The notes beneath the pieces are model-generated. The model saw nothing but the letters and a program-made list of their open reading frames with translations, was not told the origin of the DNA and ran no database searches. This document shows positions 1 to 64,000 of a stretch of DNA of 64,000 nucleotides, one piece after another. How positions within the stretch are numbered: the stretch's first letter is position 1; every line of letters starts with the position of its first letter. A program made the position numbers and the translations under genes. This stretch comes from Escherichia phage vB_EcoM-RPN242, in sequence record OL656110.1, one strand, 5' to 3'.

Positions 1-165
1 TGACTTGGTAAATAGGCGGACAACCCCGTCCCATTTAGAAAAGGGGTTGGGAACGAAGTTCGGGTCTTCGAATTTGAAGTAGTCATTAAGTTCTTCCCTG
101 ATAGAAAGATCTGCGATGCAACGCATGCGGACTTCGTTAACCTTAACAATCTGAATGTCTGCCAT
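1..165 (-). CDS. hypothetical late protein, N-terminal 55 codons only (gene continues beyond window start)
   Basis: ATG at 165-163 preceded by GGGAG and a CTAAATACCCC late-promoter motif; open frame MADIQIVKVNEVRMRCIADLSIREELNDYFKFEDPNFVPNPFSKWDGVVRLFTKS runs to position 1 with no stop. Absent from ORF track because truncated. Confidence 0.45.
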   Translation of the reverse strand, partial: MADIQIVKVNEVRMRCIADLSIREELNDYFKFEDPNFVPNPFSKWDGVVRLFTKS

Positions 166-186
166 ACAAAATCTCCCAAGGATTAT

Positions 187-197
187 GGGGTATTTAG
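187..197 (-). promoter_or_regulatory. T4-type late promoter motif CTAAATACCCC
   Basis: Minus-strand CTAAATACCCC; the TAA stop of ORF 194..940 lies inside the motif; followed by GGGAG and ATG at 165. Confidence 0.55.
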
Positions 198-940
198 TGA
201 TCCGGCCAGACTCCGTTTTGTTCTTTATCCATGCGATGATACAGACGAACACGCTCAAACATCTTTGTCAGAATGTCATCACGGTTGAACTCAATGACGG
301 TTGGTAGAGGGGAAGACTCGTTGGCGATCACGTTGATGAGGCGGGTGATCTTGACGCCGAACATCTGCTGGAACATGACCGAATATAAGCACAGCTGGAT
401 ACTGTAATCCTCGATCATGCCCCGCGTCTTCATGGTGTTCGATGTCTTGAAGTCGATGACAGCAGGTTTACCCTCATAAACCCCGATAAGGTCTACACGA
501 CCTGCAAGACCAAGCACCTCACTATATAATGGGATCTCCTGAGCATAGATCTTTGTCATCTTGTTCAGGTAAGGGAACAGCTGCTTGAACATGAACATGT
601 ATTCGCCAGCCGCTTCCAACACTTCTTTCATTGGGCGGTTCTTTAGATACAGTTCACACGCAAGGTGCAGCTTCTCCCCTCGGTCAGCACAGCGCATGGT
701 CTCAAGATCAGCGGCCTCTGCGCCCAGCTTCTTCCTCCAAGACTCAAGCCATTCATGATCTCCAGTGCGTCCCAGCATAGTCGTGACGGATGTCAGTTTT
801 ACACCAGACGGTGAAACGTAATGACGACCATTCTCCGTCGTAACACACTCCAGTTCCTTATGAGGAAGTTCGTATTGCTGGAATGTGTAATGACGGTTTT
901 CGAAGTCATTCAGCTTGCGTAGATCCTGGAGAGATGCCAT
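194..940 (-). CDS. hypothetical protein, 248 aa (weak PD-(D/E)xK-like D...E.K signature)
   Basis: ATG start with GAGGA upstream; segment GRVDLIGVYEGKPAVIDFKTS resembles a nuclease core but is unverified. Confidence 0.55.
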   Translation of the reverse strand: MASLQDLRKLNDFENRHYTFQQYELPHKELECVTTENGRHYVSPSGVKLTSVTTMLGRTGDHEWLESWRKKLGAEAADLETMRCADRGEKLHLACELYLKNRPMKEVLEAAGEYMFMFKQLFPYLNKMTKIYAQEIPLYSEVLGLAGRVDLIGVYEGKPAVIDFKTSNTMKTRGMIEDYSIQLCLYSVMFQQMFGVKITRLINVIANESSPLPTVIEFNRDDILTKMFERVRLYHRMDKEQNGVWPDH

Positions 941-955
941 TATGTGTGATCCTCG

Positions 956-1408
956 TTATACACCATCAATATATTTTCTCCACTCAATAGCATTTTTCAC
1001 TTCGTATCCCAGTTTGTTCAGGCGATCCAAACAAGTCTCTATGAACTTGACTTTTGCTTTTTGTTCTTGTAACAGAACAGACAACTCCACATAGTCATCG
1101 TCTGCTTTGACCCATGTATCTAGGTCAGACTTCAGGGGGCGAACCTTCAGGGGGCGATCTGCGTAGATGTTAGGGGGTAACTCCCCTGCATAGTAGCGGC
1201 GCAGATAGAGATCGATTTGGCGGAAGCGCCCGTTGAGAAATTCAAGATAACGTCCCTCGCGCAGATAATGCCGCTGTACAGCCATCCAAGAGCGCCCGAT
1301 TTTCAGTGAGATCTGGTCAAGGTTCATGTCTTCTGGGTCCACTGTGATCAGCGGCTCCAGTTCGTTCATGATGTCCTCGGTAGCCATTGTCTGTAGTTGT
1401 TCTTTCAT
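956..1408 (-). CDS. hypothetical protein, 150 aa
   Basis: ATG start; tightly packed behind downstream gene; no recognisable motif. Confidence 0.5.
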   Translation of the reverse strand: MKEQLQTMATEDIMNELEPLITVDPEDMNLDQISLKIGRSWMAVQRHYLREGRYLEFLNGRFRQIDLYLRRYYAGELPPNIYADRPLKVRPLKSDLDTWVKADDDYVELSVLLQEQKAKVKFIETCLDRLNKLGYEVKNAIEWRKYIDGV

Positions 1409-1450
1409 AAAATATCCCAGCTTGTCAATGTCATAGAATTATACCGCATT

Positions 1451-1951
1451 TCATGGATTAGAATCAATCGCCTTCCCAACAGATAGTGGAACCAGCTGTT
1501 GGAACTTGAAGGTCACTGTCGTCACCAGCTGAGGTACAGCCGCGTCTACGTCCACCAGTACGTTGTCCAAAGCAGTCGGGCGGGCTTCCTCCAGCACTAG
1601 AGTGAGGCCAATCGGTCGGTTGAGGTTATCCAGCAATTCAATGGTAATGTCCTTGCTGACAGGCAAATCCTTGCCGACGTTGCTGGTAATCCATTGGTGG
1701 ATCTGTAACCATGATTTCCAGTCCTCGTCTATAACGAAAGTAAATACGACGGGATCATAGGTTAAACGCTCTGAAGGTATAGAAACCAACACGTCACCAG
1801 GAGACGGACCATCGATGCCTTCGGAGTACACCCCTGGTATACTGAAGTCGTGGATGTTACGGGTTAGGAGTACAAGGTCTCCGATAGTCAGACGCCACTT
1901 ATCGGACGCCGCGAAATTAGGGTTTTCGTTCTTGAATTGTACGTTGGACAT
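1451..1951 (-). CDS. hypothetical (possibly structural) protein, 166 aa with the ATG at 1951
   Basis: Track ORF 1451..2254 starts at GTG; internal ATG (MSNVQFKNEN...) has AAAGGTG upstream. True start could be anywhere up to 2254. Confidence 0.4.
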   Translation of the reverse strand: MSNVQFKNENPNFAASDKWRLTIGDLVLLTRNIHDFSIPGVYSEGIDGPSPGDVLVSIPSERLTYDPVVFTFVIDEDWKSWLQIHQWITSNVGKDLPVSKDITIELLDNLNRPIGLTLVLEEARPTALDNVLVDVDAAVPQLVTTVTFKFQQLVPLSVGKAIDSNP

Positions 1952-2222
1952 AATAGCACCTTTGCTGTGGAGATATTTTGTGACCCTGATGCGCGGGATC
2001 AGTAGATTGTTGTTGGCATGCTCGATGCTCTTGTTTACGAGCTGTCGCATCTTTGTCACGCCAATAATTTCTGTTTCCGAACTCTGGAACCCAGAAGTGC
2101 GCACTGTACCTGTGACGTTGTCGGCCAGCGTTCCCACTTGTAACAAGGGTATGCTGGACATCATCGTGCAAGAGTTCCAGCCCTTCCAGAAGCTCGTACC
2201 TTTAGGTTGCTTTGATGAGAAC

Positions 2223-2630
2223 ATGAGCACCCTCAAGCCATACTGGAAGACCACAATTCCTCTCCTGCGGCATGGCGATGAAGGGAAGATTCCATACCTA
2301 TCAGCAAGTATTTATTACTCTCAGAACAACAGCATCATTATCACTTTTAATCCATCATTCCATGCCAAGCTGAAGCAACACATGGTTGGGCGACTGGATA
2401 CAACATCAGATATAATCGTGACGTTCAAGATCATGAATGACTCGGATAAACCAGTACGAATCGCAACTCAGGGTGTGTTCGTTAACAACGACGCGGTTGG
2501 AAATGGGATGAGTATCTTTGAAGTTAACCCAGGGGGAACGATCTTGATCAGACTGAGTAATGTGGGTGTGAACTCCCTGCTGTTGGATGGCATCGAACCA
2601 GTGGGAGTTCTTCCGGCGCGGGAGCACTGA
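2223..2630 (+). CDS. hypothetical protein, about 135 aa, on the opposite strand
   Basis: C-terminal two-thirds of plus ORF 1815..2630 looks protein-like (IIITFNPSF..., IVTFKIMNDSDKPVRIATQG...) while the overlapping minus frames are W/H-rich; start uncertain (2151 or 2223). Confidence 0.3.
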   Translation: MSTLKPYWKTTIPLLRHGDEGKIPYLSASIYYSQNNSIIITFNPSFHAKLKQHMVGRLDTTSDIIVTFKIMNDSDKPVRIATQGVFVNNDAVGNGMSIFEVNPGGTILIRLSNVGVNSLLLDGIEPVGVLPAREH

Positions 2631-3359
2631 TTACTTCAGCGCGTTCTTCAGATTATCGGAACCAATGCTGTTGATGACACCTCCGGCGCAGATATCTTTC
2701 GCCCACTCTGAGATCACGTTGGCAAAAGAGAAGTTAAGACACTTACCAACCATGTCTTGGATATGGGCTAACTCTGCTGCAATACCGTTCGTGATGTCCT
2801 GAGCAATAGAGGCTACTGATGCGACAGCAGTGTCGATGGCCTGAGTAACTTCAGCAGCCAGTGCCTGAATAGCATCAAGACCAGCACCGACGCCCTGAGC
2901 TACCAACTCAGCCAGCTCATTCATCTTGTTTGTGATAGTTGTGAGAACACTTTGCATGGTGTTGATCCACTGTTTGCCGAGGTTCTGAATAACCCCAAAT
3001 GCATTATTGATCAGATCACAGTTGTTCGGTTCTCGACCTATAGACTTCAGGGCGGACTTATACGACACAGATGTACCGATGCGGGAATATGCCTCGTTCA
3101 CTGACTGGTCGCCATAGTTGTTCAAAGTAGTGATGCTGTTGTTGGCTGAGTTGAACATTGCTGTAGATTCGTTGAGTTTGGCTGTAGTCAACCCACCTGC
3201 CGTCAGCGCTTCCTGAATCTGCGCATTTCCGGTGTTAGCCAGTGACGCTGTAGTCGCCTTACCACTGGTGATTAACCCCTGTGAGGCGCTGCTGAGGGAC
3301 GGGAGAGGATTGGTAAAGGCGTTGCCCTGTGATAGGGCGTCATAGATCTGTGCGTTCAT
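2631..3359 (-). CDS. late protein, Ala/Ser/Thr-rich, likely virion-associated, 242 aa
   Basis: Track start 3401 lies upstream of the late promoter; re-called to ATG at 3359 which follows GGGGGTATTTTCTT. Confidence 0.6.
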   Translation of the reverse strand: MNAQIYDALSQGNAFTNPLPSLSSASQGLITSGKATTASLANTGNAQIQEALTAGGLTTAKLNESTAMFNSANNSITTLNNYGDQSVNEAYSRIGTSVSYKSALKSIGREPNNCDLINNAFGVIQNLGKQWINTMQSVLTTITNKMNELAELVAQGVGAGLDAIQALAAEVTQAIDTAVASVASIAQDITNGIAAELAHIQDMVGKCLNFSFANVISEWAKDICAGGVINSIGSDNLKNALK

Positions 3360-3383
3360 AAGAAAATACCCCCATGGATGATG

Positions 3384-3394
3384 GGGGTATTTAG
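3384..3394 (-). promoter_or_regulatory. late promoter motif CTAAATACCCCC with inverted copy at the ribosome-binding site
   Basis: Minus strand reads CTAAATACCCCCATCATCCATGGGGGTATTTTCTT-ATG; 11-12 bp inverted repeat AATACCCCCAT / ATGGGGGTATT. Confidence 0.6.
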
Positions 3395-3608
3395 GGATCA
3401 TGGTAGTTTGTAAACGAAGTTGGACCAGAACTTACGAACAAACTTCTTGACATAAACCATTCGGTTGGCGTATTCCCCATCCTTCAGGTCATTGTAGGTC
3501 TCGATCCCTACCGCGCCCAAGAAGTACGCCGTGAAGATATAGCAGAACAGATTGATGACGACAAACATGATGTATCTCCGCTGTGTGTACTCAATTATTT
3601 ATGGTATG

Positions 3609-4031
3609 TTACAAAAGGCGCTTGGTCTTCGGCTTACCCATTAGAGTGATATCCACAGGCAGGCCAGCTTTCTTGCAACGGTTGATCATGTCCAGGGTGC
3701 CAGTGGACGAACCATCCCACATCGCAATCGGATACACTTCCAGCTTGGTCTGTCTGACGAGATCCAATGCCTTGTCTAACATGTCCTGATTGCGTTTGTT
3801 GCCCATCCCTTTCCCATACTTTTCATAATAGCTCGGAGGTATTGGCATAGGAGTGATATGAACATAATTGATTTCAGCCCAGTCACGGCAAATCTTGTCC
3901 ACACCAGAGGCTTCACCCTCAATCAGTGTATAGACCTCACGAGGATCGAGGAGTTCGTCCAGCTTGGCGAATACCTTATCCCGCTCGGTGATTGAGCGGG
4001 AACCCGTAATGAGAACGATATACTTCTTCAT
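3609..4031 (-). CDS. hypothetical protein, possible Rossmann-like SLOG/DUF2493-type fold
   Basis: MKKYIVLITGSRSIT...LIEGEASGVDKICRDWA pattern; start at 4031 or 4049. Confidence 0.45.
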   Translation of the reverse strand: MKKYIVLITGSRSITERDKVFAKLDELLDPREVYTLIEGEASGVDKICRDWAEINYVHITPMPIPPSYYEKYGKGMGNKRNQDMLDKALDLVRQTKLEVYPIAMWDGSSTGTLDMINRCKKAGLPVDITLMGKPKTKRLL

Positions 4032-4035
4032 AGAA

Positions 4036-4356
4036 TCACAGCGCCCCAAGATTGCCGATTACGTACAGGGAGCACAGAGGAGTACCTGACGAACGAGGTT
4101 CGATCGTCATCCCGCTCAGGCGGATCAGTTCCAGTAAGCCGTCAGTGGTCTGATACGCGCGTGTCGAACCGTTCGGTCGATATAGCTCCAGCTCAGTTCG
4201 CCCTTCCTTTATTGCATTTCGAATGCGAGTGAACACACTGTGGTCGCCGAACTTCTGTTTCAGAAGATCCAGCTTGGTGGTCAGGCGGCGACGTGGTTTG
4301 CGCGCACGAGGGTTCTCTTTTACGACCGCTTCTAAAATCGGGATGCTGTTAGCCAT
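4036..4356 (-). CDS. hypothetical protein, 106 aa
   Basis: ATG with AGAGGA upstream. Confidence 0.5.
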   Translation of the reverse strand: MANSIPILEAVVKENPRARKPRRRLTTKLDLLKQKFGDHSVFTRIRNAIKEGRTELELYRPNGSTRAYQTTDGLLELIRLSGMTIEPRSSGTPLCSLYVIGNLGAL

Positions 4357-4512
4357 GATAAAGTCCTCTATTTGTAGGGGATAGGGTATGCGGTTAACAT
4401 ACCCTGTTCAAAGGTTTAGAACAAATTGCTGCAATGTTACTTTGTAACGAGAGTGGTGATAGTTCCTTCATTTCAGAGTCAGTGTTGTGCTGCTTATGGA
4501 ATGAAGTATACG

Positions 4513-4545
4513 GGGTTTATTGAAGAATTAAACCCCGTATATTGA
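4513..4545. terminator. perfect 12-bp hairpin atacggggttta...taaaccccgtat in a 200-bp intergenic region
   Basis: Inverted repeat read directly; contains the recurrent TTCTTCAATAAA motif on the minus strand; sits just past the end of 4559..4795. Confidence 0.4.
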
Positions 4546-4558
4546 ATAAATTTAAAAT

Positions 4559-4795
4559 TTATTTGAAGCGATCAGGAAGGGTGTCGTGAACCTCGGCGCT
4601 CAGCACCAGAAACTTACCATCCGTCGTTGGGAAGCAATAGTCTTTCTTGATGTGACGCAAGTGTTCAGCTACAGCTGCTACGCAGTCATCTGTCACGTCG
4701 GTCTTCTCACCAACCCACATGCTGGTTTTGGTGTTCAACCTGCCCTGGAATATAGTACCAGTGAGAGGACTTGCGCCGATCTTTTTGATAATCAT
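4559..4795 (-). CDS. hypothetical protein, 78 aa
   Basis: ORF in gene-dense minus-strand block. Confidence 0.45.
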   Translation of the reverse strand: MIIKKIGASPLTGTIFQGRLNTKTSMWVGEKTDVTDDCVAAVAEHLRHIKKDYCFPTTDGKFLVLSAEVHDTLPDRFK

Positions 4796-4803
4796 GTTTA
4801 ACC

Positions 4804-5247
4804 TCAGTTGTTAACGCGGAATGCCGCCGGATACCCACCTGGATGCCCTTCTCCGGTCACGAAGACCTCGTACCGGGCACCTTTAACCAAACCAGGCAAA
4901 TTGCCTGAGTCAAGCAGATAGCGGATTTTATCCATAGTCTCCATCCAGGACTTAGCAGGTTCGGCCTCGGCCTCCCCACGGTTGATTTTGATCACACCCT
5001 CTGAATAATACTTCCCATTGTCCTTCATGTAGTACAGCTTGACATCGATAAACTGTGGGGATGGAACTTCTGTCCAACCCTCATCGTTCAAATCCTGGCG
5101 ATCATTGTCGAAACTCTGAAAATCAACATCACCGCATGCCAGGCGATAATCTTTGAATTTACGGAAACCTTCCACCTTGTCCCCAACGGAGCTACGGAAG
5201 AACTGTTTCTTGGCGGGACTAATGAAAATGAAATTCTTGTCACACAT
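4804..5247 (-). CDS. hypothetical protein, 147 aa
   Basis: Track start is TTG at 5268; ATG at 5247 has AAAGGAAGG 9 nt upstream. Confidence 0.5.
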   Translation of the reverse strand: MCDKNFIFISPAKKQFFRSSVGDKVEGFRKFKDYRLACGDVDFQSFDNDRQDLNDEGWTEVPSPQFIDVKLYYMKDNGKYYSEGVIKINRGEAEAEPAKSWMETMDKIRYLLDSGNLPGLVKGARYEVFVTGEGHPGGYPAAFRVNN

Positions 5248-5264
5248 GATATAGATCCTTCCTT

Positions 5265-5489
5265 TCAAAGAATGTTGTGTTCGTCGATATCGGACTGCGT
5301 TGCAATCTCCCAGCGGACGATGTTCTCGGTTGTGACGAAATCACGGTTCAGGTGAGAGGCTGGCACATACACCATCGTGTCGACCATGAAGTAACACTGC
5401 TCATTGTTACAAGAATCAACGTAAACCTCGATGAGGCACACCTCGGCAACACCGGCTTTCGGCTTCTTCACGATCTTTTTCAAGTACAT
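5265..5489 (-). CDS. hypothetical protein, 74 aa
   Basis: ATG start, GAGGG upstream. Confidence 0.45.
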   Translation of the reverse strand: MYLKKIVKKPKAGVAEVCLIEVYVDSCNNEQCYFMVDTMVYVPASHLNRDFVTTENIVRWEIATQSDIDEHNIL

Positions 5490-5514
5490 GGTACAACCCT
5501 CGGATAAGTAGACG

Positions 5515-5546
5515 GGGCAATAATACCTCTCGCCCCGTTATTGAAA
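5515..5546. repeat. 32-nt intergenic repeat, copy 1 (gggcaataatacctctcgccccgttattgaaa)
   Basis: Identical 32-mer recurs at 5775-5806, exactly 260 nt away; contains a hairpin. Confidence 0.7.
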
Positions 5547-5549
5547 CTG

Positions 5550-5750
5550 TTATCCTTCTTGTTCTTCCCAACCCCATTCATCTTCCCAAGACTGGCGAGG
5601 GGTCTTGCCTGCTTCGTAATCATCACGCCAGGCGTCGGCGTCGGCGGCTGAACCGCCCTGGCTTTTCGCGACTTTGCATAATACGTCGTGCCACTCACGG
5701 AAAGTGGAGTTGGCGACTGTGGTGTTTACAGAATCTTCTTTCAGGCTCAT
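5550..5750 (-). CDS. hypothetical acidic, Trp-rich protein, 66 aa
   Basis: Track start is TTG inside repeat copy 2; ATG at 5750 has GAGGAAATCACA upstream. Confidence 0.4.
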   Translation of the reverse strand: MSLKEDSVNTTVANSTFREWHDVLCKVAKSQGGSAADADAWRDDYEAGKTPRQSWEDEWGWEEQEG

Positions 5751-5774
5751 TGTGATTTCCTCGATTAATAGAGA

Positions 5775-5806
5775 GGGCAATAATACCTCTCGCCCCGTTA
5801 TTGAAA
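5775..5806. repeat. 32-nt intergenic repeat, copy 2
   Basis: Identical to 5515-5546. Confidence 0.7.
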
Positions 5807-5813
5807 TGTTCTT

Positions 5814-7286
5814 TTAGTTCAAGACATATTTGATCAGTCCACAATTCCAAATCCTGACCAACCCGGCTTCGGTTGCTAACTGGCTTTCTGTTTTGCCTTC
5901 TACGTCATACCCCATGCGAGCAAATGAACCTTTTCTGAAACCGAATTTGTGCTCACGCATAAATGTGCCAGGCTTGTGATATTTGTAGTCTGGCTTCTGT
6001 ACTTCCTCTTCTATGAATCCGTGGGATAGGTAAATGTTGGACAACCTGCTTACAACACACCTATCCCCAAAGGAATAGATTTTGGTGTCGGCAAATTTTC
6101 TTCTGAAGTGTGAAAGAAGTTTACTGAATGCCCCGTGGCAATCATTAGAGGCAAATCTGACTAATTCCAGGCCATCTTTCCTTTTAGTGAATAGCATCAC
6201 GGCTTGTATGACCCCACTCTTGTCAATTAACGATAAATGGTGGGTGGAAGAAACGGAACCTTGTATGTGGTGGTTGTCTAAAAACTCCCTCAAGCCGCTT
6301 ATATTTCCCCAAACGACTTTGTGTTGGCGAGCATATGACGCAGGCGTTTTAATGCCAAGTTTAGCTTTCAGAAGAGATTTGACCACTTCCTGTTTCTCAA
6401 CCCATTCATCTTCCCAGATGTGGATCAACTGGATACCCTGAGATTCACATATTTCAGTCTTTTCCAGGTGATAATATTTCTCTTTAAAAACTTCTGAATG
6501 CCAGTACAGGCCATTAAATTCAATCGCCAATTTGTGTTCAGGGCAATAGATATCCAGTTGTTTACCGGATAATATACTGTAATCAGAAACAGTGTTTACA
6601 ACTCCCATTGAGGTGAGAAACTCGGATATTTCCTTTTCATAAGAAGATTTCTTGTTCCTGATAGAACCATTGCTGAACAACGCACGTTTTAGTATGTTCG
6701 AGTTTTTCATAGGGTTGTCAACACCATAACGTTCTTGTAACGTTGCCAACGCCTTCTCCCTCACACCAGGTAATTGTAGTGTGGAGCAGCTTCCGTATTT
6801 GGATATATTCGAAGTCTCTATGGCTTTCCGACCAATCCCACCTTTACACATAGAAACCTGATAACATTCTTCAGAACAATATGTTCTGTAATCTTTATTA
6901 TTGATATAAAAGTTGGTTTCCTTGGAACACACCGGGCATATTTTCACGGTTCTATTGTACAGCCAAGCTGTGACTTTACAAGCCAAATCTTGTAGGGTGT
7001 TGTGGGTATTGGCGAACGCTAAAAGGTCTACATTGATGTGCTTCATAAGCAGTTCAGATTTGCATTTTTGGATATCCAATTTGTTGTTCTTGGTAAACAT
7101 ATATTTGTAGAAAAATTGGCGATATGATTCCTCGTCAGACAATTCATTCACTGCTTCAAGGAAACCTTCCGGGAGGTTCTTTAGGGTGTTCGATGCGAAG
7201 GTCTTGCAAGCATCTGAACAAAATTTCTTATCTTTCCTGGATGCTTTGAACTGTTCATGGCAGACACTACAGATTACCTGATACAT
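5814..7286 (-). CDS. putative free-standing homing-endonuclease-like protein with Vsr/DUF559-type nuclease motif and two Cys-pair zinc-finger-like elements
   Basis: LAIEFNGLYWHSE matches the Vsr-family (F/I)xDGxxWH signature; CSVCHEQF...CSDAC and CPVCSKE...CSEEC pairs; sits next to the capsid gene as segD does in T4. Track start 7382 runs through the terminator hairpin; re-called to ATG at 7286 (GGAGGAG upstream). Confidence 0.55.
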   Translation of the reverse strand: MYQVICSVCHEQFKASRKDKKFCSDACKTFASNTLKNLPEGFLEAVNELSDEESYRQFFYKYMFTKNNKLDIQKCKSELLMKHINVDLLAFANTHNTLQDLACKVTAWLYNRTVKICPVCSKETNFYINNKDYRTYCSEECYQVSMCKGGIGRKAIETSNISKYGSCSTLQLPGVREKALATLQERYGVDNPMKNSNILKRALFSNGSIRNKKSSYEKEISEFLTSMGVVNTVSDYSILSGKQLDIYCPEHKLAIEFNGLYWHSEVFKEKYYHLEKTEICESQGIQLIHIWEDEWVEKQEVVKSLLKAKLGIKTPASYARQHKVVWGNISGLREFLDNHHIQGSVSSTHHLSLIDKSGVIQAVMLFTKRKDGLELVRFASNDCHGAFSKLLSHFRRKFADTKIYSFGDRCVVSRLSNIYLSHGFIEEEVQKPDYKYHKPGTFMREHKFGFRKGSFARMGYDVEGKTESQLATEAGLVRIWNCGLIKYVLN

Positions 7287-7335
7287 AATTATTCTCCTCC
7301 ATATGGTATCTAGTATAACCTGTTCGATAATATGA

Positions 7336-7363
7336 ACAAATAAAAACCCCGCCGAAGCGGGGT
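7336..7363 (-). terminator. rho-independent terminator after the capsid gene
   Basis: Minus strand: hairpin CCCCGCTTCGGCGGGG followed by TTTTTATTTGTT. Confidence 0.7.
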
Positions 7364-7390
7364 TTGTCAGGGTTAAGGACAACTATTCGA

Positions 7391-8713
7391 TTAGAAAAGT
7401 CCCTTAATTAACCCTTTGCGGAAATACACGTTGCTGTCCTTGGCGATACCATCCGCAGTCACATAGACCTGTGGATCCTGGTTCGCTGGGATCTGAACGA
7501 ATGGGTTAGCACAAATCCCGTAGCGGGTCTTGAATGCCATACGTGGTGCGAAGGTGGTTTCACCCTGGGTGCGGTACATTTCCAGCGGTACATACGGTGC
7601 GAAGAAGATACCAGCGTCCAGCGCGGTTGCGCCTTTGTATGCCAGGGTGATGTATTCTGCTACTGCATACGGGTCGATGTAGACACGCATACCGTTAGAC
7701 AGCACACCAGCGAAGGTCTGGCCAGTCGGATCAATCGCCAGCTTGGTGTTTTCCTGCAGCGCCGGAGCATAATCCAGCATGCCGGACATCGCCAGAGCGG
7801 ATGCTACGTTCGGAGAACACAGAACACGGTTGCCTTTACCACGACGGGTATCAACACCGATGCCGTTCGCTTCAACTTCCAGCATGAAAGTCATGTACTT
7901 CCATTTTTCCAGCGCCCAACGACCGGAGATGTCAGTGGAGATATCTACGATACCATTGGTGCCGAATTTTTTGAAGCGTACTGCGCTGAAGTTCATGGTG
8001 CGGATAAACTCACGGTTCATCTCTGCCTGAATTTCAGTTACCATCACGTCGGACAGGATGCTGTCAACGTCTTCGCCGTGGATCGCCATCATGTCCTGGC
8101 GCAGTTCGTGGCTGTAGTCAGCGTACAGGCCACGAGACTTCGCAGTCACGGTTGCTTTCTGAACGGTGATACCAACACGTGCCCATGGGTTGGTGGTGGT
8201 GCCCAGCAGTTCGGCGTCGGTAGTTGACATACCTTTACCGATGGTGGTAGCAGCGCCGGAACCTTCGATCTCAGTCTGGGAGAAGCCAGATGGGTCGCCA
8301 GCCTGTGCAGTGTCGTCACCAGAGTAGCCAGAATCAGCTTCCTGCATGAACAGTTCTTTACGGGAATGTTGGGTGTTGGAGCCGCCGTCTGAAATGCCCT
8401 GGCGAGCACGCAGTGCGAAGATCTGACCGTCAGGACCAGACAACGGCTGAACGCCGAAGAAGTCCATCGCGATGTTGACCGGAGCCAGACGTTTGGCCAT
8501 GTCGATCAGGACTGGCTGCCATTTGCCCACAGAGGCGTTCACGGAGCCAGGAGCGTCAGATTCGCCCAGGTTTTTGGCGTTCCACTCAGCCTGGTTTTGC
8601 AGCAGACGGACGGCAACGTTTTCGGCAGAAAGCGGCTGGATGCTTTCAGATTCTTTCTGAAGAACTGGCAGCCACTGCTCGCGCATTTGTTCGGTAACAA
8701 GTTTCTTAGCCAT
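7391..8713 (-). CDS. major capsid protein (T4 gp23-like)
   Basis: 440 aa; follows scaffold, protease and portal in T4 order; ATG at 8713 has TAAGGAA upstream. Confidence 0.75.
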   Translation of the reverse strand: MAKKLVTEQMREQWLPVLQKESESIQPLSAENVAVRLLQNQAEWNAKNLGESDAPGSVNASVGKWQPVLIDMAKRLAPVNIAMDFFGVQPLSGPDGQIFALRARQGISDGGSNTQHSRKELFMQEADSGYSGDDTAQAGDPSGFSQTEIEGSGAATTIGKGMSTTDAELLGTTTNPWARVGITVQKATVTAKSRGLYADYSHELRQDMMAIHGEDVDSILSDVMVTEIQAEMNREFIRTMNFSAVRFKKFGTNGIVDISTDISGRWALEKWKYMTFMLEVEANGIGVDTRRGKGNRVLCSPNVASALAMSGMLDYAPALQENTKLAIDPTGQTFAGVLSNGMRVYIDPYAVAEYITLAYKGATALDAGIFFAPYVPLEMYRTQGETTFAPRMAFKTRYGICANPFVQIPANQDPQVYVTADGIAKDSNVYFRKGLIKGLF

Positions 8714-8804
8714 GATGGTCATTCCTTACATTGATATTCAGTTAAGTTGAAATTACTTAGTAGTTCAAAATCAAGCCCCCTTTCGAGGGCTGTGGCTGCT
8801 AAAA

Positions 8805-9656
8805 TTAGCCGTTGATGCCGAAGCGACGATTATAGTCGGCCAACTGACGCTTGATAGATTCTTTCAGCTCTTTGTCTGTTTCATCTTCATCGTCATCTTC
8901 ATCGCCTTCTTTCTTAGGCTTTTTGCCTTCGGCTTTAACATCTTTGTTGTCGTCATCGCCGTCTTTACCGCCGACTTTGTCCTGGAAGTCATCGTCATCG
9001 TCATCGCCTTCTTTCTTCACGGACTTACCTTCTACCAGGTTGCGGAAGGTGTGTACGCGGGAAGCGAATTCGCTTTCGGTGGTGAACTGCACAGCTTCCA
9101 GCAGATTGACAACCGTTGCTTTCTTGGTGTCGACCATACCTTCACAGATACGGGCGATCACAGAGTCACGCAGAGTCGCATTCGCGGCTTCTTTGATTTG
9201 ACGGTTTTCGCTTTCGGCAATCGCAGCACGTCGTTCTGCTTCGGTCAGGCGGGCAGTCAGCGCAGCGATCTGGCCGTTTTCGTCGGTGGCAAAGTTGATA
9301 CCAGCTTCTTTCAGAACACCAGTCAGGCCAGTCAGCAGATTTTCAGCCGCTTCACGTTTGATCTGAGCATCGATTCCAGGAGCGTTCTTGTTAGCCCACT
9401 CTTCTACAACAGCATTCAGGAAGCCATCGACTTTGGTCGCGATTTCCATCAAGTGAGACTCTTTCAGCTGAGCAATCTCAGCCTGATGAGCTTCAACCAG
9501 ACGCAGGCGCTCAATGTTGGCAGCGTTTTCGGTTTCTTGAATAGCGTTCAGGCGAGCGGCTTCTACTTTAGATTCCAGCAGACCAGACACTTTATCCAGG
9601 AAGTCGGTGCTGAGGCCGTTAACGCCCTCAAACAGTTTTTGCAATTCAGGTTTCAT
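8805..9656 (-). CDS. prohead scaffold protein (gp22-like)
   Basis: 283 aa, coiled-coil-like with a poly-acidic tract (DDDDDDFQDK...EGDEDDDEDE); positioned between protease and capsid. Confidence 0.7.
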   Translation of the reverse strand: MKPELQKLFEGVNGLSTDFLDKVSGLLESKVEAARLNAIQETENAANIERLRLVEAHQAEIAQLKESHLMEIATKVDGFLNAVVEEWANKNAPGIDAQIKREAAENLLTGLTGVLKEAGINFATDENGQIAALTARLTEAERRAAIAESENRQIKEAANATLRDSVIARICEGMVDTKKATVVNLLEAVQFTTESEFASRVHTFRNLVEGKSVKKEGDDDDDDFQDKVGGKDGDDDNKDVKAEGKKPKKEGDEDDDEDETDKELKESIKRQLADYNRRFGING

Positions 9657-9680
9657 GATTGTTTCCTTCTGAACGATTTT

Positions 9681-9690
9681 CAGTATTTAG
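9681..9690 (-). promoter_or_regulatory. late promoter motif CTAAATACTG upstream of scaffold gene
   Basis: CTAAATA about 25 nt upstream of ATG 9656; AAGGAAA ribosome-binding site. Confidence 0.45.
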
Positions 9691-9701
9691 TGAGGCTGAA
9701 T

Positions 9702-10370
9702 TCAGCCCAGATGTTTCAATGCGATATCGAGGCGGCGCAGGAAGTCGTCTTCTAACTGAATATTGGTTTTCACCAATGAATCGACCACATGCCCCTTAAT
9801 GTCCTTAGGAACCCAAATTCCTGAAGATTCATCAAGCTGCCATTCCACAGATTCGCTCACAGCCTTTACATAACAAACTTGTCCAGAAGGACGGTCGACT
9901 GCATCAACAGCAGTGAGCATAAAGCCGGGTTGAACGTCATCATAGCCGTTCACTGACTTGGTCTCACCAAGGCCACGTGTAGACACGGCCAGGTTGAAGT
10001 CTGCTTCAGCCAGAGCACGAATGATCTGACCTTTCGGTGTATTCAGGATCCGCGCTCGACCGATAGCGTTGGTGCCTTCCCAGCGCAAAGATTCGGTTTT
10101 GAGTGCAGCGTGTTCGATATCGGGGAAAGGATAATCCGGATGCTTGAGTTCACCGATTGCACGACGATCCTGGATATACTCTTTGTCGTATGCTTCGACA
10201 GCAGGGATACCCACCTTTTGGAGATCGTAGTTGCGACCATTACGGTTCACCTGGTTACACATCACGAATGGACCTTCGATGTACATGGCCTTGCCGCCAG
10301 TAGCCGTGGCCGCTTCACCAATCTGAAGATCTTTCCCTATCGCAGTGATCTCACGCAACAGTTTCATCAT
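9702..10370 (-). CDS. prohead protease (gp21-like)
   Basis: 222 aa; sits between prohead core genes and scaffold; AAGGAG upstream. Confidence 0.65.
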   Translation of the reverse strand: MMKLLREITAIGKDLQIGEAATATGGKAMYIEGPFVMCNQVNRNGRNYDLQKVGIPAVEAYDKEYIQDRRAIGELKHPDYPFPDIEHAALKTESLRWEGTNAIGRARILNTPKGQIIRALAEADFNLAVSTRGLGETKSVNGYDDVQPGFMLTAVDAVDRPSGQVCYVKAVSESVEWQLDESSGIWVPKDIKGHVVDSLVKTNIQLEDDFLRRLDIALKHLG

Positions 10371-10377
10371 TCGCTCC

Positions 10378-10683
10378 TTAACTCAGTCCCATCATACGAC
10401 GGAACTTCATTGCTTTTTTCTTACGACGCTCGATTTTGCGCTGGTATCCCATACCCATGCGTTTCTTGGCTCGGATCGCCTTGCGGTTGCCCAGCTTGCG
10501 AGTACGGCGCTCACTGGCGACCATCACCTCACAACGGGAACCATCCGCAGACAGTTTGAAACCAGGAGCACACTGAAGACGGCGACGGCGTTTGCCTTTT
10601 GCGTTCACCTTGTCAATGACTTTCTGCTCATCCATGCGGGAAGCCAGGAAATCAGCGAACGTTGCAACTTCTTCGATTTCCAT
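10378..10683 (-). CDS. highly basic small protein, likely prohead core/internal protein
   Basis: 101 aa rich in Arg/Lys (KGKRRRRL, RRKKKAMKFRR); AGAGGA upstream. Confidence 0.5.
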   Translation of the reverse strand: MEIEEVATFADFLASRMDEQKVIDKVNAKGKRRRRLQCAPGFKLSADGSRCEVMVASERRTRKLGNRKAIRAKKRMGMGYQRKIERRKKKAMKFRRMMGLS

Positions 10684-10695
10684 GATACATTCCTC

Positions 10696-10866
10696 TTACT
10701 GGTCGTCGCCGAAAGGACCCATGTCTTGGCTCAGGGAGTTCAAGACATATTCAGTACCCTGCTGGACCAGTTCTTGGGCGCGAGCGGACAGCTCCATTTC
10801 GCATTCAGCAGCAGCGGCATCAGTATCACCAGCGATGATTGCTTTTACCAGATCGATAGCGGCCAT
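10696..10866 (-). CDS. small acidic prohead core protein (gp67/68-position)
   Basis: 56 aa from ATG 10866 (MAAIDLVKAIIAGDTD...); track start is a GTG overlapping the portal gene. Confidence 0.4.
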   Translation of the reverse strand: MAAIDLVKAIIAGDTDAAAAECEMELSARAQELVQQGTEYVLNSLSQDMGPFGDDQ

Positions 10867-10903
10867 GTTCATATCCTCTAAATGTTTTCTATACTTAGTC
10901 GAA

Positions 10904-12598
10904 TTATTCTTCACCACCAGGAGGGTTAGTCGCTGGGATGACGTTAGGTCTGAATTTCAGTGGACTGACTTCCCCGCTGCCGAAGCCGCCGGACTCATCT
11001 GCCTGCACTTCAGGGTATTTGCCTTCTTTCTTCTCTTTCGCGATCTTCTCTTGCTGGTCTTTGATGTCTTCATCGGACATACGCAGCAAATTGCGTTGAG
11101 CAAAATCGATAGAGAAGAGAGTGCCGATATATGGTTCGATCTGACCGAGAGCCGCCATACGCTGTGACAAGATTTCGTTCTCTTGTTGTTCACGGATGAA
11201 GCTGTCAGAAGTGAATTCGAACTTGACGAACGGCTTGATCTTCTCATTCCAGTCAGCCTGATCTGTAATGCCTTTCAATATCAGTTGACGGCGCAGAAGT
11301 TCCAGGAAGATACCAGAAGAATAACGACGGCGCAGGCTCGCACAGAACTTGTTGAAGCGCAGTTCTTCCTGTGTGATTTCAGCAAGATTGGAACCACCGA
11401 TGTTGATGGAACCTTCCTCTTGCAGGCGGCTCTTAGGGATCATCAGAGCCTCGTAGAGCTTCTCGCGGAAGTATACCACATGATCCATTTGACCCAGTTG
11501 ATCGCCACCGCCTACGTTGGAGATCTCGGTTGCGTTCTGCCCTTCGCGACGTGGTAGCCAGTAGTCCTCAGCGATACCCATCAAATGAGTGTTACCAGCC
11601 ACCTTACCAGTGGTGCGATCATACGCCAGGCGGTTCTTGAATTTGCCCATCATGGCTTGCATGTATTCTTCGGCCGACTTCTTACCCAGCGTACCCACGT
11701 CGAGATAGAAAGCTCGCTTCTCAGGAGCACGTGTGATCGCATAGATCACCGTTGCATCTTCAGTTGTAACAAGGTTGTTCAGGGGACGGATAGCTGGGTT
11801 CAGCAGGCTTGGTACAACCCCATTCGCCAGAGGCTCTTCACCACTGTCCAGATACACTATGCTCTCATCATCAAACACCAGCTCTTGCTGTGACGGTTGG
11901 AAGTTCTGAGACGTACCGGACTGGCCAGTGAATTGGTTGCGGTTGTAGTTCGGGTTGTAGTAGTATTGAAGTTTTACGTCATTGATGACTTCGATACCGT
12001 CGCGCATCGCCTTTTGAACGATGTACACTGGGCGGATACAGCGTGAGTCCATCATGATGAGTTTGGCGATACCCGCTTTCTTGTTCTTCGGGTCCACTAC
12101 AACGTGGAATGCCTGACGGCCTTCAATATACCATTTGCGGATCTTCTGATACGCTGTGTTGTCAAAGTCAAGGAGATGCATGATCTCTTTGAATGCGTCA
12201 GTGATCTTCTCTTTGACTTCGTCTGTGATGCCATCTACCTTTTCCAGGTTGATGGTTACAGGAGTCTCTTCCTCTTCACAAGTGACGACGTCGTTGACAA
12301 TGATATCCACAGCCTTACGAATCTCAGGCTGCTGAGCCATAGACTGGTACTCTTCGACCAGCTGTTTGACGTTGAGCAACTCATTCTCAACACCAACGAA
12401 ATTGAATGTGTTCGCGCCGCCCTGGAGGATGATGGAACCATCCTGAGAATCGTCCAGCGCAACAACAGTCGCTTTTGAAAGCAACTTCTCTTCTTGGTTC
12501 GTGACCATCTTGTCGGTATCAATCGGCGCTTCTACTTTGCCGCCTCTGCCGAACAAGCCGAAGAACCCATTTCCGAATGCACCATTACCGAATGCCAT
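10904..12598 (-). CDS. portal protein (gp20-like)
   Basis: 564 aa; sits between tube and prohead core genes as in T4. Confidence 0.75.
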   Translation of the reverse strand: MAFGNGAFGNGFFGLFGRGGKVEAPIDTDKMVTNQEEKLLSKATVVALDDSQDGSIILQGGANTFNFVGVENELLNVKQLVEEYQSMAQQPEIRKAVDIIVNDVVTCEEEETPVTINLEKVDGITDEVKEKITDAFKEIMHLLDFDNTAYQKIRKWYIEGRQAFHVVVDPKNKKAGIAKLIMMDSRCIRPVYIVQKAMRDGIEVINDVKLQYYYNPNYNRNQFTGQSGTSQNFQPSQQELVFDDESIVYLDSGEEPLANGVVPSLLNPAIRPLNNLVTTEDATVIYAITRAPEKRAFYLDVGTLGKKSAEEYMQAMMGKFKNRLAYDRTTGKVAGNTHLMGIAEDYWLPRREGQNATEISNVGGGDQLGQMDHVVYFREKLYEALMIPKSRLQEEGSINIGGSNLAEITQEELRFNKFCASLRRRYSSGIFLELLRRQLILKGITDQADWNEKIKPFVKFEFTSDSFIREQQENEILSQRMAALGQIEPYIGTLFSIDFAQRNLLRMSDEDIKDQQEKIAKEKKEGKYPEVQADESGGFGSGEVSPLKFRPNVIPATNPPGGEE

Positions 12599-12663
12599 GA
12601 TTAAGTCCTCAACATTTTCTTGTAATTAGTGAGGGGGAATAAGATCCCCCAGCACTGAGGACA

Positions 12664-13197
12664 TTAGAGAGACTTGTCTGAGATGGCCTGGAAGTAACGC
12701 AGGTCAACAGTGAACTGAGTATAAGAGTCCATTGCAGACATGTCCAGTTCCAGCTGACCGAGGTTCTGAGGCCAGGCACCCTGAAGGGTCCAGGTCTTGG
12801 TGACGTTGTCATTCGCATCCAACAGTTCCATGATTACATCACGGAAATAATCATCTGGGTTAGCAGACGCACGGTTGTTGTTGCTGCCGTTGATATACTG
12901 CTGCCAGACTTCGAATGCGTTGTACGGGGCGTTGTCCACGACGTTGATGAACGTCACAGGCAGAGCCTCGAAGCGGCGGTCACCTGGGAATGGAAGTTCA
13001 CGACCACCCCATGGGACGAGTATTTCCCCGAGCTGGCCTGTTGGGGTATTTGTGGTCACCGCCAACAGCGAAACATCACGGATAGTATCGCTTCCAGCCA
13101 CGAAGGAAGGGAAGTTAACAGTCACACGCCAACGGTGTTGGCGCTGAACGCCACCCCCGCGTGACATAGCTGCTCTGAATTCATTAACTGTAGCCAT
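12664..13197 (-). CDS. tail tube protein (gp19-like)
   Basis: 177 aa; C-terminal GAWPQNLGQLELDMSAMDSYTQFTVDL resembles the T4 gp19 C-terminus. Confidence 0.75.
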   Translation of the reverse strand: MATVNEFRAAMSRGGGVQRQHRWRVTVNFPSFVAGSDTIRDVSLLAVTTNTPTGQLGEILVPWGGRELPFPGDRRFEALPVTFINVVDNAPYNAFEVWQQYINGSNNNRASANPDDYFRDVIMELLDANDNVTKTWTLQGAWPQNLGQLELDMSAMDSYTQFTVDLRYFQAISDKSL

Positions 13198-13217
13198 TAT
13201 AGATTCTCCAGAAAGAG

Positions 13218-13931
13218 TTACACAATTCTAATTAGCTGCCAACCCGTCGTGTTCAAACGCTCTGCGGTCGCAGTTTTCCTATGATACACAGACGGTGGTG
13301 GAACTGGAATACCCTTGTCGATGTAATCATAGAGTGCTGAATATTTAAGTCCCAACCTCTCCACGTATTCGCGACAATTCCCGTGGATTTCGTATTCTTC
13401 GCCGGATGGAGATACCAATTTGAATCGCTTGGCATGACCGTTGTTCTTGCCCTTTCTGATTCCAGTTTCAATGCATTTTCGACTAAATGATAATTTACCT
13501 TCTTCTTTCCATTCAACCCCGATCCGACAGCTAATGATTTCTCCTGTTTTCCACCGTGGATCATCGCAATCAACTAAACCGAGATGTTCACCAGTAGAAG
13601 TCAAAACTGCTCCGTGTTTATTGGAAAATGTGGACCCGTCTCCACCCCAGGTCTTGTTGTACCCTTTCTGAGTTGACATGTGGGTTCCGTGTTGCTTTAT
13701 AAGAATGATTTCCAATTCTTTTAGATCTTCCAGGGATTTGGTCTGGGCTAACACTTGAACAGAAAAGGACTCTTCTCCGTACTTTCTTATTGCTTGGTGA
13801 ATAAAGTAATCAGATCCCTTCTGAGCACTATTGCAGTGCTCCCACCACCTTTGCATAGGGTCTCTCGTCGTTATCCCAATATAGGCTTTCTGATTGACTA
13901 GATTTGTAATTTTGTAAACACTTCCGATCAT
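13218..13931 (-). CDS. GIY-YIG homing endonuclease, free-standing
   Basis: N-terminus VYKITNLVNQKAYIGIT...RWWEH is a GIY-YIG signature; inserted between sheath and tube. Confidence 0.8.
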   Translation of the reverse strand: MIGSVYKITNLVNQKAYIGITTRDPMQRWWEHCNSAQKGSDYFIHQAIRKYGEESFSVQVLAQTKSLEDLKELEIILIKQHGTHMSTQKGYNKTWGGDGSTFSNKHGAVLTSTGEHLGLVDCDDPRWKTGEIISCRIGVEWKEEGKLSFSRKCIETGIRKGKNNGHAKRFKLVSPSGEEYEIHGNCREYVERLGLKYSALYDYIDKGIPVPPPSVYHRKTATAERLNTTGWQLIRIV

Positions 13932-13987
13932 TTCGATGCTCTCTCAGTAAAATCGTTCCATTTTAACCCGCGAGAGACCATTGAAAT

Positions 13988-14003
13988 GCCCTCCGAAGAG
14001 GGC
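13988..14003 (-). terminator. hairpin after the sheath gene
   Basis: GCCCTCTTCGGAGGGC on the minus strand directly after the sheath stop; weak U-tract. Confidence 0.45.
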
Positions 14004-14013
14004 ATGGGGTAAA

Positions 14014-15909
14014 TTAAGAAGCGGCTACGATACCACCACCGGATTCGATCTCACTGAATTCCATGTCTGGACGCACGGAAGCAAAATCAAGATACACCCA
14101 ATTTATACTGTACTCTGGTTTCAGCCAGATACCCGCGACCATGGTGTTGGCTGCGATAACATCAGCGGTGTTGTTGTCCTCGTCACACTTCACCATCCCG
14201 TCATAGATCGCGCCCATGTTGGCCAACTGGCGGATATATGGGCGGACAGCGTTGCTGAACAACCCACGAGTGAATGCATCGTTGTTCTCACCAAGGTAGT
14301 ATTTGGCGATGGCTGCGATATTCTGCTCTGCCATAATGAACAGACCACGAACGTTGATGCGGTCGAACGCAGATGGGCGGGTCAGGCCAGTCTTGTCGCC
14401 GTACAACACGATGCCTTCGTTGGAGAAGGTGACGATGCTGTTGATCTGGTTGCGATACAGCACAGCACGCTCATCAGAAGACGCAGACCACGCCATTCGA
14501 TTATAGTTGTTGTATTTACCACGGTTGTGGAACGCCGGAGATTTGTAGATACCCGCGATTTCAATGCTTCGCGCCCAAACACCTGCGGTGCCGCCACAAG
14601 CCGGAATCCAACGCATTTTGTCGTTGTACTTGTCGTACACATACGCCCAGTTGTCATCCATGAAGAAGTAGGAGGAGTCGCGAACAAGGCTTTCACGCCA
14701 GGCCACAACATCATCCATCTCACGGCCACGGTTTCCGACGACCGTATCGCGAAGAGGAGACACGAAGGACACTGTGTCTTTACGCTCGGTGGACAGGTCG
14801 ATCAGTGCCTGCTGCTCAATCAGTTCTTCACAGAAACCGAACACTGGCTTGGCATCATACGCTTCGGCGTTGTTCAGTGCCTGGATAGCCGCAACACGGT
14901 TCCCAGTGTAATCGTCTACACCACCTTCGAGTTCAATCACACCAGCAGCCAGGGTAGTGGCGAAGGTGTACACCCAATTTGAGGTGCCGTTGATCACGTC
15001 TTTGAAGTACGCATTGGATCCATCAGATTTCTTAGAACCCTGAGCGGTCTGCACCAGTTCATACTTCTCGATGATCGTACCGGAAGCACCAACAGTTGTG
15101 ACGGCAGCGGTGGCAGTCAGACCATTCGCGTCTGGAACAATCGCAGTCGCAGCCTGAGGACCGATTGCTTTGTGAGTGACGGTGACGGTGTTGGACTTCA
15201 CGACAACAGAAGAATACACGTCAGACAGGGACGTCAGCGCGGTTCCGATCTTTGTCGCCAGAGTCGCCGGGGTGTCAGCGTCAGTGTACGCCACGGCTTC
15301 ACCAGCAACAGAGATGGAACCAGCAGCGGTGGCAGTACCGGATACAGAGATACGATCAACCTGACTAACAGCGCCAGAAGAGTCGGTAATGCGACCTACT
15401 TTGTCAACGATGGCGATATGGTACTCGCCATCCTGTGGAGCATATGCGAAGTTGTTACGGAATTCCCAGGTCGGGAACAGCGCAGCATCACAGATGTTCA
15501 CAGCAATGTCGTTACCCAGAGAGCCAGCATAGCGGCCTGTCCAGGTAATAGACGCAGATGGGGACGCAGTTTCGAAGTCTAGTTTGTTGCGGATAAGGAT
15601 TGCAGTCTGACCTTTGGTTACAGCGTTGCGTGCCGCCGGACCGACCACACGGGTCACCCATGCAACAGAGCTGTAAGACAGGAAGTCAGCAATCACCAAG
15701 AAGTCGGTGGCAGTTGCATCGTTTGGCTTGAAGAATTTCTTCACCAGACCAGTTTCGCCACCAGTGACCAACACAGGGAGTTCTGCTTCACCCCATTGGA
15801 ATTTGCCGACAGTCGCACCCTGAACAACAACGGATGGAGACGTCTGAAGCGTGGCATCACGCTCAGTCCACTGTACGGACGGCGCAACGCTGAAGCTTTG
15901 AGTTGCCAT
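14014..15909 (-). CDS. tail sheath protein (gp18-like)
   Basis: 631 aa from ATG 15909 (track start 15942 is TTG); follows terminase as in T4; conserved-looking C-terminal domain. Confidence 0.8.
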   Translation of the reverse strand: MATQSFSVAPSVQWTERDATLQTSPSVVVQGATVGKFQWGEAELPVLVTGGETGLVKKFFKPNDATATDFLVIADFLSYSSVAWVTRVVGPAARNAVTKGQTAILIRNKLDFETASPSASITWTGRYAGSLGNDIAVNICDAALFPTWEFRNNFAYAPQDGEYHIAIVDKVGRITDSSGAVSQVDRISVSGTATAAGSISVAGEAVAYTDADTPATLATKIGTALTSLSDVYSSVVVKSNTVTVTHKAIGPQAATAIVPDANGLTATAAVTTVGASGTIIEKYELVQTAQGSKKSDGSNAYFKDVINGTSNWVYTFATTLAAGVIELEGGVDDYTGNRVAAIQALNNAEAYDAKPVFGFCEELIEQQALIDLSTERKDTVSFVSPLRDTVVGNRGREMDDVVAWRESLVRDSSYFFMDDNWAYVYDKYNDKMRWIPACGGTAGVWARSIEIAGIYKSPAFHNRGKYNNYNRMAWSASSDERAVLYRNQINSIVTFSNEGIVLYGDKTGLTRPSAFDRINVRGLFIMAEQNIAAIAKYYLGENNDAFTRGLFSNAVRPYIRQLANMGAIYDGMVKCDEDNNTADVIAANTMVAGIWLKPEYSINWVYLDFASVRPDMEFSEIESGGGIVAAS

Positions 15910-15947
15910 AATCTTATTCCTTCTCTGTAGAGTTTCGCTCAATTTGA

Positions 15948-15958
15948 AAGATATTTAG
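15948..15958 (-). promoter_or_regulatory. late promoter variant CTAAATATCTT
   Basis: Between terminase stop (15962) and sheath ATG (15909); GAGAAGG ribosome-binding site. Confidence 0.5.
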
Positions 15959-15961
15959 TGA

Positions 15962-18190
15962 TCACCGTCTCAGCCATTCTTCCATAGACATACCAGAGCG
16001 TTCATCATAAACCTGAATTCCACCGAACCCTGGGATGTTCTCCACAGAGTGAGGATCTGGCGTCGTCATCATGCCCCCAAATGGTAGCATCTGTGATTCT
16101 TCCATCGCAGACAACCGTCCTCTCATATCCACAGAGATATTTGAATTGGTGAGATCACTAAACCATTCTTGTTTCACCGCCCATGCATACAACACGAGGG
16201 GCATTACACAGTCATCATGACAACCATCATCGGCTTCATACCTTGTTCCAGTCCATACGAATGTACTGAGTTCATCTATCGTGTCCTGGTCATCTATCAC
16301 CAGCATTTCACGTTCAATCAGGGCTTTCAGGTTGGCACAGCCGTTTGTGCGCACCTTCTTGTTGGTATTGATACCAGGCTCAGGACGGCGACCACCGATT
16401 CTCTTGCCTGTGCCCTTGGTATCTGTTGTAGTGAAGATGATCTCGGGATATTCAATTTCCTGGTATAGAATTGTGATTACCTGACCACCCACGTCGTTGT
16501 TGGTCTCGACTAGCATCGGGCACGTTCCATACTTCTCGCCCATATCGGCGATTGTGTACGCATACATCATTGGAGGTATCGTGTTATTTCGATACTTGGC
16601 TGCGATCTTGTGAGGATAGTCTGTGATGTCGATAATGGTCAGCACAGAATAATCCCCTTCGACACCCTTGCCTGTATCTGCGATACCCATATAGATGCGC
16701 TTAGGATCGTAGTCGTGATAAATCTTGGTGAACTCGTTCGGCTCCTGATACAGCTTCGAGGTCATCTTGTCCAGACACTTGGCAGGTATCAGTGATCCCA
16801 CAGAACCACGGAACTTAATGCCAAATTCTTGATCGAAACGTGCATCACCCAGCTTCGCCCTTTGTTTGGATTCCCAGTCTGGATCTTTGGTGTACGTTGG
16901 AACACGATACCATGGGACCTCGGTGAGTTTGAAGTCGTTGTATTGTGGGTGTTCTGGGTTCGCCTTGGTGACGATGTCGTAGAACAACCCGCGCTGACCT
17001 TTCGGCGTACTGGTCAGAATACAACGTGAAGTCTCTGCAGATGCAATCGCCGGGAATGTAGACTCCCAGAATTCAAAGTCGTTTTCAATGAACGCCACTT
17101 CGTCCACATACAGGAGCGATACAGATCGACCACGGATGGAGTCGGAAGATGTCGCATAGGCGTAGATCTTTGATCCGTTTTCGAACTCTATCAGCGTGGA
17201 ACCGAACTTCTCACAACCCTGTTGGAGGAAGAATGGCAAATCTTGATATGCTTTGCGAATACGATCTAGGATTTCAATCGCCTGCTTCTCTTTGTTCGCC
17301 AGTACTGCGATCTCTTTGTCGGAGTGGAACATCGCATACCAGAGCAGGAACGCTGCCACGACAGTCGTGTTGTGGCTGAGGAAGCCGTTGGTGTAGTAGC
17401 GCTGATCACTAGATTTCACCTGTAGGTCATACATGTGATGCGTCTCACCAGTCTGCCAAACCTCACGGATTTCTTCTGGACCTTCTGACGTCATGATGTA
17501 TGACCCAGCATTCAGGTCTTTGGCAAATATCTCCTTCATTTCCGGAGTGAAGAATATATGTTCGTCGGCCACGTTAATTCGCCGCCCAGTAACAGTCACA
17601 ATAACGAATTCCGCATATTTCTTCGTCTTATGCGCTGCGATAACCGGAACCCAGCCACTATCGGATTGCACAAAGTAACGCTTGCCGAAGCGGCTGTCCA
17701 CGAACTTGTCATGGTTGCCAATGGTATTCAGCGGCACGGCGTGATTGACGTCCTCGAAGCGACTGTGAAGCTCCCCTATGGTCAGGAGCAACTGCTCTTG
17801 GCTGAGAGTATCGTAAACTGTGACAAGCGTGTCACCTTTTACACATTTCCCAGACTGACGAGCCTGGACGACCGCATTGAATCGATAGTCCTGGAAGTCA
17901 TGGAACAACTGCTTCTGGTAATCGTGCATGTCAAAGAGGATGAAGCCTTTATCGATGGTCGTGATCTTGTAGTAGTTGGCGGCGAAGTAATGGGCGTCCA
18001 TCGCGCACTCGACGAACTCCGATTCTTGTTCGTCGGTTAGCATCAACTCCACACGAGGTGCACGCACAGACGGCTTGCGCATGAACGTTTGGTCCATACG
18101 CAGTCTGACGTCTTCTGTCTTAAACCCCGTCTTGAGCGGGGCGTATTCTACATCACGCTTCTGATACGCCATCGTCTTCACCTTCTCCAT
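15962..18190 (-). CDS. terminase large subunit (gp17-like) containing a mini-intein
   Basis: Walker A reads ARQSGK|C...HN|TTVVAAF, giving ARQSGKTT after excision (T4 gp17 has SRQLGKTT); later region aligns with gp17. Alternative start at 18172. Confidence 0.9.
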   Translation of the reverse strand: MEKVKTMAYQKRDVEYAPLKTGFKTEDVRLRMDQTFMRKPSVRAPRVELMLTDEQESEFVECAMDAHYFAANYYKITTIDKGFILFDMHDYQKQLFHDFQDYRFNAVVQARQSGKCVKGDTLVTVYDTLSQEQLLLTIGELHSRFEDVNHAVPLNTIGNHDKFVDSRFGKRYFVQSDSGWVPVIAAHKTKKYAEFVIVTVTGRRINVADEHIFFTPEMKEIFAKDLNAGSYIMTSEGPEEIREVWQTGETHHMYDLQVKSSDQRYYTNGFLSHNTTVVAAFLLWYAMFHSDKEIAVLANKEKQAIEILDRIRKAYQDLPFFLQQGCEKFGSTLIEFENGSKIYAYATSSDSIRGRSVSLLYVDEVAFIENDFEFWESTFPAIASAETSRCILTSTPKGQRGLFYDIVTKANPEHPQYNDFKLTEVPWYRVPTYTKDPDWESKQRAKLGDARFDQEFGIKFRGSVGSLIPAKCLDKMTSKLYQEPNEFTKIYHDYDPKRIYMGIADTGKGVEGDYSVLTIIDITDYPHKIAAKYRNNTIPPMMYAYTIADMGEKYGTCPMLVETNNDVGGQVITILYQEIEYPEIIFTTTDTKGTGKRIGGRRPEPGINTNKKVRTNGCANLKALIEREMLVIDDQDTIDELSTFVWTGTRYEADDGCHDDCVMPLVLYAWAVKQEWFSDLTNSNISVDMRGRLSAMEESQMLPFGGMMTTPDPHSVENIPGFGGIQVYDERSGMSMEEWLRR
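17369..17845 (-). mobile_element. mini-intein, 159 aa, no endonuclease domain, inside the terminase P-loop
   Basis: Starts with Cys after GK, ends SHN followed by Thr; C-terminal block HHMYDLQVKSSDQRYYTNGFLSHN matches intein F/G blocks; removal restores GKTT. Confidence 0.8.
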
Positions 18191-18854
18191 TCGGCTCTGC
18201 CTGAACGTCGATTACATCTTCTTCGGGATCAGGTCCTTTGGGCGCAGCTTTCGCTGCAGCACGTTCTTCAGCACGTTTACGGGCGTCTTCGATGGTCTTC
18301 AGTAGATCACGGGAAGACCTGGCCTGTTTACCGACGTTGACCGTGGTTGTGCCATCAGGGGACGTGGTGACCTCGACGGTTGTTTCGTCTCCAGGAGGTG
18401 GCTCTCTGTCGCCCGTGACCGCCTTGATAGTTTTCTGGTTCTCCATCAGGTCTTTGTTCAGGCCGCGCATGAGTTCACCCAACTCTTTGAAGACTGTGAA
18501 GGCACGGGGTGCTTCAGTCGTCGTCGCGAGTTTGGCTGCCTGTCCCATCATGAACATCGTGGCTTCCTGCATGGCATAAGTCGTGTCACGGATGCGTTTG
18601 TAGTCGGTGGTGGCATCAGTGTCTTCGAAGTCTGGAACCTTAGACTCCTTGGGCTTCAGCTCTTCTGGGTCCAATGAAGGAGGAAACACCACAGGCTCAT
18701 ACCCCGCAGGCTTTTCACCCAACCATTCGCCTGTATCCGGATCGTAATTTTTTCCGGCCATAGGCGAGGTCTTCTCCATGACTTCTTGAGCGACCTCATC
18801 CCGCGCTTGGATAGCACTGAGGGTGGATAATAGGCGTTCTGACATAGCACTCAT
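18153..18854 (-). CDS. putative terminase small subunit (gp16 position)
   Basis: 233 aa directly upstream of and overlapping the large terminase gene; ATG at 18854. Confidence 0.45.
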   Translation of the reverse strand: MSAMSERLLSTLSAIQARDEVAQEVMEKTSPMAGKNYDPDTGEWLGEKPAGYEPVVFPPSLDPEELKPKESKVPDFEDTDATTDYKRIRDTTYAMQEATMFMMGQAAKLATTTEAPRAFTVFKELGELMRGLNKDLMENQKTIKAVTGDREPPPGDETTVEVTTSPDGTTTVNVGKQARSSRDLLKTIEDARKRAEERAAAKAAPKGPDPEEDVIDVQAEPNGEGEDDGVSEA

Positions 18855-18856
18855 AA

Positions 18857-19552
18857 TCAATCTCCAGGATGATGTACACCGTCTTTGTCAACACGGAACC
18901 ACTCCGGCAGTTCCGTCCACGGTGTTTTCAAATCATTAGACATTTCGATAATTATCTCTTTGATCCCGTTAGGATCCCCGCCTCCCTCGTTGTCCACCCA
19001 ATAGTCATACCCGTAGATGAAGCCGCTCAGCTGGAACATGAAGGAGCAGTCGACGTGTGGTGAATCAGAAGCATCCCCTTCCCAGTTATCGGACATCTGG
19101 TGGCTGATCAGTTGGATCTTGATCTTCTGGTCTTGCTGTAGTGTATCGTTGTCCTTGATACCACAGTCTAGAGAGGGAGTGAATACCGAATAAACCTGCT
19201 CTAGCACCTGTAACATCTCAACCAATTTCTTGGTTCGGATATTGTACTCAAAATCGATAATCAGGGGGATTCGCTGCTTCGCCCCTGCTGTTGGTGTCGA
19301 TTGTCGATTGTGGTACGTCTTCGTCACCTGTTTGTTGATCTCAAACTGGCCAAAAGAGAATGTCGCAAATGGAAGCATGTTGGACGGCACGTTCCTGTTG
19401 AGGTCATTGCGTCTCCCGATGGCCATGTGTAATGGGACTTCCATAAGACCACGCTCTGTGTTCACCTTCAGATCAGACATAATGGTGGCAAACAGATTGA
19501 TGTATTTCATCAATGAATCATGGTAGAAGTAATTTTCAAATGGTCTGGCCAT
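18857..19552 (-). CDS. neck/tail-completion protein (gp15 position)
   Basis: 231 aa; synteny only. Confidence 0.45.
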   Translation of the reverse strand: MARPFENYFYHDSLMKYINLFATIMSDLKVNTERGLMEVPLHMAIGRRNDLNRNVPSNMLPFATFSFGQFEINKQVTKTYHNRQSTPTAGAKQRIPLIIDFEYNIRTKKLVEMLQVLEQVYSVFTPSLDCGIKDNDTLQQDQKIKIQLISHQMSDNWEGDASDSPHVDCSFMFQLSGFIYGYDYWVDNEGGGDPNGIKEIIIEMSNDLKTPWTELPEWFRVDKDGVHHPGD

Positions 19553-19554
19553 GA

Positions 19555-20205
19555 TTATTCTCCAAAGTCGATCTTCATATTGTCTGTTGCAAGCCCCTTC
19601 TCAAGATCATCTGCTAAAGCATTGTCGGTCTGCAGAGAAGAATCCTTGTACACGTCCGGTTCGTTCTCTTCGTCCAAGATGGACAGACGTTTGTCGATAT
19701 CGTCGATCTCCGGAACGCCCGTATCGAAGTTTTCGTTGCCGTACTGGAACAACGTGCACGGCAGAGAGAACGTATACCATTTGCCAAATTGCATGAAGTC
19801 TTCATCGTTGTTCGGGTTGTTGACCTTGAAGATCTTGTTCGCCAGTGGTAGATAGATCAGGTCACCTTCCTGAGGTTGTTGTTCAAACCCAACACCGTTG
19901 CCTATCACCTCGGCAAATCGGCGGCGCGAGATAGAGAACGTCACTTCGTCTTGCAATTGGATACCCCCAAACTTCTCCCACATCTGGGTGTTGAAGCCCT
20001 GATAATCCTGCATGTACGCTTCGATGTCGAACGCCTGGTCGAATCTGTGGTTAGCGTCGTTGGTGATAGGAAATTTTTCAACGATGGAACGGGGTATATA
20101 CTTGATGTCTATCCCGCGCAACTCAATCATTTCCTGTACCAAATCTTCAATCAGCTTCTGTGTGCCTTGGTGATTGGTGGCGTTGAAATATTTAGAAGTG
20201 GCCAT
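19555..20205 (-). CDS. neck protein (gp14 position)
   Basis: 216 aa; synteny only; late promoter upstream. Confidence 0.45.
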   Translation of the reverse strand: MATSKYFNATNHQGTQKLIEDLVQEMIELRGIDIKYIPRSIVEKFPITNDANHRFDQAFDIEAYMQDYQGFNTQMWEKFGGIQLQDEVTFSISRRRFAEVIGNGVGFEQQPQEGDLIYLPLANKIFKVNNPNNDEDFMQFGKWYTFSLPCTLFQYGNENFDTGVPEIDDIDKRLSILDEENEPDVYKDSSLQTDNALADDLEKGLATDNMKIDFGE

Positions 20206-20224
20206 ATCAATACCCTCAATTTTG

Positions 20225-20235
20225 AAGGTATTTAG
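20225..20235 (-). promoter_or_regulatory. late promoter CTAAATACCTT with inverted repeat to ribosome-binding site
   Basis: CTAAATACCTTCAAAATTGAGGGTATTGAT-ATG on the minus strand. Confidence 0.5.
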
Positions 20236-20264
20236 TCGAAGTTTATTCTTTTGAGGAATAGCTC

Positions 20265-20477
20265 ATGCAAGTGGAAGACATCAAAGAAGTTCGCAGCGGT
20301 CGTCGCGTCCGAATCATCTGTGTGGACGCCAAGATTGGAGGTGGTGATTACGACATCGTCGGTCTGGTGAAAGAAGTAGATGGCACAGACTTCATTGAAT
20401 GGTGGAACTCCAAAGACAAGACAGAAGACGGTCTGCTGCGTGGTAGTGGCAACGGAAACCTGGATTTGAAAATCTAA
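20265..20477 (+). CDS. small hypothetical protein, 70 aa, opposite strand inside the late operon
   Basis: ATG with GAGGAA upstream; followed immediately by a strong hairpin and T-run. Confidence 0.5.
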   Translation: MQVEDIKEVRSGRRVRIICVDAKIGGGDYDIVGLVKEVDGTDFIEWWNSKDKTEDGLLRGSGNGNLDLKI

Positions 20478-20478
20478 A

Positions 20479-20507
20479 AGAAGGGCGGGAACCCGCCCTT
20501 CTTTTAC
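20479..20507. terminator. bidirectional terminator hairpin AAGGGCGGGAACCCGCCCTT
   Basis: Lies between convergent gene ends (plus 20477, minus 20504); T-run on the plus side. Confidence 0.65.
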
Positions 20508-21256
20508 CCCATGTAGAAGTCGATAGGGTACTGCTGACCAGTACGCAATTCTTCCTCTAAACGCTCGATCTCCGCTTCAGCCTCACTGAACATACTATCG
20601 CCATCCAGCTCGATACCGCCAGGGAGACGGATGCCTCTTGCCTTCTTGAGCACTTCTGCCCAGCGGCGCTTGACCAACGCAGTTGCATATGCCTTCAGCC
20701 ACATATCATTCCATGCTTCTTCATTACCCTCAACCTCTGGGTCGATGTTCTGGAAGCATTTGAACGCCAACACCTCGTCCTTTGTCAGGGCGAATTGTGG
20801 GTAGAGTTTGCGCTGGAATTTCTTGTAAACGAAGGTGCGTTTCACGTTCAGCACACTGGTGATGTCAGACAAACGCTGTTGCATTGAAACATAGTCGACC
20901 AAGCGGATGGAAACGAGGGCGGCCTTTGGTACCAACATGGCTTGGGCCATCTGCCATTGAGGGGTTGCCCAGTTACCGATCGATTCAATCGGAGGGCCAA
21001 CGATGACTTCAACCACGTCGTCGATGTCTTTGGGGAATTCGATGTAACCGTTGGTGATAGTTTCTTCAGTCACCTGGTGAACAAAGAATGCGTCCTGACT
21101 GCCATCACGATGATACTCCCAAAACTTCTGTAGAGCATCGTCTACAGCATCCGAAACTTGCGTTGGGTCAAGGTTGATCTGAATTACAGGTGCCCCCAAT
21201 TTCTTGAGAATGTAATTCATAAATCCTTTACGATCAACAATAGAATTAACGGCCAT
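20504..21256 (-). CDS. neck protein (gp13 position)
   Basis: About 250 aa from ATG 21256 (AAGGGGAA upstream); track start 21316 is over-extended. Confidence 0.45.
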   Translation of the reverse strand: MAVNSIVDRKGFMNYILKKLGAPVIQINLDPTQVSDAVDDALQKFWEYHRDGSQDAFFVHQVTEETITNGYIEFPKDIDDVVEVIVGPPIESIGNWATPQWQMAQAMLVPKAALVSIRLVDYVSMQQRLSDITSVLNVKRTFVYKKFQRKLYPQFALTKDEVLAFKCFQNIDPEVEGNEEAWNDMWLKAYATALVKRRWAEVLKKARGIRLPGGIELDGDSMFSEAEAEIERLEEELRTGQQYPIDFYMG

Positions 21257-21584
21257 TGCCATTCCCCTTGTTGCTCTGGATATCAGCGACGGTGATACGT
21301 AAAGTGCGAACGTCATCGGATAGACTGTTGCTATTGAGTTTCAACTCAGCAACGTTCTGCTTGACGTAGTTAACGTCTGTGTTTAACACAGCAATCTTCT
21401 CATTCATATCGTTCACCTTGGTGAGGATTAGGTTGACCTTGTTGGAGTCACGCTCAACCACATCAAGGCGATTCTCAAATTTACCCATCATCCAAACAAC
21501 CGAGCCAACAGAGACTATCGTCGCCGTCAGCACCCCGGTGAGGATCGCTTTCACATCGATCACAGTGTCAGTTTGGGCTGCCAT
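21246..21584 (-). CDS. small membrane-anchored coiled-coil protein
   Basis: 112 aa from ATG 21584 (CAGGAGG upstream); hydrophobic segment ILTGVLTATIVSVGSVVWMM. Confidence 0.45.
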   Translation of the reverse strand: MAAQTDTVIDVKAILTGVLTATIVSVGSVVWMMGKFENRLDVVERDSNKVNLILTKVNDMNEKIAVLNTDVNYVKQNVAELKLNSNSLSDDVRTLRITVADIQSNKGNGNGR

Positions 21585-21816
21585 CTTGGCCTCCTGACGG
21601 GAGTTCAATCCCGAGGTGTTCCGCCATGAGTTGTACCATCGCTGTCAGTTGATCTATTTGCGCTGCCTGCGCTGCAATAGTTCTGTCCTTTTCTTCCTGA
21701 TTTCGACGAGCGTTCAATGCTGCCAAACCGGCAGCATTGTCTGTGCAGATGATAGCCCCAGGGCAAGAGCTACTTCTCATCATCGATGCATGCCCTTGTA
21801 CTTTTACACCACGCAT
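21568..21816 (-). CDS. hypothetical protein, 82 aa
   Basis: ATG with AGAGGA upstream. Confidence 0.4.
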   Translation of the reverse strand: MRGVKVQGHASMMRSSSCPGAIICTDNAAGLAALNARRNQEEKDRTIAAQAAQIDQLTAMVQLMAEHLGIELPSGGQDGSPN

Positions 21817-21865
21817 GATAATATCCTCTGTTAATGGCGGGGCAACCCCGCCTTGTTAATACTAC

Positions 21866-24800
21866 TTATGCCAGAGCAATCAAACGGAAATCTTTGAATG
21901 ACGGCGGTGCTATGCGGTTGCCTCTGACCAGCAGGCGGATCTTCAGACCAACGAAAGGATTGGTGCTGTCTACAGTCTTGTCATACTCATATTCGAAGAA
22001 TGCAGAACCGTCATTGACCAGAGGGGATGTCGGTGTCACAGTTTCCCATGCCACATTATCCATCTCCTGACCTGCGCGCAGCAGTTTAACCTGCACAGTC
22101 ATTGAAGACTGAGAAGGTAGCATCGCGCCGAAGTATTGCTTCAGAGTGGTGCAAGGGTTATCGAATCCGATATCCTTGGTCACATAGCTGAACACATCTT
22201 CAAACGGATCCACACCGTAGGTGTTGAAGATGATAGTGAAATCATCACCGTCGATCATTGGAGCCGTGTAGACATTACTCTCGTTGCGAGTCATGGTTGC
22301 ACGAACCTGGAAGTCGCCCACCTGACGATAGATACCTTCCGTCGGCAGAGACACGTCCGTATCGGATTCGAACTCAACCCAATCAGAGAATGAGTTGGAG
22401 GTCGCATCGCGATAGCGGTATTCCAGTTTCAATACAGATCCTTCTAGGGCTGAATTGGTGACGCTTGCGTAGAACATGTCTACCAAGTAGTTGCCTAGGA
22501 AAGAAGCCGCTTCACCACCAATCTGACCGTCGGAGTCGGCGTTGGAACTCAGAACGAATTTGAACGTCGTGAACGTCGCATCAGTCACAGTGTGTTGAGC
22601 GTTCAGTTGCTCAGGAGTGAAACCGCAACCACCCGTCAACCCAGACAGAGTAACACTTTCACCCGCAGTCAGGCCATGCCCCGGAGCGTACACAGTAACA
22701 GTTGAAGAACCGTTGACACATTTCACGGTGTTCAGACCCAGAGGGCGGATCTTCGGACCGACTTTAGCATCGAAGGTCACGATGTTTGAACCAGCGGAGA
22801 AGTTACAGCGATACACACGGAACTTCATATCGGCAGTCTGGTTTGGAGTCCAGGTCGTACCATTTGAAGATGTGAAGAACACGCCAGTGTACGGCTGTTT
22901 GGCAATGAACTCGTTGGTCAGCAAGTTCTTCTTACCCATCTCTGCGATGTATGCGTTGTAGTCCTGAGTGTTGGCCAAGAGAACAATCGCGAACTCAGTC
23001 TGCGCCTGCAGATACACAGGATAATCAAACTTGAACATCGTCGGCACAGAAGAGTCTGTGGAGATGGAAACTTCTGATGGATTCAGAGTCTTACGAGTGA
23101 CGACAGTCGTCGCTGGCAGACCATTGCTCATCTCACGGATTTCCAGAGTGATCGGGATATCACGGGACTTGGTAGAGAAGAACACTTCAATACCTTCGAT
23201 GTATTCGCCGCCGATATTGGTGGCAACCATGAAGGACTGGGCGATAGGATCTTTCCACTTCGCGACTTCAACCGTCTCTGTTTTGTTTTCCGTAGACTTG
23301 GTCGCAGTGTATCCCAGGACGCGAGTGTTGACATAAGTCTTCTGGATGCCCTGTTTCTTGCCGAAGGACTTATGAACAGCCTCGGCATTGGTCAGGGTAT
23401 CATCAGCAGACTTGCTATCCACAGGACTGTCAGTCAGACGGAAGACGTTGTCGCCCGTGTTAAACTTGATAGTCTCGTTCTGAGGAACCGCAAACACACC
23501 TTTGATGTTACCGTTGGCATCAGTGTTCAACGCACCACCCAGTACACCACCGTTTGGGGTACAGTACGCGCTCACATCACGCCCAGAGAAGAACGGATAC
23601 ACACGAGTAAATGGACGCAGGCCTGTGGCTTCGAAGTTGATGTTCGTTTTGCGCATGTATGGGATAACCTGCGTTTCAACGATCTGCTCGCCAGTCAGGG
23701 TAGTGGTCGTCTTGTCGGTGTACGTGTACGTGGTGACGTCACGGGTAGACACAGTCGTGCGGTAGCGATAGCCCCACCATACACCACCTGCACCATGCGG
23801 TTCCCACACACGCTCAGACACAGACACAGTACGCCATGTGCCATACACAGAACCTTCTTTGATCGCACCACGGGTGTTGATCGTTTCGTTGACCACACGT
23901 GGGGTGACATAGTAGTTCTCAAACCAGTAATCAGTAGTTGGGTTCAGCTTCAAGAAACCTTCCCAGTTGAACACCGCATACGGGTTCACGTTGATGGTCG
24001 TGGTTGCATAGTCCTGGCGGACAGAGATCTCACGGGTGTAGTTGCATACAACCATGCCATCCTGAACGTTGTTCCAACCGACTGGCGTCAGGTCAATCGC
24101 GTTCTGCTGAACAAACGGGCGTAGGCGACCATTGTCAGTGTCGATTGAACCCACCCAGTCTGCAGACAAATCGTCGATCAGACGGAAGTCTTTGAACGGG
24201 TCTGCTGCGATACCGTTCTTGAAGCGCGGGTTGCCAGTAATTGGATCGAACACCTGTTGTGACATCGCCGAGGATTCCAGCTGAGACAGTGAGGTGTAAT
24301 ATTCGACATTGGAGATACGGGTCTCCAGTTTACCGATATCGCGCATCGTGTAGCGGCGGTTGTCGATAGTACGAATCTGGATGTCGTCAATGTTGGCCGT
24401 GTATGGTGGGATCATCAATTCATACAGGCGCATGCCGTTGTCTGGGATCGCAGGGGAAGCCAGGTTGTTGGAACTCACACCACGAGCAACGTTGAACACG
24501 CCGTTGTCTGCCAGATACACAGCATCAATACGAGGCAGATAGTACTCTGCATCTAGGATGATCGCGGTGTTCGGGCGAACCATGTCCGTGTCAGACGCTC
24601 CGCTGGTGATCTTGGGACGGAAGTCCAGACTGTCGGCCAACCCATACACAGTACCAGAACTGGATGAAACATAGTTCGGGATGTCTGGGTAGTTGATGGA
24701 CGAATAGGAGTCCGCTGTGAAGAAATCACCAGAGCTGTGAGCGAAATACTGATACACCACCGTGAACGTCCCTGAAATGGCTCCTGTGGACGATATGAGG

Positions 24801-26704
24801 TTAGAAAGGTAGTATGCAGCATCACGCTGACCGCCGTCCAGAGTGAAGTTAGAGGTGACGTCAGCGCCATTTGCGTTCTTCACGCTGATCAGCTTGTAAC
24901 CATCATGGTTCCCAAGTTGTGCGCTGGCCGCCGCAGTAAACGTCACAGTCTCGGTGACTTCGGTAACAGTCTTGGTCTTGATCGTCGCTGTGGTGCGGAC
25001 CATCAATGCCAACAGGTTGATAGACTGGTTGGCGTACCCCGCGCCCAGGGAAATCTGTAGTGCTGAACCAACCGGAGTACCAGCCAGGGACAGTCCCGAA
25101 GAGATATCAAACTGAGCTGCAGTGCCATCTGCCTTCGCTGCGGAGTACAGTGAAAACTCAGGGCTGAAGCTGTAACCCAGAGGAGCAGAAATTGAGCCTG
25201 CACCAGCGGCGTTCAACGTGATCTTGTTTGACCGCAGGACAGTGTAGTTGATGTCGATGGTGCCTGTAGGTGCTAGAGTCTTCACACCAAATACAGGCAG
25301 AGGGAAGATCAGGTCAATCGCCGAACTCTGGCTGAACTGATTGGACTCCAGTTCGCAAGAGAACATCGTTGTACCGCTTTCTTCATAAGCGACTTTGGTC
25401 ACCGTGCCCATGTCCCCAGTCACAACCAGGTCGCGCATATACAGACGGAATTCAGTACCAGAGCGCTCTGCCGAAATCAACAGGGCGGTGGCCTGCACAT
25501 CGCTGGATGCGTTCAGGAACTTGTAGCGGATTGTGCGGGAGACAACCGGAACCCCTTTGGAGTTCTTGGACACCAGATAGTTTCCAGTCGAAACAGCCAC
25601 AGGGTTGTTGTTCAGGATATCAGTGTCACGGGCTTTGTCAATTATGACCAGCTCTTCGCCGAGGTTTTCGATACGACGACCACGAACGTAGGAAATGCCT
25701 GGCTTCATAACCGCCACGAATTTGCTTTCATCACCGCCTTCAGCCGGAGTGTAAACGCCGCCGTTGTTGTTCTGTTTCAGATGTTCACGCAGGTCGATCT
25801 GGTGAGTAGAGACGTTGTAGTCACCATTGGTCTCATAGGTACGCTGAGCCATGGCGTCTTCGAGGATGTTGTACGTTGACTGGGTGACCATGGACTGAAT
25901 GCGACCGTCTTTCACCTTCGCCAGTTCGACGAAGTCGGCCACTTCTTCATCATAACCGTAGCGAGACAACACGAGGTCGACGCGCAGGCGATGCGCACCA
26001 GGGGCTTTAGAGTTCGGAGTACCCTGAGCATTGGAGAACAGACTTTCATCTTCTGCTTCGGTCACGATTGTTTCTGTAACTTTGAAGCCAATGCGGTGAG
26101 ATGTAGAGTTCGATGCGTTGTCTACGATCAGAGTGGCTGGTTCAACATCCAGGAACATACCACGAACGAAATAAACACCCTTTGTCATGCGAGCGACAAT
26201 CGAACCACCAACAGTATCGGCCACACCATAGCCGACACGGATGAAGTTATCGTTCACGTCATAGGTGTTGAAATATAGATTGTCGCCAGCTTCGAAACCG
26301 TCTGAACTACCACTTTCAGTCATCTCTAAGATGGCATACATTGTATCTGGCTCAGCTGGATAACGTTCCAAGGACAGGACGCGTGCTTTCGCATTGTTGT
26401 CCTTGCCCAGAACATAGAGTTCGGAGATACCTTCCAGATCAGTGAACTCACTACCACCAGCCAGAGTGAACTTCATGGACACAGCAGTGTTGGTGATCGT
26501 TAGGCCGCCGGGGATAACCATTGAACCGTCTTTGAACAGATGGTTGCCAAGTTTCTCCAGTTGATCCTGGAAGATGGTCTGCATCTGGTTCAGTTCACGC
26601 GTCTGAACTTTGATAGGTGCCGGACGGAATAGGATGCGCGAAAAACGCTTCTCTGGATTCCAGTCATCCCAATATGGGCGGCGGTTGAGGTTCATTTCTT
26701 GCAT
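21866..26704 (-). CDS. very large virion structural protein, about 1612 aa (tail or baseplate associated)
   Basis: Single uninterrupted frame; ATG at 26704 (GGAG upstream) after a CTAAATATCTC motif; sits between tailspikes and neck genes. Confidence 0.7.
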   Translation of the reverse strand: MQEMNLNRRPYWDDWNPEKRFSRILFRPAPIKVQTRELNQMQTIFQDQLEKLGNHLFKDGSMVIPGGLTITNTAVSMKFTLAGGSEFTDLEGISELYVLGKDNNAKARVLSLERYPAEPDTMYAILEMTESGSSDGFEAGDNLYFNTYDVNDNFIRVGYGVADTVGGSIVARMTKGVYFVRGMFLDVEPATLIVDNASNSTSHRIGFKVTETIVTEAEDESLFSNAQGTPNSKAPGAHRLRVDLVLSRYGYDEEVADFVELAKVKDGRIQSMVTQSTYNILEDAMAQRTYETNGDYNVSTHQIDLREHLKQNNNGGVYTPAEGGDESKFVAVMKPGISYVRGRRIENLGEELVIIDKARDTDILNNNPVAVSTGNYLVSKNSKGVPVVSRTIRYKFLNASSDVQATALLISAERSGTEFRLYMRDLVVTGDMGTVTKVAYEESGTTMFSCELESNQFSQSSAIDLIFPLPVFGVKTLAPTGTIDINYTVLRSNKITLNAAGAGSISAPLGYSFSPEFSLYSAAKADGTAAQFDISSGLSLAGTPVGSALQISLGAGYANQSINLLALMVRTTATIKTKTVTEVTETVTFTAAASAQLGNHDGYKLISVKNANGADVTSNFTLDGGQRDAAYYLSNLISSTGAISGTFTVVYQYFAHSSGDFFTADSYSSINYPDIPNYVSSSSGTVYGLADSLDFRPKITSGASDTDMVRPNTAIILDAEYYLPRIDAVYLADNGVFNVARGVSSNNLASPAIPDNGMRLYELMIPPYTANIDDIQIRTIDNRRYTMRDIGKLETRISNVEYYTSLSQLESSAMSQQVFDPITGNPRFKNGIAADPFKDFRLIDDLSADWVGSIDTDNGRLRPFVQQNAIDLTPVGWNNVQDGMVVCNYTREISVRQDYATTTINVNPYAVFNWEGFLKLNPTTDYWFENYYVTPRVVNETINTRGAIKEGSVYGTWRTVSVSERVWEPHGAGGVWWGYRYRTTVSTRDVTTYTYTDKTTTTLTGEQIVETQVIPYMRKTNINFEATGLRPFTRVYPFFSGRDVSAYCTPNGGVLGGALNTDANGNIKGVFAVPQNETIKFNTGDNVFRLTDSPVDSKSADDTLTNAEAVHKSFGKKQGIQKTYVNTRVLGYTATKSTENKTETVEVAKWKDPIAQSFMVATNIGGEYIEGIEVFFSTKSRDIPITLEIREMSNGLPATTVVTRKTLNPSEVSISTDSSVPTMFKFDYPVYLQAQTEFAIVLLANTQDYNAYIAEMGKKNLLTNEFIAKQPYTGVFFTSSNGTTWTPNQTADMKFRVYRCNFSAGSNIVTFDAKVGPKIRPLGLNTVKCVNGSSTVTVYAPGHGLTAGESVTLSGLTGGCGFTPEQLNAQHTVTDATFTTFKFVLSSNADSDGQIGGEAASFLGNYLVDMFYASVTNSALEGSVLKLEYRYRDATSNSFSDWVEFESDTDVSLPTEGIYRQVGDFQVRATMTRNESNVYTAPMIDGDDFTIIFNTYGVDPFEDVFSYVTKDIGFDNPCTTLKQYFGAMLPSQSSMTVQVKLLRAGQEMDNVAWETVTPTSPLVNDGSAFFEYEYDKTVDSTNPFVGLKIRLLVRGNRIAPPSFKDFRLIALA

Positions 26705-26744
26705 TTTGATGCTCCATCGATAGGTGCCATTATAGAGATATTTA

Positions 26745-26755
26745 GTATACAACCA
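26745..26755 (-). promoter_or_regulatory. late promoter variant CTAAATATCTC
   Basis: About 40 nt upstream of ATG 26704. Confidence 0.5.
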
Positions 26756-27114
26756 ACCGAGGAATAGAAAGAAATAAGCCCGAAGGGGCTTTGATTATCT
26801 TTCTGTGGTTATGGTCATGGATTCAAGACCTCCGCATTCTTCAGGAACTATTGCAGGGGTGCTGGTACAGCCAGGGAATGGAGAACGCAAACAAGGCGAA
26901 CCAATGGAACCACAGTAGTAGGTTCAGATGCTAGTGTTAAGGTACAGGGTACAGACATTGCCAACAGAGATAACGTATTAGCCACTTACACACTTGGTTC
27001 GACAGACCCTTTCATGGTAGAAGGTATTCAATTGGGTATGTTTAATATCTCTGGGCAAGTAATCACCTTAACAGCAGTATCAATTAGGGTAATGCAAACA
27101 GTAAATTCTATATA

Positions 27115-27140
27115 AGAAAAGACCCCAAATGGGGTCTTAG
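27115..27140 (-). terminator. terminator hairpin AAGACCCCAAATGGGGTCTT after tailspike gene
   Basis: Minus strand: hairpin followed by TTTCTTATA. Confidence 0.6.
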
Positions 27141-27155
27141 TTTTACAGTTATAAG

Positions 27156-29381
27156 TCACGCTTCTGGCGAGGGGATAGTAAACCAATCGGACGCTGTTCC
27201 TGTTGTAGTGCCTTTATGCCTCCAGCCACTAACAGTTCTTTTTACCGTAGGGCTATCCTGCCAACCTGTTGCCGGGAGAAAGAAATTCCTCACTGGGGCG
27301 GGGTTTAACGCTCCAGTAGCTGGCGTGGCGGTTCCAGTCTGAGATGATACGAAGGTGGTTACTGTTGAGTAATCTATTACGTTATCATCATGAAACGCAT
27401 TCGTGTATAGATTTGCGGGTGCTGAGTTAACGAAGAATGCCGTAGTAACCCCGCTAACCTTGTTTCTATATACGTTGTTCCATCTACAGTTACCACCAAG
27501 GCGTATACCCTCAGAATCAGAAGCCCCCGCAATGGTGTTACTATCTATGTCACAATATTGGAAACTTTGAGCTACTAAAAACCGGCAACTATTACGCGTA
27601 ACCCTGCCGTAAGTAGACGTACCATTGGCATAGTAAACTGTTATATTGCCAGATGTTAAACAGTCTTTAATCGAGAAATTGGTCATAGGGCTAGTAAGGT
27701 ATACACTGCCAGTACCTTTCACTGTAATGTTTATATTTTTTCTAACTGTCAGGGTGTATGCGGGCGCGCTATACATACTGACTATATACCCGTTCGCCCC
27801 TGTATTTACAGGGACATTTGCATCCACTGTCACATAATCACAGTCCTTAATTAATATCGCAGCGGTTGTTTGAGCGCCAGTCTTTACGAATCTAATAGAC
27901 GGGTTTGTGATGGTAAAGTTCTGGCATTGCTCCATAAAGATAACGCCTGATACTTGATCGTCTGCCGCCAGCGAGTCTACAACAATACGCTGAGCACCAA
28001 ATGCCCCCATAACCCCATACTTTCCGCCTTTAATATAATCAGCATGGGTGTTGCAGTCGAAGCATTTTGCACCAAAATATATACCTCCGTTGTTGGCCGT
28101 AGGTTTTAGGGTGTTATGGGATGTACGGATGTTACGGCAGCCAGCATAAGATATTATTTGCGCATCCCCACCGGTCCCTCCAATGTGGGTCGTACCTGTA
28201 ACAGTACAATCTGTAGATCCGTAACCAAAAAATATATTACCATTTCCGACACGCCCGGTATGGGTAGTGTTGTGGTACACCACACCGTACGCGTTATCAT
28301 GCCTTGAACCGCCATTTCCATTATAATCAAAAACAGTACCATGGAACTCTATAAGCGAAGCCCCCACAGATTGGTACATGTAGCTAGACCCTGACGCAGA
28401 ATTTTTTAAGATTCCCCCGATGAACTTAGTAGCGTTGCCTTTTATAAGATAAATAACCGAATTGGTGGTAGTTAGGTCCCACGGTAAAGCCGTTGCTAAA
28501 TTTACGGTAGCACCTGATATGGACGAGATTAAAAAAGATTCGCCTTGGTATCCGGTTACATCCGGATTCTGTGCGTTGGCAATATACCAAGCGTCACTTG
28601 TGTCCTCAGTGCGTATTACCAACGCCCGAGTATACCCAGTTCCTGCCACCTCAGATGTTAATGTGATGGACGTTGCTCCGGAAGCCGCAGGGGAAAGCAA
28701 GCTGAATTGGCTCTCGCTGACGAAATTAAGAGCATTAGCGGTCAATGATGTCAACCCAGCACCGTGACCGAAAGTAAAAATCGTACCTTTTGGTATGTTG
28801 ACTTGTGAATGGGAAATTGTCATGCCCGGAGGAACAAAAACATTCCCCGAGTTAATGGCTAACTGTAAACTAGATGCCTCATCAGACCCATCACCGACAA
28901 CCCCAAAAGCACGCACGTCCCGTAAATTAGGATCTGTCTGCGGCTTCCAGTCAGCGTTACCAACTGGGTTAGTTCCTGCGACAATAGTTACAGGTAAGGA
29001 ACCTAAGTAGGTGTAACCTATGCCATTATAAAATAGTAATTCATTTCTAGTATTCACAACTAAACCAGTAGCAAACGAGTCGGATAGGTTCACGAACTCT
29101 CTACGTGTAGCAGCCAGTTCCCCCAAATCAACTGTGCCTGCGGAATGAACCAGGACTGCATGTTTATTGAGGCTTACGGCAGTGGTTCCTACTGGAAGTA
29201 CAGGTAATGAGTAAGCACGTTGGGTAGACTTGTCATAGATTACTTTGTAGCCACCCAAGTCCACTCCCACAGCAAAGTAGACTACTTCATTTTGCTTAAC
29301 ACCAAACTTACGAGCAATGGCTTGCTTATTGGTAAGAATACCAGTAGAGCCTTTACCGCCTTGTGAGAACATTTCGTTCAT
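27156..29381 (-). CDS. tailspike protein (741 aa)
   Basis: N-terminal module (KQAIARKFGVKQNEVVYF...YKVIYDKSTQRAYSLP...VDLGELA) is shared with the other tailspike genes. Confidence 0.7.
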   Translation of the reverse strand: MNEMFSQGGKGSTGILTNKQAIARKFGVKQNEVVYFAVGVDLGGYKVIYDKSTQRAYSLPVLPVGTTAVSLNKHAVLVHSAGTVDLGELAATRREFVNLSDSFATGLVVNTRNELLFYNGIGYTYLGSLPVTIVAGTNPVGNADWKPQTDPNLRDVRAFGVVGDGSDEASSLQLAINSGNVFVPPGMTISHSQVNIPKGTIFTFGHGAGLTSLTANALNFVSESQFSLLSPAASGATSITLTSEVAGTGYTRALVIRTEDTSDAWYIANAQNPDVTGYQGESFLISSISGATVNLATALPWDLTTTNSVIYLIKGNATKFIGGILKNSASGSSYMYQSVGASLIEFHGTVFDYNGNGGSRHDNAYGVVYHNTTHTGRVGNGNIFFGYGSTDCTVTGTTHIGGTGGDAQIISYAGCRNIRTSHNTLKPTANNGGIYFGAKCFDCNTHADYIKGGKYGVMGAFGAQRIVVDSLAADDQVSGVIFMEQCQNFTITNPSIRFVKTGAQTTAAILIKDCDYVTVDANVPVNTGANGYIVSMYSAPAYTLTVRKNINITVKGTGSVYLTSPMTNFSIKDCLTSGNITVYYANGTSTYGRVTRNSCRFLVAQSFQYCDIDSNTIAGASDSEGIRLGGNCRWNNVYRNKVSGVTTAFFVNSAPANLYTNAFHDDNVIDYSTVTTFVSSQTGTATPATGALNPAPVRNFFLPATGWQDSPTVKRTVSGWRHKGTTTGTASDWFTIPSPEA

Positions 29382-29669
29382 AATGACCTCTTTGTTTTTC
29401 TAAGTAAGCCTCCCAACGTGGGGAGGCATGTAAGTAAAGTTATTTACCGATTCTCAATTCAGCTAACCAACCTAGAATTTGTTTATTGATTCTAGACGGG
29501 TAAGCAGCCTCTAACCATGCACATCGGTCTGGTATTAAACCTCACCTTGAACCAGCAGGAGTAACAAATTCTTTCCATCCTTTCTGTAGAACTCAGGTAT
29601 ACGCTTCTTTAATACCATTATTACCAACAATACTTGCATACACAACAGACACTAAACTCTATATAAGAA

Positions 29670-29688
29670 AAGGTCCCGAATGGGACCT
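29670..29688 (-). terminator. terminator hairpin AGGTCCCGAATGGGACCT
   Basis: Just past gene end 29700; minus strand followed by TTTCTTATAT. Confidence 0.55.
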
Positions 29689-29699
29689 TTATAATAAAA

Positions 29700-32108
29700 T
29701 TAAGGGCTAACCCGATACCACCCGTCGTAGCTAATATACAAACGTTTACCGGACACAACTGCATCAATGCGAAGCGTTTTTTCACCTTCAGTAAAGAACG
29801 CTCCTCCAGTGTTCCCGATGTTCATTCGAAAGCTGGCTGGAATATTTCCAGAGGTAAAACCGATGTCCCCGTTGTTCACCCCTGTTACTGCTATGTATGC
29901 GTAATCCCGCGCGACAGGAAATCCTGTCACAGATATGAACTGACTGGTGCCGGAACTCCATTCAATTGTCACATCAAACACACCGAATATATGAGCAAAA
30001 TCTCCGACATAATTTATGTTATGTACGGTATACTCGCCGTATGATATCACCGCATTGGTGCCTGATTGAACTGTAATTTCAGGCGAACCGGGGTCATTCG
30101 CTAAGAAAGTACGGTCTGGTCTGATTTTGGCGGATGAATTCGCCACCGTTCTGGTAACGTTGTTGAGCCAACCGGCCTCCACCGGATCCCCATTTCGCGT
30201 AGACCTTACAATGTTGTTACGCAATATTGCGTTAAAAAACGTAATATCGGAGATGTAAATATTATGGTGCTGCCCGGCTACGGCCCCGCCAAACAACATC
30301 CCATTAGAGTTGTACTCATAAGATACGTTGTTCTCAATGATGCTGTTGCGCGCCACTCCATTTAATTCTAGCCATGATATGTTAGACGGGCCTGTGTAAT
30401 CAGAACCAAGTCTAATACTGGTGTTATTGGTGAATGAGCTATGGTCGAAATTATCCAATCTCCAGTTAATACCCAGAGTGCCTTCTTGACCATTCCCAGT
30501 TACCGTTACCCCTAGCAGGTTCTGTAATATATAGCCATAACACACTCTTGTCCTGTCCGGATAATAGTCGTTCCTGTTAGTGTGATCACAGGCATTAGCC
30601 TCTATAACAGAGTATTTAAGATCCCGATAGCAATGCCCATAATCACGGCAACTATTACTATAGTTAGTAGATATTACGCATGAAGTGCCGTTGTTTATAA
30701 ATATCCCACCGAGACATGCGGTAACGCGGTTGTTTCCTACTCGCGACGCAAATACAACAGGGAGAATTAGCCCATACTTGCAATCGTAAATATAGACGTC
30801 TTCTATCGTGGCGTCGGATACCACGCCTGCATTTACGATACCAAATTCTACCGCGTGGTTTTCCGTTGTAGTTTTTGTCCCATGCAGAGTAACCCCTGTG
30901 ATGACACCGGACCATCTTGAACTACTAGAATCCCCTAAACAAATAACCGCATTCATATCTGTAGGCAGGGTTCCGGTATATCCTCCAGATAGTGCAGGCG
31001 CCGTCACCAGAACTGTAACGGTAGTGGATGTCGTTTTCGTTATAGTAACTGATTCGCGACTTCTCCCTATTACTGATACATTCGATGGTAGAGCAAGAGT
31101 ACTGCTTATTTTATAGTTACCATCCGGGAAATAAACCACGCCTTTTGTGGTGCTGGCATAAGCTATAGCTGCTTTTATAGCTACCGTATCATCAGTAGCT
31201 CCGTCACCAACAGCACCAAAATCTTTAACGTTATAGTAGTCTTTAAAATGGCTATCAATGGTTCGCTTAATTGCAGAAGAAACACCAGATAAGCCAGAAT
31301 TTACTAATGTTCCCCCATCAGTAACCATAGCCGTTTTATATACCTGCAACTCATTCTCCACTGGAGTTACATCATTGGGTGCAGGGAGCAGGTCAACAAC
31401 AATCCCACCAGGATTGTATGTTAGTTGGTCACCATTAACGGAAGAAATATATACGTTAGTAGGCAATGTAGGCAACCCATATGCCTTCTGCTCACTAACA
31501 GAATAAATAATCTTCTTACCATTGAGGGACTGAGTAGTATCGGTGCTAAGAATTACTTCACTATCTTTAACGTTAGTAGCACGAGCGATTTCTTGAATAC
31601 TTCGGTCAAACAACGGACTGATATTCGGTTGTTTAACAGACATTTCAGCGACTACCCAAACGCCTGCTGTCAGCGCAGTTTGTAAAGACACTTTCCCTGT
31701 CGTGCTGTCATAGGAATATTCAATTTCGGGTGTTTTGTACTCACCACCGATATAAAGAGATTGGACTCCATAAGATGTGTAATCAGGAGTGAACTCGGTT
31801 TCACCTCCTATAGCCTGAAACTTATAGATTCGAATCCCAGTTTTATAATCTTCTGGAGACAGAATCTTATCAAACAGACAGAACACAACGTCACCTTTGG
31901 ATAATGCGCGTCCGAGATTTAACGTATTTCCATCGATTTCAAAGTTGTCTAACGGAACTTGCATACCACCGTTGATTGTGACTATACCAGTGACAGGGTA
32001 GAAAGGGAGGGAGATAAACTTCTCTCCGCCCGTTGCTGTGTAAGTGTATGGAATCTGGTGCGGAGCTGTTACGACCGCTCCAAAGATGCTCTCGACGTTT
32101 CTGGTCAT
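29700..32108 (-). CDS. tailspike protein (about 802 aa)
   Basis: ATG at 32108 follows GGGGTATTTTCAA; shares the module IARATNVKDSEVIL...KKIIYSVSEQKAYGLP with the others. Confidence 0.7.
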   Translation of the reverse strand: MTRNVESIFGAVVTAPHQIPYTYTATGGEKFISLPFYPVTGIVTINGGMQVPLDNFEIDGNTLNLGRALSKGDVVFCLFDKILSPEDYKTGIRIYKFQAIGGETEFTPDYTSYGVQSLYIGGEYKTPEIEYSYDSTTGKVSLQTALTAGVWVVAEMSVKQPNISPLFDRSIQEIARATNVKDSEVILSTDTTQSLNGKKIIYSVSEQKAYGLPTLPTNVYISSVNGDQLTYNPGGIVVDLLPAPNDVTPVENELQVYKTAMVTDGGTLVNSGLSGVSSAIKRTIDSHFKDYYNVKDFGAVGDGATDDTVAIKAAIAYASTTKGVVYFPDGNYKISSTLALPSNVSVIGRSRESVTITKTTSTTVTVLVTAPALSGGYTGTLPTDMNAVICLGDSSSSRWSGVITGVTLHGTKTTTENHAVEFGIVNAGVVSDATIEDVYIYDCKYGLILPVVFASRVGNNRVTACLGGIFINNGTSCVISTNYSNSCRDYGHCYRDLKYSVIEANACDHTNRNDYYPDRTRVCYGYILQNLLGVTVTGNGQEGTLGINWRLDNFDHSSFTNNTSIRLGSDYTGPSNISWLELNGVARNSIIENNVSYEYNSNGMLFGGAVAGQHHNIYISDITFFNAILRNNIVRSTRNGDPVEAGWLNNVTRTVANSSAKIRPDRTFLANDPGSPEITVQSGTNAVISYGEYTVHNINYVGDFAHIFGVFDVTIEWSSGTSQFISVTGFPVARDYAYIAVTGVNNGDIGFTSGNIPASFRMNIGNTGGAFFTEGEKTLRIDAVVSGKRLYISYDGWYRVSP

Positions 32109-32140
32109 TTGAAAATACCCCATAAAGGATTTGCCAATAT

Positions 32141-32151
32141 GGGGTATTTAG
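32141..32151 (-). promoter_or_regulatory. late promoter CTAAATACCCC with inverted repeat
   Basis: CTAAATACCCCATATTGGCAAATCCTTTATGGGGTATTTTCAA-ATG; 12-bp arms. Confidence 0.6.
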
Positions 32152-32185
32152 TCTGAACTAATAAATTTATAAACAAATGTATAGA

Positions 32186-32220
32186 GAAACCCCGCCGAAG
32201 CGGGGCTAGTTTTTATTTGT
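32186..32220. terminator. hairpin CCCCGCCGAAGCGGGG with T-run on the plus side
   Basis: Same hairpin core as at 7347 and 34851; located just past the end of 32227..34776. Confidence 0.55.
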
Positions 32221-32226
32221 GGTGTG

Positions 32227-34776
32227 TCAATTGAGTTTTGATATCTCTACAGTTATACCGAATACGTTATTCGGTCTACTTGTGGTTGTAGCTATAGTTA
32301 GCTCAAAGAAATGCGCGTTTATATCTGGTGACTGTGTGTATCCCGCAGAATTAGTTAATGTTACATTGAGTGATATGTCCGAATCTGTTACGCCGTTTAT
32401 GCGAATTTCATTCACAGGTCCTGATAGCGACGCGGCGGAAGTTGCACCTATCTTATGATTTACCAGGTACGTCTTCTCAATATAAGCAACGGATCCCCCA
32501 TTATTATATGAAGAGCACGACTTAACTTTTACCAGTAGGTTTTGCGATTCTAATGTTCCATAGTTATCAAAAATCTTTAAAACTTTGTTAGCAGATGCAC
32601 CAGAAATGCTTCCACAGTTCACTTCCCATAATGTAGTTCTATTCGCATTCGGTGCGTTCTCATACATGTAGAAACTACCATCTGGAATTACCCTGTTGTT
32701 TATTAATGTTTTCAGATTTCCGCAGTTACCTATTAGTCTCACGTGGGCATTGATGTTTGTTAATGTTACTGTTTTTATTTTTGATTCTGTGTTTGCGCAC
32801 CTAATAGAACCACCCATGCAGTTAATATTTTCGTAATAGACATTACCAGCTTGCCACGGTAACGCGAAAATATCGTCCGCCCGGTTTTTATAATTGAGCG
32901 CAACATTAGCAGCAATCCAGTCTCGGTGCATAGAAGAATCACCAGTAAATGTGACGATACCTATTTGAGGGTCTTCTGCTGGGGTTGTGCCCAAACTGGC
33001 AACTATATTGATATCTGTCAGCTCACCACCAAGACATCTTATATTTGGCATATCATATTCTTCGGTGGCAAATACGTTACGCCATTTAGCATCAAAACCA
33101 GCGTGCGAGTCCATCGTGGCGAAGTTATTATAACCGAAGCACTTTTTAACCTCGAACTTGTTGAACCATGTTGTTGGGGAGGCAGCATGTCTACAGAATG
33201 ATGCTGTGATGCTATCAACAACTGTATCGTAAGTGCCCGCCGCAGGGCTGATAGGATACTGACACCTATTAGCAACTACATTGCCAATCCTTGGCATATA
33301 GCAAGCTATTAATAAGTACGAGGAACCACCACTGGTTTCCACGTCACCAGAAAAGACTGGCATATAAAAACCACGGAACCATGAAGATGAAACCCCAAAT
33401 GATGCGGTGCCTATATTAACAAAAGATGAGTTATCACGGTTGTTAAAGTGCTCCATCTTGAAGTTATTGAAAATCAACCTTACCGGTTTGTACCTGTTAA
33501 CCTTAACGTTGTTTGCTACTAGATGATCGAATAGCGCTGGCCTATCAACTTTCATATTAGAACCAGATTCACGCTCTGCAATAAACAACTCCCTTGAGTT
33601 AAAATTCCACTGAGTCTCGTACGTCTTGTTGTCCTCTATATAAATCAAATCACCCTCTACAGCCCCAGCCACCCGCGCAACTGTGGAGCCGCTTACCATA
33701 TCAGCTAGAAGTGAAGACTGAATCTCGGTTGATGACAGGTGCATTTCCACCCCATCAGAGGCCCCGAACAGCTTTATGCCAGACCAATCAACAACTAAGT
33801 TTTTATCAATCGACAATAGTTCTATATTACTGGTTACAGTAACCTCACCGACTGACCTGAAGTATCCACGGCACCCGGATGTGTAAGCTACAGTCAGGAA
33901 TTCAGATATAGTCTGGCCTGATACAGACCCTCCAGCGGTTATGCCGAAATCATCTCCGCAAATCGCGCTTATAGGGGTAAATGATGTTAATGCCGGCTGG
34001 GAAGCAGACCTGACCCACATTGTACCGCCGGTTGAGCATACCGAATCTACAGGTAACTCTGCCTCCGTGGACGCAATCATCTCGTAAAAAGAGGAGAAAT
34101 GTTTGTATATTCCAGCAACTTTGTAACCACCAGTTATAGGATTAGTCCCAGCGACAACTATACCAGCAGGACCGGAGAACGCCTTACCAGTGCGTTCTTG
34201 TAGTAGCACATCGTTGGCGTTCACTAGTGTACCGCCCGACTCAAAGCTACCATCTACTAGATTATAGCCTGCTGTTGCATAGCTACGGCGCAACGCCTCA
34301 CGGGTCTGTGTACTTGTGAACTGATTGGAGCACCTAATATAACCACTCCCTGGAAGAGTAGGGTCTGTGCCAGCAGGAACTACTTTAGGTAATGCCCCAT
34401 CCCAACGGTACTTCCCATCTGTAAAGACAACTAATTCATTCTTGGTATTAACTGTTACACCGGTATCAAATGACCCAGACAATGTGACGTACTCTTCACG
34501 AGATACAGCCAATTCCCCGAGATCTACAGAACCTGCTGAATGTACCAGGATTGCCTGTTCGTTCAGACTTATCGCAGTCGTTCCTGAAACAATACCTGAA
34601 GGAAGAGAATAAGCCCGTTGGGTAGACTCATCATAAATTACTTTAAATCCACTGAGATCAATACCAGCAGTGAAATAAATGACTTCGTCTTCTTTGACAC
34701 CGAAATTTCGAGCGATAGATTGTTTGTTAACTTCTATGGAAGTGGAGCCGCGTGGTTGATTGAATTGAGAAATCAT
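32227..34776 (-). CDS. tailspike protein (849 aa)
   Basis: Shared N-terminal module; contains a 160-bp segment nearly identical to one in the next gene. Confidence 0.7.
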   Translation of the reverse strand: MISQFNQPRGSTSIEVNKQSIARNFGVKEDEVIYFTAGIDLSGFKVIYDESTQRAYSLPSGIVSGTTAISLNEQAILVHSAGSVDLGELAVSREEYVTLSGSFDTGVTVNTKNELVVFTDGKYRWDGALPKVVPAGTDPTLPGSGYIRCSNQFTSTQTREALRRSYATAGYNLVDGSFESGGTLVNANDVLLQERTGKAFSGPAGIVVAGTNPITGGYKVAGIYKHFSSFYEMIASTEAELPVDSVCSTGGTMWVRSASQPALTSFTPISAICGDDFGITAGGSVSGQTISEFLTVAYTSGCRGYFRSVGEVTVTSNIELLSIDKNLVVDWSGIKLFGASDGVEMHLSSTEIQSSLLADMVSGSTVARVAGAVEGDLIYIEDNKTYETQWNFNSRELFIAERESGSNMKVDRPALFDHLVANNVKVNRYKPVRLIFNNFKMEHFNNRDNSSFVNIGTASFGVSSSWFRGFYMPVFSGDVETSGGSSYLLIACYMPRIGNVVANRCQYPISPAAGTYDTVVDSITASFCRHAASPTTWFNKFEVKKCFGYNNFATMDSHAGFDAKWRNVFATEEYDMPNIRCLGGELTDINIVASLGTTPAEDPQIGIVTFTGDSSMHRDWIAANVALNYKNRADDIFALPWQAGNVYYENINCMGGSIRCANTESKIKTVTLTNINAHVRLIGNCGNLKTLINNRVIPDGSFYMYENAPNANRTTLWEVNCGSISGASANKVLKIFDNYGTLESQNLLVKVKSCSSYNNGGSVAYIEKTYLVNHKIGATSAASLSGPVNEIRINGVTDSDISLNVTLTNSAGYTQSPDINAHFFELTIATTTSRPNNVFGITVEISKLN

Positions 34777-34802
34777 GATAATACCCCAAGAATGACCAAT
34801 AT

Positions 34803-34813
34803 GGGGTATTTAG
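34803..34813 (-). promoter_or_regulatory. late promoter CTAAATACCCC with inverted repeat
   Basis: CTAAATACCCCATATTGGTCATTCTTGGGGTATTATC-ATG. Confidence 0.6.
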
Positions 34814-34848
34814 TCTGAACTAATAAATTTATGAACAAAGTTATAATA

Positions 34849-34872
34849 AGAACCCCGCCGAAGCGGGGTTTA
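34849..34872. terminator. hairpin CCCCGCCGAAGCGGGG
   Basis: Third copy of this hairpin core; just past gene end 34876. Confidence 0.55.
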
Positions 34873-34875
34873 TTG

Positions 34876-37800
34876 TTATGATGCATTTGCTGATTTGTTT
34901 AAATACCATCCGTAGTTCGTTTTTATTAACTCTACAATCTCCCCGTTTGTCTTGTATTTTGTCTTCCCGGTTTCTGTATTATACATAATTCTGTCGGTGA
35001 CAGAGACGCCGGACGCTTGTTTTGAAAGCGTCACAACAGTGTTGCCGGATAACGGAAGTATTGATATCCTTTGTCCGATATATCCACCAGTGATTGACGT
35101 TATCACTGATCCATTACTTCCAGCGTCGAGATAAAATACGTCGCAAGAGTTGGCATCTAATGTAGTTGTTTCAGTTGTTAGCGTTTTCGTTGGCGACGAA
35201 ATACCAAGCACAAATGATGAACCGTTCCATGTATATTCTTTGCCGTCAGCAAGACCAATCACTCGCTCGTTGATTCTTAAATCGGGTGCAAAAGTCTTTC
35301 TAATGTCAACAATTTTAATAGTGCCACAAAACGGGACAGGGATAATCACGTTACCTGCAAGCCTGTTAATAGTGTAAATTGAATTGCTGATCGTCCACTG
35401 TCTACCGTTCCACATACTCATAAATGAACCAGAAGATAGAAGCACGGTTGAACTGTAACCTGCTTCCAAAGCATTTGTGTCTGTTATCATGCCGCGATCA
35501 ATAGGATTGCTAAAATCGTCAGAGCAGTCGAATACTCTAATGTTTGCACGTCCTTCATAATTACCTGATTGACCAACAGGTGCGATAACAAAGAGATAAT
35601 CCTTATCAAAACCATAATCAGGGCCAACGCGTAAGAACGACGCCATACAGTTAGTGGTAGGGAACTGTCCTTTTACAACCCACTTTCCACTAGAATCTTG
35701 CATCAATAGCTTTTGAATGGCTATTTTGTACGGCTTAGTGGTCGTATCTGCTGCGCGCTCAATGGCAAACGGTGTTCCGTCATAAAAATTTCCGAAACCA
35801 ATTTCACCGCCAGATGTACCGAGAGTATCGGTATCCGTGTCTTTCCTGACATCTTCACCGTAGGTGTAGTTACCGCTATCATCAACTGTGATATACCCCT
35901 CAACTATTCCGGTAGATAGTTGAGTTAAATAATAATAAGGAATTGCAGGCTTGCCATTTATGTACCCGACTTGTGTAGGTGCAATTGATGAGAAGTAAGC
36001 ACCAGATGGTTTAACCAATGGCGTAATATCAACAGGGGTGCTCCATGTATTGCCACCATCCTTTGATATGACATATTCAATAGTTGATGTTGTGTCAGGG
36101 TTAGTTCCTTGTTGTGCATGCCCCCACCCAGTAATCCCCTTCATTGATGTAAAGAAACAATACAAATATCCATCAAGATTATTTAGGAATAGTACCGTTT
36201 CAGAAGTGGCATATCCTGGCCCTTTGTTAACAACAGTTCCAGTGGTCCAGTTCACACCGTTATCATCAGATATTAGGTAATCAATGTGCATAGGTGTGCC
36301 GTCCTGTCCTGGGTCAATATTAGCACCATCCTTCACTGTGTAGATACATACCACCCGCCCACTTGGAAGTGACACCGCTTTTGGTGCAAAGTTAAATACA
36401 TTCTCCACATAAGTTTGCAACTGTAAGCGCAAATTATTGTTAAAGCTTCTTGAGTATTTATTCCCAAAAGCGAAATTAAATCTATTTTTTGCAATTGATT
36501 GCCTTTTGTAAAGCTCAAAATCTTTATCCTTGACTGCTCCGTTAACTAAATCAACTCCGTCATCATCAGCCAGGTCACTTCTTAAACTTACATCACCAAC
36601 ACTTAACCATTTTCCTGCACCAGTACCACCAGCACTCCCTGGGGTTGAGCCAGCAGAAACCTCTTTAGGCAATTCCCCATCCCAGCGATACTTCCCATCT
36701 GTAAAGACAACTAATTCATTCTTGGTATTAACTGTTACACCGGTATCAAATGACCCGGACAATGTGACGTACTCTTCACGAGATACAGCCAATTCCCCGA
36801 GATCTACAGAACCCGCTGAATGCACAAGTACAGCGGAAGGACTAAGACTGACAGCAGTAGTACCAGGGGCAATATCAGCAGGCAAGGGATAAGCCCTTTG
36901 CGTCTCCTTGTCATAAATAACTTTATACCCACTTAACGCAGCACCAACACTAAAATAAACGACCTCTGTATCTTTAACATTGGTTACACGAGCAACTTCC
37001 CGCAAAGTATAATCAATTTGATTGTAGATGTTTGGTGTTCCATTGATAATTACAACAACTTCATCCTCTGGTTCCAGTTCTTGCGCAAGAGTGATTTTAC
37101 TGGTTGATGGATCGAATGTGAATCCCAGATTTTTATACTGGCGACTTCCGTTTATATCAATGGCCGGAACATCGTCAACAACGACGTCCAACGTGATTTC
37201 GGTTTCACCGCCAATCGCTGAACCCCCATTATAGACCCAGGTAATCGTAGAAGAACCAGAACCACCGACATTACCCAATTGAATAGGAGTATATTCAATC
37301 ACCTGAAGTTCTGTGCTGGCTGGCAAAGAAGGACTGAAAGTGATTACATTCCCATCTAGTGAATATTTGGATTCCGCAAGACGTTTTCCGTCAGCATACA
37401 CGTCCACGATTGTTGGTGGAGTATTGAGAGCGACAGAACTTGTTTCAGACGCCAAAATTTTTGTAAAGATTTCACGACTGTAGACACGGCCTTGGCCAAG
37501 ACCGACGCCGGATGTAATAATCCAACCTTGTTCAGGTCCAGACCAAGTGAACGTTGCTGATACGTTATCAGTTGTTATAGCCATGTCTTCAGTGGAGCCA
37601 TACAAATTATTTCCAGAAGGAGACACGGTCAATGGGTAAGTGGCAAATTTCCCATAAGCATCACAAATAGTAACGGAATCCCCAATACGCGTAGGGGAAG
37701 GGAGAACCACTGTAGATGCCCCTGTGGTATTATTAATGAGATAGCCTCGCCCTTCAGTGAGCGTTGCCGTAGAGGCATGCGGAAGGACTTCCCAGCGGAT

Positions 37801-38037
37801 ACCACCGCCACCCAGCGGCAACCATCCACCATTTTCATAGAAGCCCTCAAATTCGTCGGAGTCGGCATTGTAGCGAACGGAAGACGGGAGTCCTGCGCTG
37901 GCATTACCCTCGGGTAAAGTCAGGACAGCATCTGGTCCATGCTCAATCGTACCCGTGTTGAGGAGACCAGCCAAAGTAGACTGCTCTTCAGCCGCCAGAC
38001 CGAGAGGGAAAACAGGCTGTGTTGGTTTATTAGCCAT
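34876..38037 (-). CDS. long tailspike protein (about 1053 aa) with extended N-terminal domain
   Basis: ATG 38037 follows GGGGTATTTGAA; internal copy of the shared module (VARVTNVKDTEVVYF...YKVIYDKETQRAYPLP...VDLGELAVSREEYVTLSGSFDTGVTVNTKNELVVFTDGKYRWDG). Confidence 0.7.
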   Translation of the reverse strand: MANKPTQPVFPLGLAAEEQSTLAGLLNTGTIEHGPDAVLTLPEGNASAGLPSSVRYNADSDEFEGFYENGGWLPLGGGGIRWEVLPHASTATLTEGRGYLINNTTGASTVVLPSPTRIGDSVTICDAYGKFATYPLTVSPSGNNLYGSTEDMAITTDNVSATFTWSGPEQGWIITSGVGLGQGRVYSREIFTKILASETSSVALNTPPTIVDVYADGKRLAESKYSLDGNVITFSPSLPASTELQVIEYTPIQLGNVGGSGSSTITWVYNGGSAIGGETEITLDVVVDDVPAIDINGSRQYKNLGFTFDPSTSKITLAQELEPEDEVVVIINGTPNIYNQIDYTLREVARVTNVKDTEVVYFSVGAALSGYKVIYDKETQRAYPLPADIAPGTTAVSLSPSAVLVHSAGSVDLGELAVSREEYVTLSGSFDTGVTVNTKNELVVFTDGKYRWDGELPKEVSAGSTPGSAGGTGAGKWLSVGDVSLRSDLADDDGVDLVNGAVKDKDFELYKRQSIAKNRFNFAFGNKYSRSFNNNLRLQLQTYVENVFNFAPKAVSLPSGRVVCIYTVKDGANIDPGQDGTPMHIDYLISDDNGVNWTTGTVVNKGPGYATSETVLFLNNLDGYLYCFFTSMKGITGWGHAQQGTNPDTTSTIEYVISKDGGNTWSTPVDITPLVKPSGAYFSSIAPTQVGYINGKPAIPYYYLTQLSTGIVEGYITVDDSGNYTYGEDVRKDTDTDTLGTSGGEIGFGNFYDGTPFAIERAADTTTKPYKIAIQKLLMQDSSGKWVVKGQFPTTNCMASFLRVGPDYGFDKDYLFVIAPVGQSGNYEGRANIRVFDCSDDFSNPIDRGMITDTNALEAGYSSTVLLSSGSFMSMWNGRQWTISNSIYTINRLAGNVIIPVPFCGTIKIVDIRKTFAPDLRINERVIGLADGKEYTWNGSSFVLGISSPTKTLTTETTTLDANSCDVFYLDAGSNGSVITSITGGYIGQRISILPLSGNTVVTLSKQASGVSVTDRIMYNTETGKTKYKTNGEIVELIKTNYGWYLNKSANAS

Positions 38038-38070
38038 TTCAAATACCCCTAAATGTGTTCGTTTCATCTA

Positions 38071-38081
38071 GGGGTATTTAG
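38071..38081 (-). promoter_or_regulatory. late promoter CTAAATACCCC with inverted repeat
   Basis: CTAAATACCCCTAGATGAAACGAACACATTTAGGGGTATTTGAA-ATG. Confidence 0.6.
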
Positions 38082-38089
38082 TTTTCACT

Positions 38090-39280
38090 TTAGAAAGAAG
38101 CTACAATAGAATAATCGACCGAACAAGCAGTCGTCGTGTTCGCATTAACAACGGAAATTCTCAATTTACCACCCACCACAGCTCCTGTGAACGTCACTGT
38201 ACCGCTCGTACTTTTCTGAACCAACAACTCCGACTTGATAGTTCCGTCGCGAGTTATGGTTACTCGATATGTATCAACAACGTTACCTGTCCCCCATTGC
38301 GCGGTCACCAGTATTTGACAAAGGTTCACCAAATCAAAATCTGGAAGAGCCGTCGTCCCAGAAGCCGAAACCGTGTAAGAAGACAAATTCGTTTTGGTAC
38401 GATAAACGGCGTTCCCTAAACTATTGTCGACAGAGGTCATCTTGGCATTATACGTTGATACATTAACTTTATCACTGGAAAGAGAACTGATGCTGTTATC
38501 CAACGATGCCATCTTAGTGTTGTACGTGCTGACCTCGACTTTATTACCCAGAGACGTATTGATATTGGAGATACTCAAATCCAACGATGCCATCTTAGTG
38601 TTGTAAGTCGATGTGTTGACTTTCCCGTTCAACGACGTGTTGATGTTATTAATCTGGGACTCTAGACTCAGCATATCTGCGTCATACGCTGTCGTTGTCA
38701 CATATCCATTAAATCGGTTATCTGCAAACAACGCATCAAAAAATGCAGTCATTGTCCAATAACGCACTCCAGAATCTGTTTGTACTGGAATTGAAGTCGG
38801 CATCGTTGATCCGGTATACGCAGACAATCTGGTGAAATCCAAATTGAATTTGTAATATCCGGATGCCAACAACTCCCCAGCCAAACCAGAACCAGGTGGG
38901 GTAGTGTCTTCACTGACACCATGCTTTCTCAGCATGCTCAGGTTAACACCATCTGTCGCTACCATAGGTTCATCCGCGATAGACAGTTTCTTTCCAGTCG
39001 GAACAGTCAGGCCGCCGTTGGCTGTCAACAACGCAGCAAAAGTCTTGTTCCCGTTGATCGTTTGTTCACCACCGTCGGTGCGAATCACTTTGTTTTCCAG
39101 TGTGTCGTAGATAATATCCACAGAACGCTTCAGCTCGTATGTCAAATGAGCTGAAGGAGGGAACAACGGATCATCAACAGCGAAATCGTTGACAACATCA
39201 GTCTTGCTTATTTTATCGTCAACAGAAGAAAGGATTGCATCAATCTGCTGACCTGTGTATCGACTCAGAAAATCGGCCAT
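38090..39280 (-). CDS. tail fibre protein with tandem 26-27-aa repeats
   Basis: 396 aa; repeats NINTSL..KV..STYNTKMASLD; AGGAG ribosome-binding site. Confidence 0.6.
   Translation of the reverse strand: MADFLSRYTGQQIDAILSSVDDKISKTDVVNDFAVDDPLFPPSAHLTYELKRSVDIIYDTLENKVIRTDGGEQTINGNKTFAALLTANGGLTVPTGKKLSIADEPMVATDGVNLSMLRKHGVSEDTTPPGSGLAGELLASGYYKFNLDFTRLSAYTGSTMPTSIPVQTDSGVRYWTMTAFFDALFADNRFNGYVTTTAYDADMLSLESQINNINTSLNGKVNTSTYNTKMASLDLSISNINTSLGNKVEVSTYNTKMASLDNSISSLSSDKVNVSTYNAKMTSVDNSLGNAVYRTKTNLSSYTVSASGTTALPDFDLVNLCQILVTAQWGTGNVVDTYRVTITRDGTIKSELLVQKSTSGTVTFTGAVVGGKLRISVVNANTTTACSVDYSIVASF
38400..38640. repeat. in-frame tandem repeats of about 78 nt inside the tail fibre gene
   Basis: tccaacgatgccatcttagtgttgta recurs about 78-79 nt apart. 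Confidence 0.6.
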
Positions 39281-39282
39281 TT

Positions 39283-40137
39283 TTAACTCCTTGAACTTTC
39301 TAGGAATACAGTAAACCCAGCAGGATGGAAATGCTGACGGAAGACGCGATCAAACACACCTTCAAAATCAGATACGTTGCCAGGAACTCTTATCACATAC
39401 GTGAATTCATCATAGTAGTAATCGTCACGCATTCCTGTCGCGCCGTCACATTCAAAGTTGTCATCCAGGCCACCAATTGCTTCCTTGGGATAATACACAC
39501 TCACTGGGCAACCAAAGTAAATCCAGAAGAACAATTCAATCGCTTTCTTCGTCCCGCGAATGCGATAAATGTGTTTAAGTAACTTCAACCAGCGTACATG
39601 GTCCAGTGTCCGGCGTTCAGTTCCCTCGACATACACAGAGAGTGTGTCTCCGTCTGAAGTCACCAAACTGTCCGAACCAACTGGCACAAACTTCCCGAAC
39701 TCCAGGAAGGACTTATCAACCGTTCTCTGGAATCCAAAATCAGCATACCAATCGTCGATGCGTTCGTTCTTGTCTTCCATTGAGATTAATGCTCGACCGT
39801 CCACGTCCAGCAAATCTTCGAAGTCTAGCGCCATCATGTTCTCAAACGTGCGCGTCAGGAACTTGTCTTCCAAGAAGTCTTTGGCCTCAGTACCTGGCGT
39901 CTTGCGCTTCTTGATGTCAATCAACTGCTCAATAGGAGACTGATCCGTATTTGGATTCACCCAACCACCAGTGTCTGCCAGATACGCCAAGATCTCCTCT
40001 TCGGTGAATCCCTGCTGGCGATACAACCAGTTGAAGAACGTATCCATAAACTCGATGAATACTGGGAATTCATTCTGGTAAAACAATGGGGTTTCATATT
40101 TCACCCCATTGTGCCCGTTATTAAGATCTTTGGACAT
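39283..40137 (-). CDS. baseplate-associated protein
   Basis: 284 aa; start overlaps the upstream gene by 17 nt, suggesting translational coupling; synteny only. Confidence 0.45.
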   Translation of the reverse strand: MSKDLNNGHNGVKYETPLFYQNEFPVFIEFMDTFFNWLYRQQGFTEEEILAYLADTGGWVNPNTDQSPIEQLIDIKKRKTPGTEAKDFLEDKFLTRTFENMMALDFEDLLDVDGRALISMEDKNERIDDWYADFGFQRTVDKSFLEFGKFVPVGSDSLVTSDGDTLSVYVEGTERRTLDHVRWLKLLKHIYRIRGTKKAIELFFWIYFGCPVSVYYPKEAIGGLDDNFECDGATGMRDDYYYDEFTYVIRVPGNVSDFEGVFDRVFRQHFHPAGFTVFLESSRS

Positions 40138-41899
40138 AACGCACCTCCGGCTCCACAGTTACAGCACCGATGCGGAGCACCTGATTCTGTGTGGCCTGAA
40201 TGTTCTGGTCAAGACCGTCTGGAGACACAATTATTGTCACACCCTCAGTGTTGTAGTTGGATACTATGATACGCTGGAGTTCAACAACGCCAGTCACATA
40301 ATCAACCGTCCCAACAGCTTGTACCAGATATTCCTTGGTCGTGTCTGTTGTACTCACCTTGTACATATTCAGGACACCACTGACGTCGCGTATGTAGTAA
40401 GTGAATTCGACCTCGGCCGGAAGCGGCTTAAACCCACTGATACGCACAGAACCAGACGCAATCGAGCGCCCAAACTCGAATGTGAAGCTGTCCAGTACCC
40501 CATAGTCTGGCTTGAAATGGCGCTTATACTTCACAGAAGTGATGTTTGACACTATCGATCTGTCTATGTCGGTGATGGCCGACTGTAACTGCTCTTTATC
40601 GAACAGTTCGTCGAATCCTTCTAGGTTCCCCAAGCCCCAGTTGACAACACCGTTCTTCACGACTGTCTTCAACTGCTCTTCGGTATAGGACGTGGAAGTC
40701 GGATCCCAGAACACGCGGGTGGTGACATCAACATAAGTCAGTTCAGCGTCGACAATCTTGGGTGTGATCGTGCCCACATTGTACTTGTCTAACGTCGCCA
40801 CGATATCTGCCTTCTCAGCGTCCGAGAGCGCCTCACCAACAGAAGGTATCACAGCAATGTAAACGTATCCGGAGTCGGGCGGAGAGAGCGTGTCGCCGCC
40901 ATATGCTTTGGCGCGGGAGACGTTGGAGAACAGACGCTCGGTCAACATAGCATAATCGACTTCGGCTACCGCCGCACCCTCAGCCTGATAAGCCAGCGGA
41001 GCAAGGCGCTTGATGTCCTCAATGCTCTCTGGGTCCGCACCGCCGGAAGAACGTTCTGACACCAGCTCAACATCTACAAGGTTGAATCCCCCGATGGAAG
41101 ACGCGGAGGACAAGGCAGTGATGTCATTGCCGTCTGCACCAGCTGTCTCCAGATACTGGAGGTACACGACGTTCCCGTCTTCTACTCGCTTACAGATATA
41201 CCCATCACCGAATTCGAACGTGTACATCCCGTCCAACCCCAGCTCAACGAAGTAGAGTTGCGCATACTGGCTCAAATCGAACGGGCTGACATATCGTGAA
41301 AAGGTAGACAGCACGTCAGATGTCTCAGATTCCTGCACCTGCACCACCATATGGTCGATGTCCACGGAAGAAGATGGGATCACATAGGTGGAGATCGCGC
41401 TACCTTCCACATCATAGGACTTGTACAGCCAGTTACCCTGTATGAGTTTGATGTTCTCGAACTTGTAAGAGCCGTCTACAAGAGAGGCGCTCACAGGTTG
41501 GTCAACCGTGAAGTTATAGGATTTGCCATCCTTCACCCCAATGAACATCGCGCGGCGATCCATTACAATCGTGTCTGGAGCCGTGCTGGCGTCATATGGA
41601 GTGACTGTGACGTTTGCGTACAGGTACGCGGCCTGGTAGTTGTGAGGGGTGTAAGATAAGAACCCCGCCGCCAGACCGACATTAGAACGCTGTTGAGCAG
41701 AGTGAAGATGGCTTTCGCCATTCAGCATGTTCTGCATGAACCCGATAGAGTTGGCATCCGAGGCCAAGATACGCACGATTGCACTGAGACCAGAACCTTC
41801 AAAGTCATAATCCTTGAAAGTTGGATCAGCTTTCATGCGCTTCTTGATAAGATACTCGAAAGCCCTGACATCGAGTGAAGGGACTGTTTGCGTGGCCAT
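40121..41899 (-). CDS. baseplate wedge protein (gp6-like)
   Basis: About 592 aa from ATG 41899 (track start 41950 is TTG); first gene of the late module. Confidence 0.55.
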   Translation of the reverse strand: MATQTVPSLDVRAFEYLIKKRMKADPTFKDYDFEGSGLSAIVRILASDANSIGFMQNMLNGESHLHSAQQRSNVGLAAGFLSYTPHNYQAAYLYANVTVTPYDASTAPDTIVMDRRAMFIGVKDGKSYNFTVDQPVSASLVDGSYKFENIKLIQGNWLYKSYDVEGSAISTYVIPSSSVDIDHMVVQVQESETSDVLSTFSRYVSPFDLSQYAQLYFVELGLDGMYTFEFGDGYICKRVEDGNVVYLQYLETAGADGNDITALSSASSIGGFNLVDVELVSERSSGGADPESIEDIKRLAPLAYQAEGAAVAEVDYAMLTERLFSNVSRAKAYGGDTLSPPDSGYVYIAVIPSVGEALSDAEKADIVATLDKYNVGTITPKIVDAELTYVDVTTRVFWDPTSTSYTEEQLKTVVKNGVVNWGLGNLEGFDELFDKEQLQSAITDIDRSIVSNITSVKYKRHFKPDYGVLDSFTFEFGRSIASGSVRISGFKPLPAEVEFTYYIRDVSGVLNMYKVSTTDTTKEYLVQAVGTVDYVTGVVELQRIIVSNYNTEGVTIIVSPDGLDQNIQATQNQVLRIGAVTVEPEVRYVQRS

Positions 41900-41935
41900 G
41901 ATAATCTCCATCACCTGAGTTTGAATATGGTGTTG

Positions 41936-41946
41936 AAGATATTTAG
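41936..41946 (-). promoter_or_regulatory. late promoter variant CTAAATATCTTC
   Basis: About 40 nt upstream of ATG 41899. Confidence 0.5.
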
Positions 41947-42265
41947 CCAACGGGAATCAAAACGGCTCGCGCGCGTTTAATTTATTCGAATATAACTCGC
42001 GAGGGGGCTGACGCCCTCGCTCGTAACACCGCCCTGTGCGGGCAGCACCATTCCACAGCCATGGAGGCTGCTTCTCGTTGTTCGTTGACACTCACAACTC
42101 GAAGGGCACTGCGTTAGGATACAGTTTCTTGATGTTGTAGAAAAGTAGTTTTTACCTATTAATAATCACTGTCATTATTTTATTGGTCATTCCTGTGTTT
42201 ATATTCAATAAACATACTCCCAATATAATAACGGAGACATTTAATCAATCCAGTGAGGCTCCGGA

Positions 42266-42835
42266 ATGCACATTAACACAGCAATCATGAAACACATTAT
42301 TCCTTTGTTAGCAAAATACGAAGGGGAACGCGCCACGAATATCCCTTTTGAAACAATCACCGATGAAGTGAAACGCCTGACAGGTAAAAGTATCAATTTC
42401 CGTCGCGTTATTGAATCTGCGTTAGAGTTGGCCCGTTCTGATTTACGAAATCCAACATTTTCATTTAATATTGACATAACTTCTTCACTTCGACAAGAAT
42501 TGGAAGAATCATCACAAGCACGGCGCAATCGCTTCCGTCATTTATATGTTCGTAACGAATTCTCTGAAGGTCGTGTTGGTATGAAACTGGAGTCTATTCG
42601 TTCTGACATTTGCTTCACTGTCAACTACGTTTTAGAGCCAGAAAGTGGGCGCATTTATTTTGGCGCGATTATCGGTTTCTATGGGAACTCTATTAATGGT
42701 TGGGCTGAACGCGTTGGATTAAAAGAAACCCAGAACACTCATTCCACACCTTCTACCCATTATATGACGCATGAAGCTGCTGGTGAATATGTTTACATTC
42801 TGCGTCGTATTGTGAAGTTAGAAGTGTTAAAATAA
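42266..42835 (+). CDS. hypothetical protein, 189 aa
   Basis: First plus-strand gene after the divergent region; GTGAGG upstream. Confidence 0.55.
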   Translation: MHINTAIMKHIIPLLAKYEGERATNIPFETITDEVKRLTGKSINFRRVIESALELARSDLRNPTFSFNIDITSSLRQELEESSQARRNRFRHLYVRNEFSEGRVGMKLESIRSDICFTVNYVLEPESGRIYFGAIIGFYGNSINGWAERVGLKETQNTHSTPSTHYMTHEAAGEYVYILRRIVKLEVLK

Positions 42836-42892
42836 CGCTTTATTCAATAAATAATTGCAGTAAAGTTAGTTGCATGGAAGGGAGGGAACACT

Positions 42893-43039
42893 ATGTTTTA
42901 CATGATGTTACTCCTCATCCTCCTGATCGGGATTACCTTTACTCTCCTGGGTCTACCCGATCAGTCCGGTAAACAGTCGCCCACTTCGGCGCATCCGGTT
43001 TTGTGTGAAGGTTCGTCCGCACTGCTGTGGGCAGTGTAG
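42893..43039 (+). CDS. small hydrophobic membrane protein, 48 aa
   Basis: Strong ribosome-binding site GGAAGGGAGGG; MFYMMLLLILLIGITFTLLGLP... Below the track length cut-off. Confidence 0.4.
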   Translation: MFYMMLLLILLIGITFTLLGLPDQSGKQSPTSAHPVLCEGSSALLWAV

Positions 43040-44864
43040 CTCAAAGAGGAGAGGACTTTTCAAATTAGCTGGGCTGCAGTAAAGTATTAAGCGTGAGGCG
43101 AACAACGCATCGAGTTAGGCATCTAAAGCCGACCTCGCTAATCCCAGTCTCAGGGGCATGCGTGAATAGAGGCGTGATATCCACCTTGCATGGTGTCAGT
43201 GGACGCACTTGACCGTCGGAGAACGAAACTCCCTGTTGTAGCGTGATTAGCTCAGAATCAGAGAGCACCCCGTTGGCAAGTCGACACCAACACAAGGGGA
43301 GGTCGGGGGCGCTAATCTCCATCACGCCGACAACATTATGAGTCTTCCATAGAGGGTTCATAATGTTGCGTCAAAGGGCAACAAGGTTCCTGTTGGTTGA
43401 ATTAACTTGATTCATAGTTCCTACTGATCTTCCCGGATTCGAAGGATCACCAACAGGCGAGGCCGGATGCGTAAGTTCCGGTAAATCGATGGTAACGCCC
43501 TCGCCAACAAAAATAAAAGGTTTTATCAATAACGGGTTACAAAGTATAGTTAACCCACTGAAGCGAAAAGCTGTTTGGGCATTAGACAAACACTTCGATG
43601 TGAACCCAGGACATGGTGTCTTGTGCTCAAACAGGTTTTCGTTTTCGTTGTGCGTGACTTTGCGGGTTTTTAGAAACTGACCAAGCAAATAACTGCTAAT
43701 GATTCCGAAGTTCTGATGGCGGCGTAACAGCCTATAAGTCAGTGAGGTCTTCCGATTCCTCATCACCAAATTCGGCGCACTAAAATAGACGGGAGGGTGT
43801 GATTAATAATCTCCCGTCGACAATGCCGTTATATCTGACTGTCCAAAGGGGATAAGCTCCTGAGTAAGCAGAGGTGGGTTGCCTAAGTCAGATGGGATGT
43901 AAGGTCAGCGCTGGCCAAGCATTTGGGTTCGACTCCTAAAAACGGCTCCACATCTTTGAGGATATTCTCACGAGTATCTTGAAAGATGTGAGCGAAGTCT
44001 TGCCATCAGCCCTGATCCCTGGCAGGTGAAGGGCACACAAATCGAAGTGTCTTGACAATTTATCTTAAACCCAAAGGTTGATCTAGAAATTGGGCGGCCA
44101 ATCCGGTGGACGATAACAGCATATTGGGCCATACTGTTGAGTCAGGGCACTTCGATTTGTGAACTTGAGAGAGCATTGGGTGAAATAGACCATGCCTTGC
44201 AGATTGCGATGTCTACACATTCCGGACACTGGTGGACACCAAGAAGAACTCAGTAGCAGACGAGCCATCAGGGTTAGCTACCCGGCGCGGCGAGGACTGG
44301 GAGGCCGAACTAAGGGGAAACCCGAGACAGGCGTAGTATTCTCAAGTTCACAAAATGAAGAGCATTAAAGAACTCGCAAAGGACCTGAAATTGGTATCCC
44401 TGGCTTGTACCACTGAGTGTTCTTCATCTTTGGGTGATTCTATGTTGCCGGGCTATCAACCCATGCTTGCTGGAGCAACCAGCGGCTCTGAATCAACCAG
44501 CCAGCCTCGTTTGGTCCGAGCGTTAGAGGACAAGTTGCTTCTACATGGAAGTTGCGAGTTGCGACATTGGTTGCAACTTTGATGGCTCTGGATTTTATAA
44601 ACCATGTCTATGGGTGACGCGGGATCTTTAGTACCAGAGCTATCAAAGTTGTGTCCAACCCGATCTTACAAGCCCGTATCCCGGTCTGGTTAAGACTTGT
44701 AAGTGGAAAGCCCTGGAAAAATAAACGCCTGTGGCGAGGCTATGGTGCAAGCCAAAGACTCACAGAAGCGCATGCCGTGAGGCAGCACAAAGAGGCATGC
44801 ATGAACTGATCATGCACAAACGGGATAAAGGGTTGACAGTCCTTGGTCGGACACACAATAATTT

Positions 44865-44941
44865 GGTCCTGTAGCTCAGTGGTAAGTAGCAGTGAACTCA
44901 TAATTCATTGGTCGTTGGTTCAAATCCAACCAGGATCACCA
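44865..44941 (+). tRNA. tRNA with CAU anticodon (Met or Ile2)
   Basis: Hand-folded cloverleaf: acceptor GGTCCTG/CAGGATC, anticodon loop CTCATAA, T-arm GTTGG-TTCAAAT-CCAAC, encoded CCA. Confidence 0.75.
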
Positions 44942-45193
44942 TGTTAAGGGGTGTGAAACATGACACTCCGACAAACACAGTAAGCGTTGCAGTCAGCTGT
45001 GTATAAAATGGGGTGACTCCGCATCGGAAACGATGCCCCAACTTCCAGAAATGGTCGGGCGCAAAGCCTGTAAAGTTCCAGGAGATCGAACCAGAAGGCA
45101 CTGGTCGCCAGTTAACCAATCGGCGCTGAGAAGCGCGGGGAGTTGGGCTACGGCAGATCAAATGCTCAATCGGGTGTGAAGCCCGTCCAAATT

Positions 45194-45282
45194 GGAAGGT
45201 TGCCCGAGATGTTTAAGGGACTCGACTGCTAATCGAGTGGGGCTTTTAGCCCCCGAAGGTTCGAATCCTTCACCTTCCGCCA
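45194..45282 (+). tRNA. tRNA-Ser (GCU) with long variable arm
   Basis: Acceptor GGAAGGT/ACCTTCC, anticodon stem CTCGA/TCGAG with loop CTGCTAA, variable arm GGGGCTTTTAGCCCC, T-arm GAAGG-TTCGAAT-CCTTC, CCA. Confidence 0.75.
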
Positions 45283-45498
45283 AATTACGGGCGTGACTTC
45301 CTGAAGAGTTAGAAGATGTGCATGTCGACTCTCTCGTAATCGGGTGTTTAGGAAGTTAAGAAAATCGCGGCGAGGATAGTGAAATGCAAATAGCTTTCTC
45401 TACGTCGACGACTTCAGGTTCGACTCCTGACGCGCTCTCCCATAGGGTAGTACCAGTGCAAGCGTGTAGTCTTTCAACCCATCCCATCGATGTGGTGT

Positions 45499-45528
45499 AG
45501 CCGGATATCCTATCCGGCTTTCTTTTTA
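45499..45528 (+). terminator. rho-independent terminator after the tRNA region
   Basis: Hairpin GCCGGATATCCTATCCGGC followed by TTTCTTTTTA. Confidence 0.7.
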
Positions 45529-45651
45529 TCCCTGTCTTATTATCTTCTTATCGACCCAAGCATGTCCTCCTTTATCATAGTTTGTTCAATGATACAAAGG
45601 GGGTTTAAAATTTAACCGTTAACCCCCTATCATAGATTTGAGGATACACCA

Positions 45652-46320
45652 ATGCGTAATGTTTCTATCTGGGAATTGAACGAAGTGATTTCCCATGACA
45701 CCCCTCCAATTGTCAGACTCTTCCGATACAAGGGTGTCAAGCGTACTCTGAATGAGTTCCTGTCGCCTGTTTACGTCTACCGTGATGGCGGGTTCTTCCG
45801 CCGCGATAAAAACATCCCGAACCTTGGTATGACGTTTGATTTGAGTATCAAAGGCCAGGTTGTATTGATGGGTTATGATAGCCTGGAACAATCTGAGAAA
45901 GGCCAGGGCGCTCCACTTATGGTCTTCGGTTCGTTTGAACAAGCCGTGCACTGGCTGATCAGAAACGGATATGATTTCTATGGCGAAGAAAGCGCCAATT
46001 GGCGTCGTCGCAAGGTCAAGTCTGTTGATTTCTACGCAGAGCGCAAGAAATACCTGGATATCGCTCATCAGTATGAGCAGTCTAAGAAATCCGTTCTAAT
46101 CAAACCATGCGTTACGGTCGGTGAAGAAGTGGGTGTCGTGGATAATTCCGATTTGAATCAGGCAATTAAATCTTTGAATCCAACTCCTCCGGTCAGTCGT
46201 GTTCTGAATGATCAGGGTGCTCCGGCCAAGCATGACAGTTCTATTCCGGTCCCCCAATCGGAGAAACCAGCGGAGCACAAATCGTTCTTCCGTCGCTTGC
46301 TGGACTTCCTGACCAAGTAA
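45652..46320 (+). CDS. hypothetical protein, 222 aa
   Basis: ATG with GAGGA upstream. Confidence 0.55.
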   Translation: MRNVSIWELNEVISHDTPPIVRLFRYKGVKRTLNEFLSPVYVYRDGGFFRRDKNIPNLGMTFDLSIKGQVVLMGYDSLEQSEKGQGAPLMVFGSFEQAVHWLIRNGYDFYGEESANWRRRKVKSVDFYAERKKYLDIAHQYEQSKKSVLIKPCVTVGEEVGVVDNSDLNQAIKSLNPTPPVSRVLNDQGAPAKHDSSIPVPQSEKPAEHKSFFRRLLDFLTK

Positions 46321-46389
46321 GACGAGATTCTCCTTTTCTATACTCCTGTAGATACGCTATGATAAGCCAATGTCTACAGGAGAAATAGA

Positions 46390-47664
46390 ATGAACAAATT
46401 CGCTGCACAACCCCTCGCTCCATATATCCCGTTCCGCACGTATATCCCGTTCCACACGTTAGGGAAAGGTCCATATAAAACGATTTTTGATGTCCTCTCT
46501 CTTCATCGTGAACATATTCACTGGGAAGACTACCTCTACAAACACACTCCGTGTGAACTCGTCGCCAACCCCGAAACTAACCAGCAGGTCTGGTTCAAGC
46601 GTGAAGATTACTTCGCGCCGCTATCTTGTTATATGAATGGCAAGCAGGGCATCAATGGCAGTAAGTTGCGCCAGGCCATCTGGTTGATGGTTGAGCACCT
46701 GAAGACCGGAGGCTCCCCTGACATCATCCATGGTACTGTCGTTGGTAGTCCGCAGTCCCCTATGGCGACGGCAGTCTCTCGGCACTTCGGCGGCAAGACA
46801 ACCACTGTACTCGGAGCGACCAAACCCACCACCTGTATGAACCACGACATGGTGGCAATGTCAGCCTGGTTTGGTAGTGAGTTCAACTTCGTCGGCTCGG
46901 GTTACAACAGCACGATCCAGCCGCGCTGTAAGAAGTTGATCGAACAACAGAATCCAAAGGCGTATTATCTGGAATATGGTATCACCCTCGACCACACAGC
47001 GCATTCTCCTGAGCGCATCGCTGGCTTCCATATGCTGGGTGGCGAGCAGGTTGCCAACATCCCTGACCATATTACCGATCTGATTATCCCAGCCGGATCC
47101 TGCAACTCTTGCACAAGCATCCTGACCGGGCTGGCAATGCATCCGAAGCCTAATCTGAAGCGTGTGTATCTGATTGGCATCGGTCCTAACCGCCTTGACT
47201 TTATCGAGAGCCGTCTGCGCATCATCGGCAAACATGCCAATCTGCCGCACATTGTCGACTTCACCCGTCGCTATCACGACAACCCAGACTATGTACACGG
47301 CAAGAAGGAGCTTCAGCATGCCTCTAAGAGCGTTTCGCTGGCTGGCCTCCTAAGTGGTATCAGGCAGAAGGAAGAGCCAGAGGTCGTGCTTCCTCGCTTT
47401 GAGGTACACCATTGGGATCTTCATACCACTAATTGGGTTCGTTACAATGATCTGATGGAATATCAGTGGGGTGATATTGAGTTGCATCCTCGCTATGAAG
47501 GCAAGGTCATGACCTGGGTTCAACAACACAAGCCCGAGTTGCTCAACGAGAACACCCTGTTCTGGATTGTGGGTAGCAAGCCATACATCGAGCCGATGAA
47601 GGCAGCATGCCCTGAGCTGGCTATCCCTGAAACAGTTCCTGTAAACGACTTCACCCCTTCCTGA
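46390..47664 (+). CDS. putative PLP-dependent enzyme (fold-type II, ACC-deaminase/D-cysteine-desulfhydrase-like)
   Basis: 424 aa; GINGSKLRQ resembles the GGNKxRK PLP-lysine loop and GSPQSP the Gly-rich phosphate loop; AGGAG upstream. Confidence 0.45.
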   Translation: MNKFAAQPLAPYIPFRTYIPFHTLGKGPYKTIFDVLSLHREHIHWEDYLYKHTPCELVANPETNQQVWFKREDYFAPLSCYMNGKQGINGSKLRQAIWLMVEHLKTGGSPDIIHGTVVGSPQSPMATAVSRHFGGKTTTVLGATKPTTCMNHDMVAMSAWFGSEFNFVGSGYNSTIQPRCKKLIEQQNPKAYYLEYGITLDHTAHSPERIAGFHMLGGEQVANIPDHITDLIIPAGSCNSCTSILTGLAMHPKPNLKRVYLIGIGPNRLDFIESRLRIIGKHANLPHIVDFTRRYHDNPDYVHGKKELQHASKSVSLAGLLSGIRQKEEPEVVLPRFEVHHWDLHTTNWVRYNDLMEYQWGDIELHPRYEGKVMTWVQQHKPELLNENTLFWIVGSKPYIEPMKAACPELAIPETVPVNDFTPS

Positions 47665-47670
47665 TCCATC

Positions 47671-47681
47671 CTAAATACCCC
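47671..47681 (+). promoter_or_regulatory. late promoter CTAAATACCCC with inverted repeat, plus strand
   Basis: CTAAATACCCCATGCAAACCAGTGTGGGGTATTT-ATG. Confidence 0.6.
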
Positions 47682-47704
47682 ATGCAAACCAGTGTGGGGT
47701 ATTT

Positions 47705-48169
47705 ATGAAAACCTTTCTTGAATATCTTAAAGAGGCGTCTGAGGCTGAACCCAAGTTCGATAACATGCGCCTCTTTCACGGCTCCAACGTAGGATTCGAT
47801 GTCTTCGACTTTGAGCGCTTCGGTCAGACTGACTGTGGTACGATGGGACCTGGGTTCTATCTGACAGGCAACGAAGAAGAGGCACAGCGCTATGCAGAGA
47901 ACGCCGTCCGCTACCGCCAGAGTGGTGAACCCCATGTTCTGGTGTTTAACGTCAGTGTTAAGAAGCCCCTCGAACTCGACTCTAACAATGTCTCGGCCTG
48001 GGAAGACGCTATGCGTGAACTTGGTATCGAACCGGGTAAGATCCATGAGAACGCCGCCGAGCTAATTGCTCAGGGCTATGACTCCACCATCGTGCTGGAC
48101 CGCTTTGGGTTGCCTATGGTGCGTGAGATCGTCCTGTACAAACCAGGCCTGGCAGTGCGGGAAGCCTAA
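47705..48169 (+). CDS. late-expressed hypothetical protein, 154 aa, with an HGS motif
   Basis: RLFHGSN...GFYLTGN suggests a nucleotide-modifying fold but is unverified; driven by a late promoter. Confidence 0.55.
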   Translation: MKTFLEYLKEASEAEPKFDNMRLFHGSNVGFDVFDFERFGQTDCGTMGPGFYLTGNEEEAQRYAENAVRYRQSGEPHVLVFNVSVKKPLELDSNNVSAWEDAMRELGIEPGKIHENAAELIAQGYDSTIVLDRFGLPMVREIVLYKPGLAVREA

Positions 48170-48177
48170 ATACCCCC
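48166..48177 (+). promoter_or_regulatory. late promoter CTAAATACCCCC
   Basis: The TAA stop of the upstream gene is embedded in the motif; GAGGAA then ATG at 48206. Confidence 0.55.
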
Positions 48178-48205
48178 ATATGGCTAACCCACTGAGGAAC
48201 CTAAC

Positions 48206-48664
48206 ATGCCAACCTCCAAATTGTTTGAATCAGAATACACCAATGACATCCCTGTATGGACTGGTGTTCAAGACGGTATCACGATTGAGCTGTTTGATCG
48301 TGAAGAGACAGGCGCGGAAGAGATCTATGCAGGCGTTGAAGGCACTGATGTTGTCCGCGCCGCCGTAGCACTTGCCACCTTCCTGGAAGATGCACCGATT
48401 GATGGTGTGCCGTTCGAGGCGCACGTAGATCCTCAGGATCCGACCTCTATCATCATTACAGTGAATGGGGTGCCATACACTTCATACAGCATCGAGACGG
48501 ACGAAGAAGGCAGTGGAGCGCTGTATATTGCCACCGACCTGCAGCTGGAAGACGATGAGATGGATTATCTGATTCAGAACGGGGTGCTGCCACCGTTTAC
48601 CGATGAAGAACTGGACACGGAACTGGCCGCCGTCGGGGACGACGAAGACTTCTGGGAAGAATAA
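48206..48664 (+). CDS. highly acidic late protein, 152 aa
   Basis: Asp/Glu-rich throughout (EEGSGALYIATDLQLEDDEMDYL...DEELDTELAAVGDDEDFWEE). Confidence 0.55.
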   Translation: MPTSKLFESEYTNDIPVWTGVQDGITIELFDREETGAEEIYAGVEGTDVVRAAVALATFLEDAPIDGVPFEAHVDPQDPTSIIITVNGVPYTSYSIETDEEGSGALYIATDLQLEDDEMDYLIQNGVLPPFTDEELDTELAAVGDDEDFWEE

Positions 48665-48666
48665 GA

Positions 48667-48695
48667 AAAGGGGCTTAACGCCCCTTTCTTTATTT
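48667..48695. terminator. bidirectional terminator GGGGCTTAACGCCCC
   Basis: Between convergent gene ends 48664 (plus) and 48690 (minus); T-run on plus, A-run upstream. Confidence 0.65.
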
Positions 48696-49241
48696 CACCT
48701 TGCGAGTTGGATATTGGTTAAAGAGTTTGCCTAGCTTAGACACGTTGATGATCGTTTGGGTCTTCCAGCGCTGGATCCCTTCCGGGGTAGTCACGGTCAG
48801 GATTGAATGCCCCCAAATGTGGGAACCGTCCAGCACAGCCGCGCTGTGGCTACCAATCTTATCTTCCAGTTTGCAAATGAAAGATTCATACTGATGGGCA
48901 GCGTTGCAACGGGCTTCCTTGATGAACAGACGCTGGCGCTCTGGATCGGCCTTGACGATGTTCGGTGCACCCACTTGATAAGAACGGTTTGGCGGGTTAT
49001 TGTCGGTAGTCAGGCTCATATACAAAGACTGCTTTGCCTTCATGCGATGGTAATCGTGGTGACCCATTCTGATGCCAACAGTTGATGGCCAAGGAGCGCA
49101 CTTCTGAAGATCCCAGCCGTTGGTGGCTAGATCGTCCATCACGTTCTTGATGATTTTGTTCGCGTACTGCTCGGCAGCTTCTTCGGCTTGCGACAACAGA
49201 GGCTCAACAGCGATACGGACAGCAGTTTTTGGTATTGTCAT
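48690..49241 (-). CDS. hypothetical protein, about 183 aa
   Basis: ATG at 49241 with GAAGGG upstream; track start 49295 over-extended. Confidence 0.5.
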   Translation of the reverse strand: MTIPKTAVRIAVEPLLSQAEEAAEQYANKIIKNVMDDLATNGWDLQKCAPWPSTVGIRMGHHDYHRMKAKQSLYMSLTTDNNPPNRSYQVGAPNIVKADPERQRLFIKEARCNAAHQYESFICKLEDKIGSHSAAVLDGSHIWGHSILTVTTPEGIQRWKTQTIINVSKLGKLFNQYPTRKVK

Positions 49242-49287
49242 GATATAGCCCTTCAGTTCAAAGTAAGCCCCCGGAGGGGCTTTGTAA

Positions 49288-49596
49288 TTAGACAAAGATG
49301 AATTTAGAATCTTTGAATGTCAAGCGGGAGCAAACTTCTTCAACCGCGTCAACCACCATAAAATCGTTGAATGCTTTGTGTAGGGCTTTCAGGAAGGAAG
49401 CCGGAACCAGCCCACACGCTGGGTTGTCAAACAAAGCCGAAGAGACGACAGAGTTGAAAGTTGAGTCTGGAGTACAAGACTGGGCAATCATAAGCGCTTC
49501 TGCGTTTCTCACTGCGTGGAACTTAAAGGTAGCAACAACGGTTTCTTTGTTAGATTTAGCCAGTTGTGCTTCAAATTGTTCTTTTGTGATTGCCAT
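49288..49596 (-). CDS. hypothetical protein, about 102 aa
   Basis: ATG at 49596 with GAGAAGGAAA upstream. Confidence 0.45.
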   Translation of the reverse strand: MAITKEQFEAQLAKSNKETVVATFKFHAVRNAEALMIAQSCTPDSTFNSVVSSALFDNPACGLVPASFLKALHKAFNDFMVVDAVEEVCSRLTFKDSKFIFV

Positions 49597-49691
49597 GATG
49601 TATTTCCTTCTCTTCAGATTGTTGTTTGTTCGTACTACAATTAGAAGTATACGCCAGTTATTGAAGAAGTAAACTTTATTCAATAAATATT

Positions 49692-49904
49692 TTAATAAAT
49701 TTTGAACTCCGCTCCTTTATACACCGCCGACCCTCGTTCTATGAGACCGTCTGGGACAATCACCTTTGTCGGCCAACCACCATCGGGAGCCTTAACAGTC
49801 AGGCGCGTCTTATGATCGCCCAGCTGTGTTTGTTCATAGATCCTTCCGCGTACTATCGTCGCCCCGCCCTGGGTGACGAGCAATCTCTTGTTTACCACAT
49901 TCAT
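49692..49904 (-). CDS. hypothetical protein, 70 aa
   Basis: ATG start but weak ribosome-binding site. Confidence 0.35.
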   Translation of the reverse strand: MNVVNKRLLVTQGGATIVRGRIYEQTQLGDHKTRLTVKAPDGGWPTKVIVPDGLIERGSAVYKGAEFKIY

Positions 49905-49946
49905 TCCCTAAACACCAAAAGAAAGGGGAGTTTCCTCCCCTTGAAC

Positions 49947-50519
49947 TTATTTCTTCAGATCAGGCCACGCACCAGAGGTCGCAGTAGACCCAGCTGGGGG
50001 AGCAGACTCAAGATCGGGAGAACCCGACTGAGTAACAACAGTGGGATCTTTCTGTACGACCCGAACCCCAAATTGCTTGAGAGCATCCATAGCTTGGGCT
50101 TTTCGCCTGTTGCTTTTGTAGTGGTTGTAGCCTTTGATACCGAATGATGCACTAATTGCTGTCAATAACGAATAGGTATACCATTCAGGTGCGGTATCTA
50201 GTGCCTGAAGGCCACCGATTACTGCTTTGATGAAATCCCCTTTATGATACTCACCAGGGAACAGAATCAGTTCCACAACCGGAGCAGTCATGACGAGGAT
50301 GGCGGGTATGGCCAACACGATAGTCCAGAATTCGTCTTTCCAAGACCCGCCGACTTCGGTAATCTTAGACAGCTCCCAATCTGAGGAGGACTTGATGGCC
50401 TCCAGCTTGACGTCGTGTTTGGCCTGTACAACTTCCCGCTTATATTGGATCAAATCAGTCCCGAGGTTCCAGAGTTGCTTGAGCGCCCCTGGGATCATAC
50501 CAACGAGGGGGATTGCCAT
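49947..50519 (-). CDS. membrane protein, possibly holin-like
   Basis: About 190 aa from ATG 50519 (AAGGAG upstream); two to three hydrophobic segments and a charged C-terminus. Confidence 0.5.
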   Translation of the reverse strand: MAIPLVGMIPGALKQLWNLGTDLIQYKREVVQAKHDVKLEAIKSSSDWELSKITEVGGSWKDEFWTIVLAIPAILVMTAPVVELILFPGEYHKGDFIKAVIGGLQALDTAPEWYTYSLLTAISASFGIKGYNHYKSNRRKAQAMDALKQFGVRVVQKDPTVVTQSGSPDLESAPPAGSTATSGAWPDLKK

Positions 50520-50598
50520 AATAAACTCCTTGGTCAATGAATGGCTCTATGGTTAAATATGCCCACGTGCTAACGGCACGGATAACCTGGAGAATTAC

Positions 50599-52016
50599 AT
50601 GACCGTCTTCTATACGAACGTTGCCCGCCGGGGCAATGACCTGTTGATTCGAATCGCAGATGACATGGGTAATCGCCGTCTGTTGAAAAAGAAATTCGAA
50701 CCCACTCTCTATTTACCCACGGCTGATTATTCAAATGTTGAAAAGGTCGGCCTGCTCAACGAACCCCTGGTCTCCAAGAAGTTCCCTGACATGCGCACTG
50801 CTGACAACTACCTTGAAGAGTACAAGGAAGTCCAGGGTGCAGCCATTTACGGGCAGACCGATTATGCATACCAGTTCATCGCCCATAGCTTTCCTGGAAA
50901 GATTGAGCCGGATTACTCCAACATCCATATTGCTAACCTCGATATCGAAGTGTTCTCCGCCGGGTGGAAAGATGGAAAGATGACCAAAGGTCCATTCCCT
51001 CACCCAACCATTGAGCAGCAGACGTTCAAAGGGAATGAGGCGCGCATTCGCCGCTTCCATCAGCAGGTACTGGCCAACCATGACTTCATCCGTGAGCACT
51101 TTCCCAGTTCCTTTATCAGCAACAACGTCACTGATCAGTTCCCTATCATTGACAGCAACGGTAAGATCACCCAAGACATGAATGCGGCGTTCCCCATTAC
51201 CCTGATCCAGCTTCAGGACATGGCGACCAATAAGTTCATGGTGTGGGGTATGCCGTGCGCGAAGGATCGTGCGAAGTTCAGATACGATCCAGAAGACGCG
51301 GAGATCGGTGGACTTGAGGTGGAGTACAAGGAGTTTGTCACCGAGCAGGATCTGCTGCGATCTTTCCTTGACTTCTGGTCACAGCGTCAGTTCGACGGCT
51401 GGACAGGCTGGAACATTGAGACGTTTGATAGCCCTTATCTTGTTGAGCGCATGAATCAGGTTCTGGGTGAGGCTGAAACGTCGCGCCTCAGTCCTTGGGG
51501 TATCATTAAGAAGCGTATCATTCGCGATAAGAAGGGCGATATCACGACGTATCAGTTCGTGGGTTGCCCTATGCTCGATTATATGCAGATCTACAAGAAA
51601 CACACGTACACCACCCGTGAACGCTACTCTCTTGACTGGATTGCGTATTGTGAGCTGGGTGAGAAGAAGATGGACTACAGTGAGAGCAAGTCGCTCTTTG
51701 ATCTGTACTTCAACGACTACTGCAAACACACCCGATATGGTATCAAAGACGTTAAGCTGGTATGGCGACTTGAACAGAAGCTGCGCCTGCTCCAGCTGAT
51801 GTTCGTCCTGGCCTACCGCACCAAGTCCAACTATGAGGACGGCCTGGGTACTGTGGCTCCGTGGCTGGCCATGTGCTATTATCGCCTGTATGAGAAGGGG
51901 ATAGTGCCTAAGATCCAGCGTGTATACGATGGTCCGACCGACTTTGAGGGTGCATACGTCATGGATGTGACACCAGGAATCTACTTCTGGGTCTTCTCTG
52001 AGGACTTGAACTCCCT
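50599..52016 (+). CDS. DNA polymerase, family B, exon 1 (N-terminal and exonuclease region up to motif A)
   Basis: N-terminus MTVFYTNVARRGNDLLIRI... resembles T4 gp43; frame ends at ...SEDLNSL, the first half of motif A. Confidence 0.85.
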
Positions 52017-53199
52017 TAAGTTAGCAGCATAGGGGCTTTGGTTGGCGACAACCATCGAATAACTCTCTTAATTGCTGGGAAGTCTCTTTAGAGATAATCA
52101 GCAGCCAAGGTCGGCCACGAAGACCTAAATACTCTGTAACCACGGTGAAGGAGTAAGGTCATGAAGGAAATCAAGAGTCTGTTCTATCGAAATGATTTGG
52201 TAATTGAAGAATCTAAGATAGAAGAATATTTGAAGTTCTGTAAGGAACACAGTTATGATGGTGATGGATACAGTGAACGCCATCATATACTGCCTCAGGC
52301 GCATTATCCTGAGTTCTCTAAAGAAGAATGGAACATTGTAAACCTGTTATATAAAGATCATGTAGAGGCTCATCGCCTGTTGCATGAAGCATTACCAGAA
52401 GATAAATCAGCGTTCTTCGCCTACTTCATGATGAAATCCCATAACGGGGAACTAAGTGAGGAATTGAGAAGAAAGAATGTTGAAATGCTGACGGGAGAGG
52501 GAAATCCTTCGAAGAGGGAAGATGTCAGAAGAAAGATATCCAAATCTAAGAAGGGTGTTAGAAGAGCAGATATGAAGGGTAAGGCTTATTTCGGCGCTGA
52601 TAAAGAAACAGCTGAAAGAATTAAAGCCAATTCCAGTCTTGTTCACAAAGGCACTGTCCCCGTAAGACTCCTGGATGGTAGTGTTATCAAAGTTTCAACG
52701 CAAGACCCGAGATATTTGAGTGGTGAGTTGAAATGTATAATAGGTGCAAAGAAAGGTCAGGTGGGACCAAACACCGACCCAAAAGCGAAGAAGAAATTTA
52801 AAGATTCTTTAGAGAAAAGGAAGGAAATGTTTGCCAGAATGAGTGGGGAAGAAATAACCACTCATTGCTTGACACAACAGGATTTAGGTAAGAAGACTGT
52901 AGAGTGGGGCAAGTTGGCAAGAAACTTCAAACGACTCTTTGGTTACGCTGGGTTAAACCCAGATGATTTCCTTGAAGTAGTGGGTGACAAGGTTCAACGA
53001 CTATCGAAAGCAAGACCGACGACTAAGCGTCTGATCTGAAGCGAGTAGAGTAGGGGCAAGCGCCTCGAAATGGAGAGAATCTCTAGACAGTTCTGGAGAT
53101 TGTGATATAGTCTGGCCTGTATGGTGACATACAGCAGTGTTCGGTAAACTGAATGACGAACACGGGGGATGAAATAGCGAGCATCCCTGAACATAAGCG
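52017..53199 (+). mobile_element. group I intron carrying an HNH homing endonuclease gene
   Basis: R-like element GTTCAACGACTA at 52992-53003 and S-like GATATAGTC at 53104-53112; 5' exon ends in U, intron ends in G; splicing gives DLNSL|YPHIIQQYNLGPETI. Confidence 0.7.
52161..53039 (+). CDS. HNH homing endonuclease (intron-encoded)
   Basis: ERHHILPQ...NIVNLLYKDHVEAHRLLHE is an HNH motif; GGAG upstream; 3' end overlaps the intron core. Confidence 0.8.
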   Translation: MKEIKSLFYRNDLVIEESKIEEYLKFCKEHSYDGDGYSERHHILPQAHYPEFSKEEWNIVNLLYKDHVEAHRLLHEALPEDKSAFFAYFMMKSHNGELSEELRRKNVEMLTGEGNPSKREDVRRKISKSKKGVRRADMKGKAYFGADKETAERIKANSSLVHKGTVPVRLLDGSVIKVSTQDPRYLSGELKCIIGAKKGQVGPNTDPKAKKKFKDSLEKRKEMFARMSGEEITTHCLTQQDLGKKTVEWGKLARNFKRLFGYAGLNPDDFLEVVGDKVQRLSKARPTTKRLI

Positions 53200-54781
53200 A
53201 TATCCACACATCATTCAGCAATACAACCTCGGTCCAGAGACTATCGTTGGCGACAAACACCAGCGCCGCGAGATTATTGAGGCTATGTGTGAAGAGCTGG
53301 CTGCTCAGATGAATAACATGGCAACGCCGATGCACAAACGTCGGTTGATGAAAGCCCTTCACGACAAGCTGTTGCGTGCGGTTGACGAACGCCTGCAGGT
53401 TGTTGATGAGTTGGTTGCCCTGGGTGAGTTCCACTTTGAAACCCTGCGCCGCTACAACGTGTCGTTCACGCCGAACGTTCAATTCTTCAGCAACGAGAAG
53501 ATGTCGTTCCTGTCTGAAATCATGCGTGGTATCTACAGCGACCGTAAAGTAGAGAAGGCCAAGGGTCTGAAGTATGAGCAGTGGGCTGGCTGGTGTAAAG
53601 AGATGTCGAAGGGCGACTTCCATCTTGAGTCTGCCATGAAGTCTCGCTACTATGACCCAGAGTGGTATGAAGAGCACAAGAACATTGATCTTGATGCCCT
53701 GACCGAAGTGATGAAGAAGTGGGAAGACCTGGGCGTCGCTCAAGATACCCTACAGCAAGGTCTGAAGATCTTGATGAACGCAGGTTATGGCGCTATCTCA
53801 AACGTCTGGTTCAAAGAGTACTTCAACCTCAACATTGCCGAAGCCATCACCACATCCGGTCAGCTGATCAACAAGTGGAACAAGCGTTACACTGATGACT
53901 ATCTGAACAAGCTGTGTGGTACAACAGGCCAGGACTTCGTCATCGCAGGGGATACCGACTCCAACTACATCTGTATTGAGCGTCTTGTCAAGCAGTTGTG
54001 GCCTGATGTTACTGACCATCATGCTATGGTTGATAATATCGACCAATGGATCAAAGACAACTACCAGCCGAAGACCAATGAGTGGGCACAGCTTCTGTGT
54101 AACACCATGAACGGATTTGAACAGCGCATGGTGTGGGAGCGTGAGGTCATTGCGTCAGCCGCTGTCTGGCGAGCCAAGAAGATGTATGCCATGGCCGTGT
54201 ACGACAGTGAGGGTATCAAGTATGAGAAGCCGAAGATCAAGTTCAAAGGTCTGGAAGCCCGCAAGTCCACCACGCCGGAATGGTGTCGTGAGCGCCTTGT
54301 CAAGTGCTATGAGAAGATCCTACTCGGCACCGAAGAGGAAGTACAGACGCTCATCTCCCAGTACAAAGAGGAGTATATGAAACTCTCTGTAGACGATATC
54401 GCCAAGGCGTCAGGCGTGTCCGACATAGAGAAGTGTGTGGCTGCTGACGGATCGTTTATATCTGGTGCTCATTTTGCTGCCAAGGCGTGTGTGGGCTACA
54501 ACCGTCTGGTTGAGAAGAACGAAGATCTGGGTCTACCGATGATCGAGTCGGGTGATAAGGTACAGATGGTGTTGTTGAAGCCGGGCAACCCGTTTGGGCA
54601 GAACTACTTTGCATATCCTGAGTTCTTCCCAGAGGAGCTTGGTCTGGGCAAATGGGTGGATTATCAGGCGGCCTTTGAGAAGTCCTTCATTGATCCGATT
54701 CAGTCTATCCTCGACGTGGTCGGCTGGTCACACAAGCGCCGTGTGAACCTTCTTGCCATGATGCAAAAGAAGAAAGGTTGA
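53200..54781 (+). CDS. DNA polymerase, family B, exon 2 (motif A second half, motif C, thumb)
   Basis: Begins ...YPHIIQQYNLGPETI; contains VIAGDTDSNYI (motif C). The track's ATG at 53153 lies inside the intron. Confidence 0.85.
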
Positions 54782-54843
54782 TTCAATAAACCAAAGGGGG
54801 ATATAATTCCCCCTGTTAACCCTTTGACAAACAGGTGATTGAA

Positions 54844-55185
54844 ATGAAACTCAATAAGATTCTTCTGGTGTGCGCTCTGGCTTTCTCTACCACTGCGTGT
54901 TCCACCCTTCTGGACGTTGCGTCTACTGTAGACCTTGACGCGCCGACGTTCACCAATGAGCAGGCCGTGTCCAAGATGGAAGACACCATCAAGGCGCATG
55001 CAGCACTGGACAACACTACCCCAGGTCCGCTCCAAACTGTCTGCAACTATGACGATTCCATCCAGGAAGACGAAACTTACCACTGCATCACCTACGTGAA
55101 GCAGGCCTCCGTCGTTCTGTATGCAGATTGTACCGAAGAACAGTGTGTTGCTACAGGCTACGATAAAGTTGAGGAAGACAAATGA
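54844..55185 (+). CDS. putative lipoprotein, about 113 aa
   Basis: MKLNKILLVCALAFSTTAC signal peptide with lipobox-like TTAC; AGGTGA upstream; track start is a GTG at 54835. Confidence 0.5.
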   Translation: MKLNKILLVCALAFSTTACSTLLDVASTVDLDAPTFTNEQAVSKMEDTIKAHAALDNTTPGPLQTVCNYDDSIQEDETYHCITYVKQASVVLYADCTEEQCVATGYDKVEEDK

Positions 55186-55961
55186 ACAACCTGGTTTGTA
55201 TCTATGATATGAAATCAAAGGTCGGTGGCCTGTATCGCGTCCTCGTGGATGTTGACCTGACGTTGGTCGACAGCCTCTCCCCTTGGGTGCAGTGGTTTAA
55301 CGAAGAGAACATCGCCGCCGCTGCTACCGCTACGGGGGAACATAAGTCATACCAGTTCCAGCCGATTACCAAAGAGTGTTATATGTCCCATGCTGGCGAC
55401 CTGGCTATTCTGATGCGTGAACGTGCGCATCCGGCGTGGCTATACCATGAAGTCCAATTGGGGATGCACAAACAACGTGTGCCAAGCGGTAACGATCCTA
55501 TGGACTGGTGGCGTCGCCCTGACTTGTACGCCAAGATGAACCCACTTCCTGGTGCTTACGAGTTCCTGGTAAATCTGAAGAAGATTCTGCTCGAAGACTT
55601 TGACAATGTTGAATTCATCGCAGTGTCCAAGTGTGAGCCGGAACACGAGCGCAGCAAGCGCCAGTTTGTCTACGACAAGTTCCCTGGTATCTTCAACGGG
55701 TTTGTCAGCACCGACGAAAAGCATCTGCTGGCTGGCGATGTCCTGATTGATGACAATCCGAAGTATGTCGAGCCATGCGGTCTGAACAACATCTTCGTCA
55801 TCTTTGTTCCTCAGGGTAATTATGAAAAACTGGATCTTTCGAATTCGGAAGACATGCTTTATATTAAACCAGTAGAAGGCCAGAACCACTTCGACTTCCT
55901 GAACCACAATATTGTCGAAGTGGTTAACCGCCTGATTAGTCATTATCAATACGTCCGATAG
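55182..55961 (+). CDS. HAD-superfamily hydrolase-like protein (possible nucleotidase)
   Basis: LVDVDLTLVDS resembles HAD motif I (DxDxT/V); ATGA overlap with the upstream stop. Confidence 0.45.
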   Translation: MNNLVCIYDMKSKVGGLYRVLVDVDLTLVDSLSPWVQWFNEENIAAAATATGEHKSYQFQPITKECYMSHAGDLAILMRERAHPAWLYHEVQLGMHKQRVPSGNDPMDWWRRPDLYAKMNPLPGAYEFLVNLKKILLEDFDNVEFIAVSKCEPEHERSKRQFVYDKFPGIFNGFVSTDEKHLLAGDVLIDDNPKYVEPCGLNNIFVIFVPQGNYEKLDLSNSEDMLYIKPVEGQNHFDFLNHNIVEVVNRLISHYQYVR

Positions 55962-55970
55962 GAGGACATC

Positions 55971-56276
55971 GTGCAAGAACAATCCAAGTTTGGGGAAACC
56001 CCAGACAAGCGTTCCGGTGATAGCGACATGGATAGCGTGATTAACCATGTGAACAACTTCATTCGCCAGCAGGAGACTCCAACTCCTATCGGTGCAGCCA
56101 AGGCTCTTCATGATGTACTGGTGAAGATCGGCCAGCGCTCTGAAGCGGATGAAATCTTCTATAACTTCGACGACCAGTATAAAGTTAAGTTTGAAGAGAA
56201 TGGCTGCCCACAGGTTGCTGTGTTCTGGGCACCTTGGCTGGGCGGCGTGAGCTGGCGTATTGAGGATGCTGTGTAA
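55971..56276 (+). CDS. hypothetical protein, 101 aa
   Basis: GTG start with strong AGGAGG 6 nt upstream. Confidence 0.5.
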   Translation: MQEQSKFGETPDKRSGDSDMDSVINHVNNFIRQQETPTPIGAAKALHDVLVKIGQRSEADEIFYNFDDQYKVKFEENGCPQVAVFWAPWLGGVSWRIEDAV

Positions 56277-56962
56277 TGCTGTCGCTTTACCTGATCACGA
56301 ATCTCGTCAATCATAAATTCTATATCGGTGTCACCTCAGAACCGGATAGGCGGTTGGCTGAGCATAAGTGTGGTCAGGGGAGCATTGCATTACAACGAGC
56401 GTTCAAGAAATACGGTGAAGACCAGTTCAAGTTTGAAGTTCTGTTCCGAGGGAAAGATTCGGTTATCCTTCAGATAGAGTCTGAACTGGTCTGCCAGGAG
56501 ATCCTTGACTCTGGGTGGTGCTACAACATGGTCGTCGGGGGTGGGAAGCCTCCATTGGCCACGCCTAATTCATCCGCAAAGAGTGCTGCAACCCGCAAAC
56601 GTTTGATCGCTGAGGGTAAGATCAAGCCACCTCCCCGCATATCGGCTGAGTCACAAAGAAAGGGTGGTGAAACCAGAAGGAAACTGATTTCCGAGGGAGT
56701 GATAAAGAAGCCATTACCTCCACCTTCAAAAGCCCAGAGGCGAGCAGGTGAGACAAGGAAACAGTTGCATGCTCTTGGCCTGATAGACATTGGTCCTGGC
56801 CGCGATGAAACGATTTACAAATGGCAGCACAAAGATGGTCGCATTGTTGAGTTAAGAAGATGCGATATGGAACTTCAATATGGCCTCCCTTCTGGTAATA
56901 TAACGAATCTCTTGAAAGGTAGGGCTAAAACATGTCTCGGTTGGAGAATAATGAATGGCTAA
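56276..56962 (+). CDS. GIY-YIG homing endonuclease with C-terminal NUMOD-like repeats
   Basis: LYLITNLVNHKFYIGVT...RRLAEH; three repeats of TRK.L...G.I; paralogous to 13218..13931. Confidence 0.8.
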   Translation: MLSLYLITNLVNHKFYIGVTSEPDRRLAEHKCGQGSIALQRAFKKYGEDQFKFEVLFRGKDSVILQIESELVCQEILDSGWCYNMVVGGGKPPLATPNSSAKSAATRKRLIAEGKIKPPPRISAESQRKGGETRRKLISEGVIKKPLPPPSKAQRRAGETRKQLHALGLIDIGPGRDETIYKWQHKDGRIVELRRCDMELQYGLPSGNITNLLKGRAKTCLGWRIMNG

Positions 56963-57860
56963 AATAATTGTAGTGAAGGGAACAAGTGGCGTGGGTAAGG
57001 GTACGAGAGTGGTCCAGTTCATCGAATGGCTGCGCACTAAGCTGGAGCCTACCGAACTGACCTACACCGTTGGTGACAAGACTCGCCCGTTTGGCTTGAA
57101 GTTCGGAGAGCTGAAGTTAATCTTCGTTGGACAGTACACCGTGTCTAACAAATCCGGCCTGGCTTCCTGGACTTCAATGGATGCAATCCATGCTGCTACA
57201 GGCTCAGGCGATATTGCTCGTGATCTAATCAAGTGCTGGTTGGTTCAGGGATACACTCTGGTGTGCGAGGGAGAACCTCTCATGCTATCGGACAAATGGC
57301 GTCCTGAATGGATGTTCAAGAACTATCCGATTGAATCATTGGCGCTGCTGTACTTTGCGTACCCCGACCGCTATCAGTACGATGCTCGTATCCGTGGTCG
57401 CTCTGGTAAAGAAGCAGGGAACTCCGGCTGGTCGCGCAACGAATCTTACTACAAGGAGTTTGAGAAGTCGAAGGCCGAAATGTTGGCACTGGGGTGGAAC
57501 GTTTTGGCAGACGTGTACAGTGGGCAGGATGTTGAGTATACAAAACCTTCTCAGAATGAGTGGGAAATGGATCCACGTAGCGAACTGGCAGTCATGCCGT
57601 TTGATGCCCCTCTTTGGGTTGTCGGGGATGCTATCGCTTATCAGATGGATATCGGCGCGGTTAACCTTGACATCAAAGATTTTTATGCCTACTGTGAAAC
57701 CAATCCAATGACCCGTGAGGTCGGCGGTGATGATCCTTTGGCGCACAGAGTGCCTGAGAAGCCGCAGAAGGCATCCAAAACTAAAACCAAGGCGAGCGCC
57801 CAGCCAGAAGCAACGAAGGCAGCGTCGCGCTCTCTCCTTGACCTGATGAAGAAGGGGTGA
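56955..57860 (+). CDS. P-loop kinase, candidate 5-hydroxymethyl-dU DNA kinase
   Basis: KGTSGVGKGT P-loop (NMP-kinase-like GxxGxGKGT); 301 aa without a HAD motif, so not a T4 Pnk-type kinase/phosphatase. Confidence 0.5.
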   Translation: MAKIIVVKGTSGVGKGTRVVQFIEWLRTKLEPTELTYTVGDKTRPFGLKFGELKLIFVGQYTVSNKSGLASWTSMDAIHAATGSGDIARDLIKCWLVQGYTLVCEGEPLMLSDKWRPEWMFKNYPIESLALLYFAYPDRYQYDARIRGRSGKEAGNSGWSRNESYYKEFEKSKAEMLALGWNVLADVYSGQDVEYTKPSQNEWEMDPRSELAVMPFDAPLWVVGDAIAYQMDIGAVNLDIKDFYAYCETNPMTREVGGDDPLAHRVPEKPQKASKTKTKASAQPEATKAASRSLLDLMKKG

Positions 57861-57862
57861 TC

Positions 57863-58060
57863 ATGAAACGGTTGTCTAATTATCTGTTGTTCATTGGTCT
57901 GGTTATGGCAGCCGTTTCAATGTGTACTGCCCTAGCCTATCATTTCACCCCTCTGGACTTAACAACCTCAGAGAAGTTGAACGTGACTGTGATGTACTGT
58001 ATTGGCGCGGTGATGTCTATCGGCGCTGCTGGTTACAAAATATTCAAGGAACCAAAATGA
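57863..58060 (+). CDS. small two-helix membrane protein, 65 aa
   Basis: ATG at 57863 with AAGGGGTG upstream; two hydrophobic segments. Confidence 0.45.
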   Translation: MKRLSNYLLFIGLVMAAVSMCTALAYHFTPLDLTTSEKLNVTVMYCIGAVMSIGAAGYKIFKEPK

Positions 58061-58434
58061 AAATTCAAATCCCTCGCGATGCTGTGGCTGTTGCGATCGA
58101 CTACACCGGAAACGCCAAGCACATTACTGCCGTGCGCCTGATTCCTGAAAAGAACTGCGTCATCCCTCAGTTCCAGCTGAATGCCAATCCGTCGTCCAAA
58201 GACTTCGGAAAGTGGTTGCAGGCTGCTCCGTTCCGTACCCAGACGAACGCTCAGATGTTCATCTCGGGTAAGACCCACACTGCAGCCCGTCTGTGGTTCG
58301 TGACCGCTGACCGTCGCTTTGTCGATATGTGGGAACGTCCGATGGGGTTCGTGAAGCCGGAAGATATTCAGCTGGCTCCTGAGCCTGAAGCTGTGGCTCC
58401 TGAAGAGGAAGCGAAAGATGCATCATTTATCTAA
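58057..58434 (+). CDS. hypothetical protein, about 125 aa
   Basis: ATGA overlap with the upstream stop; track ORF 57922..58434 is over-extended. Confidence 0.45.
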   Translation: MKIQIPRDAVAVAIDYTGNAKHITAVRLIPEKNCVIPQFQLNANPSSKDFGKWLQAAPFRTQTNAQMFISGKTHTAARLWFVTADRRFVDMWERPMGFVKPEDIQLAPEPEAVAPEEEAKDASFI

Positions 58435-59644
58435 AATGCCGACGGGCTATACGCCTCCGGCTGAATGGAAGTACCCGATTGACCTGGCTGTTGATTATCG
58501 CAAGCCTGAGAATCGCATGTACTTGCTCAAGGCTTGGGTGGAGGCGCTGTCCTACACAGAAGAGCACAACCAGCAGATGCGTCTGATGGACTATGCGATC
58601 GAAGTCACTGAAGGCATCAGCCTCGAACAGAAAGTCGAGCGCAAGATCTGGATGGCATTCCTGTGGGGTTGTTGCTATAACGCCGTCGGGCCGTGGACGA
58701 TCTACAGTGAGTTCCCTGTGCCGCCTCAGTCTAAGGAAGAGATGCAGCGCTTCTCTGATTGGTATAATCTGAACTTTGAACGCATGCGATTCGATACCGA
58801 CTGTCGCTACCGCAAGTCCAAGATGATCCCGTGTGTTCAGTCCTATATTGACTGGCTGGCTGGCCGTACTCAATATGACGCTTTCCGTGGGATGTTGGTG
58901 TGCATCGATAAGACAGAACAATTCACCCAGCTGTGGGACACGGCGATGTCCTGGAAATACTTCGGTCGCCTGAGCGCCTGGAACTTCCTGGAAGCCCTGA
59001 ACATGGTATTCGGAAACGAATACACCATTGACGTCCCTGGCTTCATGCTGCGTGATCGTGATGGAAGCGAGTCCAACCGTAATGGCGCGGCGTTCTTGTC
59101 CAACCGTGACGATTGGGTGACTAAACACGGGAAGAAAAAGATCAACGGTTGTCCTATCACGGATGAAGAGTGTGACATCCTTGAGGCTGACCTTGAGCAG
59201 GCGTTCCAGGATTGTGTGGCTGAGTTCGGGCACCTGACGTTCATCAACCGTCTGAACTTTGAAACCTCCGGTGCTTGTTGGCTGAAGAAATTCTTCCGAC
59301 TGAAGAATACCCGTTACATCGGGTGGGACGCAGAGCGTACCTGGGATGAGATAGACTACATGGAACGCGTCTGGCCTGAATACTCCTGCGCAGCGCTCTG
59401 GGAAGCCCGTTCGCTCTGGCTGCCAGATACCCTGTTGTGCGAAAAGGCTCCTGCAGGGCACGTTCCAGGCGTCCAGAAGTGGAAGATGCCTGTGTTCTTT
59501 GAGACTGGTGTTCCTCTGCACATCTGGCATCTGCAAAAGGGTACGCGTTGGGAGCCTGACCAGGTGTATCGAGAATTGGGTAAACCGAAGATTGATAAAC
59601 CGAAGTCCAACAGCGTCAACCTCATGGCACTCTTGAAACGCTGA
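58418..59644 (+). CDS. hypothetical 408-aa protein, candidate base-modifying transferase by context
   Basis: GAGGAAG upstream; no motif recognised by eye; assignment rests on neighbourhood with the kinase only. Confidence 0.5.
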   Translation: MHHLSKMPTGYTPPAEWKYPIDLAVDYRKPENRMYLLKAWVEALSYTEEHNQQMRLMDYAIEVTEGISLEQKVERKIWMAFLWGCCYNAVGPWTIYSEFPVPPQSKEEMQRFSDWYNLNFERMRFDTDCRYRKSKMIPCVQSYIDWLAGRTQYDAFRGMLVCIDKTEQFTQLWDTAMSWKYFGRLSAWNFLEALNMVFGNEYTIDVPGFMLRDRDGSESNRNGAAFLSNRDDWVTKHGKKKINGCPITDEECDILEADLEQAFQDCVAEFGHLTFINRLNFETSGACWLKKFFRLKNTRYIGWDAERTWDEIDYMERVWPEYSCAALWEARSLWLPDTLLCEKAPAGHVPGVQKWKMPVFFETGVPLHIWHLQKGTRWEPDQVYRELGKPKIDKPKSNSVNLMALLKR

Positions 59645-59680
59645 TATAAATATCCTCGCCTATAAAGTGAGGATATTATC

Positions 59681-59848
59681 ATGTTACAAGATCTGCTGGT
59701 TTATGCGCTTCCTGGCGTGGTTGTCGGCTTCGTAGCTGGCGCTCTGGTATTCCGCAAACACGCGCAAGACGGTGAAGTGATTGTTCAGAAGGGTAAAGAC
59801 ATCCTGGAACAAATCGAAGCCAAACTGGAAGAGCTGAAGAAAAAGTAA
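59681..59848 (+). CDS. small membrane protein, 55 aa
   Basis: MLQDLLVYALPGVVVGFVAGALVFRK...; ribosome-binding site GAGGA lies inside an 8-bp inverted repeat ATATCCTC/GAGGATAT. Confidence 0.4.
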   Translation: MLQDLLVYALPGVVVGFVAGALVFRKHAQDGEVIVQKGKDILEQIEAKLEELKKK

Positions 59849-59875
59849 TCTGATTGCGATTGCGTTCTTCAATAA

Positions 59876-59916
59876 AGGGGAATGGGTTAATATTAGCCCG
59901 TTCCCCTTTCTTTTTG
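59876..59916 (+). terminator. rho-independent terminator
   Basis: AGGGGAATGGG...CCCGTTCCCCT followed by TTCTTTTTG; preceded by the TTCTTCAATAAA motif. Confidence 0.7.
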
Positions 59917-59930
59917 CAAGGAAATACATC

Positions 59931-60143
59931 ATGGCAATGCAACGAATTGAAGATATGTCCCTACTGGATATGGAAGCGACTTTTGGTGATTACTTTGAGT
60001 CCACTCCGAAACAAAAAGACCCTCTGGTTGGCCGTCTGGTGGTTTCTGAAGCGTTCGCACAGAAAGTTCGCGAAGGTCTTCCACCTGAATATGGGTGCTT
60101 CCGTAATGGCGCTTCCGTTATCGTCATGGGTGAATCTAAATGA
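59931..60143 (+). CDS. hypothetical protein, 70 aa
   Basis: AAGGAAA upstream. Confidence 0.5.
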   Translation: MAMQRIEDMSLLDMEATFGDYFESTPKQKDPLVGRLVVSEAFAQKVREGLPPEYGCFRNGASVIVMGESK

Positions 60144-60526
60144 CACAGTCCGAATACAAACAGTACCTGTACGATCTGTTCATGAAAGAAACGGATGGTA
60201 CACTCCACCCTAAGAAAGCCACTATCGTCTTGCTGTATTCACAAGGTGCCCTGTCATTCTCCTATCTTTTCAAAGAATTGGATCTGATGGGCATTGAATA
60301 TAAAAAGCACATTACGCCAGAACGCACTCTGAAGCGCGCAATCGCTCACTGCGTCCACTCGGTGGCGACTGTTATGTTCCGCCATCACATTACATTCGAT
60401 GAAGCTCTTGACCCACAGTATCACGAAGAGCGTTGGGATCTGTTGTTAAAGAACGGTGCCAAGCCTGAGCACAAAGATCAACTCCTTGGGATGACCAAGG
60501 CGCAACTCGTGGATGGTGTGTTATGA
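60140..60526 (+). CDS. hypothetical protein, 128 aa
   Basis: ATGA overlap with the upstream stop. Confidence 0.5.
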   Translation: MTQSEYKQYLYDLFMKETDGTLHPKKATIVLLYSQGALSFSYLFKELDLMGIEYKKHITPERTLKRAIAHCVHSVATVMFRHHITFDEALDPQYHEERWDLLLKNGAKPEHKDQLLGMTKAQLVDGVL

Positions 60527-61635
60527 TCTATCTCCTGTTTGGTGTGCCATTGATACTGGCCATCCTGTTTGTGGTCTACCACCGCAAGACCCATGAGCCG
60601 AAAGAGACTCTGATTGCGACGGCGATTGTGGTGGTGCTATCCTGTCTGATTCAGGTCGGGGCTTATGCTGCGTTCTCCCTCGGCAGTTCAGGGGACGTTG
60701 AGATACTGAACGGGTACGTCACTGCAAAGGAACGGAATAAGGTGAGCTGTGAGCATTCATATGAATGTATGTGCTATTACACAACATCTTGTACAGGTTC
60801 AGGAAATAACCGATCTTGTACACAAACGCGTCATTGCAGCACATGCTATGAGCACTCTTATGACGTTGATTGGGATGTATTAACAACCGTCGGTGATCTG
60901 AGCATTGACCGTATTGATCGTCAGGGTACTACAGAGCCTCCGCGTTGGACACAAGTTAAAATCGGGGAACCTGCGGCACGTGAACATTCATATATGAATT
61001 ATGTGCTGGGTAACAAAGACTCTCTGTTCTCTCGTTCAGACCAGCAGTTTGCTGAGCGCTTCAAAGACAAGATTCCGAAGTATCCCGAAGTCTATGACTA
61101 CTATCGTGTCACTCGTGTACTGAATGTGTCTGGTCTGGCGTTACCGACCACATACTGGAACGATTATCTGAACAATACTCTGAAAACATTAGGTGCTTCA
61201 CGTCAGGTCAATATCGTCTGGGTTGTGACTTCCGGCCAGCCAGTTGAATACTTCCAGGGCTTGGTCTATGCTTGGGATGGTGGTAAAAAGAACGACGTTA
61301 TCGTCGTGACCGACATCAGCAAAGACCTGAAGATCAACTGGGGTAAGAGCACTTCGTTCGCTGATGGTATGCATAACCGTGAACTCCACTCTCGCAATGG
61401 TATGGCTCTCACAGGACACGACATGGGTGTCGGTGTCATGGCTGATGTTGTCGCTAACATCACCAAAGGCTACAACCGCGTTGAGATGAAGGAAATGGAG
61501 TACCTGAAGTGGCGGGAACTCAAGACCTGGGAAGTTGTGATTGTTGTTCTGCTAGGCTGTCTGCCGTTCACCGCAATTTTCATATTACAGCGAATGGAGT
61601 ACAATGGTGGTCGTCGTTATCCGTTTAATTTTTAA
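60523..61635 (+). CDS. Cys-rich integral membrane protein, 370 aa
   Basis: N- and C-terminal hydrophobic segments; Cys cluster CEHSYECMCYYTTSCTGSGNNRSCTQTRHCSTCYEHSY. Confidence 0.55.
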   Translation: MIYLLFGVPLILAILFVVYHRKTHEPKETLIATAIVVVLSCLIQVGAYAAFSLGSSGDVEILNGYVTAKERNKVSCEHSYECMCYYTTSCTGSGNNRSCTQTRHCSTCYEHSYDVDWDVLTTVGDLSIDRIDRQGTTEPPRWTQVKIGEPAAREHSYMNYVLGNKDSLFSRSDQQFAERFKDKIPKYPEVYDYYRVTRVLNVSGLALPTTYWNDYLNNTLKTLGASRQVNIVWVVTSGQPVEYFQGLVYAWDGGKKNDVIVVTDISKDLKINWGKSTSFADGMHNRELHSRNGMALTGHDMGVGVMADVVANITKGYNRVEMKEMEYLKWRELKTWEVVIVVLLGCLPFTAIFILQRMEYNGGRRYPFNF

Positions 61636-61653
61636 TCAAAAGAGGAAGTAAGA

Positions 61654-62223
61654 ATGTCTCAATCTAAGGGTATCGCAACAGGTTGGATAGTTGGTTTGGC
61701 TTTGCTGGGTATAGTGATTCTCGGCATCAGTACAGTCATCAGCTACTTCAACGACTTCAACCGCACTGAGCAGCAGGTCAAGAAGTTCAACAAAGACTCC
61801 GAGAACTACCTGAGCAACTACACGCTCAAAGTTCAGGAGACGGCGCAGATTCCTGACATGTATAAAGACGGCCTGAAGGAAGTGATCAAAGGCACGTTCG
61901 AAGGGCGTTATGGCGCTGATGGTTCCAAGGCCGTCATGCAGTGGATCCAGGAGCAGAATATTCAGTTCGATTCCAGCCTGTACAAAGAGATCCAGGTGGT
62001 GATCAGTTCTGGGCGTGATGAATTCCGCATCAGCCAGACCAAGAAGCTGGATATCTGCACAATATACGAAACCAAGCTGGCTCAGTTCCCTGGTTCGTTG
62101 ATTGCTGGCATGTTCGGCTACCCGCGCATCGACCTTGACAAGACCTGCCAAGTGGTGAGTGATACCCGTACCCAGGCCGCGTTCGACGCTGGTATTCAGA
62201 AACCGATTAACTTCAAAGGCTGA
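61654..62223 (+). CDS. LemA-family-like membrane protein
   Basis: N-terminal hydrophobic segment; C-terminal YETKLAQFPGSLIAGMFGYPRID resembles the LemA C-terminal motif; AAGAGGAAG upstream. Confidence 0.45.
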   Translation: MSQSKGIATGWIVGLALLGIVILGISTVISYFNDFNRTEQQVKKFNKDSENYLSNYTLKVQETAQIPDMYKDGLKEVIKGTFEGRYGADGSKAVMQWIQEQNIQFDSSLYKEIQVVISSGRDEFRISQTKKLDICTIYETKLAQFPGSLIAGMFGYPRIDLDKTCQVVSDTRTQAAFDAGIQKPINFKG

Positions 62224-62227
62224 TGTC

Positions 62228-62641
62228 ATGAGCGTGAAACTCACTGAATCCCTGACACTGGACCAACAGCAGGCTCTGTTGGATGAGGTGGTGATCTCTG
62301 CTATCAAGCAAGGGATTATCAAAGACGACATGTTGATTGACCGCCCCGAGATGATCCATCATCTGGTGGTGTGCCTGGGTGAGGCCAGCAACCCTCGCAA
62401 GAAGATCGTGCTGTTTACTGATGGTGTGATCCTTCCGAGCGGGAAATGTGCGTTCTTGGATGTGGTTGAACATCCGAACACGAAAGGCAAAGAGGTCAAG
62501 ACTTCTGTTCCGGTGACTCCATACACTGAGGGTGTTGACCAGCTGTCTTGGTTTGAGACAATCAACACCATTTATGTGATGACACCGGACGGTAAACCAG
62601 TTCGGGATCTACGAGGCGGCAAAGTAGAATCTGAAGACTAA
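62228..62641 (+). CDS. hypothetical protein, 137 aa
   Basis: ATG at 62228 just past the upstream stop; track ORF starts earlier in-frame. Confidence 0.45.
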   Translation: MSVKLTESLTLDQQQALLDEVVISAIKQGIIKDDMLIDRPEMIHHLVVCLGEASNPRKKIVLFTDGVILPSGKCAFLDVVEHPNTKGKEVKTSVPVTPYTEGVDQLSWFETINTIYVMTPDGKPVRDLRGGKVESED

Positions 62642-62658
62642 TCGTTCTTCAATAAAAG

Positions 62659-62690
62659 GGGATAGGGTATTATTGCTCTATCCCTTTTTC
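62659..62690 (+). terminator. rho-independent terminator
   Basis: GGGATAG...CTATCCC followed by TTTTT; preceded by TTCTTCAATAAA. Confidence 0.6.
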
Positions 62691-62751
62691 GTGGACAGGA
62701 ACATGACAGACAAGCCAAGAAGATGAAGAACAAACGCCGGAGCAAACGCTG

Positions 62752-63207
62752 ATGACTACCAAACCAACTTATGAAGAACTGGCGCAGACCGTTCTGACCT
62801 TTGACAGTACCCTGAAGAATCTTTACAAGGTGCTGGGAAATAACCCGACTTCAGAGTCAGGAGAAACAGTTAATCTTCTGTTACTGATGAACCCTCTGTG
62901 GGATATTGATACCACTGTTACTGCCCTGAAAGATCCTGGGGCACAGGAGCCGGAGCCAGCCCCTATATCCACTGGGATTCAGAAATACCTGGAGAACTTT
63001 GACGAGTACTCCTTCACCGATCTGCTCCTGCGTGATATGATCAACACAGAACGCCGTCGCCAGGGGAAGAACTGTCCTGTGGTCCAGTCTGATGAAGAAA
63101 TCGAGCAGAGTGTTCGAGAAGATCTGAACAGCACCTACTCGCCGATCGATCTGGCTGTAATGATTGTTCAGGCACTGTCCTATGCTGCCAAGGGGGAAAC
63201 AAAATGA
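62752..63207 (+). CDS. hypothetical acidic protein, 151 aa
   Basis: ORF with GGAG upstream. Confidence 0.5.
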   Translation: MTTKPTYEELAQTVLTFDSTLKNLYKVLGNNPTSESGETVNLLLLMNPLWDIDTTVTALKDPGAQEPEPAPISTGIQKYLENFDEYSFTDLLLRDMINTERRRQGKNCPVVQSDEEIEQSVREDLNSTYSPIDLAVMIVQALSYAAKGETK

Positions 63208-63404
63208 AGAAATCATCTGCGGCTGTTGCTGCTATGCTAGCGCTGTCAGAAATGGAAATCGTCGCCGCGCATCGTGGTGATGACATGTGGGGGCGTCGTT
63301 ACACTCAGGGTGGCACACCCGGCGAACCAGGACATGGTCGTCCATCTGCAACCCGCAAGAAGAAGGCGAAGACCTATGGAAAGAACAAGCGCAAACGTAA
63401 GTGA
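63204..63404 (+). CDS. small protein with a strongly basic C-terminal tail
   Basis: 66 aa ending RKKKAKTYGKNKRKRK; ATGA overlap. Confidence 0.45.
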   Translation: MKKSSAAVAAMLALSEMEIVAAHRGDDMWGRRYTQGGTPGEPGHGRPSATRKKKAKTYGKNKRKRK

Positions 63405-63545
63405 GGAGTGCCTGTAGAAAGATCCTTCAGGCACTCCAAAGTTGGCCAGATCATGGGTGATGTTTGATGACCGACGAGATAATCTTCCTTCGAGCAGAGG
63501 TCGCTCGATTAAGTAAAACCGAACCCAAAAAGTAGAGGATATGTT

Positions 63546-63893
63546 ATGAGTTCTATTGAACAGCTGATCACCCCACAGTATGTGTACTCCAACATTGTTG
63601 AGCACCTGCGCTCACAGTTGAACGTGGGAACCCTGAACAGCACTGACCTGAAAGATCTACAAATCGTTAAAGTCGAAGTGGCGGCCTTTGGTTCTCGCTA
63701 TCACTTCAATGTGGAATACACGCGTGTAGAAGAGCAGCAGTCCTCTATCATCGCGCTGGCTACTCCAGTCAACCCACGCAAAGAGCCTGTGTCGGTCACC
63801 CGCACCATCATCGGCTATCTGGAAGAGAAGTTGGAACCTGGTGCCCAGCGCCCAACATTCGACTTCCAGGCGCGATTTGCCACCGAAGATTGA
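63546..63893 (+). CDS. hypothetical protein, 115 aa
   Basis: AGAGGA upstream; followed by a terminator. Confidence 0.5.
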   Translation: MSSIEQLITPQYVYSNIVEHLRSQLNVGTLNSTDLKDLQIVKVEVAAFGSRYHFNVEYTRVEEQQSSIIALATPVNPRKEPVSVTRTIIGYLEEKLEPGAQRPTFDFQARFATED

Positions 63894-63901
63894 TCTGAAC
63901 A

Positions 63902-63926
63902 AAGCCCTCAGTCGAGGGCTTTTTCA
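63902..63926 (+). terminator. rho-independent terminator
   Basis: AGCCCTCAGTCGAGGGCT followed by TTTTT. Confidence 0.65.
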
Positions 63927-64000
63927 ATTGAAGCCCACCACAGGTATCATACTCACTCAACCAATATGTTTCCCTTTGACATTGATAGGATTTCTATACT

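Follow-up and report, generated by a model that had tools for sequence, protein, structure and literature searches.

What do two small genes with late-type promoters encode when they stand among the replication and DNA-modification genes of a phage, far from its structural module? An initial annotation of a 64,000-nucleotide stretch of Escherichia phage vB_EcoM-RPN242 DNA (hereafter, the window) took their products to be effectors that are packaged in the virion and injected with the DNA. We examined this proposal by considering the transcription unit, the two proteins and the virion data available for their orthologues.

The proposed late unit and its setting

The phage is a ViI-like member of the Ackermannviridae. 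Region 47400-48900 matched 227 phage records, nearly all of which are Ackermannviridae (ViI-like myoviruses), with Salmonella, Escherichia, Dickeya, Klebsiella, Shigella and Enterobacter as hosts. The best matches were Enterobacter phage fGh-Ecl02, which covers 86% of the query at 97.6% DNA identity, and Salmonella phage pSal-SNUABM-02, which covers all of it at 92.4%. The features of the locus are as follows:

46390-47664, plus strand: PLP-dependent enzyme gene, 424 aa (Pfam PALP, below cut-off)
47669-47708, plus strand: predicted leader hairpin, with the promoter motif UAAAUACCCCAUGC as its 5' arm and a 3' arm, GUGUGGGGUAUUUA, that reaches the AUG at 47705-47707
47671-47681, plus strand: predicted late promoter 1, an exact CTAAATACCCC with a gp55/gp33-type TAAATA core, 6 nt past the stop of the PLP enzyme gene
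47705-48169, plus strand: gene 1, starting with ATG; predicted ADP-ribosyltransferase of 154 aa, a stand-alone ART-PolyVal protein according to Pfam
47705-47734, plus strand: codons 1-10 of gene 1, predicted capsid-targeting propeptide MKTFLEYLKE, ending in an L-x-E prohead-protease site
48166-48176, plus strand: predicted late promoter 2, an exact CTAAATACCCC overlapping the TAA stop of gene 1
48206-48664, plus strand: gene 2, starting with ATG; extremely acidic virion-associated protein of 152 aa, the orthologue of which (ORF174) is MS-confirmed
48667-48687, both strands: bidirectional intrinsic terminator, a GC-rich hairpin followed by T-runs

Both reading frames are present as initially claimed, with products of 154 and 152 aa, and each is indeed preceded by a full motif, located 24 nt before the ATG of gene 1 and 30 nt before that of gene 2; in the latter case a GAGGAA Shine-Dalgarno sequence then follows. 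In the window, CTAAATACCCC occurs in seven exact copies and one copy with a single mismatch. When dinucleotide-preserving shuffles of the window served as the background, only 0.48 matches with at most one mismatch were expected by chance, and eight were reached in 0 of 100 shuffles. Of the seven, the remaining five belong to the minus strand, where four stand immediately before ORFs of 242-1063 aa in the structural module. Both motif positions already carry the label 'putative late promoter' in the GenBank record of LIMEstone1 (HE600015), and the records of LIMEstone1 and AG3 also mark the hairpin after gene 2 as a terminator. This terminator serves the two-gene unit as well as the convergent minus-strand genes. 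The upstream motif and the downstream terminator are kept in LIMEstone1, CAU_YEP3, ViI, AG3, ZQ1, Erwinia phage Bue1 and one metagenomic relative. As both genes are under purifying selection (dN/dS 0.04-0.14), they can be considered real genes. From the arrangement of these elements, the two late promoters, two genes and one terminator would form a self-contained late transcription unit.

The unit adjoins the replication and DNA-modification genes of the phage. Its placement in an early-gene region, as stated in the initial annotation, is only approximate, with a PLP-dependent enzyme gene upstream and a split DNA polymerase gene downstream. The PLP enzyme, which probably acts in the thymidine-hypermodification pathway of ViI-like phages, shows 92-94% identity across Ackermannviridae subfamilies and is far better conserved than the products of genes 1 and 2. 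The distance from the PLP enzyme gene to gene 2, which follows it downstream, is one or two genes in the genomes that we examined.

Leader hairpin and possible gating of translation

Promoter 1 is followed by its inverted complement, in the arrangement CTAAATACCCCATGC-AAACCA-GTGTGGGGTATTTATG. In RNA that reads through the promoter, the predicted stem comprises 14 bp and two outer pairs, and the start codon contributes its A and G to the pairing. The RNA fold of 47660-47725 has an energy of -20.9 kcal/mol (z -5.2), and none of 200 shuffles was as stable. By the T4 spacing rule, a late transcript is expected to start at 47684. RNA from this position, in which the 5' arm is missing, is unstructured (-5.5 kcal/mol, z 0.15), and the hairpin is possible only on RNA begun upstream of promoter 1. 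No terminator was predicted between the stop of the PLP enzyme gene at 47664 and the start of promoter 1 at 47671, and RNA folding revealed no hairpin at promoter 2.

A layout with the promoter in the 5' arm, the 3' arm covering the start region and no intervening terminator is that of T4 gene e. T4 genes e, soc, 49 and I-TevI have a late promoter encoded within a hairpin, of which it makes up the 5' strand, and on read-through RNA this hairpin hides the start region (PMC3014915). The likeness to these genes, predicted here from folding, is that a promoter-encoded hairpin arm closes off the start: transcripts continuing from the PLP enzyme gene would fold the promoter sequence back on the start codon of gene 1, and only RNA initiated at the late promoter would leave the start site free. 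Unlike in the T4 comparison, the phage considered here repeats the promoter-hairpin layout before several structural genes. In the metagenomic relative L010 and in Bue1, where gene 2 is the first late gene to follow an upstream gene, the hairpin stands before gene 2 instead, with different arm sequences and comparable stability (-20.1 and -19.0 kcal/mol).

A similar arrangement recurs in the window. Five of the seven exact CTAAATACCCC copies (minus strand, 38081, 34813, 32151 and 3394; plus strand, 47671) have the complement GGGGTAT(T) 8-20 nt later, at positions ranging from abutting the start codon to a few nt before it; TTTTCTT follows the 3394 copy. The conserved 'ACCCC' tail of the promoter consensus in this phage family may double as an anti-Shine-Dalgarno arm, or sometimes as part of a terminator. 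The former role may partly account for its conservation, and if it is true, late genes would be translatable only from their own promoter.

Gene 1: family, leader peptide and turnover

No known family was recognized for either protein in the initial annotation, which for gene 1 proved wrong: residues 21-128 match Pfam ART-PolyVal (PF18760) with 40.8 bits, above the gathering score of 31.2 (E 4.9e-10). The ADP-ribosyltransferase-like fold that had been proposed from an HGS motif, which corresponds to H25-G26-S27, is borne out by this match. Among 25 relatives of gene 1, 18 also match PF18760, and UniRef names a Salmonella-phage orthologue 'ART-PolyVal-like domain-containing protein'; the related DUF3990 profile fell just under cut-off for gene 1. 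In PHROGs, genes 1 and 2 are both assigned to families of unknown function, NCBIfam gave no match for gene 1, gene 2 or the PLP enzyme, and profile searches with genes 1 and 2 against PDB sequences yielded chance matches only (E >0.05).

Across 25 sequences, with identities down to 22%, H25, G26, G48 and G50 are invariant, and Y52, T54 and D126 are at least 90% conserved. The active site of ART-PolyVal domains consists of a His in strand 1, a Tyr in strand 2 and an Asp in strand 5 (Iyer et al. 2017, PMC5512222), and gene 1 presents the same H-Y-D configuration when strands are taken from the AF2 secondary structure. The protein has the ADP-ribosyltransferase fold, and its top structural match is a podophage ejection protein. 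Based on residue conservation, H25, Y52 and D126, plus Y63 and E141, are candidate catalytic residues. As the Pfam alignment spans only positions 7-111 of the 140 in the profile, either D126 or E141 may be the catalytic acid. E141, found in the stretch VREIVLY, is conserved in the ART-PolyVal-like subset only, and we presume that it may correspond to the catalytic Glu of the PARP and diphtheria-toxin motifs.

Distant relatives of the domain in viral contigs are embedded in proteins of 1135-2751 aa, in keeping with the name of the family. Gene 1 shares with the ART-PolyVal domains of such polyvalent proteins the family, the triad and the predicted role in virion delivery. However, while these are fused into giant multidomain 'polyvalent' proteins, gene 1 is not so embedded but stands alone, as do other members in the database, and apparently carries a T4-type targeting peptide. 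The protein is acidic (pI 4.8) and 99.4% identical to its fGh-Ecl02 counterpart.

By these features, gene 1 is a member of ART-PolyVal and not of the Alt family. The H-Y-D triad of gene 1 sets it apart from T4 Alt, a member of the R-S-E (Alt/VIP2) clade; neither the R-S-E motif nor homology to Alt, ModA or ModB was found, and no Alt-family Pfam or PHROG entry was matched. The initial comparison to T4 Alt can be kept for the proposed mode of action but not for the clade, and no sequence relationship was detected. In that mode of action, a late enzyme would be carried in the head by means of a short propeptide cut by gp21 at I/L-x-E and injected with the DNA. The two proteins also differ in that Alt matures at 68.2 kDa and has a six-residue leader ending in ITE, while gene 1 encodes only 154 aa with a ten-residue leader of the internal-protein type.

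This leader was considered in light of T4. [quoted passage not shown] The first ten residues of gene 1, MKTFLEYLKE, are identical to the T4 peptide at five of ten positions, conservatively replaced at three and end in L-K-E; M1, T3 and F4 are invariant among gene 1 orthologues. A six-frame scan of LIMEstone1 (142 kb) for ORFs with [FYW][LIVM]x[YFW][LIFMV]xE among their first 14 residues yielded just three, namely ORF080 (MKPFIQYFNE), ORF082 (MSKPSFLQFMQE) and ORF173 (MKTFLQYLQE), the last being the gene 1 orthologue. All three are annotated as 'confirmed structural protein' (MS-confirmed), with function unassigned. Among 293 ORFs, the N-terminal motif was observed four times where 0.14 occurrences were expected, given the rate of the motif inside ORF bodies. 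ORF080 and ORF082 (L004 8789-9358 and 10520-11011 in LIMEstone1), neither of which contains a Pfam domain, are likely the internal-protein equivalents of the Ackermannviridae.

The leader is also kept in stand-alone relatives from T4-like contigs (MIKTFTQYLNE, MITFKQFLNE, MKTFREFLLE, MKTFLEYITE and MRSFAEYLAE), which are 37-56% identical to each other and to gene 1. In one such contig, L008, the ART gene lies just past a tRNA cluster and downstream of the gp57A and Acb1 genes, and its neighbors include small ORFs starting with MKTYNEFLTK and MKTFLEFVNE; we take this to be the T4 ipI-type hypervariable locus. The machinery that would act on a CTS, namely a gp21-type protease and a gp22-type scaffold, is encoded in the same genome. 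Both are part of a T4-like head module, which was located by comparing LIMEstone1 ORF138-143 to the window with tblastn (91-98% identity):

7394-8713, minus strand: major capsid protein gene
9021-9656, minus strand: gp22-type scaffold gene, 93-94% identical to LIMEstone1 ORF139
9705-10370, minus strand: gp21-type prohead protease gene, 93-94% identical to LIMEstone1 ORF140
10381-10668, minus strand: core protein gene
10907-12538, minus strand: portal gene

Given the likeness of the leader, the enrichment of the motif and the presence of the leader in T4-like relatives, we therefore read gene 1 as cargo of the internal-protein type with an enzyme as payload. Like T4 IPI, IPII and IPIII, it presents an MKT[FY]xE[FY][LI]xE leader, is predicted to be late, lies outside the structural module, as the scattered T4 genes do, is dispensable and undergoes rapid evolutionary turnover. 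T4 internal proteins are, however, highly basic (PMC8442874), whereas gene 1 encodes an acidic predicted enzyme; likewise, T4 IPI* inhibits a restriction endonuclease and is not itself an enzyme.

The dispensability of gene 1 can be seen from its distribution. By tblastn, 223 phage records contain gene 1, as compared to 277 for gene 2. ZQ1 and AG3 have lost the ART domain by excision but retain promoter 2 and gene 2 intact (98-99% identity). The scar in ZQ1 (L006 1804-1875) retains a mutated promoter (CTGAATA), the hairpin and an in-frame remnant of 23 codons, MKTFLQYFRRVVLYKPDLAKREA, a mini-ORF in which the targeting leader is fused to the final 13 codons of the ART gene. In AG3 (L007 2395-2490), the remnant is frameshifted and the promoter is intact. 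As these remnants show, gene 1 is a dispensable accessory gene, and the locus behaves as an exchangeable cassette. Between the window and LIMEstone1, gene 1 has a dS of 1.47 and 72% protein identity, as compared to a dS of 0.67 for the PLP enzyme gene and 0.47 for gene 2, both at 94-96% identity. That gene 1 is more diverged than its flanks suggests that the allele may have been replaced through recombination. In L010, the ART gene, with its own CTAAATA motif, lies two genes upstream of gene 2. We also considered the slot between the PLP enzyme gene and gene 2 as a hotspot for other cargo and rejected this, as the genes adjoining it in Bue1 and L010 are homologues of the 222-aa ORF of the window, and no leader or domain match was found in them.

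Gene 2, virion data and competing explanations

The second protein is as strongly acidic as first described, with 39 Asp/Glu residues (26%) against 3 Lys/Arg, a pI of 4.05 and a net charge of -36. It consists of a conserved disordered N-terminus (MxxSxLFExE), an alpha/beta core spanning residues ~14-132 and an acidic C-terminal tail in which DFW is invariant. Gene 2 is present in all Ackermannviridae lineages sampled and is 96% identical to its LIMEstone1 orthologue (dN/dS 0.04). An exhaustive profile search of 1.84 billion representatives returned only eight proteins, and one of these was rejected as spurious, being a repeat protein with similarity limited to a short PT..I.ITV segment. Gene 2 is an orphan confined to the Ackermannviridae. 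A fold search gave no convincing match, and no similarity to known structural proteins was found. The protein resembles Ocr, ArdA and Arn in being small and extremely negative, but neither sequence nor fold similarity to DNA mimics of these types was detected, and the initial comparison to DNA-mimic anti-restriction proteins gains no support from homology or fold. Moreover, Ocr is an early, unpackaged protein, whereas gene 2 is late and virion-associated.

Presence in the virion is documented for the orthologues only. In purified LIMEstone1 particles, Adriaenssens et al. detected ORF173 (17.3 kDa, 11.8% coverage) and ORF174, the gene 2 orthologue (16.6 kDa, 12.5% coverage), each by one peptide (PMC3296691). 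The ViI record lists Vi01_183 and Vi01_184 as 'phage associated protein', unlike their neighbors, which are listed as 'putative uncharacterised protein'. Our search of the literature on Ackermannviridae virion structures found nothing relevant. The virion evidence for the orthologues is real but thin, given one unique peptide per protein. In Vi01_184 itself (L011 2986-3441), an aberrant stretch, MHRYRARMCPRCRSPCNVLRRR, is found where all relatives read YASVQGTDVVRAAVALATFLED, probably reflecting a compensated double frameshift or a sequencing error in the record.

With moderate confidence, we favor the reading that gene 1 encodes a head-packaged, injected ADP-ribosyltransferase that works like T4 Alt and the translation of which is gated, with gene 2 being independent and virion-associated. 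Accordingly worded in steps, the gene 1 protein would be made late, be recruited onto the gp22/gp21 prohead core by its CTS-like first ten residues, and be trimmed after L-K-E10 by the prohead protease. The trimmed protein would remain in the filled head and be ejected with the DNA, and in the new host, ahead of all phage gene expression, it would transfer ADP-ribose from NAD+ to a host target. The gene 2 protein would likewise be made late and associate with the virion, independently of gene 1. For gene 1, the initial proposal of packaged and injected effectors is in line with the orthologue in LIMEstone1 virions and the T4-like leader; for gene 2, the orthologue is also found in these virions, but an effector role has only charge, the late promoter and virion detection in its favor.

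Several other explanations need to be considered. Both proteins could be architectural (head decoration, neck or tail) and not injected, with the ART-like fold of gene 1 serving as a catalytically irrelevant scaffold. The 'structural protein' labels that databases give to the orthologues and the high conservation of gene 2 across lineages agree with this. Yet gene 1 retains the invariant His and the conserved Tyr and Asp of active ARTs, carries an internal-protein-type targeting peptide in place of any homology to structural proteins and has been deleted in AG3 and ZQ1, while gene 2 is not similar to known structural proteins either, and we consider this explanation unlikely. We assign a similarly low probability to the possibility that the proteins act late in the producing cell, by modifying host or phage proteins or by blocking abortive infection, and were detected in virions as carry-over. 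Such carry-over would account for the single peptides, obtained beside clearly non-structural proteins, as rIIB, ligase, PhoH and gp44 were likewise detected, with low coverage, in the LIMEstone1 particles (PMC3296691). It does not, however, explain why all 12 unknown LIMEstone1 structural proteins are said to have structural counterparts in the ViI proteome (PMC3296691), why the ViI record sets both orthologues apart from their neighbors or why the targeting motif is common to two other MS-confirmed virion proteins and to internal-protein-like ORFs of T4-like phages.

The least probable explanation is a pair in which the acidic protein neutralizes or escorts the ART in the producing cell, as in ART toxin-immunity pairs or with type III secretion chaperones. 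As gene 2 is also found in phages without gene 1, it cannot be dedicated to the ART as an immunity protein, chaperone or partner, and we rejected the pairing. What gene 2 does instead is harder to say. Our best guess, weakly supported, is a co-packaged or injected acidic decoy or anti-defence protein, with a head-core or other structural role being nearly as likely. L6-F7-E8 might, speculatively, be a protease site. An acidic protein is also an odd companion for packaged DNA, which counts against an effector role. We give a low probability to a bolder reading, in which gene 2 founds a new, Ackermannviridae-specific class of packaged, extremely acidic anti-defence decoys, comparable in role to IPI* and delivered with the hypermodified DNA, and the ACCCC half of the extended late-promoter consensus also serves as an anti-Shine-Dalgarno arm.

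The unit should be considered a further example of a known strategy, the T4 Alt-like packaged effector, and not a new type of system. The promoter and virion annotations were already known, as was the ART domain in Pfam and UniRef. Our analysis adds the link of the targeting peptide to T4 internal proteins, the predicted gene e-type gating and the history of deletion and allele replacement of gene 1, and it shows gene 2 to be an orphan that is independent and restricted to its lineage. To our knowledge, experimental work on head-packaged ADP-ribosyltransferases comes almost exclusively from T4 Alt. In the present case, a different ART clade apparently uses the peptide of T4 internal proteins, in a large phage family that includes isolates from Salmonella, E. 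coli O157, Klebsiella and Dickeya. If confirmed, the gene 1 enzyme would arrive pre-formed and act as an effector within seconds of infection, one could measure what it contributes to host range or defence evasion by means of the natural deletions in AG3 and ZQ1, and the ten-residue leader could be used as a packaging tag for engineering these phages. The gene 2 product, a conserved virion protein without known relatives, is a reasonable candidate for anti-defence screening.

Other features were noted in the surroundings of the unit. Genes for tRNA-Met (CAT; 44865-44941) and tRNA-Ser (GCT; 45194-45282) lie between the structural module and the plus-strand block. The family-B DNA polymerase gene (50599-54781) is interrupted: its exonuclease portion (50599-52032) is separated from its polymerase portion (53153-54781) by a 292-aa ORF (52161-53039), which is preceded by CTAAATA at 52125. 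This layout matches the intron/homing-endonuclease insertion annotated in LIMEstone1 as I-LimII, with a late promoter. Further along, downstream of an NT5C-like 5'-nucleotidase ORF (55182-55961), a 228-aa ORF with a GIY-YIG domain (56276-56962) is probably a free-standing homing endonuclease.

Follow-up and report, generated by a model that had tools for sequence, protein, structure and literature searches.

A candidate holin gene beside the DNA polymerase gene of a Vi1-like Escherichia phage, and the variable set of soluble genes that adjoins it

A membrane protein gene that lies divergently beside the DNA polymerase gene (polB) of Escherichia phage vB_EcoM-RPN242 probably encodes the holin of this phage and, judged from its sequence and its relatives, would be the one that has been missing from the family. 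The gene, here called A, is one of four on the minus strand in the 64,000-nucleotide stretch of DNA that was analysed (record OL656110.1; the window), which is 98% identical to Escherichia phage vB_EcoM-ZQ1, a Vi1-like member of the Ackermannviridae. The four genes had been read as a lysis or host-takeover cassette. On balance, the block appears not to be a functional unit. It would consist of an ancient gene A, found throughout the family, and a variable slot, with A as the likeliest holin and with B, C and D coding for soluble accessory proteins and not for lysis enzymes. The features of the block, in positions of the window, are as follows.

50520..50598, no strand assigned: divergent intergenic region between A and polB, 79 bp, expected to hold the promoters of both.
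49947..50519, minus strand: gene A, a membrane protein of 190 residues (open reading frame scan and Shine-Dalgarno sequence; phrog_2524).
49923..49942, minus strand: terminator-like hairpin directly 3' of A, with an 8-bp GC-rich stem and then UUUCUUUU.
49692..49904, minus strand: gene B, a soluble, basic protein of 70 residues (open reading frame scan and PHROG match).
49646..49673, minus strand: weak sigma-70-like match (TTTACT, a 16-nt spacer and TATACT; 9 of 12 positions) in the AT-rich gap upstream of C.
49288..49596, minus strand: gene C, a soluble protein of 102 residues (open reading frame scan; phrog_24635).
49265..49282, minus strand: GC hairpin between C and D, with a 7-bp stem, a weak U-run and a z of -1.8.
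48690..49241, minus strand: gene D, a soluble alpha+beta protein of 183 residues (open reading frame scan; phrog_4687).
48666..48688, both strands: bidirectional intrinsic terminator, common to D and to the plus-strand gene at 48206-48664.

All four reading frames were found where the original prediction had placed them. Because each has a strong match to a PHROG profile (E-values of 4.6e-69 for A, 6e-41 for B, 7.5e-32 for C and 6e-100 for D), they are real genes and not chance open reading frames. The four families matched all carry the label "unknown function", and scans of the four proteins with Pfam, NCBIfam and PADLOC gave nothing usable. The block is flanked by plus-strand genes, one at 48206-48664 and the other, polB, starting at 50599. 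The bidirectional terminator that had been proposed as its boundary was detected on both strands, with folding z of -3.7 and -4.8, and none of 200 shuffled sequences folds as well. The number of genes in the block ranges from one to six among relatives. In the distant Tedavirus phiA8-29, A stands alone in the block and adjoins polB. A single chimeric reading frame takes the place of B and D in Limestonevirus and lacks residues 52-70 of B and residues 1-30 of D.

Gene A starts with an ATG that is preceded by a GGAG Shine-Dalgarno sequence. Its product has a strong hydrophobic, transmembrane segment at about residues 64-86, where 19-residue Kyte-Doolittle windows starting at positions 61-74 exceed 1.2 and reach a peak of 2.4. 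A second segment, at about residues 112-130, is conserved but weakly hydrophobic and ends in an invariant SASFGIKG, while the N-terminal 24 residues are amphipathic and, by hydropathy analysis, weakly hydrophobic. The protein had been described as multi-pass; the strong segment bears this description out for one pass, and the two other segments are weak. The charged C-terminus is clearly present, with a net charge of +6 in residues 131-157, directly after the second segment. The tail is first basic, then rich in Pro, Ser and Thr, and has AWPDLKK at its very end. A holin is expected to be a small phage-encoded protein of the inner membrane that has one or more transmembrane segments and a C-terminus that is charged and hydrophilic, and A has this organization. 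The match to phrog_2524 spans residues 5-152 of A and the entire profile (positions 1-142 of 142). Homologues of A occur in 337 phage records, with 88-100% identity in the enterobacterial Ackermannviridae, and A divergently adjoins polB in every family member examined, phiA8-29 included.

The wider family of A is large, with 1276 cluster representatives at E<=1e-3, many of them from marine phages, and consists of membrane proteins of about 120-130 residues. The endolysin neighbours of this family, together with its endolysin fusions, make holin the best reading of A. Of six metagenomic contexts, three have a homologue of 123-128 residues that overlaps a Peptidase_M15_3 gene or directly adjoins it, and in a fourth the homologue lies one gene away from such a gene; in the remaining two, no endolysin was found near the homologue. 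In Pseudomonas phage PP21, the homologue lies one small reading frame after a Phage_lysozyme gene (E 1.8e-46), and in Roseobacter phage CRP-13 it lies one gene before a Peptidase_M15_4 endolysin. Two proteins are fusions, one of an A-domain with Glyco_hydro_108 and PG_binding_3 (P0278), the other of Peptidase_M15_3 with an A-domain (P0286). This gene context in other phages backs the holin-like character that had been proposed for the membrane protein. Orthologues of A also carry the names 'putative holin' in PP35 and 'Holin' in Serratia phage 3M (UniRef), and two database records annotate members of the A family as DUF3154. One marine homologue, P0065, matches 26 Pelagibacter phage records. 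In pelagiphages of the HTVC010P type, the neighbour of the Peptidase_M15_3 gene has been called a GTA_holin_3TM holin (10.1101/672428), and a tie of P0065 to GTA_holin_3TM would hold only if the P0065 contigs are of that type.

A itself reaches no model in Pfam, NCBIfam or PADLOC. Its membership of PF11351 (GTA_holin_3TM/DUF3154) was tried with A, 98 relatives (36 + 62) and three phage homologues, and was rejected. A gives no match to this model even at E<=10, and only seven of the 98 relatives match it, weakly: five of the 36 at E<=1 (best 0.07) and two of the 62 at E<=0.01 (best 0.006). A Vibrio phage protein that is annotated as DUF3154 also falls below the threshold of the model.

The holin of Vi1-like phages was reported as not found in papers of 2011-2022, which covered CBA120, ViI and Sa157lw (PMC3184105; PMC9686305), and none appears in a core-genome table of 2024, in which the lysis genes are RIIA, RIIB and one endolysin only (PMC10892097). 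What appears to be new here is a holin candidate, proposed from sequence comparison, for a phage family in which these papers name none. Relatives also encode a counter-candidate, a protein of 54 residues, two stretches of which are hydrophobic. Its gene lies three genes upstream of one for a lysozyme-like product that has a signal-peptide-like start. This small protein is a candidate for an alternative holin or pinholin.

From general holin behaviour we infer how A would act, just as we infer its holin activity, topology and timing. A would enter the inner membrane through the strong segment at about 64-86 and the conserved segment at about 112-130, and its basic C-terminal tail would remain in the cytoplasm. 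The protein would then build up, trigger, and permeabilise or depolarise the membrane. After triggering, the cell wall would be open to attack by a muralytic enzyme whose gene lies at another locus of the phage, and spanins would complete lysis.

The signals around the four genes bear on whether they are transcribed together. Two hairpins lie within the block, and neither had been mentioned in the original prediction. In LIMEstone1, the site equivalent to 49923-49942 is annotated as a factor-independent terminator. The hairpin at 49265-49282 is absent from the output of the terminator scan, and because its U-run is weak, its role as a terminator is uncertain. With hairpins after A and after C, the four genes are probably not one simple operon. 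The 79-bp region between A and polB is 100% identical in CAU_YEP3, Gloob and LIMEstone1, and in LIMEstone1 a putative late -10 element is annotated in it for polB only. On the A strand of 50520-50598, promoter scans detected neither a sigma-70-like site nor one of the CTAAATACCC type. Sigma-70-like sites are not enriched across the region (six found against 3.7 expected), and the site at 49646..49673 is a consensus match only. The CTAAATACCC motif, which is family-specific and resembles a late promoter, is enriched in the window (13 sites, where 2.4 would be expected), and the window scan placed none in front of the minus-strand genes. The T4 late promoter TATAAATA shows no enrichment, with two sites in the window against 1.2 expected. 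A literature search for an Ackermannviridae transcriptome gave nothing relevant.

B, C and D each have their own distribution. B is restricted to Ackermannviridae and is predicted to fold as an SH3/Tudor/KOW-like beta-barrel; since the matches are to generic barrels of these kinds, no function can be read from the fold. C occurs at 80% identity or more in only eight of 71 matching records, all of which have names and, where listed, genome sizes of the Ackermannviridae type, and has a different genomic position in Gloob. Its remaining matches, among those listed, are mostly Escherichia siphophages of about 44 kb, Dhillonvirus included, with about 57% identity. From this pattern, C appears to be a sporadic mobile accessory gene common to Ackermannviridae and Dhillonvirus siphophages. 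Hydropathy analysis found no hydrophobic window in B or C, and no lipobox was seen in either, so that, with neither membrane nor lipoprotein features, they are not spanins.

D carries an invariant C-terminal motif, W(K/R)TQxIxNxS..GxxFNQxPxR, and its homologues fall into 109 clusters, prophage copies included. A fold search with its AF2 model (pLDDT 91, pTM 0.82) gave no significant match and no lysozyme, transglycosylase, amidase or peptidase fold. The endolysin fold that was to be sought in 48690..49241 is absent, and D is, as modelled, not a peptidoglycan hydrolase. A match of D to MCR_alpha (20 bits against a cut-off of 25) was rejected, as was one to HTH_33, likewise below threshold and at chance level. 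In a Serratia prophage, a homologue of D immediately follows a CI-like repressor, at the position that rexAB-type genes have in lambda, and elsewhere homologues lie among small phage genes. The D family occurs also in prophage early or immunity regions.

It is possible, though we lean against it, that B, C and D, perhaps together with A, make up an early-expressed accessory hotspot for host takeover, anti-defence or superinfection exclusion. The variable gene content, the horizontal exchange of C with unrelated siphophages and both settings of the D homologues would fit such a role, as would the Tudor/KOW-like fold of B, since in cellular proteins folds of this type bind to RNA polymerase or to the ribosome. 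However, no PADLOC model or known anti-defence model was matched, and a hotspot of this sort is compatible with the explanation of B, C and D preferred here, not exclusive of it.

A second alternative, which we judge rather unlikely, is that A resides in the inner membrane but has a non-lytic function, such as superinfection exclusion, a replication-linked tether or regulator, or another early role, and that its endolysin-adjacent relatives are holins or accessories from which it has diverged. In the present phage, A lies next to polB, in a neighbourhood of early or middle genes, and the four-gene block holds no endolysin or spanin gene linked to it. The divergent pairing with polB that is kept family-wide (even in phiA8-29), the invariant intergenic region shared by the two genes and the lack of a late-promoter-like motif before A all point the same way. 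A is also at least 90% identical in most matching records, whereas most matches of D show 60-80%, and A has a loop insertion of nine residues and a tail of about 60 residues that are missing in the endolysin-linked relatives of 120-130 residues. Against a non-lytic role, alignment with the relatives shows that the core motifs SWKDEFWT...IP, PEWY and SASFGIKG are all intact in A, the family has no other identified holin, and a T4-like scatter of lysis genes makes the unlinked position of A unremarkable. Holin function remains the preferred reading of A.

Under that preferred reading, the cytoplasmic tail of A, which is specific to Ackermannviridae and has a conserved AWPDL(K/S/N)KK end, might serve as a handle for the T4-like lysis inhibition reported from CBA120, with B as an RIII-like cytoplasmic antiholin or timer partner, an idea that we regard as improbable. 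An antiholin of the T4 RIII type is a small soluble protein that delays lysis by binding to the holin on its cytoplasmic side. The evidence for it is circumstantial. In the enterobacterial Ackermannviridae, B immediately follows A wherever both were located, and in phiA8-29, where the A tail has no AWPDL ending, B is missing. If true, the tail of A and B would inhibit lysis through a system that has no relation to the ones in T4 and ICP1.

The original prediction of one lysis cassette, in which A to D would provide a holin, an endolysin and spanins or accessory proteins, is largely refuted and now very improbable: the common strand, the tight packing, with a terminator at one end and a divergent promoter region at the other, and the holin-like A speak for it, but D has no muralytic fold in a confident model, B and C have neither transmembrane segment nor lipobox, C is sporadic and lies elsewhere in Gloob, B and D are fused in Limestonevirus, A is alone in phiA8-29, terminator-like hairpins lie between the genes, and the spanin and lysozyme-like genes of a relative are annotated at distant loci. 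In that relative, these last genes lie 60-75 kb from the block, and local tblastn found no homologue of them in the window. The o-spanin of the relative matches the PHROG family 'Rz-like spanin' (phrog_3843), and the adjacent gene, annotated as i-spanin, has as its sole PHROG match a family of "unknown function". The core-genome table places the endolysin of the family between PhoH and primase (PMC10892097).

Vi1-like phages are widely used in biocontrol and therapy against Salmonella, E. coli O157, Klebsiella and Dickeya. For these phages, A would be a concrete and easily testable holin candidate, conserved across the whole family, that ties them to a large family of holin-like proteins, most of which lack an annotation. 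For annotation, the lesson is that B, C and D should not carry lysis-gene labels.

Among known systems, A is homologous to marine proteins of about 123 residues, from HTVC010P-type pelagiphages and others, that are annotated as GTA_holin_3TM/DUF3154 (E about 1e-17, 41-44% identity over the core). Both have an N-terminal amphipathic segment, a SWKDEFW that leads into TM1 and a PEWY that leads into TM2, which ends in SASFGIKG. A is longer, at 190 residues, through its loop insertion and C-terminal tail. PF11351 describes three transmembrane segments, whereas A has one strong and two weak ones (1-24 and 112-130), and the threshold of the current Pfam model is reached by neither A nor most of its relatives. 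The marine relatives adjoin Peptidase_M15_3 genes, as in 10.1101/672428, while A adjoins no endolysin gene.

Lysis-inhibition-like behaviour at high multiplicity of infection is known from CBA120, also of the Ackermannviridae (PMC3184105). ICP1, a large lytic phage with lysis inhibition, has an experimentally supported holin of 182 residues, TeaA, and an antiholin, ArrA (PMC7182436). Hays and Seed (2020, PMC7182436) placed TeaA in DUF3154/PF11351 on the basis of remote homology; with hmmscan, TeaA (ORF137, NC_015157) gave no PF11351 match. A and TeaA are of like size, but a relationship was rejected, as hhalign of two profiles of the A family (A3 and A1) against ORF137 gave probabilities of 0.3% and 0.2%. 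The window holds no ArrA-like multi-pass neighbour.

Class I holins of the lambda S105 type are small, with up to three hydrophobic segments and a basic cytoplasmic C-terminal tail. A has no homology to S105 and only one strongly hydrophobic segment, but shares with it the small size, a number of hydrophobic segments of up to three, the basic tail and a possible second in-frame start, a TTG at 50537 that lies six codons upstream, would add six residues and has no obvious Shine-Dalgarno sequence. The T4 holin T crosses the membrane once and has a large domain in the periplasm, and A resembles it neither in sequence nor in architecture; no homologue of T4 rI was seen here. The Ackermannviridae are T4-related myoviruses, and in T4 the lysis genes t, e, rz/rz1, rI and rIII are scattered around the genome. 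The Ackermannviridae are like T4 in this respect, with the spanin genes, the lysozyme-like gene and the candidate holin at separate loci.

The region 48000-51000 is matched by 268 phage records, of which the closest is Escherichia phage vB_EcoM-ZQ1 (98% identity; Ackermannviridae, Aglimvirinae) and the remainder are Salmonella, Klebsiella, Escherichia, Dickeya and Shigella phages, all Ackermannviridae; the window is thus DNA of a Vi1-like myovirus. The four predicted minus-strand genes of the block, named A to D, are confirmed by the ORF check and by a strong PHROG match for each (E 7.5e-32 to 6e-100), and the predicted bidirectional terminator is convincing (folding z-scores -3.7 and -4.8). 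The PHROG label of each of these families is 'unknown function', and Pfam, NCBIfam and PADLOC scans of the proteins gave no usable match. Two hairpins within the block, absent from the original prediction, make it unlikely that A to D form one plain operon.

Features of the block and of the genes before it (window coordinates)
47705-48169, plus strand, gene corresponding by position to LIMEstone1 ORF173
48206-48664, plus strand, gene corresponding by position to LIMEstone1 ORF174
48666-48688, bidirectional terminator
48690-49241, minus strand, gene D, 183 aa, phrog_4687
49265-49282, hairpin between C and D, from folding analysis
49288-49596, minus strand, gene C, 102 aa, phrog_24635
49692-49904, minus strand, gene B, 70 aa, phrog_4732
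49923-49942, GC-rich hairpin with a U-run directly 3′ of A; LIMEstone1 annotates a terminator at the equivalent spot
49947-50519, minus strand, gene A, 190 aa, phrog_2524, ATG start with GGAG Shine-Dalgarno upstream

The block is a single conserved gene, A, together with an accessory-gene slot. Gene A is found in 337 phage records, with 88-100% identity among enterobacterial Ackermannviridae, and in all relatives examined it is adjacent to and divergent from the family-B DNA polymerase gene (polB); the slot beside it holds from none to five extra genes, depending on the relative. Even Aeromonas phage phiA8-29 (Tedavirus), a distant relative, has an A orthologue, 34% identical, as the sole gene beside polB. 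The 79-bp A/polB intergenic region (50520-50598) is 100% identical in three to four relatives, including CAU_YEP3, Gloob and LIMEstone1, whereas the coding DNA on either side differs by 3-10% in the same relatives, which implies strong regulatory constraint. An in-frame TTG six codons 5′ of the ATG of A (50520-50537) would add MTKEFI, and Gloob annotates this longer form. The upstream TTG resembles a dual-start holin/antiholin motif, but differs in that no Shine-Dalgarno sequence precedes it.

Gene C is a mobile accessory gene. At an identity of at least 80% it occurs in only 8 of the 71 matching records, and all eight have names and, if given, genome sizes of the Ackermannviridae type; in Gloob it has another genomic position; most of the other listed matches are Escherichia siphophages of ~44 kb, including Dhillonvirus, at about 57% identity. 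LIMEstone1 (Limestonevirus) has a 186-aa ORF, ORF176 (2501-3061 of its record, L017), made up of B residues 1-51 and D residues 31-183, which is a B-D chimera generated by deletion.

The alignment-based AlphaFold model of D is confident (pLDDT 91, pTM 0.82); its N-terminal half is helical and its C-terminal half is a β-sheet. The model has no muralytic fold, so the suggestion that D might be an endolysin fails; a Foldseek comparison of the model with the PDB gave nothing at E<=0.001. The D family comprises 109 clusters, in which a C-terminal motif is invariant; it covers most Ackermannviridae and extends to Pectobacterium and Agrobacterium phages and to prophages. In a Serratia sp. prophage (L025 1295-2939), the D-family gene lies directly 3′ of a CI-like repressor gene (HTH_3 + Peptidase_S24) on the same strand, with a Cro gene opposite, which is where lambda has its rexAB-type exclusion genes. 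Homologues in other contexts lie among small phage genes. Accessory early genes or prophage-expressed genes are typically placed in this way.

The annotated relative Yersinia phage CAU_YEP3 has two spanin genes, of which the o-spanin gene belongs to phrog_3843 ('Rz-like spanin'), and a gene for a lysozyme-like protein with a signal-peptide-like N-terminus (phrog_600). These lie 60-75 kb from A, and their homologues are absent from the window. Since D lacks a muralytic fold, the spanin and lysozyme-like genes are distant in that relative and the slot content is variable, the original proposal that the four genes constitute one lysis cassette is not supported. What survives of that proposal, with moderate confidence, is that A itself is probably holin-like.

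Residues 64-86 of A are strongly hydrophobic, while the first 24 residues and the conserved residues 112-130 are weakly so. The net charge over residues 131-157 is +6, and by the positive-inside rule the C-terminal tail would be cytoplasmic. A sequence search yields 142 relatives; those outside the Ackermannviridae are proteins of 107-142 aa from marine and other metagenomes, the metagenomic ones matching at E about 1e-17 with 41-44% identity across the core. The family profile finds 1276 cluster representatives at E<=1e-3 among 1.84 billion searched. The alignment has an invariant core (S-W-K-D-E-F-W-T...I-P, P-E-W-Y and S-A-S-F-G-I-K-G), and in the Ackermannviridae the proteins have, in addition, an insertion in a loop and a tail of ~60 residues that ends in AWPDLxKK.

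The key evidence on A is the gene context of this wider family. A Peptidase_M15_3 gene directly abuts or overlaps the A homologue in three of six metagenomic look-ups and is one gene away in another; the other two have no neighbour of this type. In Pseudomonas phage PP21, a Phage_lysozyme gene is followed by a 51-aa ORF and then by the A homologue, and in Roseobacter phage CRP-13 a Peptidase_M15_4 endolysin gene is found one gene after it. Two relatives are fused to muralytic domains, one as A-domain + GH108 + PG_binding_3 and the other as Peptidase_M15_3 + A-domain.

A competing candidate for the holin, or for a pinholin, is a 54-aa CAU_YEP3 protein (phrog_34593) with two hydrophobic stretches, whose gene lies three genes 5′ of the phrog_600 lysozyme/transglycosylase-like gene (L007 6944-8413, outside the window). 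These two proteins form an alternative candidate pair of holin or pinholin and secreted endolysin for the Ackermannviridae.

For A as the holin, the main weakness is expression timing, as the minus strand of the block has no CTAAATACCC site. For the T4 late promoter TATAAATA, the window shows no enrichment. With at most one mismatch, CTAAATACCC occurs at 13 sites (188, 3385, 20226, 27782, 32142, 34804, 38072, 43664, 45342, 47671, 47697, 48166 and 52125) against 2.4 expected, a count reached by no shuffle, and sites precede the plus-strand genes at 47705 and 48206. It matches the -10 elements of LIMEstone1 annotated as putative late promoters, and is a candidate for the late-promoter consensus of the phage family, described as unidentified in the CBA120 paper (PMC3184105).

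The genes on either side have features of their own. The polB gene (50599-54781) is split into exons 50599-52032 and 53153-54781, as in ZQ1 and LIMEstone1; in CAU_YEP3 and Gloob it is an uninterrupted 3000 nt. The insert contains an HNH homing endonuclease ORF (52161-53039; phrog_12434, E 1e-159) and, at 52874-53134, a match to the Group I intron model RF00028 that stays below threshold (31.2 bits, the gathering score being 50; E 5.5e-5). The first of the two plus-strand genes listed before the block (47705-48169) is ART-PolyVal/DUF3990-like, with a fold like that of ADP-ribosyltransferases (Pfam E 4.9e-10; PADLOC PDC-M13A E 1.2e-9). LIMEstone1 ORF173 and ORF174 are annotated 'confirmed structural protein', which suggests that an ART-like protein is packaged in the virion, in the manner of Alt in T4. 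Farther upstream, a plus-strand gene (46390-47664) is PLP-dependent enzyme-like (Pfam PALP E 3e-7, below threshold), and in relatives its counterpart is annotated as a PLP enzyme or a threonine ammonia-lyase. The gene may take part in thymidine hypermodification, which occurs in Vi1-like phages; CAU_YEP3 has a thymine pyrophosphorylase annotated elsewhere in its genome.

According to the CBA120 paper, no holin or lysis enzyme had been found in CBA120, ViI or AG3; it also describes behaviour like lysis inhibition when the multiplicity of infection is high (PMC3184105). Again, no holin gene was found in Sa157lw in 2022 (PMC9686305), and a 2024 core-genome table lists as lysis genes only RIIA, RIIB and an N-acetylmuramidase endolysin (PMC10892097). 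Gene A would fill this explicitly noted gap. The idea is not new, since an A orthologue is already named (putative) holin in the Dickeya phage PP35 record and in one UniRef name; the literature searched contains no argument for or test of it.

The pairing of A homologues with Peptidase_M15_3 is like the gene arrangement of HTVC010P-type pelagiphages, in which a membrane protein is described as a GTA_holin_3TM (PF11351, DUF3154) holin that works with Peptidase_M15_3 (10.1101/672428); this likeness is one of arrangement. A marine homologue of A matches 26 Pelagibacter phage records. Formal membership of A in PF11351 is rejected, since A has no match even at E<=10 and only 7 of 98 relatives match marginally (best E 0.006); a Vibrio phage protein annotated DUF3154 also falls below the current model. 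TeaA of ICP1, an experimentally supported holin (PMC7182436), is not similar to the A family by profile comparison. The description that fits A best is thus a new, longer member of an unnamed family that is holin-like by context and lies at the fringe of PF11351. As in T4, the lysis genes of its phage family are scattered.

Follow-up and report, generated by a model that had tools for sequence, protein, structure and literature searches.

In this study, an insert of 1183 nt within the DNA polymerase gene of an Escherichia phage was identified as, very probably, a mobile self-splicing group I intron, predicted to splice, which belongs to subgroup IA, lies close to the nrdB intron of phages T4 and RB3 and carries the gene of a MobE-like, HNH-type homing endonuclease. 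The window, by which we mean the whole stretch of 64,000 nucleotides analysed here (Escherichia phage vB_EcoM-RPN242, OL656110.1), derives from a Vi1-like phage (Ackermannviridae), and the interrupted gene encodes a family-B DNA polymerase that is broken in its catalytic motif A. The features of the locus are listed in Table 1.

The boundaries of the insert were taken from the uninterrupted polymerase allele of phage AV101, which placed it at exactly 52017-53199, with U52016 as the last base of exon 1, G53199 as the last base of the intron and A53200 as the first base of exon 2. The upstream polymerase ORF (50599..52032) contains the DNA_pol_B_exo1 domain and terminates in ...DLNSLKLAA*, and the downstream ORF (53153..54781), which includes YPHIIQQYNLGPETI, contains the DNA_pol_B domain (Pfam). 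Exon 1 ends in ...GAC UUG AAC UCC CU, where CU represents bases 1-2 of the motif A Leu codon; exon 2 begins with A UAU CCA CAC, where A finishes this codon and is followed by YPH.... Splicing in silico recovered the host frame as a 3000-nt ORF of 999 codons, identical to the AV101 polymerase at 996 of 1000 positions, with DLNSL|YPHII rebuilt. A sequence-only reading of this DNA had proposed splicing between U52016 and A53200 with the frame kept, a motif A assembled from two frames and a G at the 3' end of the intron; the intron-less AV101 allele gave the same boundaries, the spliced ORF regained the motif, and a G occupies the intron end in all 11 related loci as well as at 53199. The junction of the spliced RNA is predicted to read ...AACUCCCU|AUAUCCACAC, and, since it is exact (CU|A UAU at 52016|53200), the polymerase can be annotated as one joined gene of 999 residues.

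Table 1. Features of the interrupted polymerase locus (positions in the window)
Feature	Position	Strand	Basis or remark
Exon 1, polymerase N-terminal and exonuclease part	50599..52016	+	ORF list; Pfam PF03104, 6.9e-17; AV101 boundary
P1, exon CCCU 52013-52016 with internal guide GGGG 52032-52035	52013..52035	+	44/44 cells paired, 11 introns
Predicted group I intron, subgroup IA, T4 nrdB-like, 1183 nt	52017..53199	+	ends in terminal G (G53199)
P2 hairpin UGGUUG-GCGA-CAACCA, GNRA tetraloop	52039..52054	+	6-bp stem in 11/11 copies, sequences differ
P3 5' strand CUCUCU, partner 53072-53077	52063..52068	+	66/66 cells paired
P4 UGCUGG 52073-78 with UCAGCA 52098-103, around P5 hairpin 52082-52095	52073..52103	+	Rfam alignment
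P6 5' strand GCC 52104-06 and P6a 5' strand GUCGGCCAC 52110-18	52104..52118	+	partners 52980-52993, across the ORF
Leader hairpin	52122..52160	+	-14.5 kcal/mol, z = -3.08
Late-promoter-like motif CTAAATAC	52125..52132	+	28 nt 5' of the endonuclease ATG
Homing endonuclease gene, 292 aa, orthologue of LIMEstone1 I-LimII	52161..53039	+	PHROG 12434, 1e-159
P6a 3' strand GUGGGUGAC 52980-88 and P6 3' strand GGU 52991-93	within 52980..53003	+	inside the endonuclease ORF
R element/P7 5' strand GUUCAACGACUA 52992-53003 (GACUA 52999-53003)	within 52980..53003	+	inside the endonuclease ORF
P7.1 53013-53037; P7.2 GGGGC-AAGC-GCCUC 53053-53066	53013..53066	+	extra hairpins of subgroup IA
P3 3' strand GGAGAG 53072-77 and P8 hairpin 53078-53101	within 53072..53112	+	Rfam alignment
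S element/P7 3' strand GAUAUAGUC 53104-12 (UAGUC 53108-12)	within 53072..53112	+	Rfam alignment
P9 53117-34 (GUGA loop), P9.1 53137-63, P9.2 53165-88, 3' tail GAACAUAAGCG to G53199	53117..53199	+	
Exon 2, polymerase	53200..54781	+	Pfam PF00136, 8.6e-10; AV101 alignment; spliced ORF

An Rfam scan of the whole window at the gathering threshold reported two tRNAs only and not the intron. This miss is explained by the 0.9-kb ORF inside P6a, because both a permissive scan and an ORF-less allele were positive. With RF00028, the two halves of the window insert scored 31.2 bits (E = 9e-06) and 19.1 bits (E = 0.036), both below threshold. Phage PC3 carries a natural copy of 465 nt from which the ORF is deleted and whose retained parts are 98.6-99.4% identical to the window; this copy reached 58.6 bits (E = 4.4e-13), above the gathering score of 50. 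The covariance-model search, named in the sequence-only reading as a check on its group I assignment, was thus positive for the ORF-less variant. The R element GTTCAACGACTA and the S element GATATAGTC picked out in that reading are both present, at 52992-53003 and 53104-53112. Subgroup IA is marked by two additional hairpins, P7.1 and P7.2, which lie between P7 and the P3 3' strand, together with the similarity to a T4 intron; the assignment was made at the level of IA, with IA1, IA2 and IA3 taken together. Moreover, the 3' core of the intron is 77.5-80% identical to that of the nrdB intron.

The fold was compared across 11 diverged introns that occur in Ackermannviridae, in at least one T4-like phage and in metagenomic contigs. 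Their endonucleases diverge to about 30% identity in the family alignment. In 11/11 introns, the insertion falls at the same codon of D-x-x-S-L|Y-P, exon 1 ends in a U opposite a guide G, and the intron ends in G. In a plain MAFFT alignment of these introns, 87.7% of the cells were paired compared with 71.6% after shuffling (0/500) and 38-45% after sliding, pairs changed on both sides numbered 53 versus 32, and the covariation score was 0.454 versus 0.178. Hairpins derived from minimum free energy (MFE) folding are 100% paired by definition, so the weight was placed on the helices defined by anchors and on the MAFFT alignment, which was unguided.

The G.U wobble of P1, formed by U52016 with G52032, is kept as a U.G pair in 11/11 introns; in the window, UA 52017-18 paired with UA 52030-31 extends P1, and a compensatory change has occurred in the diverged locus L017 (exon GCCU, guide GGGC). 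Changes on both sides were found at all 6 pairs of P2, at 4-5 of the 6 positions of P3 and at 9/10 pairs of P8. In the MAFFT alignment of the 11 introns, P4 was 97% paired and P5 covaried. P6 was paired in 32/33 cells, where 7 copies have CG and 4 have AU, and P6a forms 4-15 bp in every copy while spanning 852-914 nt. P7 is invariant across the copies, and P7.1 and P7.2 are present in 11/11 with varying sequences; the last nucleotide of P7.1 (U53037) is also the first base of the endonuclease stop codon UGA (53037-39). The earlier claim of a group I intron is thus upheld by the AV101 boundaries, the PC3 match to Rfam and the covariation of P1-P9.2 in 11 diverged copies.

If the standard group I pathway is assumed, the polymerase pre-mRNA would fold into P1-P9.2, and free guanosine bound at P7 would attack after U52016, which the G.U wobble to the guide GGGG (52032-35) would position. 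Once freed, the 3'-OH of exon 1 would attack after G53199 and join ...CU to A UAU..., and the product of splicing would be a single 999-residue polymerase.

The sequence-only reading had also offered an alternative, in which two separate polymerase polypeptides (ORFs 50599-52032 and 53153-54781) assemble and the endonuclease gene is free-standing between them. Both ORFs are indeed open and the second has an ATG at 53153, truly split family-B polymerases are known in T4 relatives (PMC2988022), and GenBank records carry two 'DNA polymerase' CDS. However, this ATG falls in the loop of P9.1 and has no Shine-Dalgarno sequence (-3.0 kcal/mol, where the start of the polymerase gives -6.4 and that of the endonuclease -8.3). 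In 5 of the 11 related loci, moreover, the stretch from the closest in-frame stop to YP...PET contains no ATG, GTG or TTG. Both findings contradict the alternative; in L017, the stop codon directly adjoins the Tyr codon. Because the YP...PET segment is conserved as protein in these 5 loci although a start codon is absent, it appears to be translated via the spliced junction. Furthermore, two polypeptides would divide motif A, with the catalytic Asp segment on one side and the Tyr-Pro next to it on the other, and would leave a covarying group I fold without function, and the ribozyme stays intact in PC3, PH4 and A221, in which the endonuclease ORF has been lost. This alternative is accordingly regarded as highly improbable. 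A homing-endonuclease-associated insert likewise interrupts the T4-type family-B polymerase gene (43A/43B) in Aeromonas phages 25 and 44RR, but two co-purifying polypeptides are made there and no ribozyme is present (PMC2988022), unlike the present locus, where a group I fold covaries and several relatives have no start codon that could serve the second half.

There is also very little probability that the intron has decayed and lost self-splicing, in which case it would either depend on a host or phage factor for its removal or stay in place and leave the polymerase gene defective. P10, the pairing of the guide region with the start of exon 2, was assessed by inspection only and is weak in the window (2-3 bp, against 4-5 bp in loci L011, L013, L016, L017 and L018), and the Rfam score of the window is below threshold. 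P10 is dispensable for many group I introns. Against decay, all core helices of the window are intact, as are the terminal G and the splice-site G.U, and several phages that have been isolated and are viable carry copies 98.6-99.4% identical to its intron sequence. Moreover, the polymerase is essential, and the window exons are 97-99% identical to the intact polymerase genes of AV101 and PC3 with no disruption of the frame. An intein, or an insert bypassed during translation, can be discarded: family-B polymerase motifs are classic intein sites, but the exon 1 frame meets a stop codon (52030-52032) 4 codons into the insert (KLAA*), Pfam detected no Hint/intein domain, and the internal ORF is provided with a Shine-Dalgarno sequence and an ATG of its own.

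With respect to the gene carried by the proposed intron, the encoded protein combines a MobE-like, HNH-type N-terminal domain with a NUMOD3-type DNA-binding region, the latter found in 7/20 members of the endonuclease family. Among 20 aligned homologues, H41, H42, H67 and H71 do not vary, and N58 is retained in at least 90%. The family alignment matched RB3 MobE with an hhalign probability of 97.4% (E = 1.4e-11, 73 columns), and the matching columns include the HHI[LV]P...N.V.L...H..AH motif. MobE itself matched Pfam HNH at E = 0.0012, under the cut-off, and searches of ORF 52161..53039 against Pfam, NCBIfam and PDB sequences returned no direct HNH match. Profiles of the endonuclease family compared with PDB gave GFP matches, which were spurious, and nothing meaningful. 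It has been reported that Mob proteins have an N-terminal HNH domain in common and that MobE nicks in vivo (PMC2790892). The HNH ORF claimed by the sequence-only reading thus exists within the insert, at 292 aa; its MobE-type homology is significant, the HNH label is supported indirectly, and assignment of the endonuclease to the MobE-like HNH group is supported by these profile comparisons. A relationship to I-TevIII was rejected because the similarity was non-significant by BLASTP and hhalign (E = 1.6 and 0.09). The ORF is located in the P6a loop, and its last 20 codons serve also as the 3' strands of P6a and P6, as P7 and as most of P7.1. The region of the P6a and P6 3' strands and P7 encodes ...VVGDKVQRL, and VQRL(S/E)K recurs as a conserved peptide in distant homologues of the endonuclease.

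Expression of the endonuclease probably comes late in the infection. The late-promoter-like motif CTAAATAC occurs 10 times in the window against 1.27 expected, and every copy lies 5' of an ATG on the same strand; 9/10 copies precede a called ORF, and the copy at 197 sits at the window edge. The motif is kept in diverged introns, where it takes the form TATAAATA in the T4-like L013, and the corresponding motif of LIMEstone1 is annotated as a putative late promoter. In addition, the 3' arm of the leader hairpin covers the Shine-Dalgarno sequence AAGGAG (52148-52153), and its 5' arm overlaps the promoter-like motif. In polymerase transcripts that read through the intron, this hairpin, with CTAAATAC inside its 5' arm, may mask the ribosome-binding site of the endonuclease. 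The same arrangement of promoter and hairpin has been documented for I-TevI and I-TevII as well as I-TevIII (PMC2988022).

The element is well supported but ordinary, and it is already annotated as 'putative intron I-LimII' in the related Dickeya phage vB_DsoM_LIMEstone1 (HE600015), where an orthologous element of the same 1183-nt length occupies the same insertion point; the ribozyme parts are 94% and the endonuclease gene 82% identical to those of the window. The novelty is low because this orthologue was described in 2012. Adriaenssens et al. 2012 inferred the LIMEstone1 intron from split ORFs only, without RNA structure, splice sites or a splicing test, and entered its endonuclease as GIY-YIG in their table (PMC3296691); in contrast to this published label, the LIMEstone1 endonuclease was found here to be MobE-like and of HNH type. 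LIMEstone1 also has a second interruption, I-LimIII, which has no counterpart in the window. Literature searches found no experimental work on the polymerase intron. The general knowledge of group I introns is unchanged by this element. Its chief value is for annotation, the polymerase being split into 2-3 CDS or labelled 'unable to determine coding region' for this phage and in dozens of Ackermannviridae records in GenBank.

The ribozyme resembles the T4/RB3 nrdB intron in its identical R and S elements, an AAGC-loop P7.2, UUAGCGAG in the P9.2 loop and a 3' tail of the CGAACAUAACG type, and the RB3 nrdB intron has the same layout, with 83% identity across 59 nt and 77.5% across 89 nt. Both also have an ORF in the P6a loop that reaches into P7, with a late-promoter-type element upstream. 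However, the host gene is nrdB there and the DNA polymerase gene here, I-TevIII shows no detectable relationship to the window endonuclease, and the R element is read in different frames, as VQRL in the latter and as FND* in I-TevIII. The T4/RB3 MobE, in turn, shares with the window endonuclease a homologous N-terminal catalytic domain and a modular, NUMOD-type architecture. MobE is free-standing beside nrdB, has no promoter of its own and mobilises the nrdB intron in trans (PMC2790892), whereas the MobE-like gene of the window is intron-borne, has its own late-promoter-like motif and has a C-terminal half unrelated to that of MobE. Group I introns with a nicking HNH endonuclease are also found in the essential polymerase genes of SPO1 (I-HmuI) and cyanophage Pf-WMP3 (I-PfoP3I) (PMC3428280). 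The likeness lies in the kind of element, for the polymerases of SPO1 and Pf-WMP3 are of family A, with other insertion sites, and the Pf-WMP3 intron belongs to subgroup IA2.

The population of related phages bears the signature of lateral transfer. The intron is carried by about 32 of 267 related phage records, and AV101 and others are without it. Between LIMEstone1 and SeF6a, the ribozymes are 99.3-99.4% identical and the exons 73-78%, and in LPST94 the window-type sequence extends over the intron (98.6-99.4%) and patches of the flanking exons, with the distal part of exon 2 at 77%. The conservation of the intron far above that of the exons between genera (99% versus about 75%) indicates active homing, and the features of a homing intron (intron-less alleles, a sporadic distribution and an intron more conserved than exons across lineages) were all observed. 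In co-infecting relatives, the endonuclease would nick or cut polymerase alleles that lack the intron, and repair by recombination would copy the intron together with neighbouring exon sequence into the cut alleles. The mosaicism of the exons shows the intron to be a route by which genes are currently exchanged between phage genera.

There is an even chance that all these copies represent one widespread intron lineage at the same motif A codon, present in Ackermannviridae (with Escherichia, Salmonella, Dickeya and Vibrio as hosts), in at least one T4-like phage and in relatives that are uncultured. The lineage would join, as a chimera, a ribozyme of the nrdB type to a nuclease of the MobE type. 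The conserved C-terminal VQRL(S/E)K would then be a protein-level 'shadow' of the catalytic core, because the last 20 codons double as strands of P6a, P6, P7 and P7.1. Strictly late expression of the endonuclease would likewise be mechanistically required for polymerase production, since ribosomes translating it would unfold the ribozyme. Finally, intron with endonuclease, intron alone and no intron all occur among close relatives, which makes the locus a compact natural homing system, and phages holding these three states are used in biocontrol and therapy.

The window phage belongs to the Ackermannviridae (Vi1-like, Aglimvirinae), and its polymerase region shared 96.9% identity with that of Escherichia phage vB_EcoM-ZQ1, while its polymerase exons shared 99% identity with those of phage PC3. 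Three natural states of the gene were aligned: a single uninterrupted CDS of 3000 nt in AV101; a 465-nt insert without an ORF in PC3; and an insert of approximately 1183 nt with an ORF in the window, LIMEstone1, LPST94 and SeF6a. The sequence-only reading had proposed a group I intron carrying an HNH endonuclease in motif A of the polymerase, and its insert coordinates were reproduced exactly by this alignment, as were the positions it gave for the R and S elements. Moreover, in silico removal of the insert, which that reading held to be a frame-keeping splice, yielded a 3000-nt ORF whose product matched AV101 at 996 of 1000 positions, with the junction reading ...SEDLNSLYPHIIQQ....

Features of the polymerase region and related loci (window positions unless a comparison locus is named)
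Feature	Position	Strand	Remarks
Upstream polymerase ORF	50599..52032		family-B exonuclease domain PF03104, 6.9e-17 (Pfam); ends ...DLNSLKLAA, then stop
Insert	52017-53199		
Internal ORF	52161..53039		292 codons; between both polymerase ORFs
Downstream polymerase ORF	53153..54781		polymerase domain PF00136, 8.6e-10 (Pfam); contains YPHIIQQYNLGPETI
R element	52992-53003		
S element	53104-53112		
RF00028 half-match P1-P6	52007-52250		19.1 bits
RF00028 half-match P6'-P9	52874-53134		31.2 bits, E = 9e-06
PC3 deletion 1 (PC3 insert, L002 1919-2383)	52163-52819		repeat GAAGGAAAT at 52163 and 52820
PC3 deletion 2	52841-52901		repeat GAGTGGGG at 52841 and 52902
Hairpin	52122-52160		-14.5 kcal/mol, z = -3.1
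CTAAATAC motif	52125-52132	+	upstream of endonuclease ORF
CTAAATAC copies	47671, 48166, 52125	+	
CTAAATAC copies	38081, 34813, 32151, 20235, 9690, 3394, 197	-	
tRNA gene 1	44865-44938	+	Rfam RF00005, 63 bits
tRNA gene 2	45194-45279	+	Rfam RF00005, 54.6 bits; long variable arm
GIY-YIG homing endonuclease ORF	56276-56962	+	free-standing; 228 aa; PF01541 5.2e-08; phrog_19446 1e-102
Broken endonuclease gene, Vibrio phage 1.244.A	L006 1672-2551		two ORFs
Further polymerase insert, Vibrio phage 1.244.A	L006 3338-4226		downstream
I-LimIII interruption, LIMEstone1	L003 3521-4410		ORF on opposite strand

At the gathering threshold, the Rfam scan of the window returned only the two tRNA genes and no intron match. 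A permissive scan of the insert gave two half-matches to RF00028 with the ORF between them, and the natural ORF-less allele of PC3, whose retained parts share 98.6-99.4% identity with the window, scored 58.6 bits against this model (curated cut-off, 50; E = 4.4e-13). Thus, the covariance-model search for a group I intron passed the cut-off on the PC3 allele, the window itself giving sub-threshold halves. The PC3 insert corresponds to the window intron with two segments deleted, both flanked by short direct repeats, and is therefore a derived mini-intron that lost the endonuclease gene and retained the ribozyme. In PC3, PH4 and A221, these two deletions removed the ORF, and the whole ribozyme, including the 3' strand of P6a, was intact. 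An HDV-family ribozyme has been reported in Ackermannviridae (preprint 10.64898/2026.02.27.708514, 2026); the same gathering-threshold scan found no match to that family in the window.

Homologues of the internal ORF, down to approximately 30% identity over the A1 alignment, identified nine further loci, namely one marine Ackermannviridae phage of Vibrio (L006), one T4-like contig encoding gp32, polymerase and uvsX (L013) and seven metagenomic contigs. At every locus, the insertion point lay in a family-B polymerase between D-x-x-S-L and Y-P, U was the last base of exon 1, G was the last base of the insert, and a guide sequence GGGG (GGGC in locus L017) followed 10-20 nt 3' of exon 1. P1, P3 and P6 were set purely by conserved anchors and scored over eleven copies. 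All 44 cells of P1 were paired, and in L017 the Ser codon was AGC instead of UCC where the guide was GGGC instead of GGGG, a compensatory change of exon and intron. P3 was paired in 66/66 cells with both-side changes at five of its six positions; of the 33 cells of P6, 32 were paired, seven copies having C-G and four A-U. In each of the eleven copies, P2, P5, P7.1, P7.2, P8, P9, P9.1 and P9.2 formed hairpins, the sequences of which differed, with GNRA loops usually capping P2 and P9. In P6a (4-15 bp, different in sequence in nearly every copy), a strand 5' of the ORF paired across 852-914 nt with a strand that lies within the 3' end of the ORF.

Since pairing in folded hairpins is partly circular, the window structure was also scored on an unguided MAFFT alignment. 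Standard pairs filled 87.7% of cells, compared with 71.6% after shuffling and 38-45% when the 3' partners were slid by 1-3 columns; pairs changed on both sides numbered 53 (shuffled, 32; slid, 21-29), and the covariation score was 0.454 (shuffled, 0.178; slid, 0.10-0.13). None of 500 shuffles reached the observed values. The presence of P7.1 and P7.2, together with 77.5-83% identity to the RB3/T4 nrdB intron and a layout common to both (R and S elements, P7.2 loop AAGC, P9.2 loop UUAGCGAG and 3' tail), points to an intron of subgroup IA.

The alternative raised in the sequence-only reading, a polymerase made as two polypeptides around an endonuclease gene, had to be tested because a truly split gene 43 is known from Aeromonas phages 25 and 44RR (PMC2988022). 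This alternative did not hold. Five of the eleven loci lacked any ATG, GTG or TTG in the stretch from the closest in-frame stop to the 3' splice site, the stop being one codon off in L011 and L016 and adjoining the Tyr codon in L017; the YPxxI...PET segment was still conserved as protein in those loci and was therefore translatable only via a spliced junction. In the window, ATG 53153 lies in the P9.1 loop and lacks a Shine-Dalgarno sequence, with an anti-SD duplex of -3.0 kcal/mol; the start sites of the polymerase and the endonuclease reach -6.4 and -8.3 kcal/mol, respectively. An intein was ruled out by a stop codon four codons into the insert.

The internal ORF was not recognised in Pfam, NCBIfam or PDB sequence searches; it matched phrog_12434 ('HNH endonuclease', 1e-159) in PHROGs. 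Among twenty homologues, H41, H42, H67 and H71 were invariant, N58 was nearly so, and NUMOD3 occurred in seven. The clearest result was the profile comparison with RB3 MobE, in which the match spanned the catalytic region (probability 97.4%, E = 1.4e-11). MobE itself has a sub-threshold Pfam HNH match plus NUMOD1; it nicks nrdB in vivo, and the Mob proteins have an N-terminal HNH domain in common (PMC2790892). On these grounds, the ORF was assigned as a putative MobE-like homing endonuclease of the HNH type, the kind that had been proposed. No relationship to I-TevIII was found at any detectable level. A second mobile nuclease, the GIY-YIG ORF, lies approximately 1.5 kb 3' of the polymerase gene.

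The original observation and its interpretation were both correct: this is a genuine and well-supported element of a mechanistically conventional type. Little about it is new, as it is the orthologue of the 'putative intron I-LimII' already annotated in LIMEstone1 (PMC3296691), a note that the LPST94 record carries too; the literature search found no paper on the RNA structure or a splicing test of an I-LimII-type intron. The T4 nrdB intron and the SPO1 and Pf-WMP3 polymerase introns with nicking HNH endonucleases (PMC3428280) are of the same kind. The main use of the result is correct annotation, and the element also offers a tidy natural homing system. Table 1 of the LIMEstone1 paper describes I-LimII as MobE-like, yet places it in the GIY-YIG group (PMC3296691); this entry appears to be an error, as the profile comparison groups I-LimII with Mob endonucleases of the HNH type. 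In its text, that paper also misassigns introns between the polymerase gene and uvsW.

Across genera, the intron was far more conserved than its host gene. Between LIMEstone1 (Limestonevirus) and SeF6a (Kuttervirus), identity was 99.3-99.4% in the ribozyme parts, 94.8% in the endonuclease genes and 73-78% in the exons; the window and LPST94 (Kuttervirus) shared 98.6-99.4% in intron and endonuclease gene. In exon 1, a patch at 51099-51798 was 96-100% identical between the window and LPST94, and the 200 nt adjoining the intron (51799-51998) only 78-86%; in exon 2, the first 200 nt or so were 93-97% identical and the distal part 77%. Because the intron-adjoining 200 nt were less alike than the patch, the polymerase gene is a multi-event mosaic and not a single co-conversion tract. 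The intron was present in approximately 32 of 267 related phage records, endonuclease-deleted copies occur in the population (PC3, PH4 and A221), and in Vibrio phage 1.244.A the endonuclease gene is broken, while the ribozyme still has a perfect P6a of 12 bp. Such a distribution is what one expects of a homing element that goes through gain, decay and loss. LIMEstone1 and further Dickeya phages have a second interruption of the polymerase gene, I-LimIII; at the gathering threshold, Rfam gave no group I match in it, and its ORF had no Pfam match. It is absent from the window, where identity to LIMEstone1 falls to 61-71% around 53499-53799.

The P6a loop houses the endonuclease ORF, the final 20 codons of which (52980-53039) also form P6a', P6', the R element/P7 and most of P7.1, and the first base of its UGA stop (53037-53039) is the last P7.1 nucleotide. 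The peptide VQRL(S/E)K, the translation of GUUCAACGACUA, was kept even in homologues of approximately 30-37% identity. The CTAAATAC motif occurred ten times in the window (1.27 expected), mostly as CTAAATACCCC, and every copy was on the coding strand, closely 5' of an ATG; nine copies had a called ORF, the tenth, at 197, being at the edge of the window. In the LIMEstone1 record, the equivalent position is annotated 'putative late promoter', and in the T4-like contig the element reads TATAAATA. A hairpin holds CTAAATAC within its 5' arm and places its 3' arm over the AAGGAG Shine-Dalgarno sequence. In a known precedent, the ribosome-binding site is masked in read-through early transcripts, and late transcripts, which begin within the hairpin, are translated (PMC2988022). 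By analogy, we infer that early read-through RNA of the window endonuclease would be masked and the late transcript translated. At most CTAAATAC copies, ATACCCC just 3' of the motif complements GGGGTAT just 5' of the ATG. The recurrence of the motif with this complementarity suggests a family-wide design of late promoter and leader hairpin that would limit translation to late transcripts, resembling that of T4 genes e, soc and I-TevI.

Follow-up and report, generated by a model that had tools for sequence, protein, structure and literature searches.

An arrangement in which the ribosome-binding site (RBS) of a gene is sequestered on RNA initiated upstream and left free on RNA initiated at the gene's own late promoter has been documented experimentally for genes e, soc, and 49 and for I-TevI of phage T4, and for mobE of Aeromonas phage Aeh1 (PMC3014915). 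For T4 gene e, which encodes lysozyme, mapped 5' ends and a 100-fold effect on translation are recounted there (McPheeters et al., 1986; PMC3014915), and RBS hairpins of the homing endonucleases T4 I-TevI, T4 segB, and Aeh1 mobE are likewise recounted (Gott, 1988; Gibb and Edgell, 2009, 2010; PMC3014915). T4 late promoter boxes span positions -13 to -6, while the late consensus of Aeh1, CTAAATA, is counted from -12. Among Ackermannviridae, homologues of gp55, gp33, and gp45 have been reported for phages Ag3, CBA120, and ViI. The 2011 CBA120 paper stated that the late recognition sequence of Ackermannviridae-type phages had not been identified, and the Ag3 paper gives three late promoters, the site ahead of the gene considered here not being among them.

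In this report, we describe a hairpin that covers the RBS of a 55-amino-acid (aa) membrane-protein gene in a window of 64,000 nt, i.e., the whole stretch of DNA that was analyzed and to which all coordinates refer. The window belongs to a phage of the Ackermannviridae, genus Agtrevirus, resembling SKML-39 and Ag3. Over positions 59000-60600, identity is 97% with Salmonella phage SKML-39 and 95% with Shigella phage Ag3, and SKML-39 is identical (100%) over the 226 bases surrounding the hairpin. Genes were mapped with a codon-usage-based caller, which placed 69 genes in the window.

Results

The hairpin locus is preceded by enzymes of thymidine hypermodification, namely a 5-hmdU DNA kinase (PF18747) and an amino acid:DNA transferase (ADDT; PF18724). 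The ADDT gene occupies 58418..59644 on the + strand (ORF list; Pfam PF18724 ADDT, E = 4.4e-60), and its stop codon, UGA at 59642-59644, lies 4 nt ahead of the 5' arm of the hairpin. The 55-aa gene itself (59681..59848, + strand; phrog_3879), identified from the ORF list, hydropathy, and codon changes, has the ADDT gene and proteins without known function as its neighbors. Upstream, a sigma-70-like promoter, TTGATT-18-TATAAT (54778..54807, + strand), matches 10 of 12 positions in a consensus scan and is the predicted source of early read-through; it is identical to 'Porf237', an early promoter in the list of the Ag3 authors. A terminator scan of the + strand between this promoter and 59874 returned nothing convincing, and terminator-like sites there were not above chance. 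Downstream of the 55-aa gene, a TTCAATAA box and an intrinsic terminator, consisting of a 16-bp stem at 59874-59909 followed by a T-run, were found at 59868..59915 on the + strand (-25.8 kcal/mol, z = -5.55); the terminator corresponds to Torf248 in the Ag3 supplement.

An 8-bp inverted repeat reported in a first-pass annotation of this DNA, ATATCCTC at 59650-59657 and GAGGATAT at 59669-59676, lies exactly where that annotation had placed it. The GAGGA RBS that it had assigned to the stem was likewise found there, at 59669-59673 and 7 nt ahead of the ATG at 59681, and TATAAAGT does sit between the arms at 59661-59668, as it had stated. Uninterrupted Watson-Crick pairing covers 9 bp (59649-59657 / 59669-59677), and RNAfold lengthens the stem to 11 bp (59649-59659 / 59667-59677) with a 7-nt loop, the two added closing pairs being G59658-U59668 and C59659-G59667. 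On the + strand, this structure consists of a 5' arm, AAUAUCCUCGC (59649..59659; fold and stem scan), that acts as the anti-Shine-Dalgarno (anti-SD) strand of the predicted stem, a loop, CUAUAAA (59660..59666; fold and orthologue leaders), and a 3' arm, GUGAGGAUAUU (59667..59677; sequence, fold, and accessibility), that holds the Shine-Dalgarno (SD) sequence GAGGA. Beneath it, an outer, interrupted helix of ~14 pairs joins 59631-59646 with 59677-59691. Its 5' strand (59631..59646, + strand), present in both the minimum free energy and the centroid structure, is made of the last codons and the stop codon of the ADDT gene, and its 3' strand (59677..59691, + strand) includes the AUG at 59681-59683 and the first codons of the 55-aa gene; the AUG has an unpaired probability of 0.02 in read-through RNA. 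The whole interrupted helix predicted by RNAfold thus amounts to ~25 pairs (59631-59691), with both the SD and the AUG paired. The fold of 59630-59700 has a free energy of -24.0 kcal/mol, as compared to -10.25 +/- 2.69 kcal/mol in 200 dinucleotide shuffles, none of which was as stable (z = -5.11), and the 121-nt context at 59600-59720 gave z = -4.47. A search of Rfam returned no family match for the hairpin, and sub-threshold matches fell on the downstream terminator only.

Predicted accessibility of the RBS differed sharply between read-through and late RNA. For RNAs starting at 59400-59630, opening 59666-59695 costs 23.5-24.7 kcal/mol and the SD has an unpaired probability of 0.00; this read-through opening cost is the highest among the 69 genes called in the window. 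For an RNA starting at 59658, the cost is 6.5 kcal/mol and the unpaired probability of the SD is 0.54. A longer fold of the late RNA leaves some pairing at the AUG (unpaired probability 0.12), and the late RNA from 59658 shows no extra structure relative to its shuffles (z = +0.75). The first-pass annotation had proposed translational control by sequestration of the RBS, and the in silico results (SD unpaired probability of 0.00; 23-25 kcal/mol) agree with that part of its account, but it had missed a late promoter box that overlaps the 5' arm. The TATAAAGT loop that it had singled out is not conserved, since orthologues have GCTGTTTAATTTTCT or GCTGTTTAACAG instead. As a promoter or functional motif, TATAAAGT was rejected: orthologue loops are unrelated in sequence, contain indels, and differ in length, and TATAAAGT has no sigma-70 -35 hexamer at a workable spacing.

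The overlooked box, TATAAATA, lies at 59645..59652 on the + strand, is of the gp55 type (-13 to -6), and matches the T4 consensus exactly. The overlap with the hairpin amounts to the four bases at the start of the 5' arm. Applying the T4/Aeh1 rule, with the box at -13 to -6, the predicted +1 of the late transcript falls at 59658 on the + strand, i.e., on the tenth base of the 11-base 5' arm. The box at the 55-aa gene has the T4 form, with A at -12, and not the C that is preferred in Ackermannviridae. Exact TATAAATA was also considered as the general late box of Ackermannviridae and was rejected, since its two sites in the window are at chance level and late genes show CTAAATA, CTAAGTA, or CTAATTA. 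In regions upstream of Ag3 late genes, CTAAATA is recurrent, while CTAAGTA occurs at gp23 and CTAATTA at both gp19 and gp20. In the window, CTAAATA occurs 15 times as opposed to 4.9 expected, each time, by the gene map, in the same orientation as the surrounding genes, and ~12 of the 15 copies are directly 5' of a called gene start, including those of gp22, gp18, gp14, gp6, and the tail-spike genes. Box-like matches are sparse (six in all) across the initial 50 kb of Ag3, where early genes predominate, and three of the six immediately precede genes for late baseplate proteins (gp48, gp54, and gp5). Judged by this distribution, CTAAATA is the putative late box of Ackermannviridae. The genes for late transcription (gp55, gp33, and gp45) sit outside the window; gp33 and gp45 were found in Ag3.

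The record of phage LIMEstone1 (NC_019925) independently annotates the orthologous TAAATA, 29 nt ahead of the orthologous 55-aa gene, as a 'putative late promoter'. Given this annotation, the late-promoter call at the hairpin site is not new. Neither literature searches nor the LIMEstone1 record yielded an annotation or discussion of the hairpin, and literature searches for transcript 5' ends, transcriptomes, or expression data from Ackermannviridae found none.

The combination of box and hairpin is not confined to the 55-aa gene. Of the 26 [C/A]TAAATA sites in the window, seven overlap a perfect stem of 9-12 bp whose first base lies 2-3 nt into the box and whose end is separated from an ATG by 0-4 nt; a stem of that length alone was found at 0.5% of random sites. 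At least seven other genes in the window share the design, including those for three tail spikes, gp14, gp6, and an HNH endonuclease. Each 5' arm matches the SD variant of its own gene (ACCCC/GGGGT, TCCTC/GAGGA, and CCTTCAA/TTGAGGG), so it is the pairing that recurs and not a fixed sequence. The predicted cost of opening the RBS, from read-through RNA to late RNA, went from 22.0 to 7.9 kcal/mol for a gene of no known function at 2631-3359, from 17.3 to 7.6 kcal/mol for the gp14 neck gene (19555-20205), and from 20.4 to 9.9 kcal/mol for the gp6 baseplate wedge gene (40121-41899). For the tail-spike genes, the corresponding values were 20.0 and 7.2 kcal/mol (29700-32108), 11.9 and 7.1 kcal/mol (32227-34776), and 21.6 and 6.2 kcal/mol (34876-38037). 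A second gene of no known function (47705-48169) gave 23.6 and 11.3 kcal/mol, the HNH homing endonuclease gene (52161-53039) gave 14.1 and 5.2 kcal/mol, and the 55-aa gene (59681-59848) gave 24.2 and 6.5 kcal/mol. Two of the sister hairpins, at 3364-3392 and 32113-32149, have UAUUUUC directly after them.

Searches for orthologues showed the 55-aa gene and its leader to be conserved in 221 phage records, all of them Ackermannviridae; of 23 IMG/VR loci examined, 15 had both, as did 7 further metagenome or genome contigs. These sequences comprise 11 distinct leaders in which the box is TATAAATA, CTAAATA, or CTAAGTA and its register with the stem is constant; in the CTAAATA and CTAAGTA leaders, the box itself contains the stop codon of ADDT. 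In five relatives (L012, L014, L018, L019, and L024), the small gene and the hairpin are absent and the ADDT gene leads straight into the same terminator. Since ADDT runs directly to that terminator where the small gene is missing, the promoter-hairpin-gene cassette is an indel inside a pre-existing transcription unit. The 55-aa gene, being absent from some genera, is dispensable there.

The ORF is genuine, as 15 synonymous versus 4 non-synonymous codon changes relative to an orthologue (L005) indicate purifying selection. Its product had been described as a single-pass membrane protein, and hydropathy analysis agreed: a single hydrophobic N-terminal segment at about residues 5-24 (Kyte-Doolittle 2.3) is followed by RK and a charged C-terminal tail, RKHAQDGE...KLEELKKK, which is probably helical. 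Pfam had no match for the protein, and phrog_3879 is a PHROG family of unknown function. In NCBIfam, the only match was ZapG-like and sub-threshold (E = 0.018; 15 bits versus a cut-off of 150 bits), with the resemblance covering the N-terminal transmembrane and coiled-coil part of ZapG/YhcB. A search of 5.8 billion proteins returned nine clusters, from Ackermannviridae only. The suggestion that the protein is holin-like found no support. It is small and has at least one transmembrane domain and a charged C-terminus, which are necessary in a holin but far from sufficient, and it has no family match and no recognizable lysis gene (endolysin or spanin) adjoining it, in addition to being missing from several relatives. 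As of 2011, these phages were reported to have no identified holin, and they are counted among the spanin-less phages. A lysis role for the 55-aa protein is thus conceivable, but it has nothing positive in its support.

Discussion

On balance, we lean toward reading the hairpin as a temporal gate on translation, like those of T4 gene e, soc, gene 49, and I-TevI, ahead of the last gene in a predicted early unit. Transcription of that unit would begin at the sigma-70-like promoter (54778), pass through the DNA-hypermodification genes and then the 55-aa gene, and end at the terminator (59874-59909). In the long transcripts, the sequence just past the ADDT stop codon would pair with the SD and its spacer while the last ADDT codons would pair with the AUG, and since SD, spacer, and AUG would all be paired, 30S subunits would be unable to bind. 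Because the late box overlaps the 5' arm, late transcripts would start at ~59658 and would lack the anti-SD arm and, hence, the stem; the late RNA would have a free 23-nt leader and would be translated. Following the gp55-directed switch, a short, monocistronic RNA extending from ~59658 to the terminator would be made and translated. What the computation shows is the structure and its stability, the box and its register, their conservation among orthologues, and the recurrence of the design at other late genes; we infer the activity of the box as a late promoter, the position of +1, the early read-through, and the block to translation. Since the T4 precedent is experimentally established (PMC3014915), it is counted in favor of a temporal gate. 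Points against the gate are the T4 form of the box, whose exact sequence is no more frequent in the window than by chance, the weak covariation of the stem, and the partial pairing of the AUG in the late RNA.

A broader version, which we regard as distinctly unlikely, would extend the gate to a family-wide system of Ackermannviridae. Late genes (tail spikes, neck, baseplate, homing endonuclease, and the 55-aa gene) would share a stereotyped cassette whose box, together with the 4-8 nt that follow it, is reverse-complementary to the SD and spacer of the same gene, and no gene would be translated from any transcript but that of its own promoter. The 55-aa protein would then be a candidate for lysis timing, as a holin- or antiholin-like protein.

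Among the rivals to a temporal gate, translational coupling is the most serious, followed by incidental complementarity and then by a terminator or processing element. With coupling, which we consider unlikely, the hairpin would remain shut until a ribosome finishing ADDT unwinds it, and output of the 55-aa protein would track ADDT translation, whatever the late promoter does. The stop codon is only 4 nt from the 5' arm, the outer helix is made from the last ADDT codons, and in the L028-L033 leaders the stop codon is inside the box, 2 nt before the arm. A ribosome ending at UGA 59642-59644 would unwind the outer helix along with some of the stem, so the block could be leaky or coupling could occur. 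However, considering the size of the ribosome footprint, a terminating ribosome would be expected to open, besides the outer helix, only the first few inner pairs (perhaps 3-5), with CCUCGC/GUGAGG staying closed, and every orthologue keeps a late-type box. Moreover, the same design occurs at several genes without an upstream ORF that ends nearby, including two tail-spike genes with gaps of 62-75 nt and gp6, which heads a divergent region. Since these sister hairpins have no adjoining upstream ORF, coupling is probably not the function shared by the class.

It is also conceivable, if quite improbable, that the complementarity is incidental. The promoter box and the AT-rich region downstream of it would be under one constraint, the SD and its AU-rich spacer under another, and the palindrome that they form would have no regulatory role. 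There are independent reasons to conserve each arm, and perfect stems of at least 8 bp are common in the window, numbering 33 as compared to 10.5 +/- 3.8 in Markov-1 simulations. The size of the stem by itself is unremarkable; its placement relative to the late box and the ATG is far from chance. In the 11 leaders, 87 of the 88 cells of the 8-bp core stem pair, and the changes consist of one compensatory C-G to U-A (L033) and several G-U wobbles. A formal covariation test of the alignment was weak and not significant (87 of 500 shuffles equal or better). The orthologues compared are close, and both arms are otherwise constrained, by the promoter on one side and the SD on the other. Conservation of the stem is, as far as these leaders go, supportive and not decisive. 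Against incidental complementarity, the orthologue substitutions keep the core paired while the loop is free to vary, the 5' arm varies from gene to gene in step with the SD variant that it pairs with, and the pairing extends past the box and the SD, to G59658-U59668, C59659-G59667, and the ~14-pair outer helix.

We think it very improbable that the hairpin is another RNA element, either a weak intrinsic terminator or attenuator that ends the early unit or a site at which RNase III/E would process or stabilize the RNA. In favor of such an element, a U-containing stretch, AUAUUAUCAUGUU, follows the stem, UAUUUUC follows some sister hairpins, and the length of the interrupted helix (~25 pairs) would suffice for RNase III to be considered. 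However, the hairpin, with four T in the 8 nt past its stem and few G-C pairs, was not picked up by the terminator scan, and a strong, canonical terminator lies after the gene and is conserved in relatives without the gene. The tail-spike gene at 32227-34776 has a dedicated terminator hairpin (34851-34870) upstream of its box and apart from its box-plus-hairpin unit, which argues against termination as the function shared by the class.

A temporal gate at this locus provides a concrete, testable model of how an Ackermannviridae phage would hold back translation of a small membrane protein although the gene is already being transcribed at the end of an early operon for DNA modification. A more useful by-product is the recurring promoter-RBS cassette, consisting of a CTAAATA-type box and an anti-SD arm, ahead of the tail-spike genes and other late genes. 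Ackermannviridae phages are engineered by tail-spike swaps for diagnostics and biocontrol, and whether the cassette is kept or broken in such constructs would be expected to alter expression. The analysis also supplies an in silico definition of the late promoter for a family whose late consensus was called unidentified in 2011.

The closest likeness is to T4 gene e. In both, the SD and AUG are buried on upstream-initiated RNA and a TATAAATA late promoter lies within the DNA of the 5' strand, leaving the late RNA without that strand; the likeness would also include a product that is harmful or pointless early in infection. The two differ in phage family, gene, and stem sequence, and the T4 case was measured while the present one is computed only. 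T4 soc and gene 49 resemble the 55-aa gene as small, separately promoted late genes 3' of earlier transcription with a sequestered RBS. However, their products are not homologous to the 55-aa protein, and the 55-aa gene is part of a compact cassette of promoter, hairpin, gene, and dedicated terminator, which varies among relatives as an indel. I-TevI, segB, and mobE follow the same gating logic, Aeh1 shares the CTAAATA box, and the HNH endonuclease gene of the window (52161-53039) has the design as well; in contrast to these endonucleases, the gated gene here encodes a small membrane protein and is not within an intron or another gene. Like the translational-coupling hairpins of polycistronic operons, the hairpin pairs an SD with the end of an upstream ORF and has a stop codon near its stem, but unlike them it has an embedded promoter box and sister hairpins with no adjoining upstream ORF. 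By this comparison, the hairpin looks like an ordinary T4-type device, newly seen in Ackermannviridae, and would involve no new principle.

Organization of the 55-aa gene locus

In the Ackermannviridae loci L012, L014, L018, L019, and L024, the late box, the hairpin, and the 55-aa gene (together 59645-59860 in the window) are missing, and a conserved TTCAATAA box with a terminator lies directly 3' of the amino acid:DNA transferase (ADDT) gene. Since the ADDT gene adjoins this conserved box and terminator where the cassette is missing, the cassette of box, hairpin, and 55-aa gene is a discrete indel. The encoded 55-aa protein (59681-59848, +) gave a weak match below threshold (E = 0.018; 15 bits against a cut-off of 150 bits) to ZapG/YhcB, a divisome-associated host protein, in that protein's N-terminal transmembrane/coiled-coil region.

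The terminator 3' of the 55-aa gene (59868, +) is one of a class of TTCAATAA modules. The motif occurs 12 times in the window versus 2.6 expected, e.g., at 4517, 5538, and 5798 (-) and at 42204, 54782, and 62648 (+). Several sites are followed by a G+C-rich hairpin and then a T-run, the loop carrying a -10-like TATAAT, TATTAT, or TAATAT ~14 nt past TTCAAT. This arrangement looks like a combined terminator and early/middle promoter module, reminiscent of MotA-box-type promoters.

Late boxes and ribosome-binding site stems elsewhere

A late box with an anti-SD hairpin, of the same design as at the 55-aa gene, precedes eight other genes in the window: a 242-aa gene of unknown function (3364-3392, -), gp14 (20206-20235, -), three tail-spike genes (32113-32149, 34780-34810, and 38042-38081, all -), gp6 (41903-41946, -), a 154-aa gene of unknown function (47671-47705, +), and an HNH endonuclease gene (52125-52160, +). 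A near-identical CTAAATACCCC...GGGGTATTT cassette is common to five of these eight units, and such repeats might also act as sites of recombination when tail-spike modules are exchanged. At 47672-47705, a perfect 11-bp palindrome places a late-type box on each strand (CTAAATA at 47671, +; ATAAATA at 47700, -). The first 50 kb of Shigella phage Ag3 (L025, bases 1-50000), which hold mostly early genes, gave few late-box-like matches (six), three of which immediately precede the late genes for the baseplate proteins gp48, gp54, and gp5.

The gene at 46390-47664 (+) has its SD inside a 10-bp stem (CTCCTGTAGA...TCTACAGGAG; 46335-46392), with a predicted opening cost of 20.8 kcal/mol. A late box is absent at this stem, and the first bases of its 5' arm are shared with a sigma-70 -10-like TATACT; the stem may be the same trick as the late-box hairpins, with another promoter class.

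The leader of the HNH homing endonuclease gene (52125-53039 with leader, +; phrog_12434) combines CTAAATA with a 5' arm complementary to the gene's GGAGTA SD, and the predicted cost of opening the ribosome-binding site falls from 14.1 kcal/mol in read-through RNA to 5.2 kcal/mol in late RNA. This box and SD-pairing arm match the arrangement known from T4 I-TevI and Aeh1 mobE.
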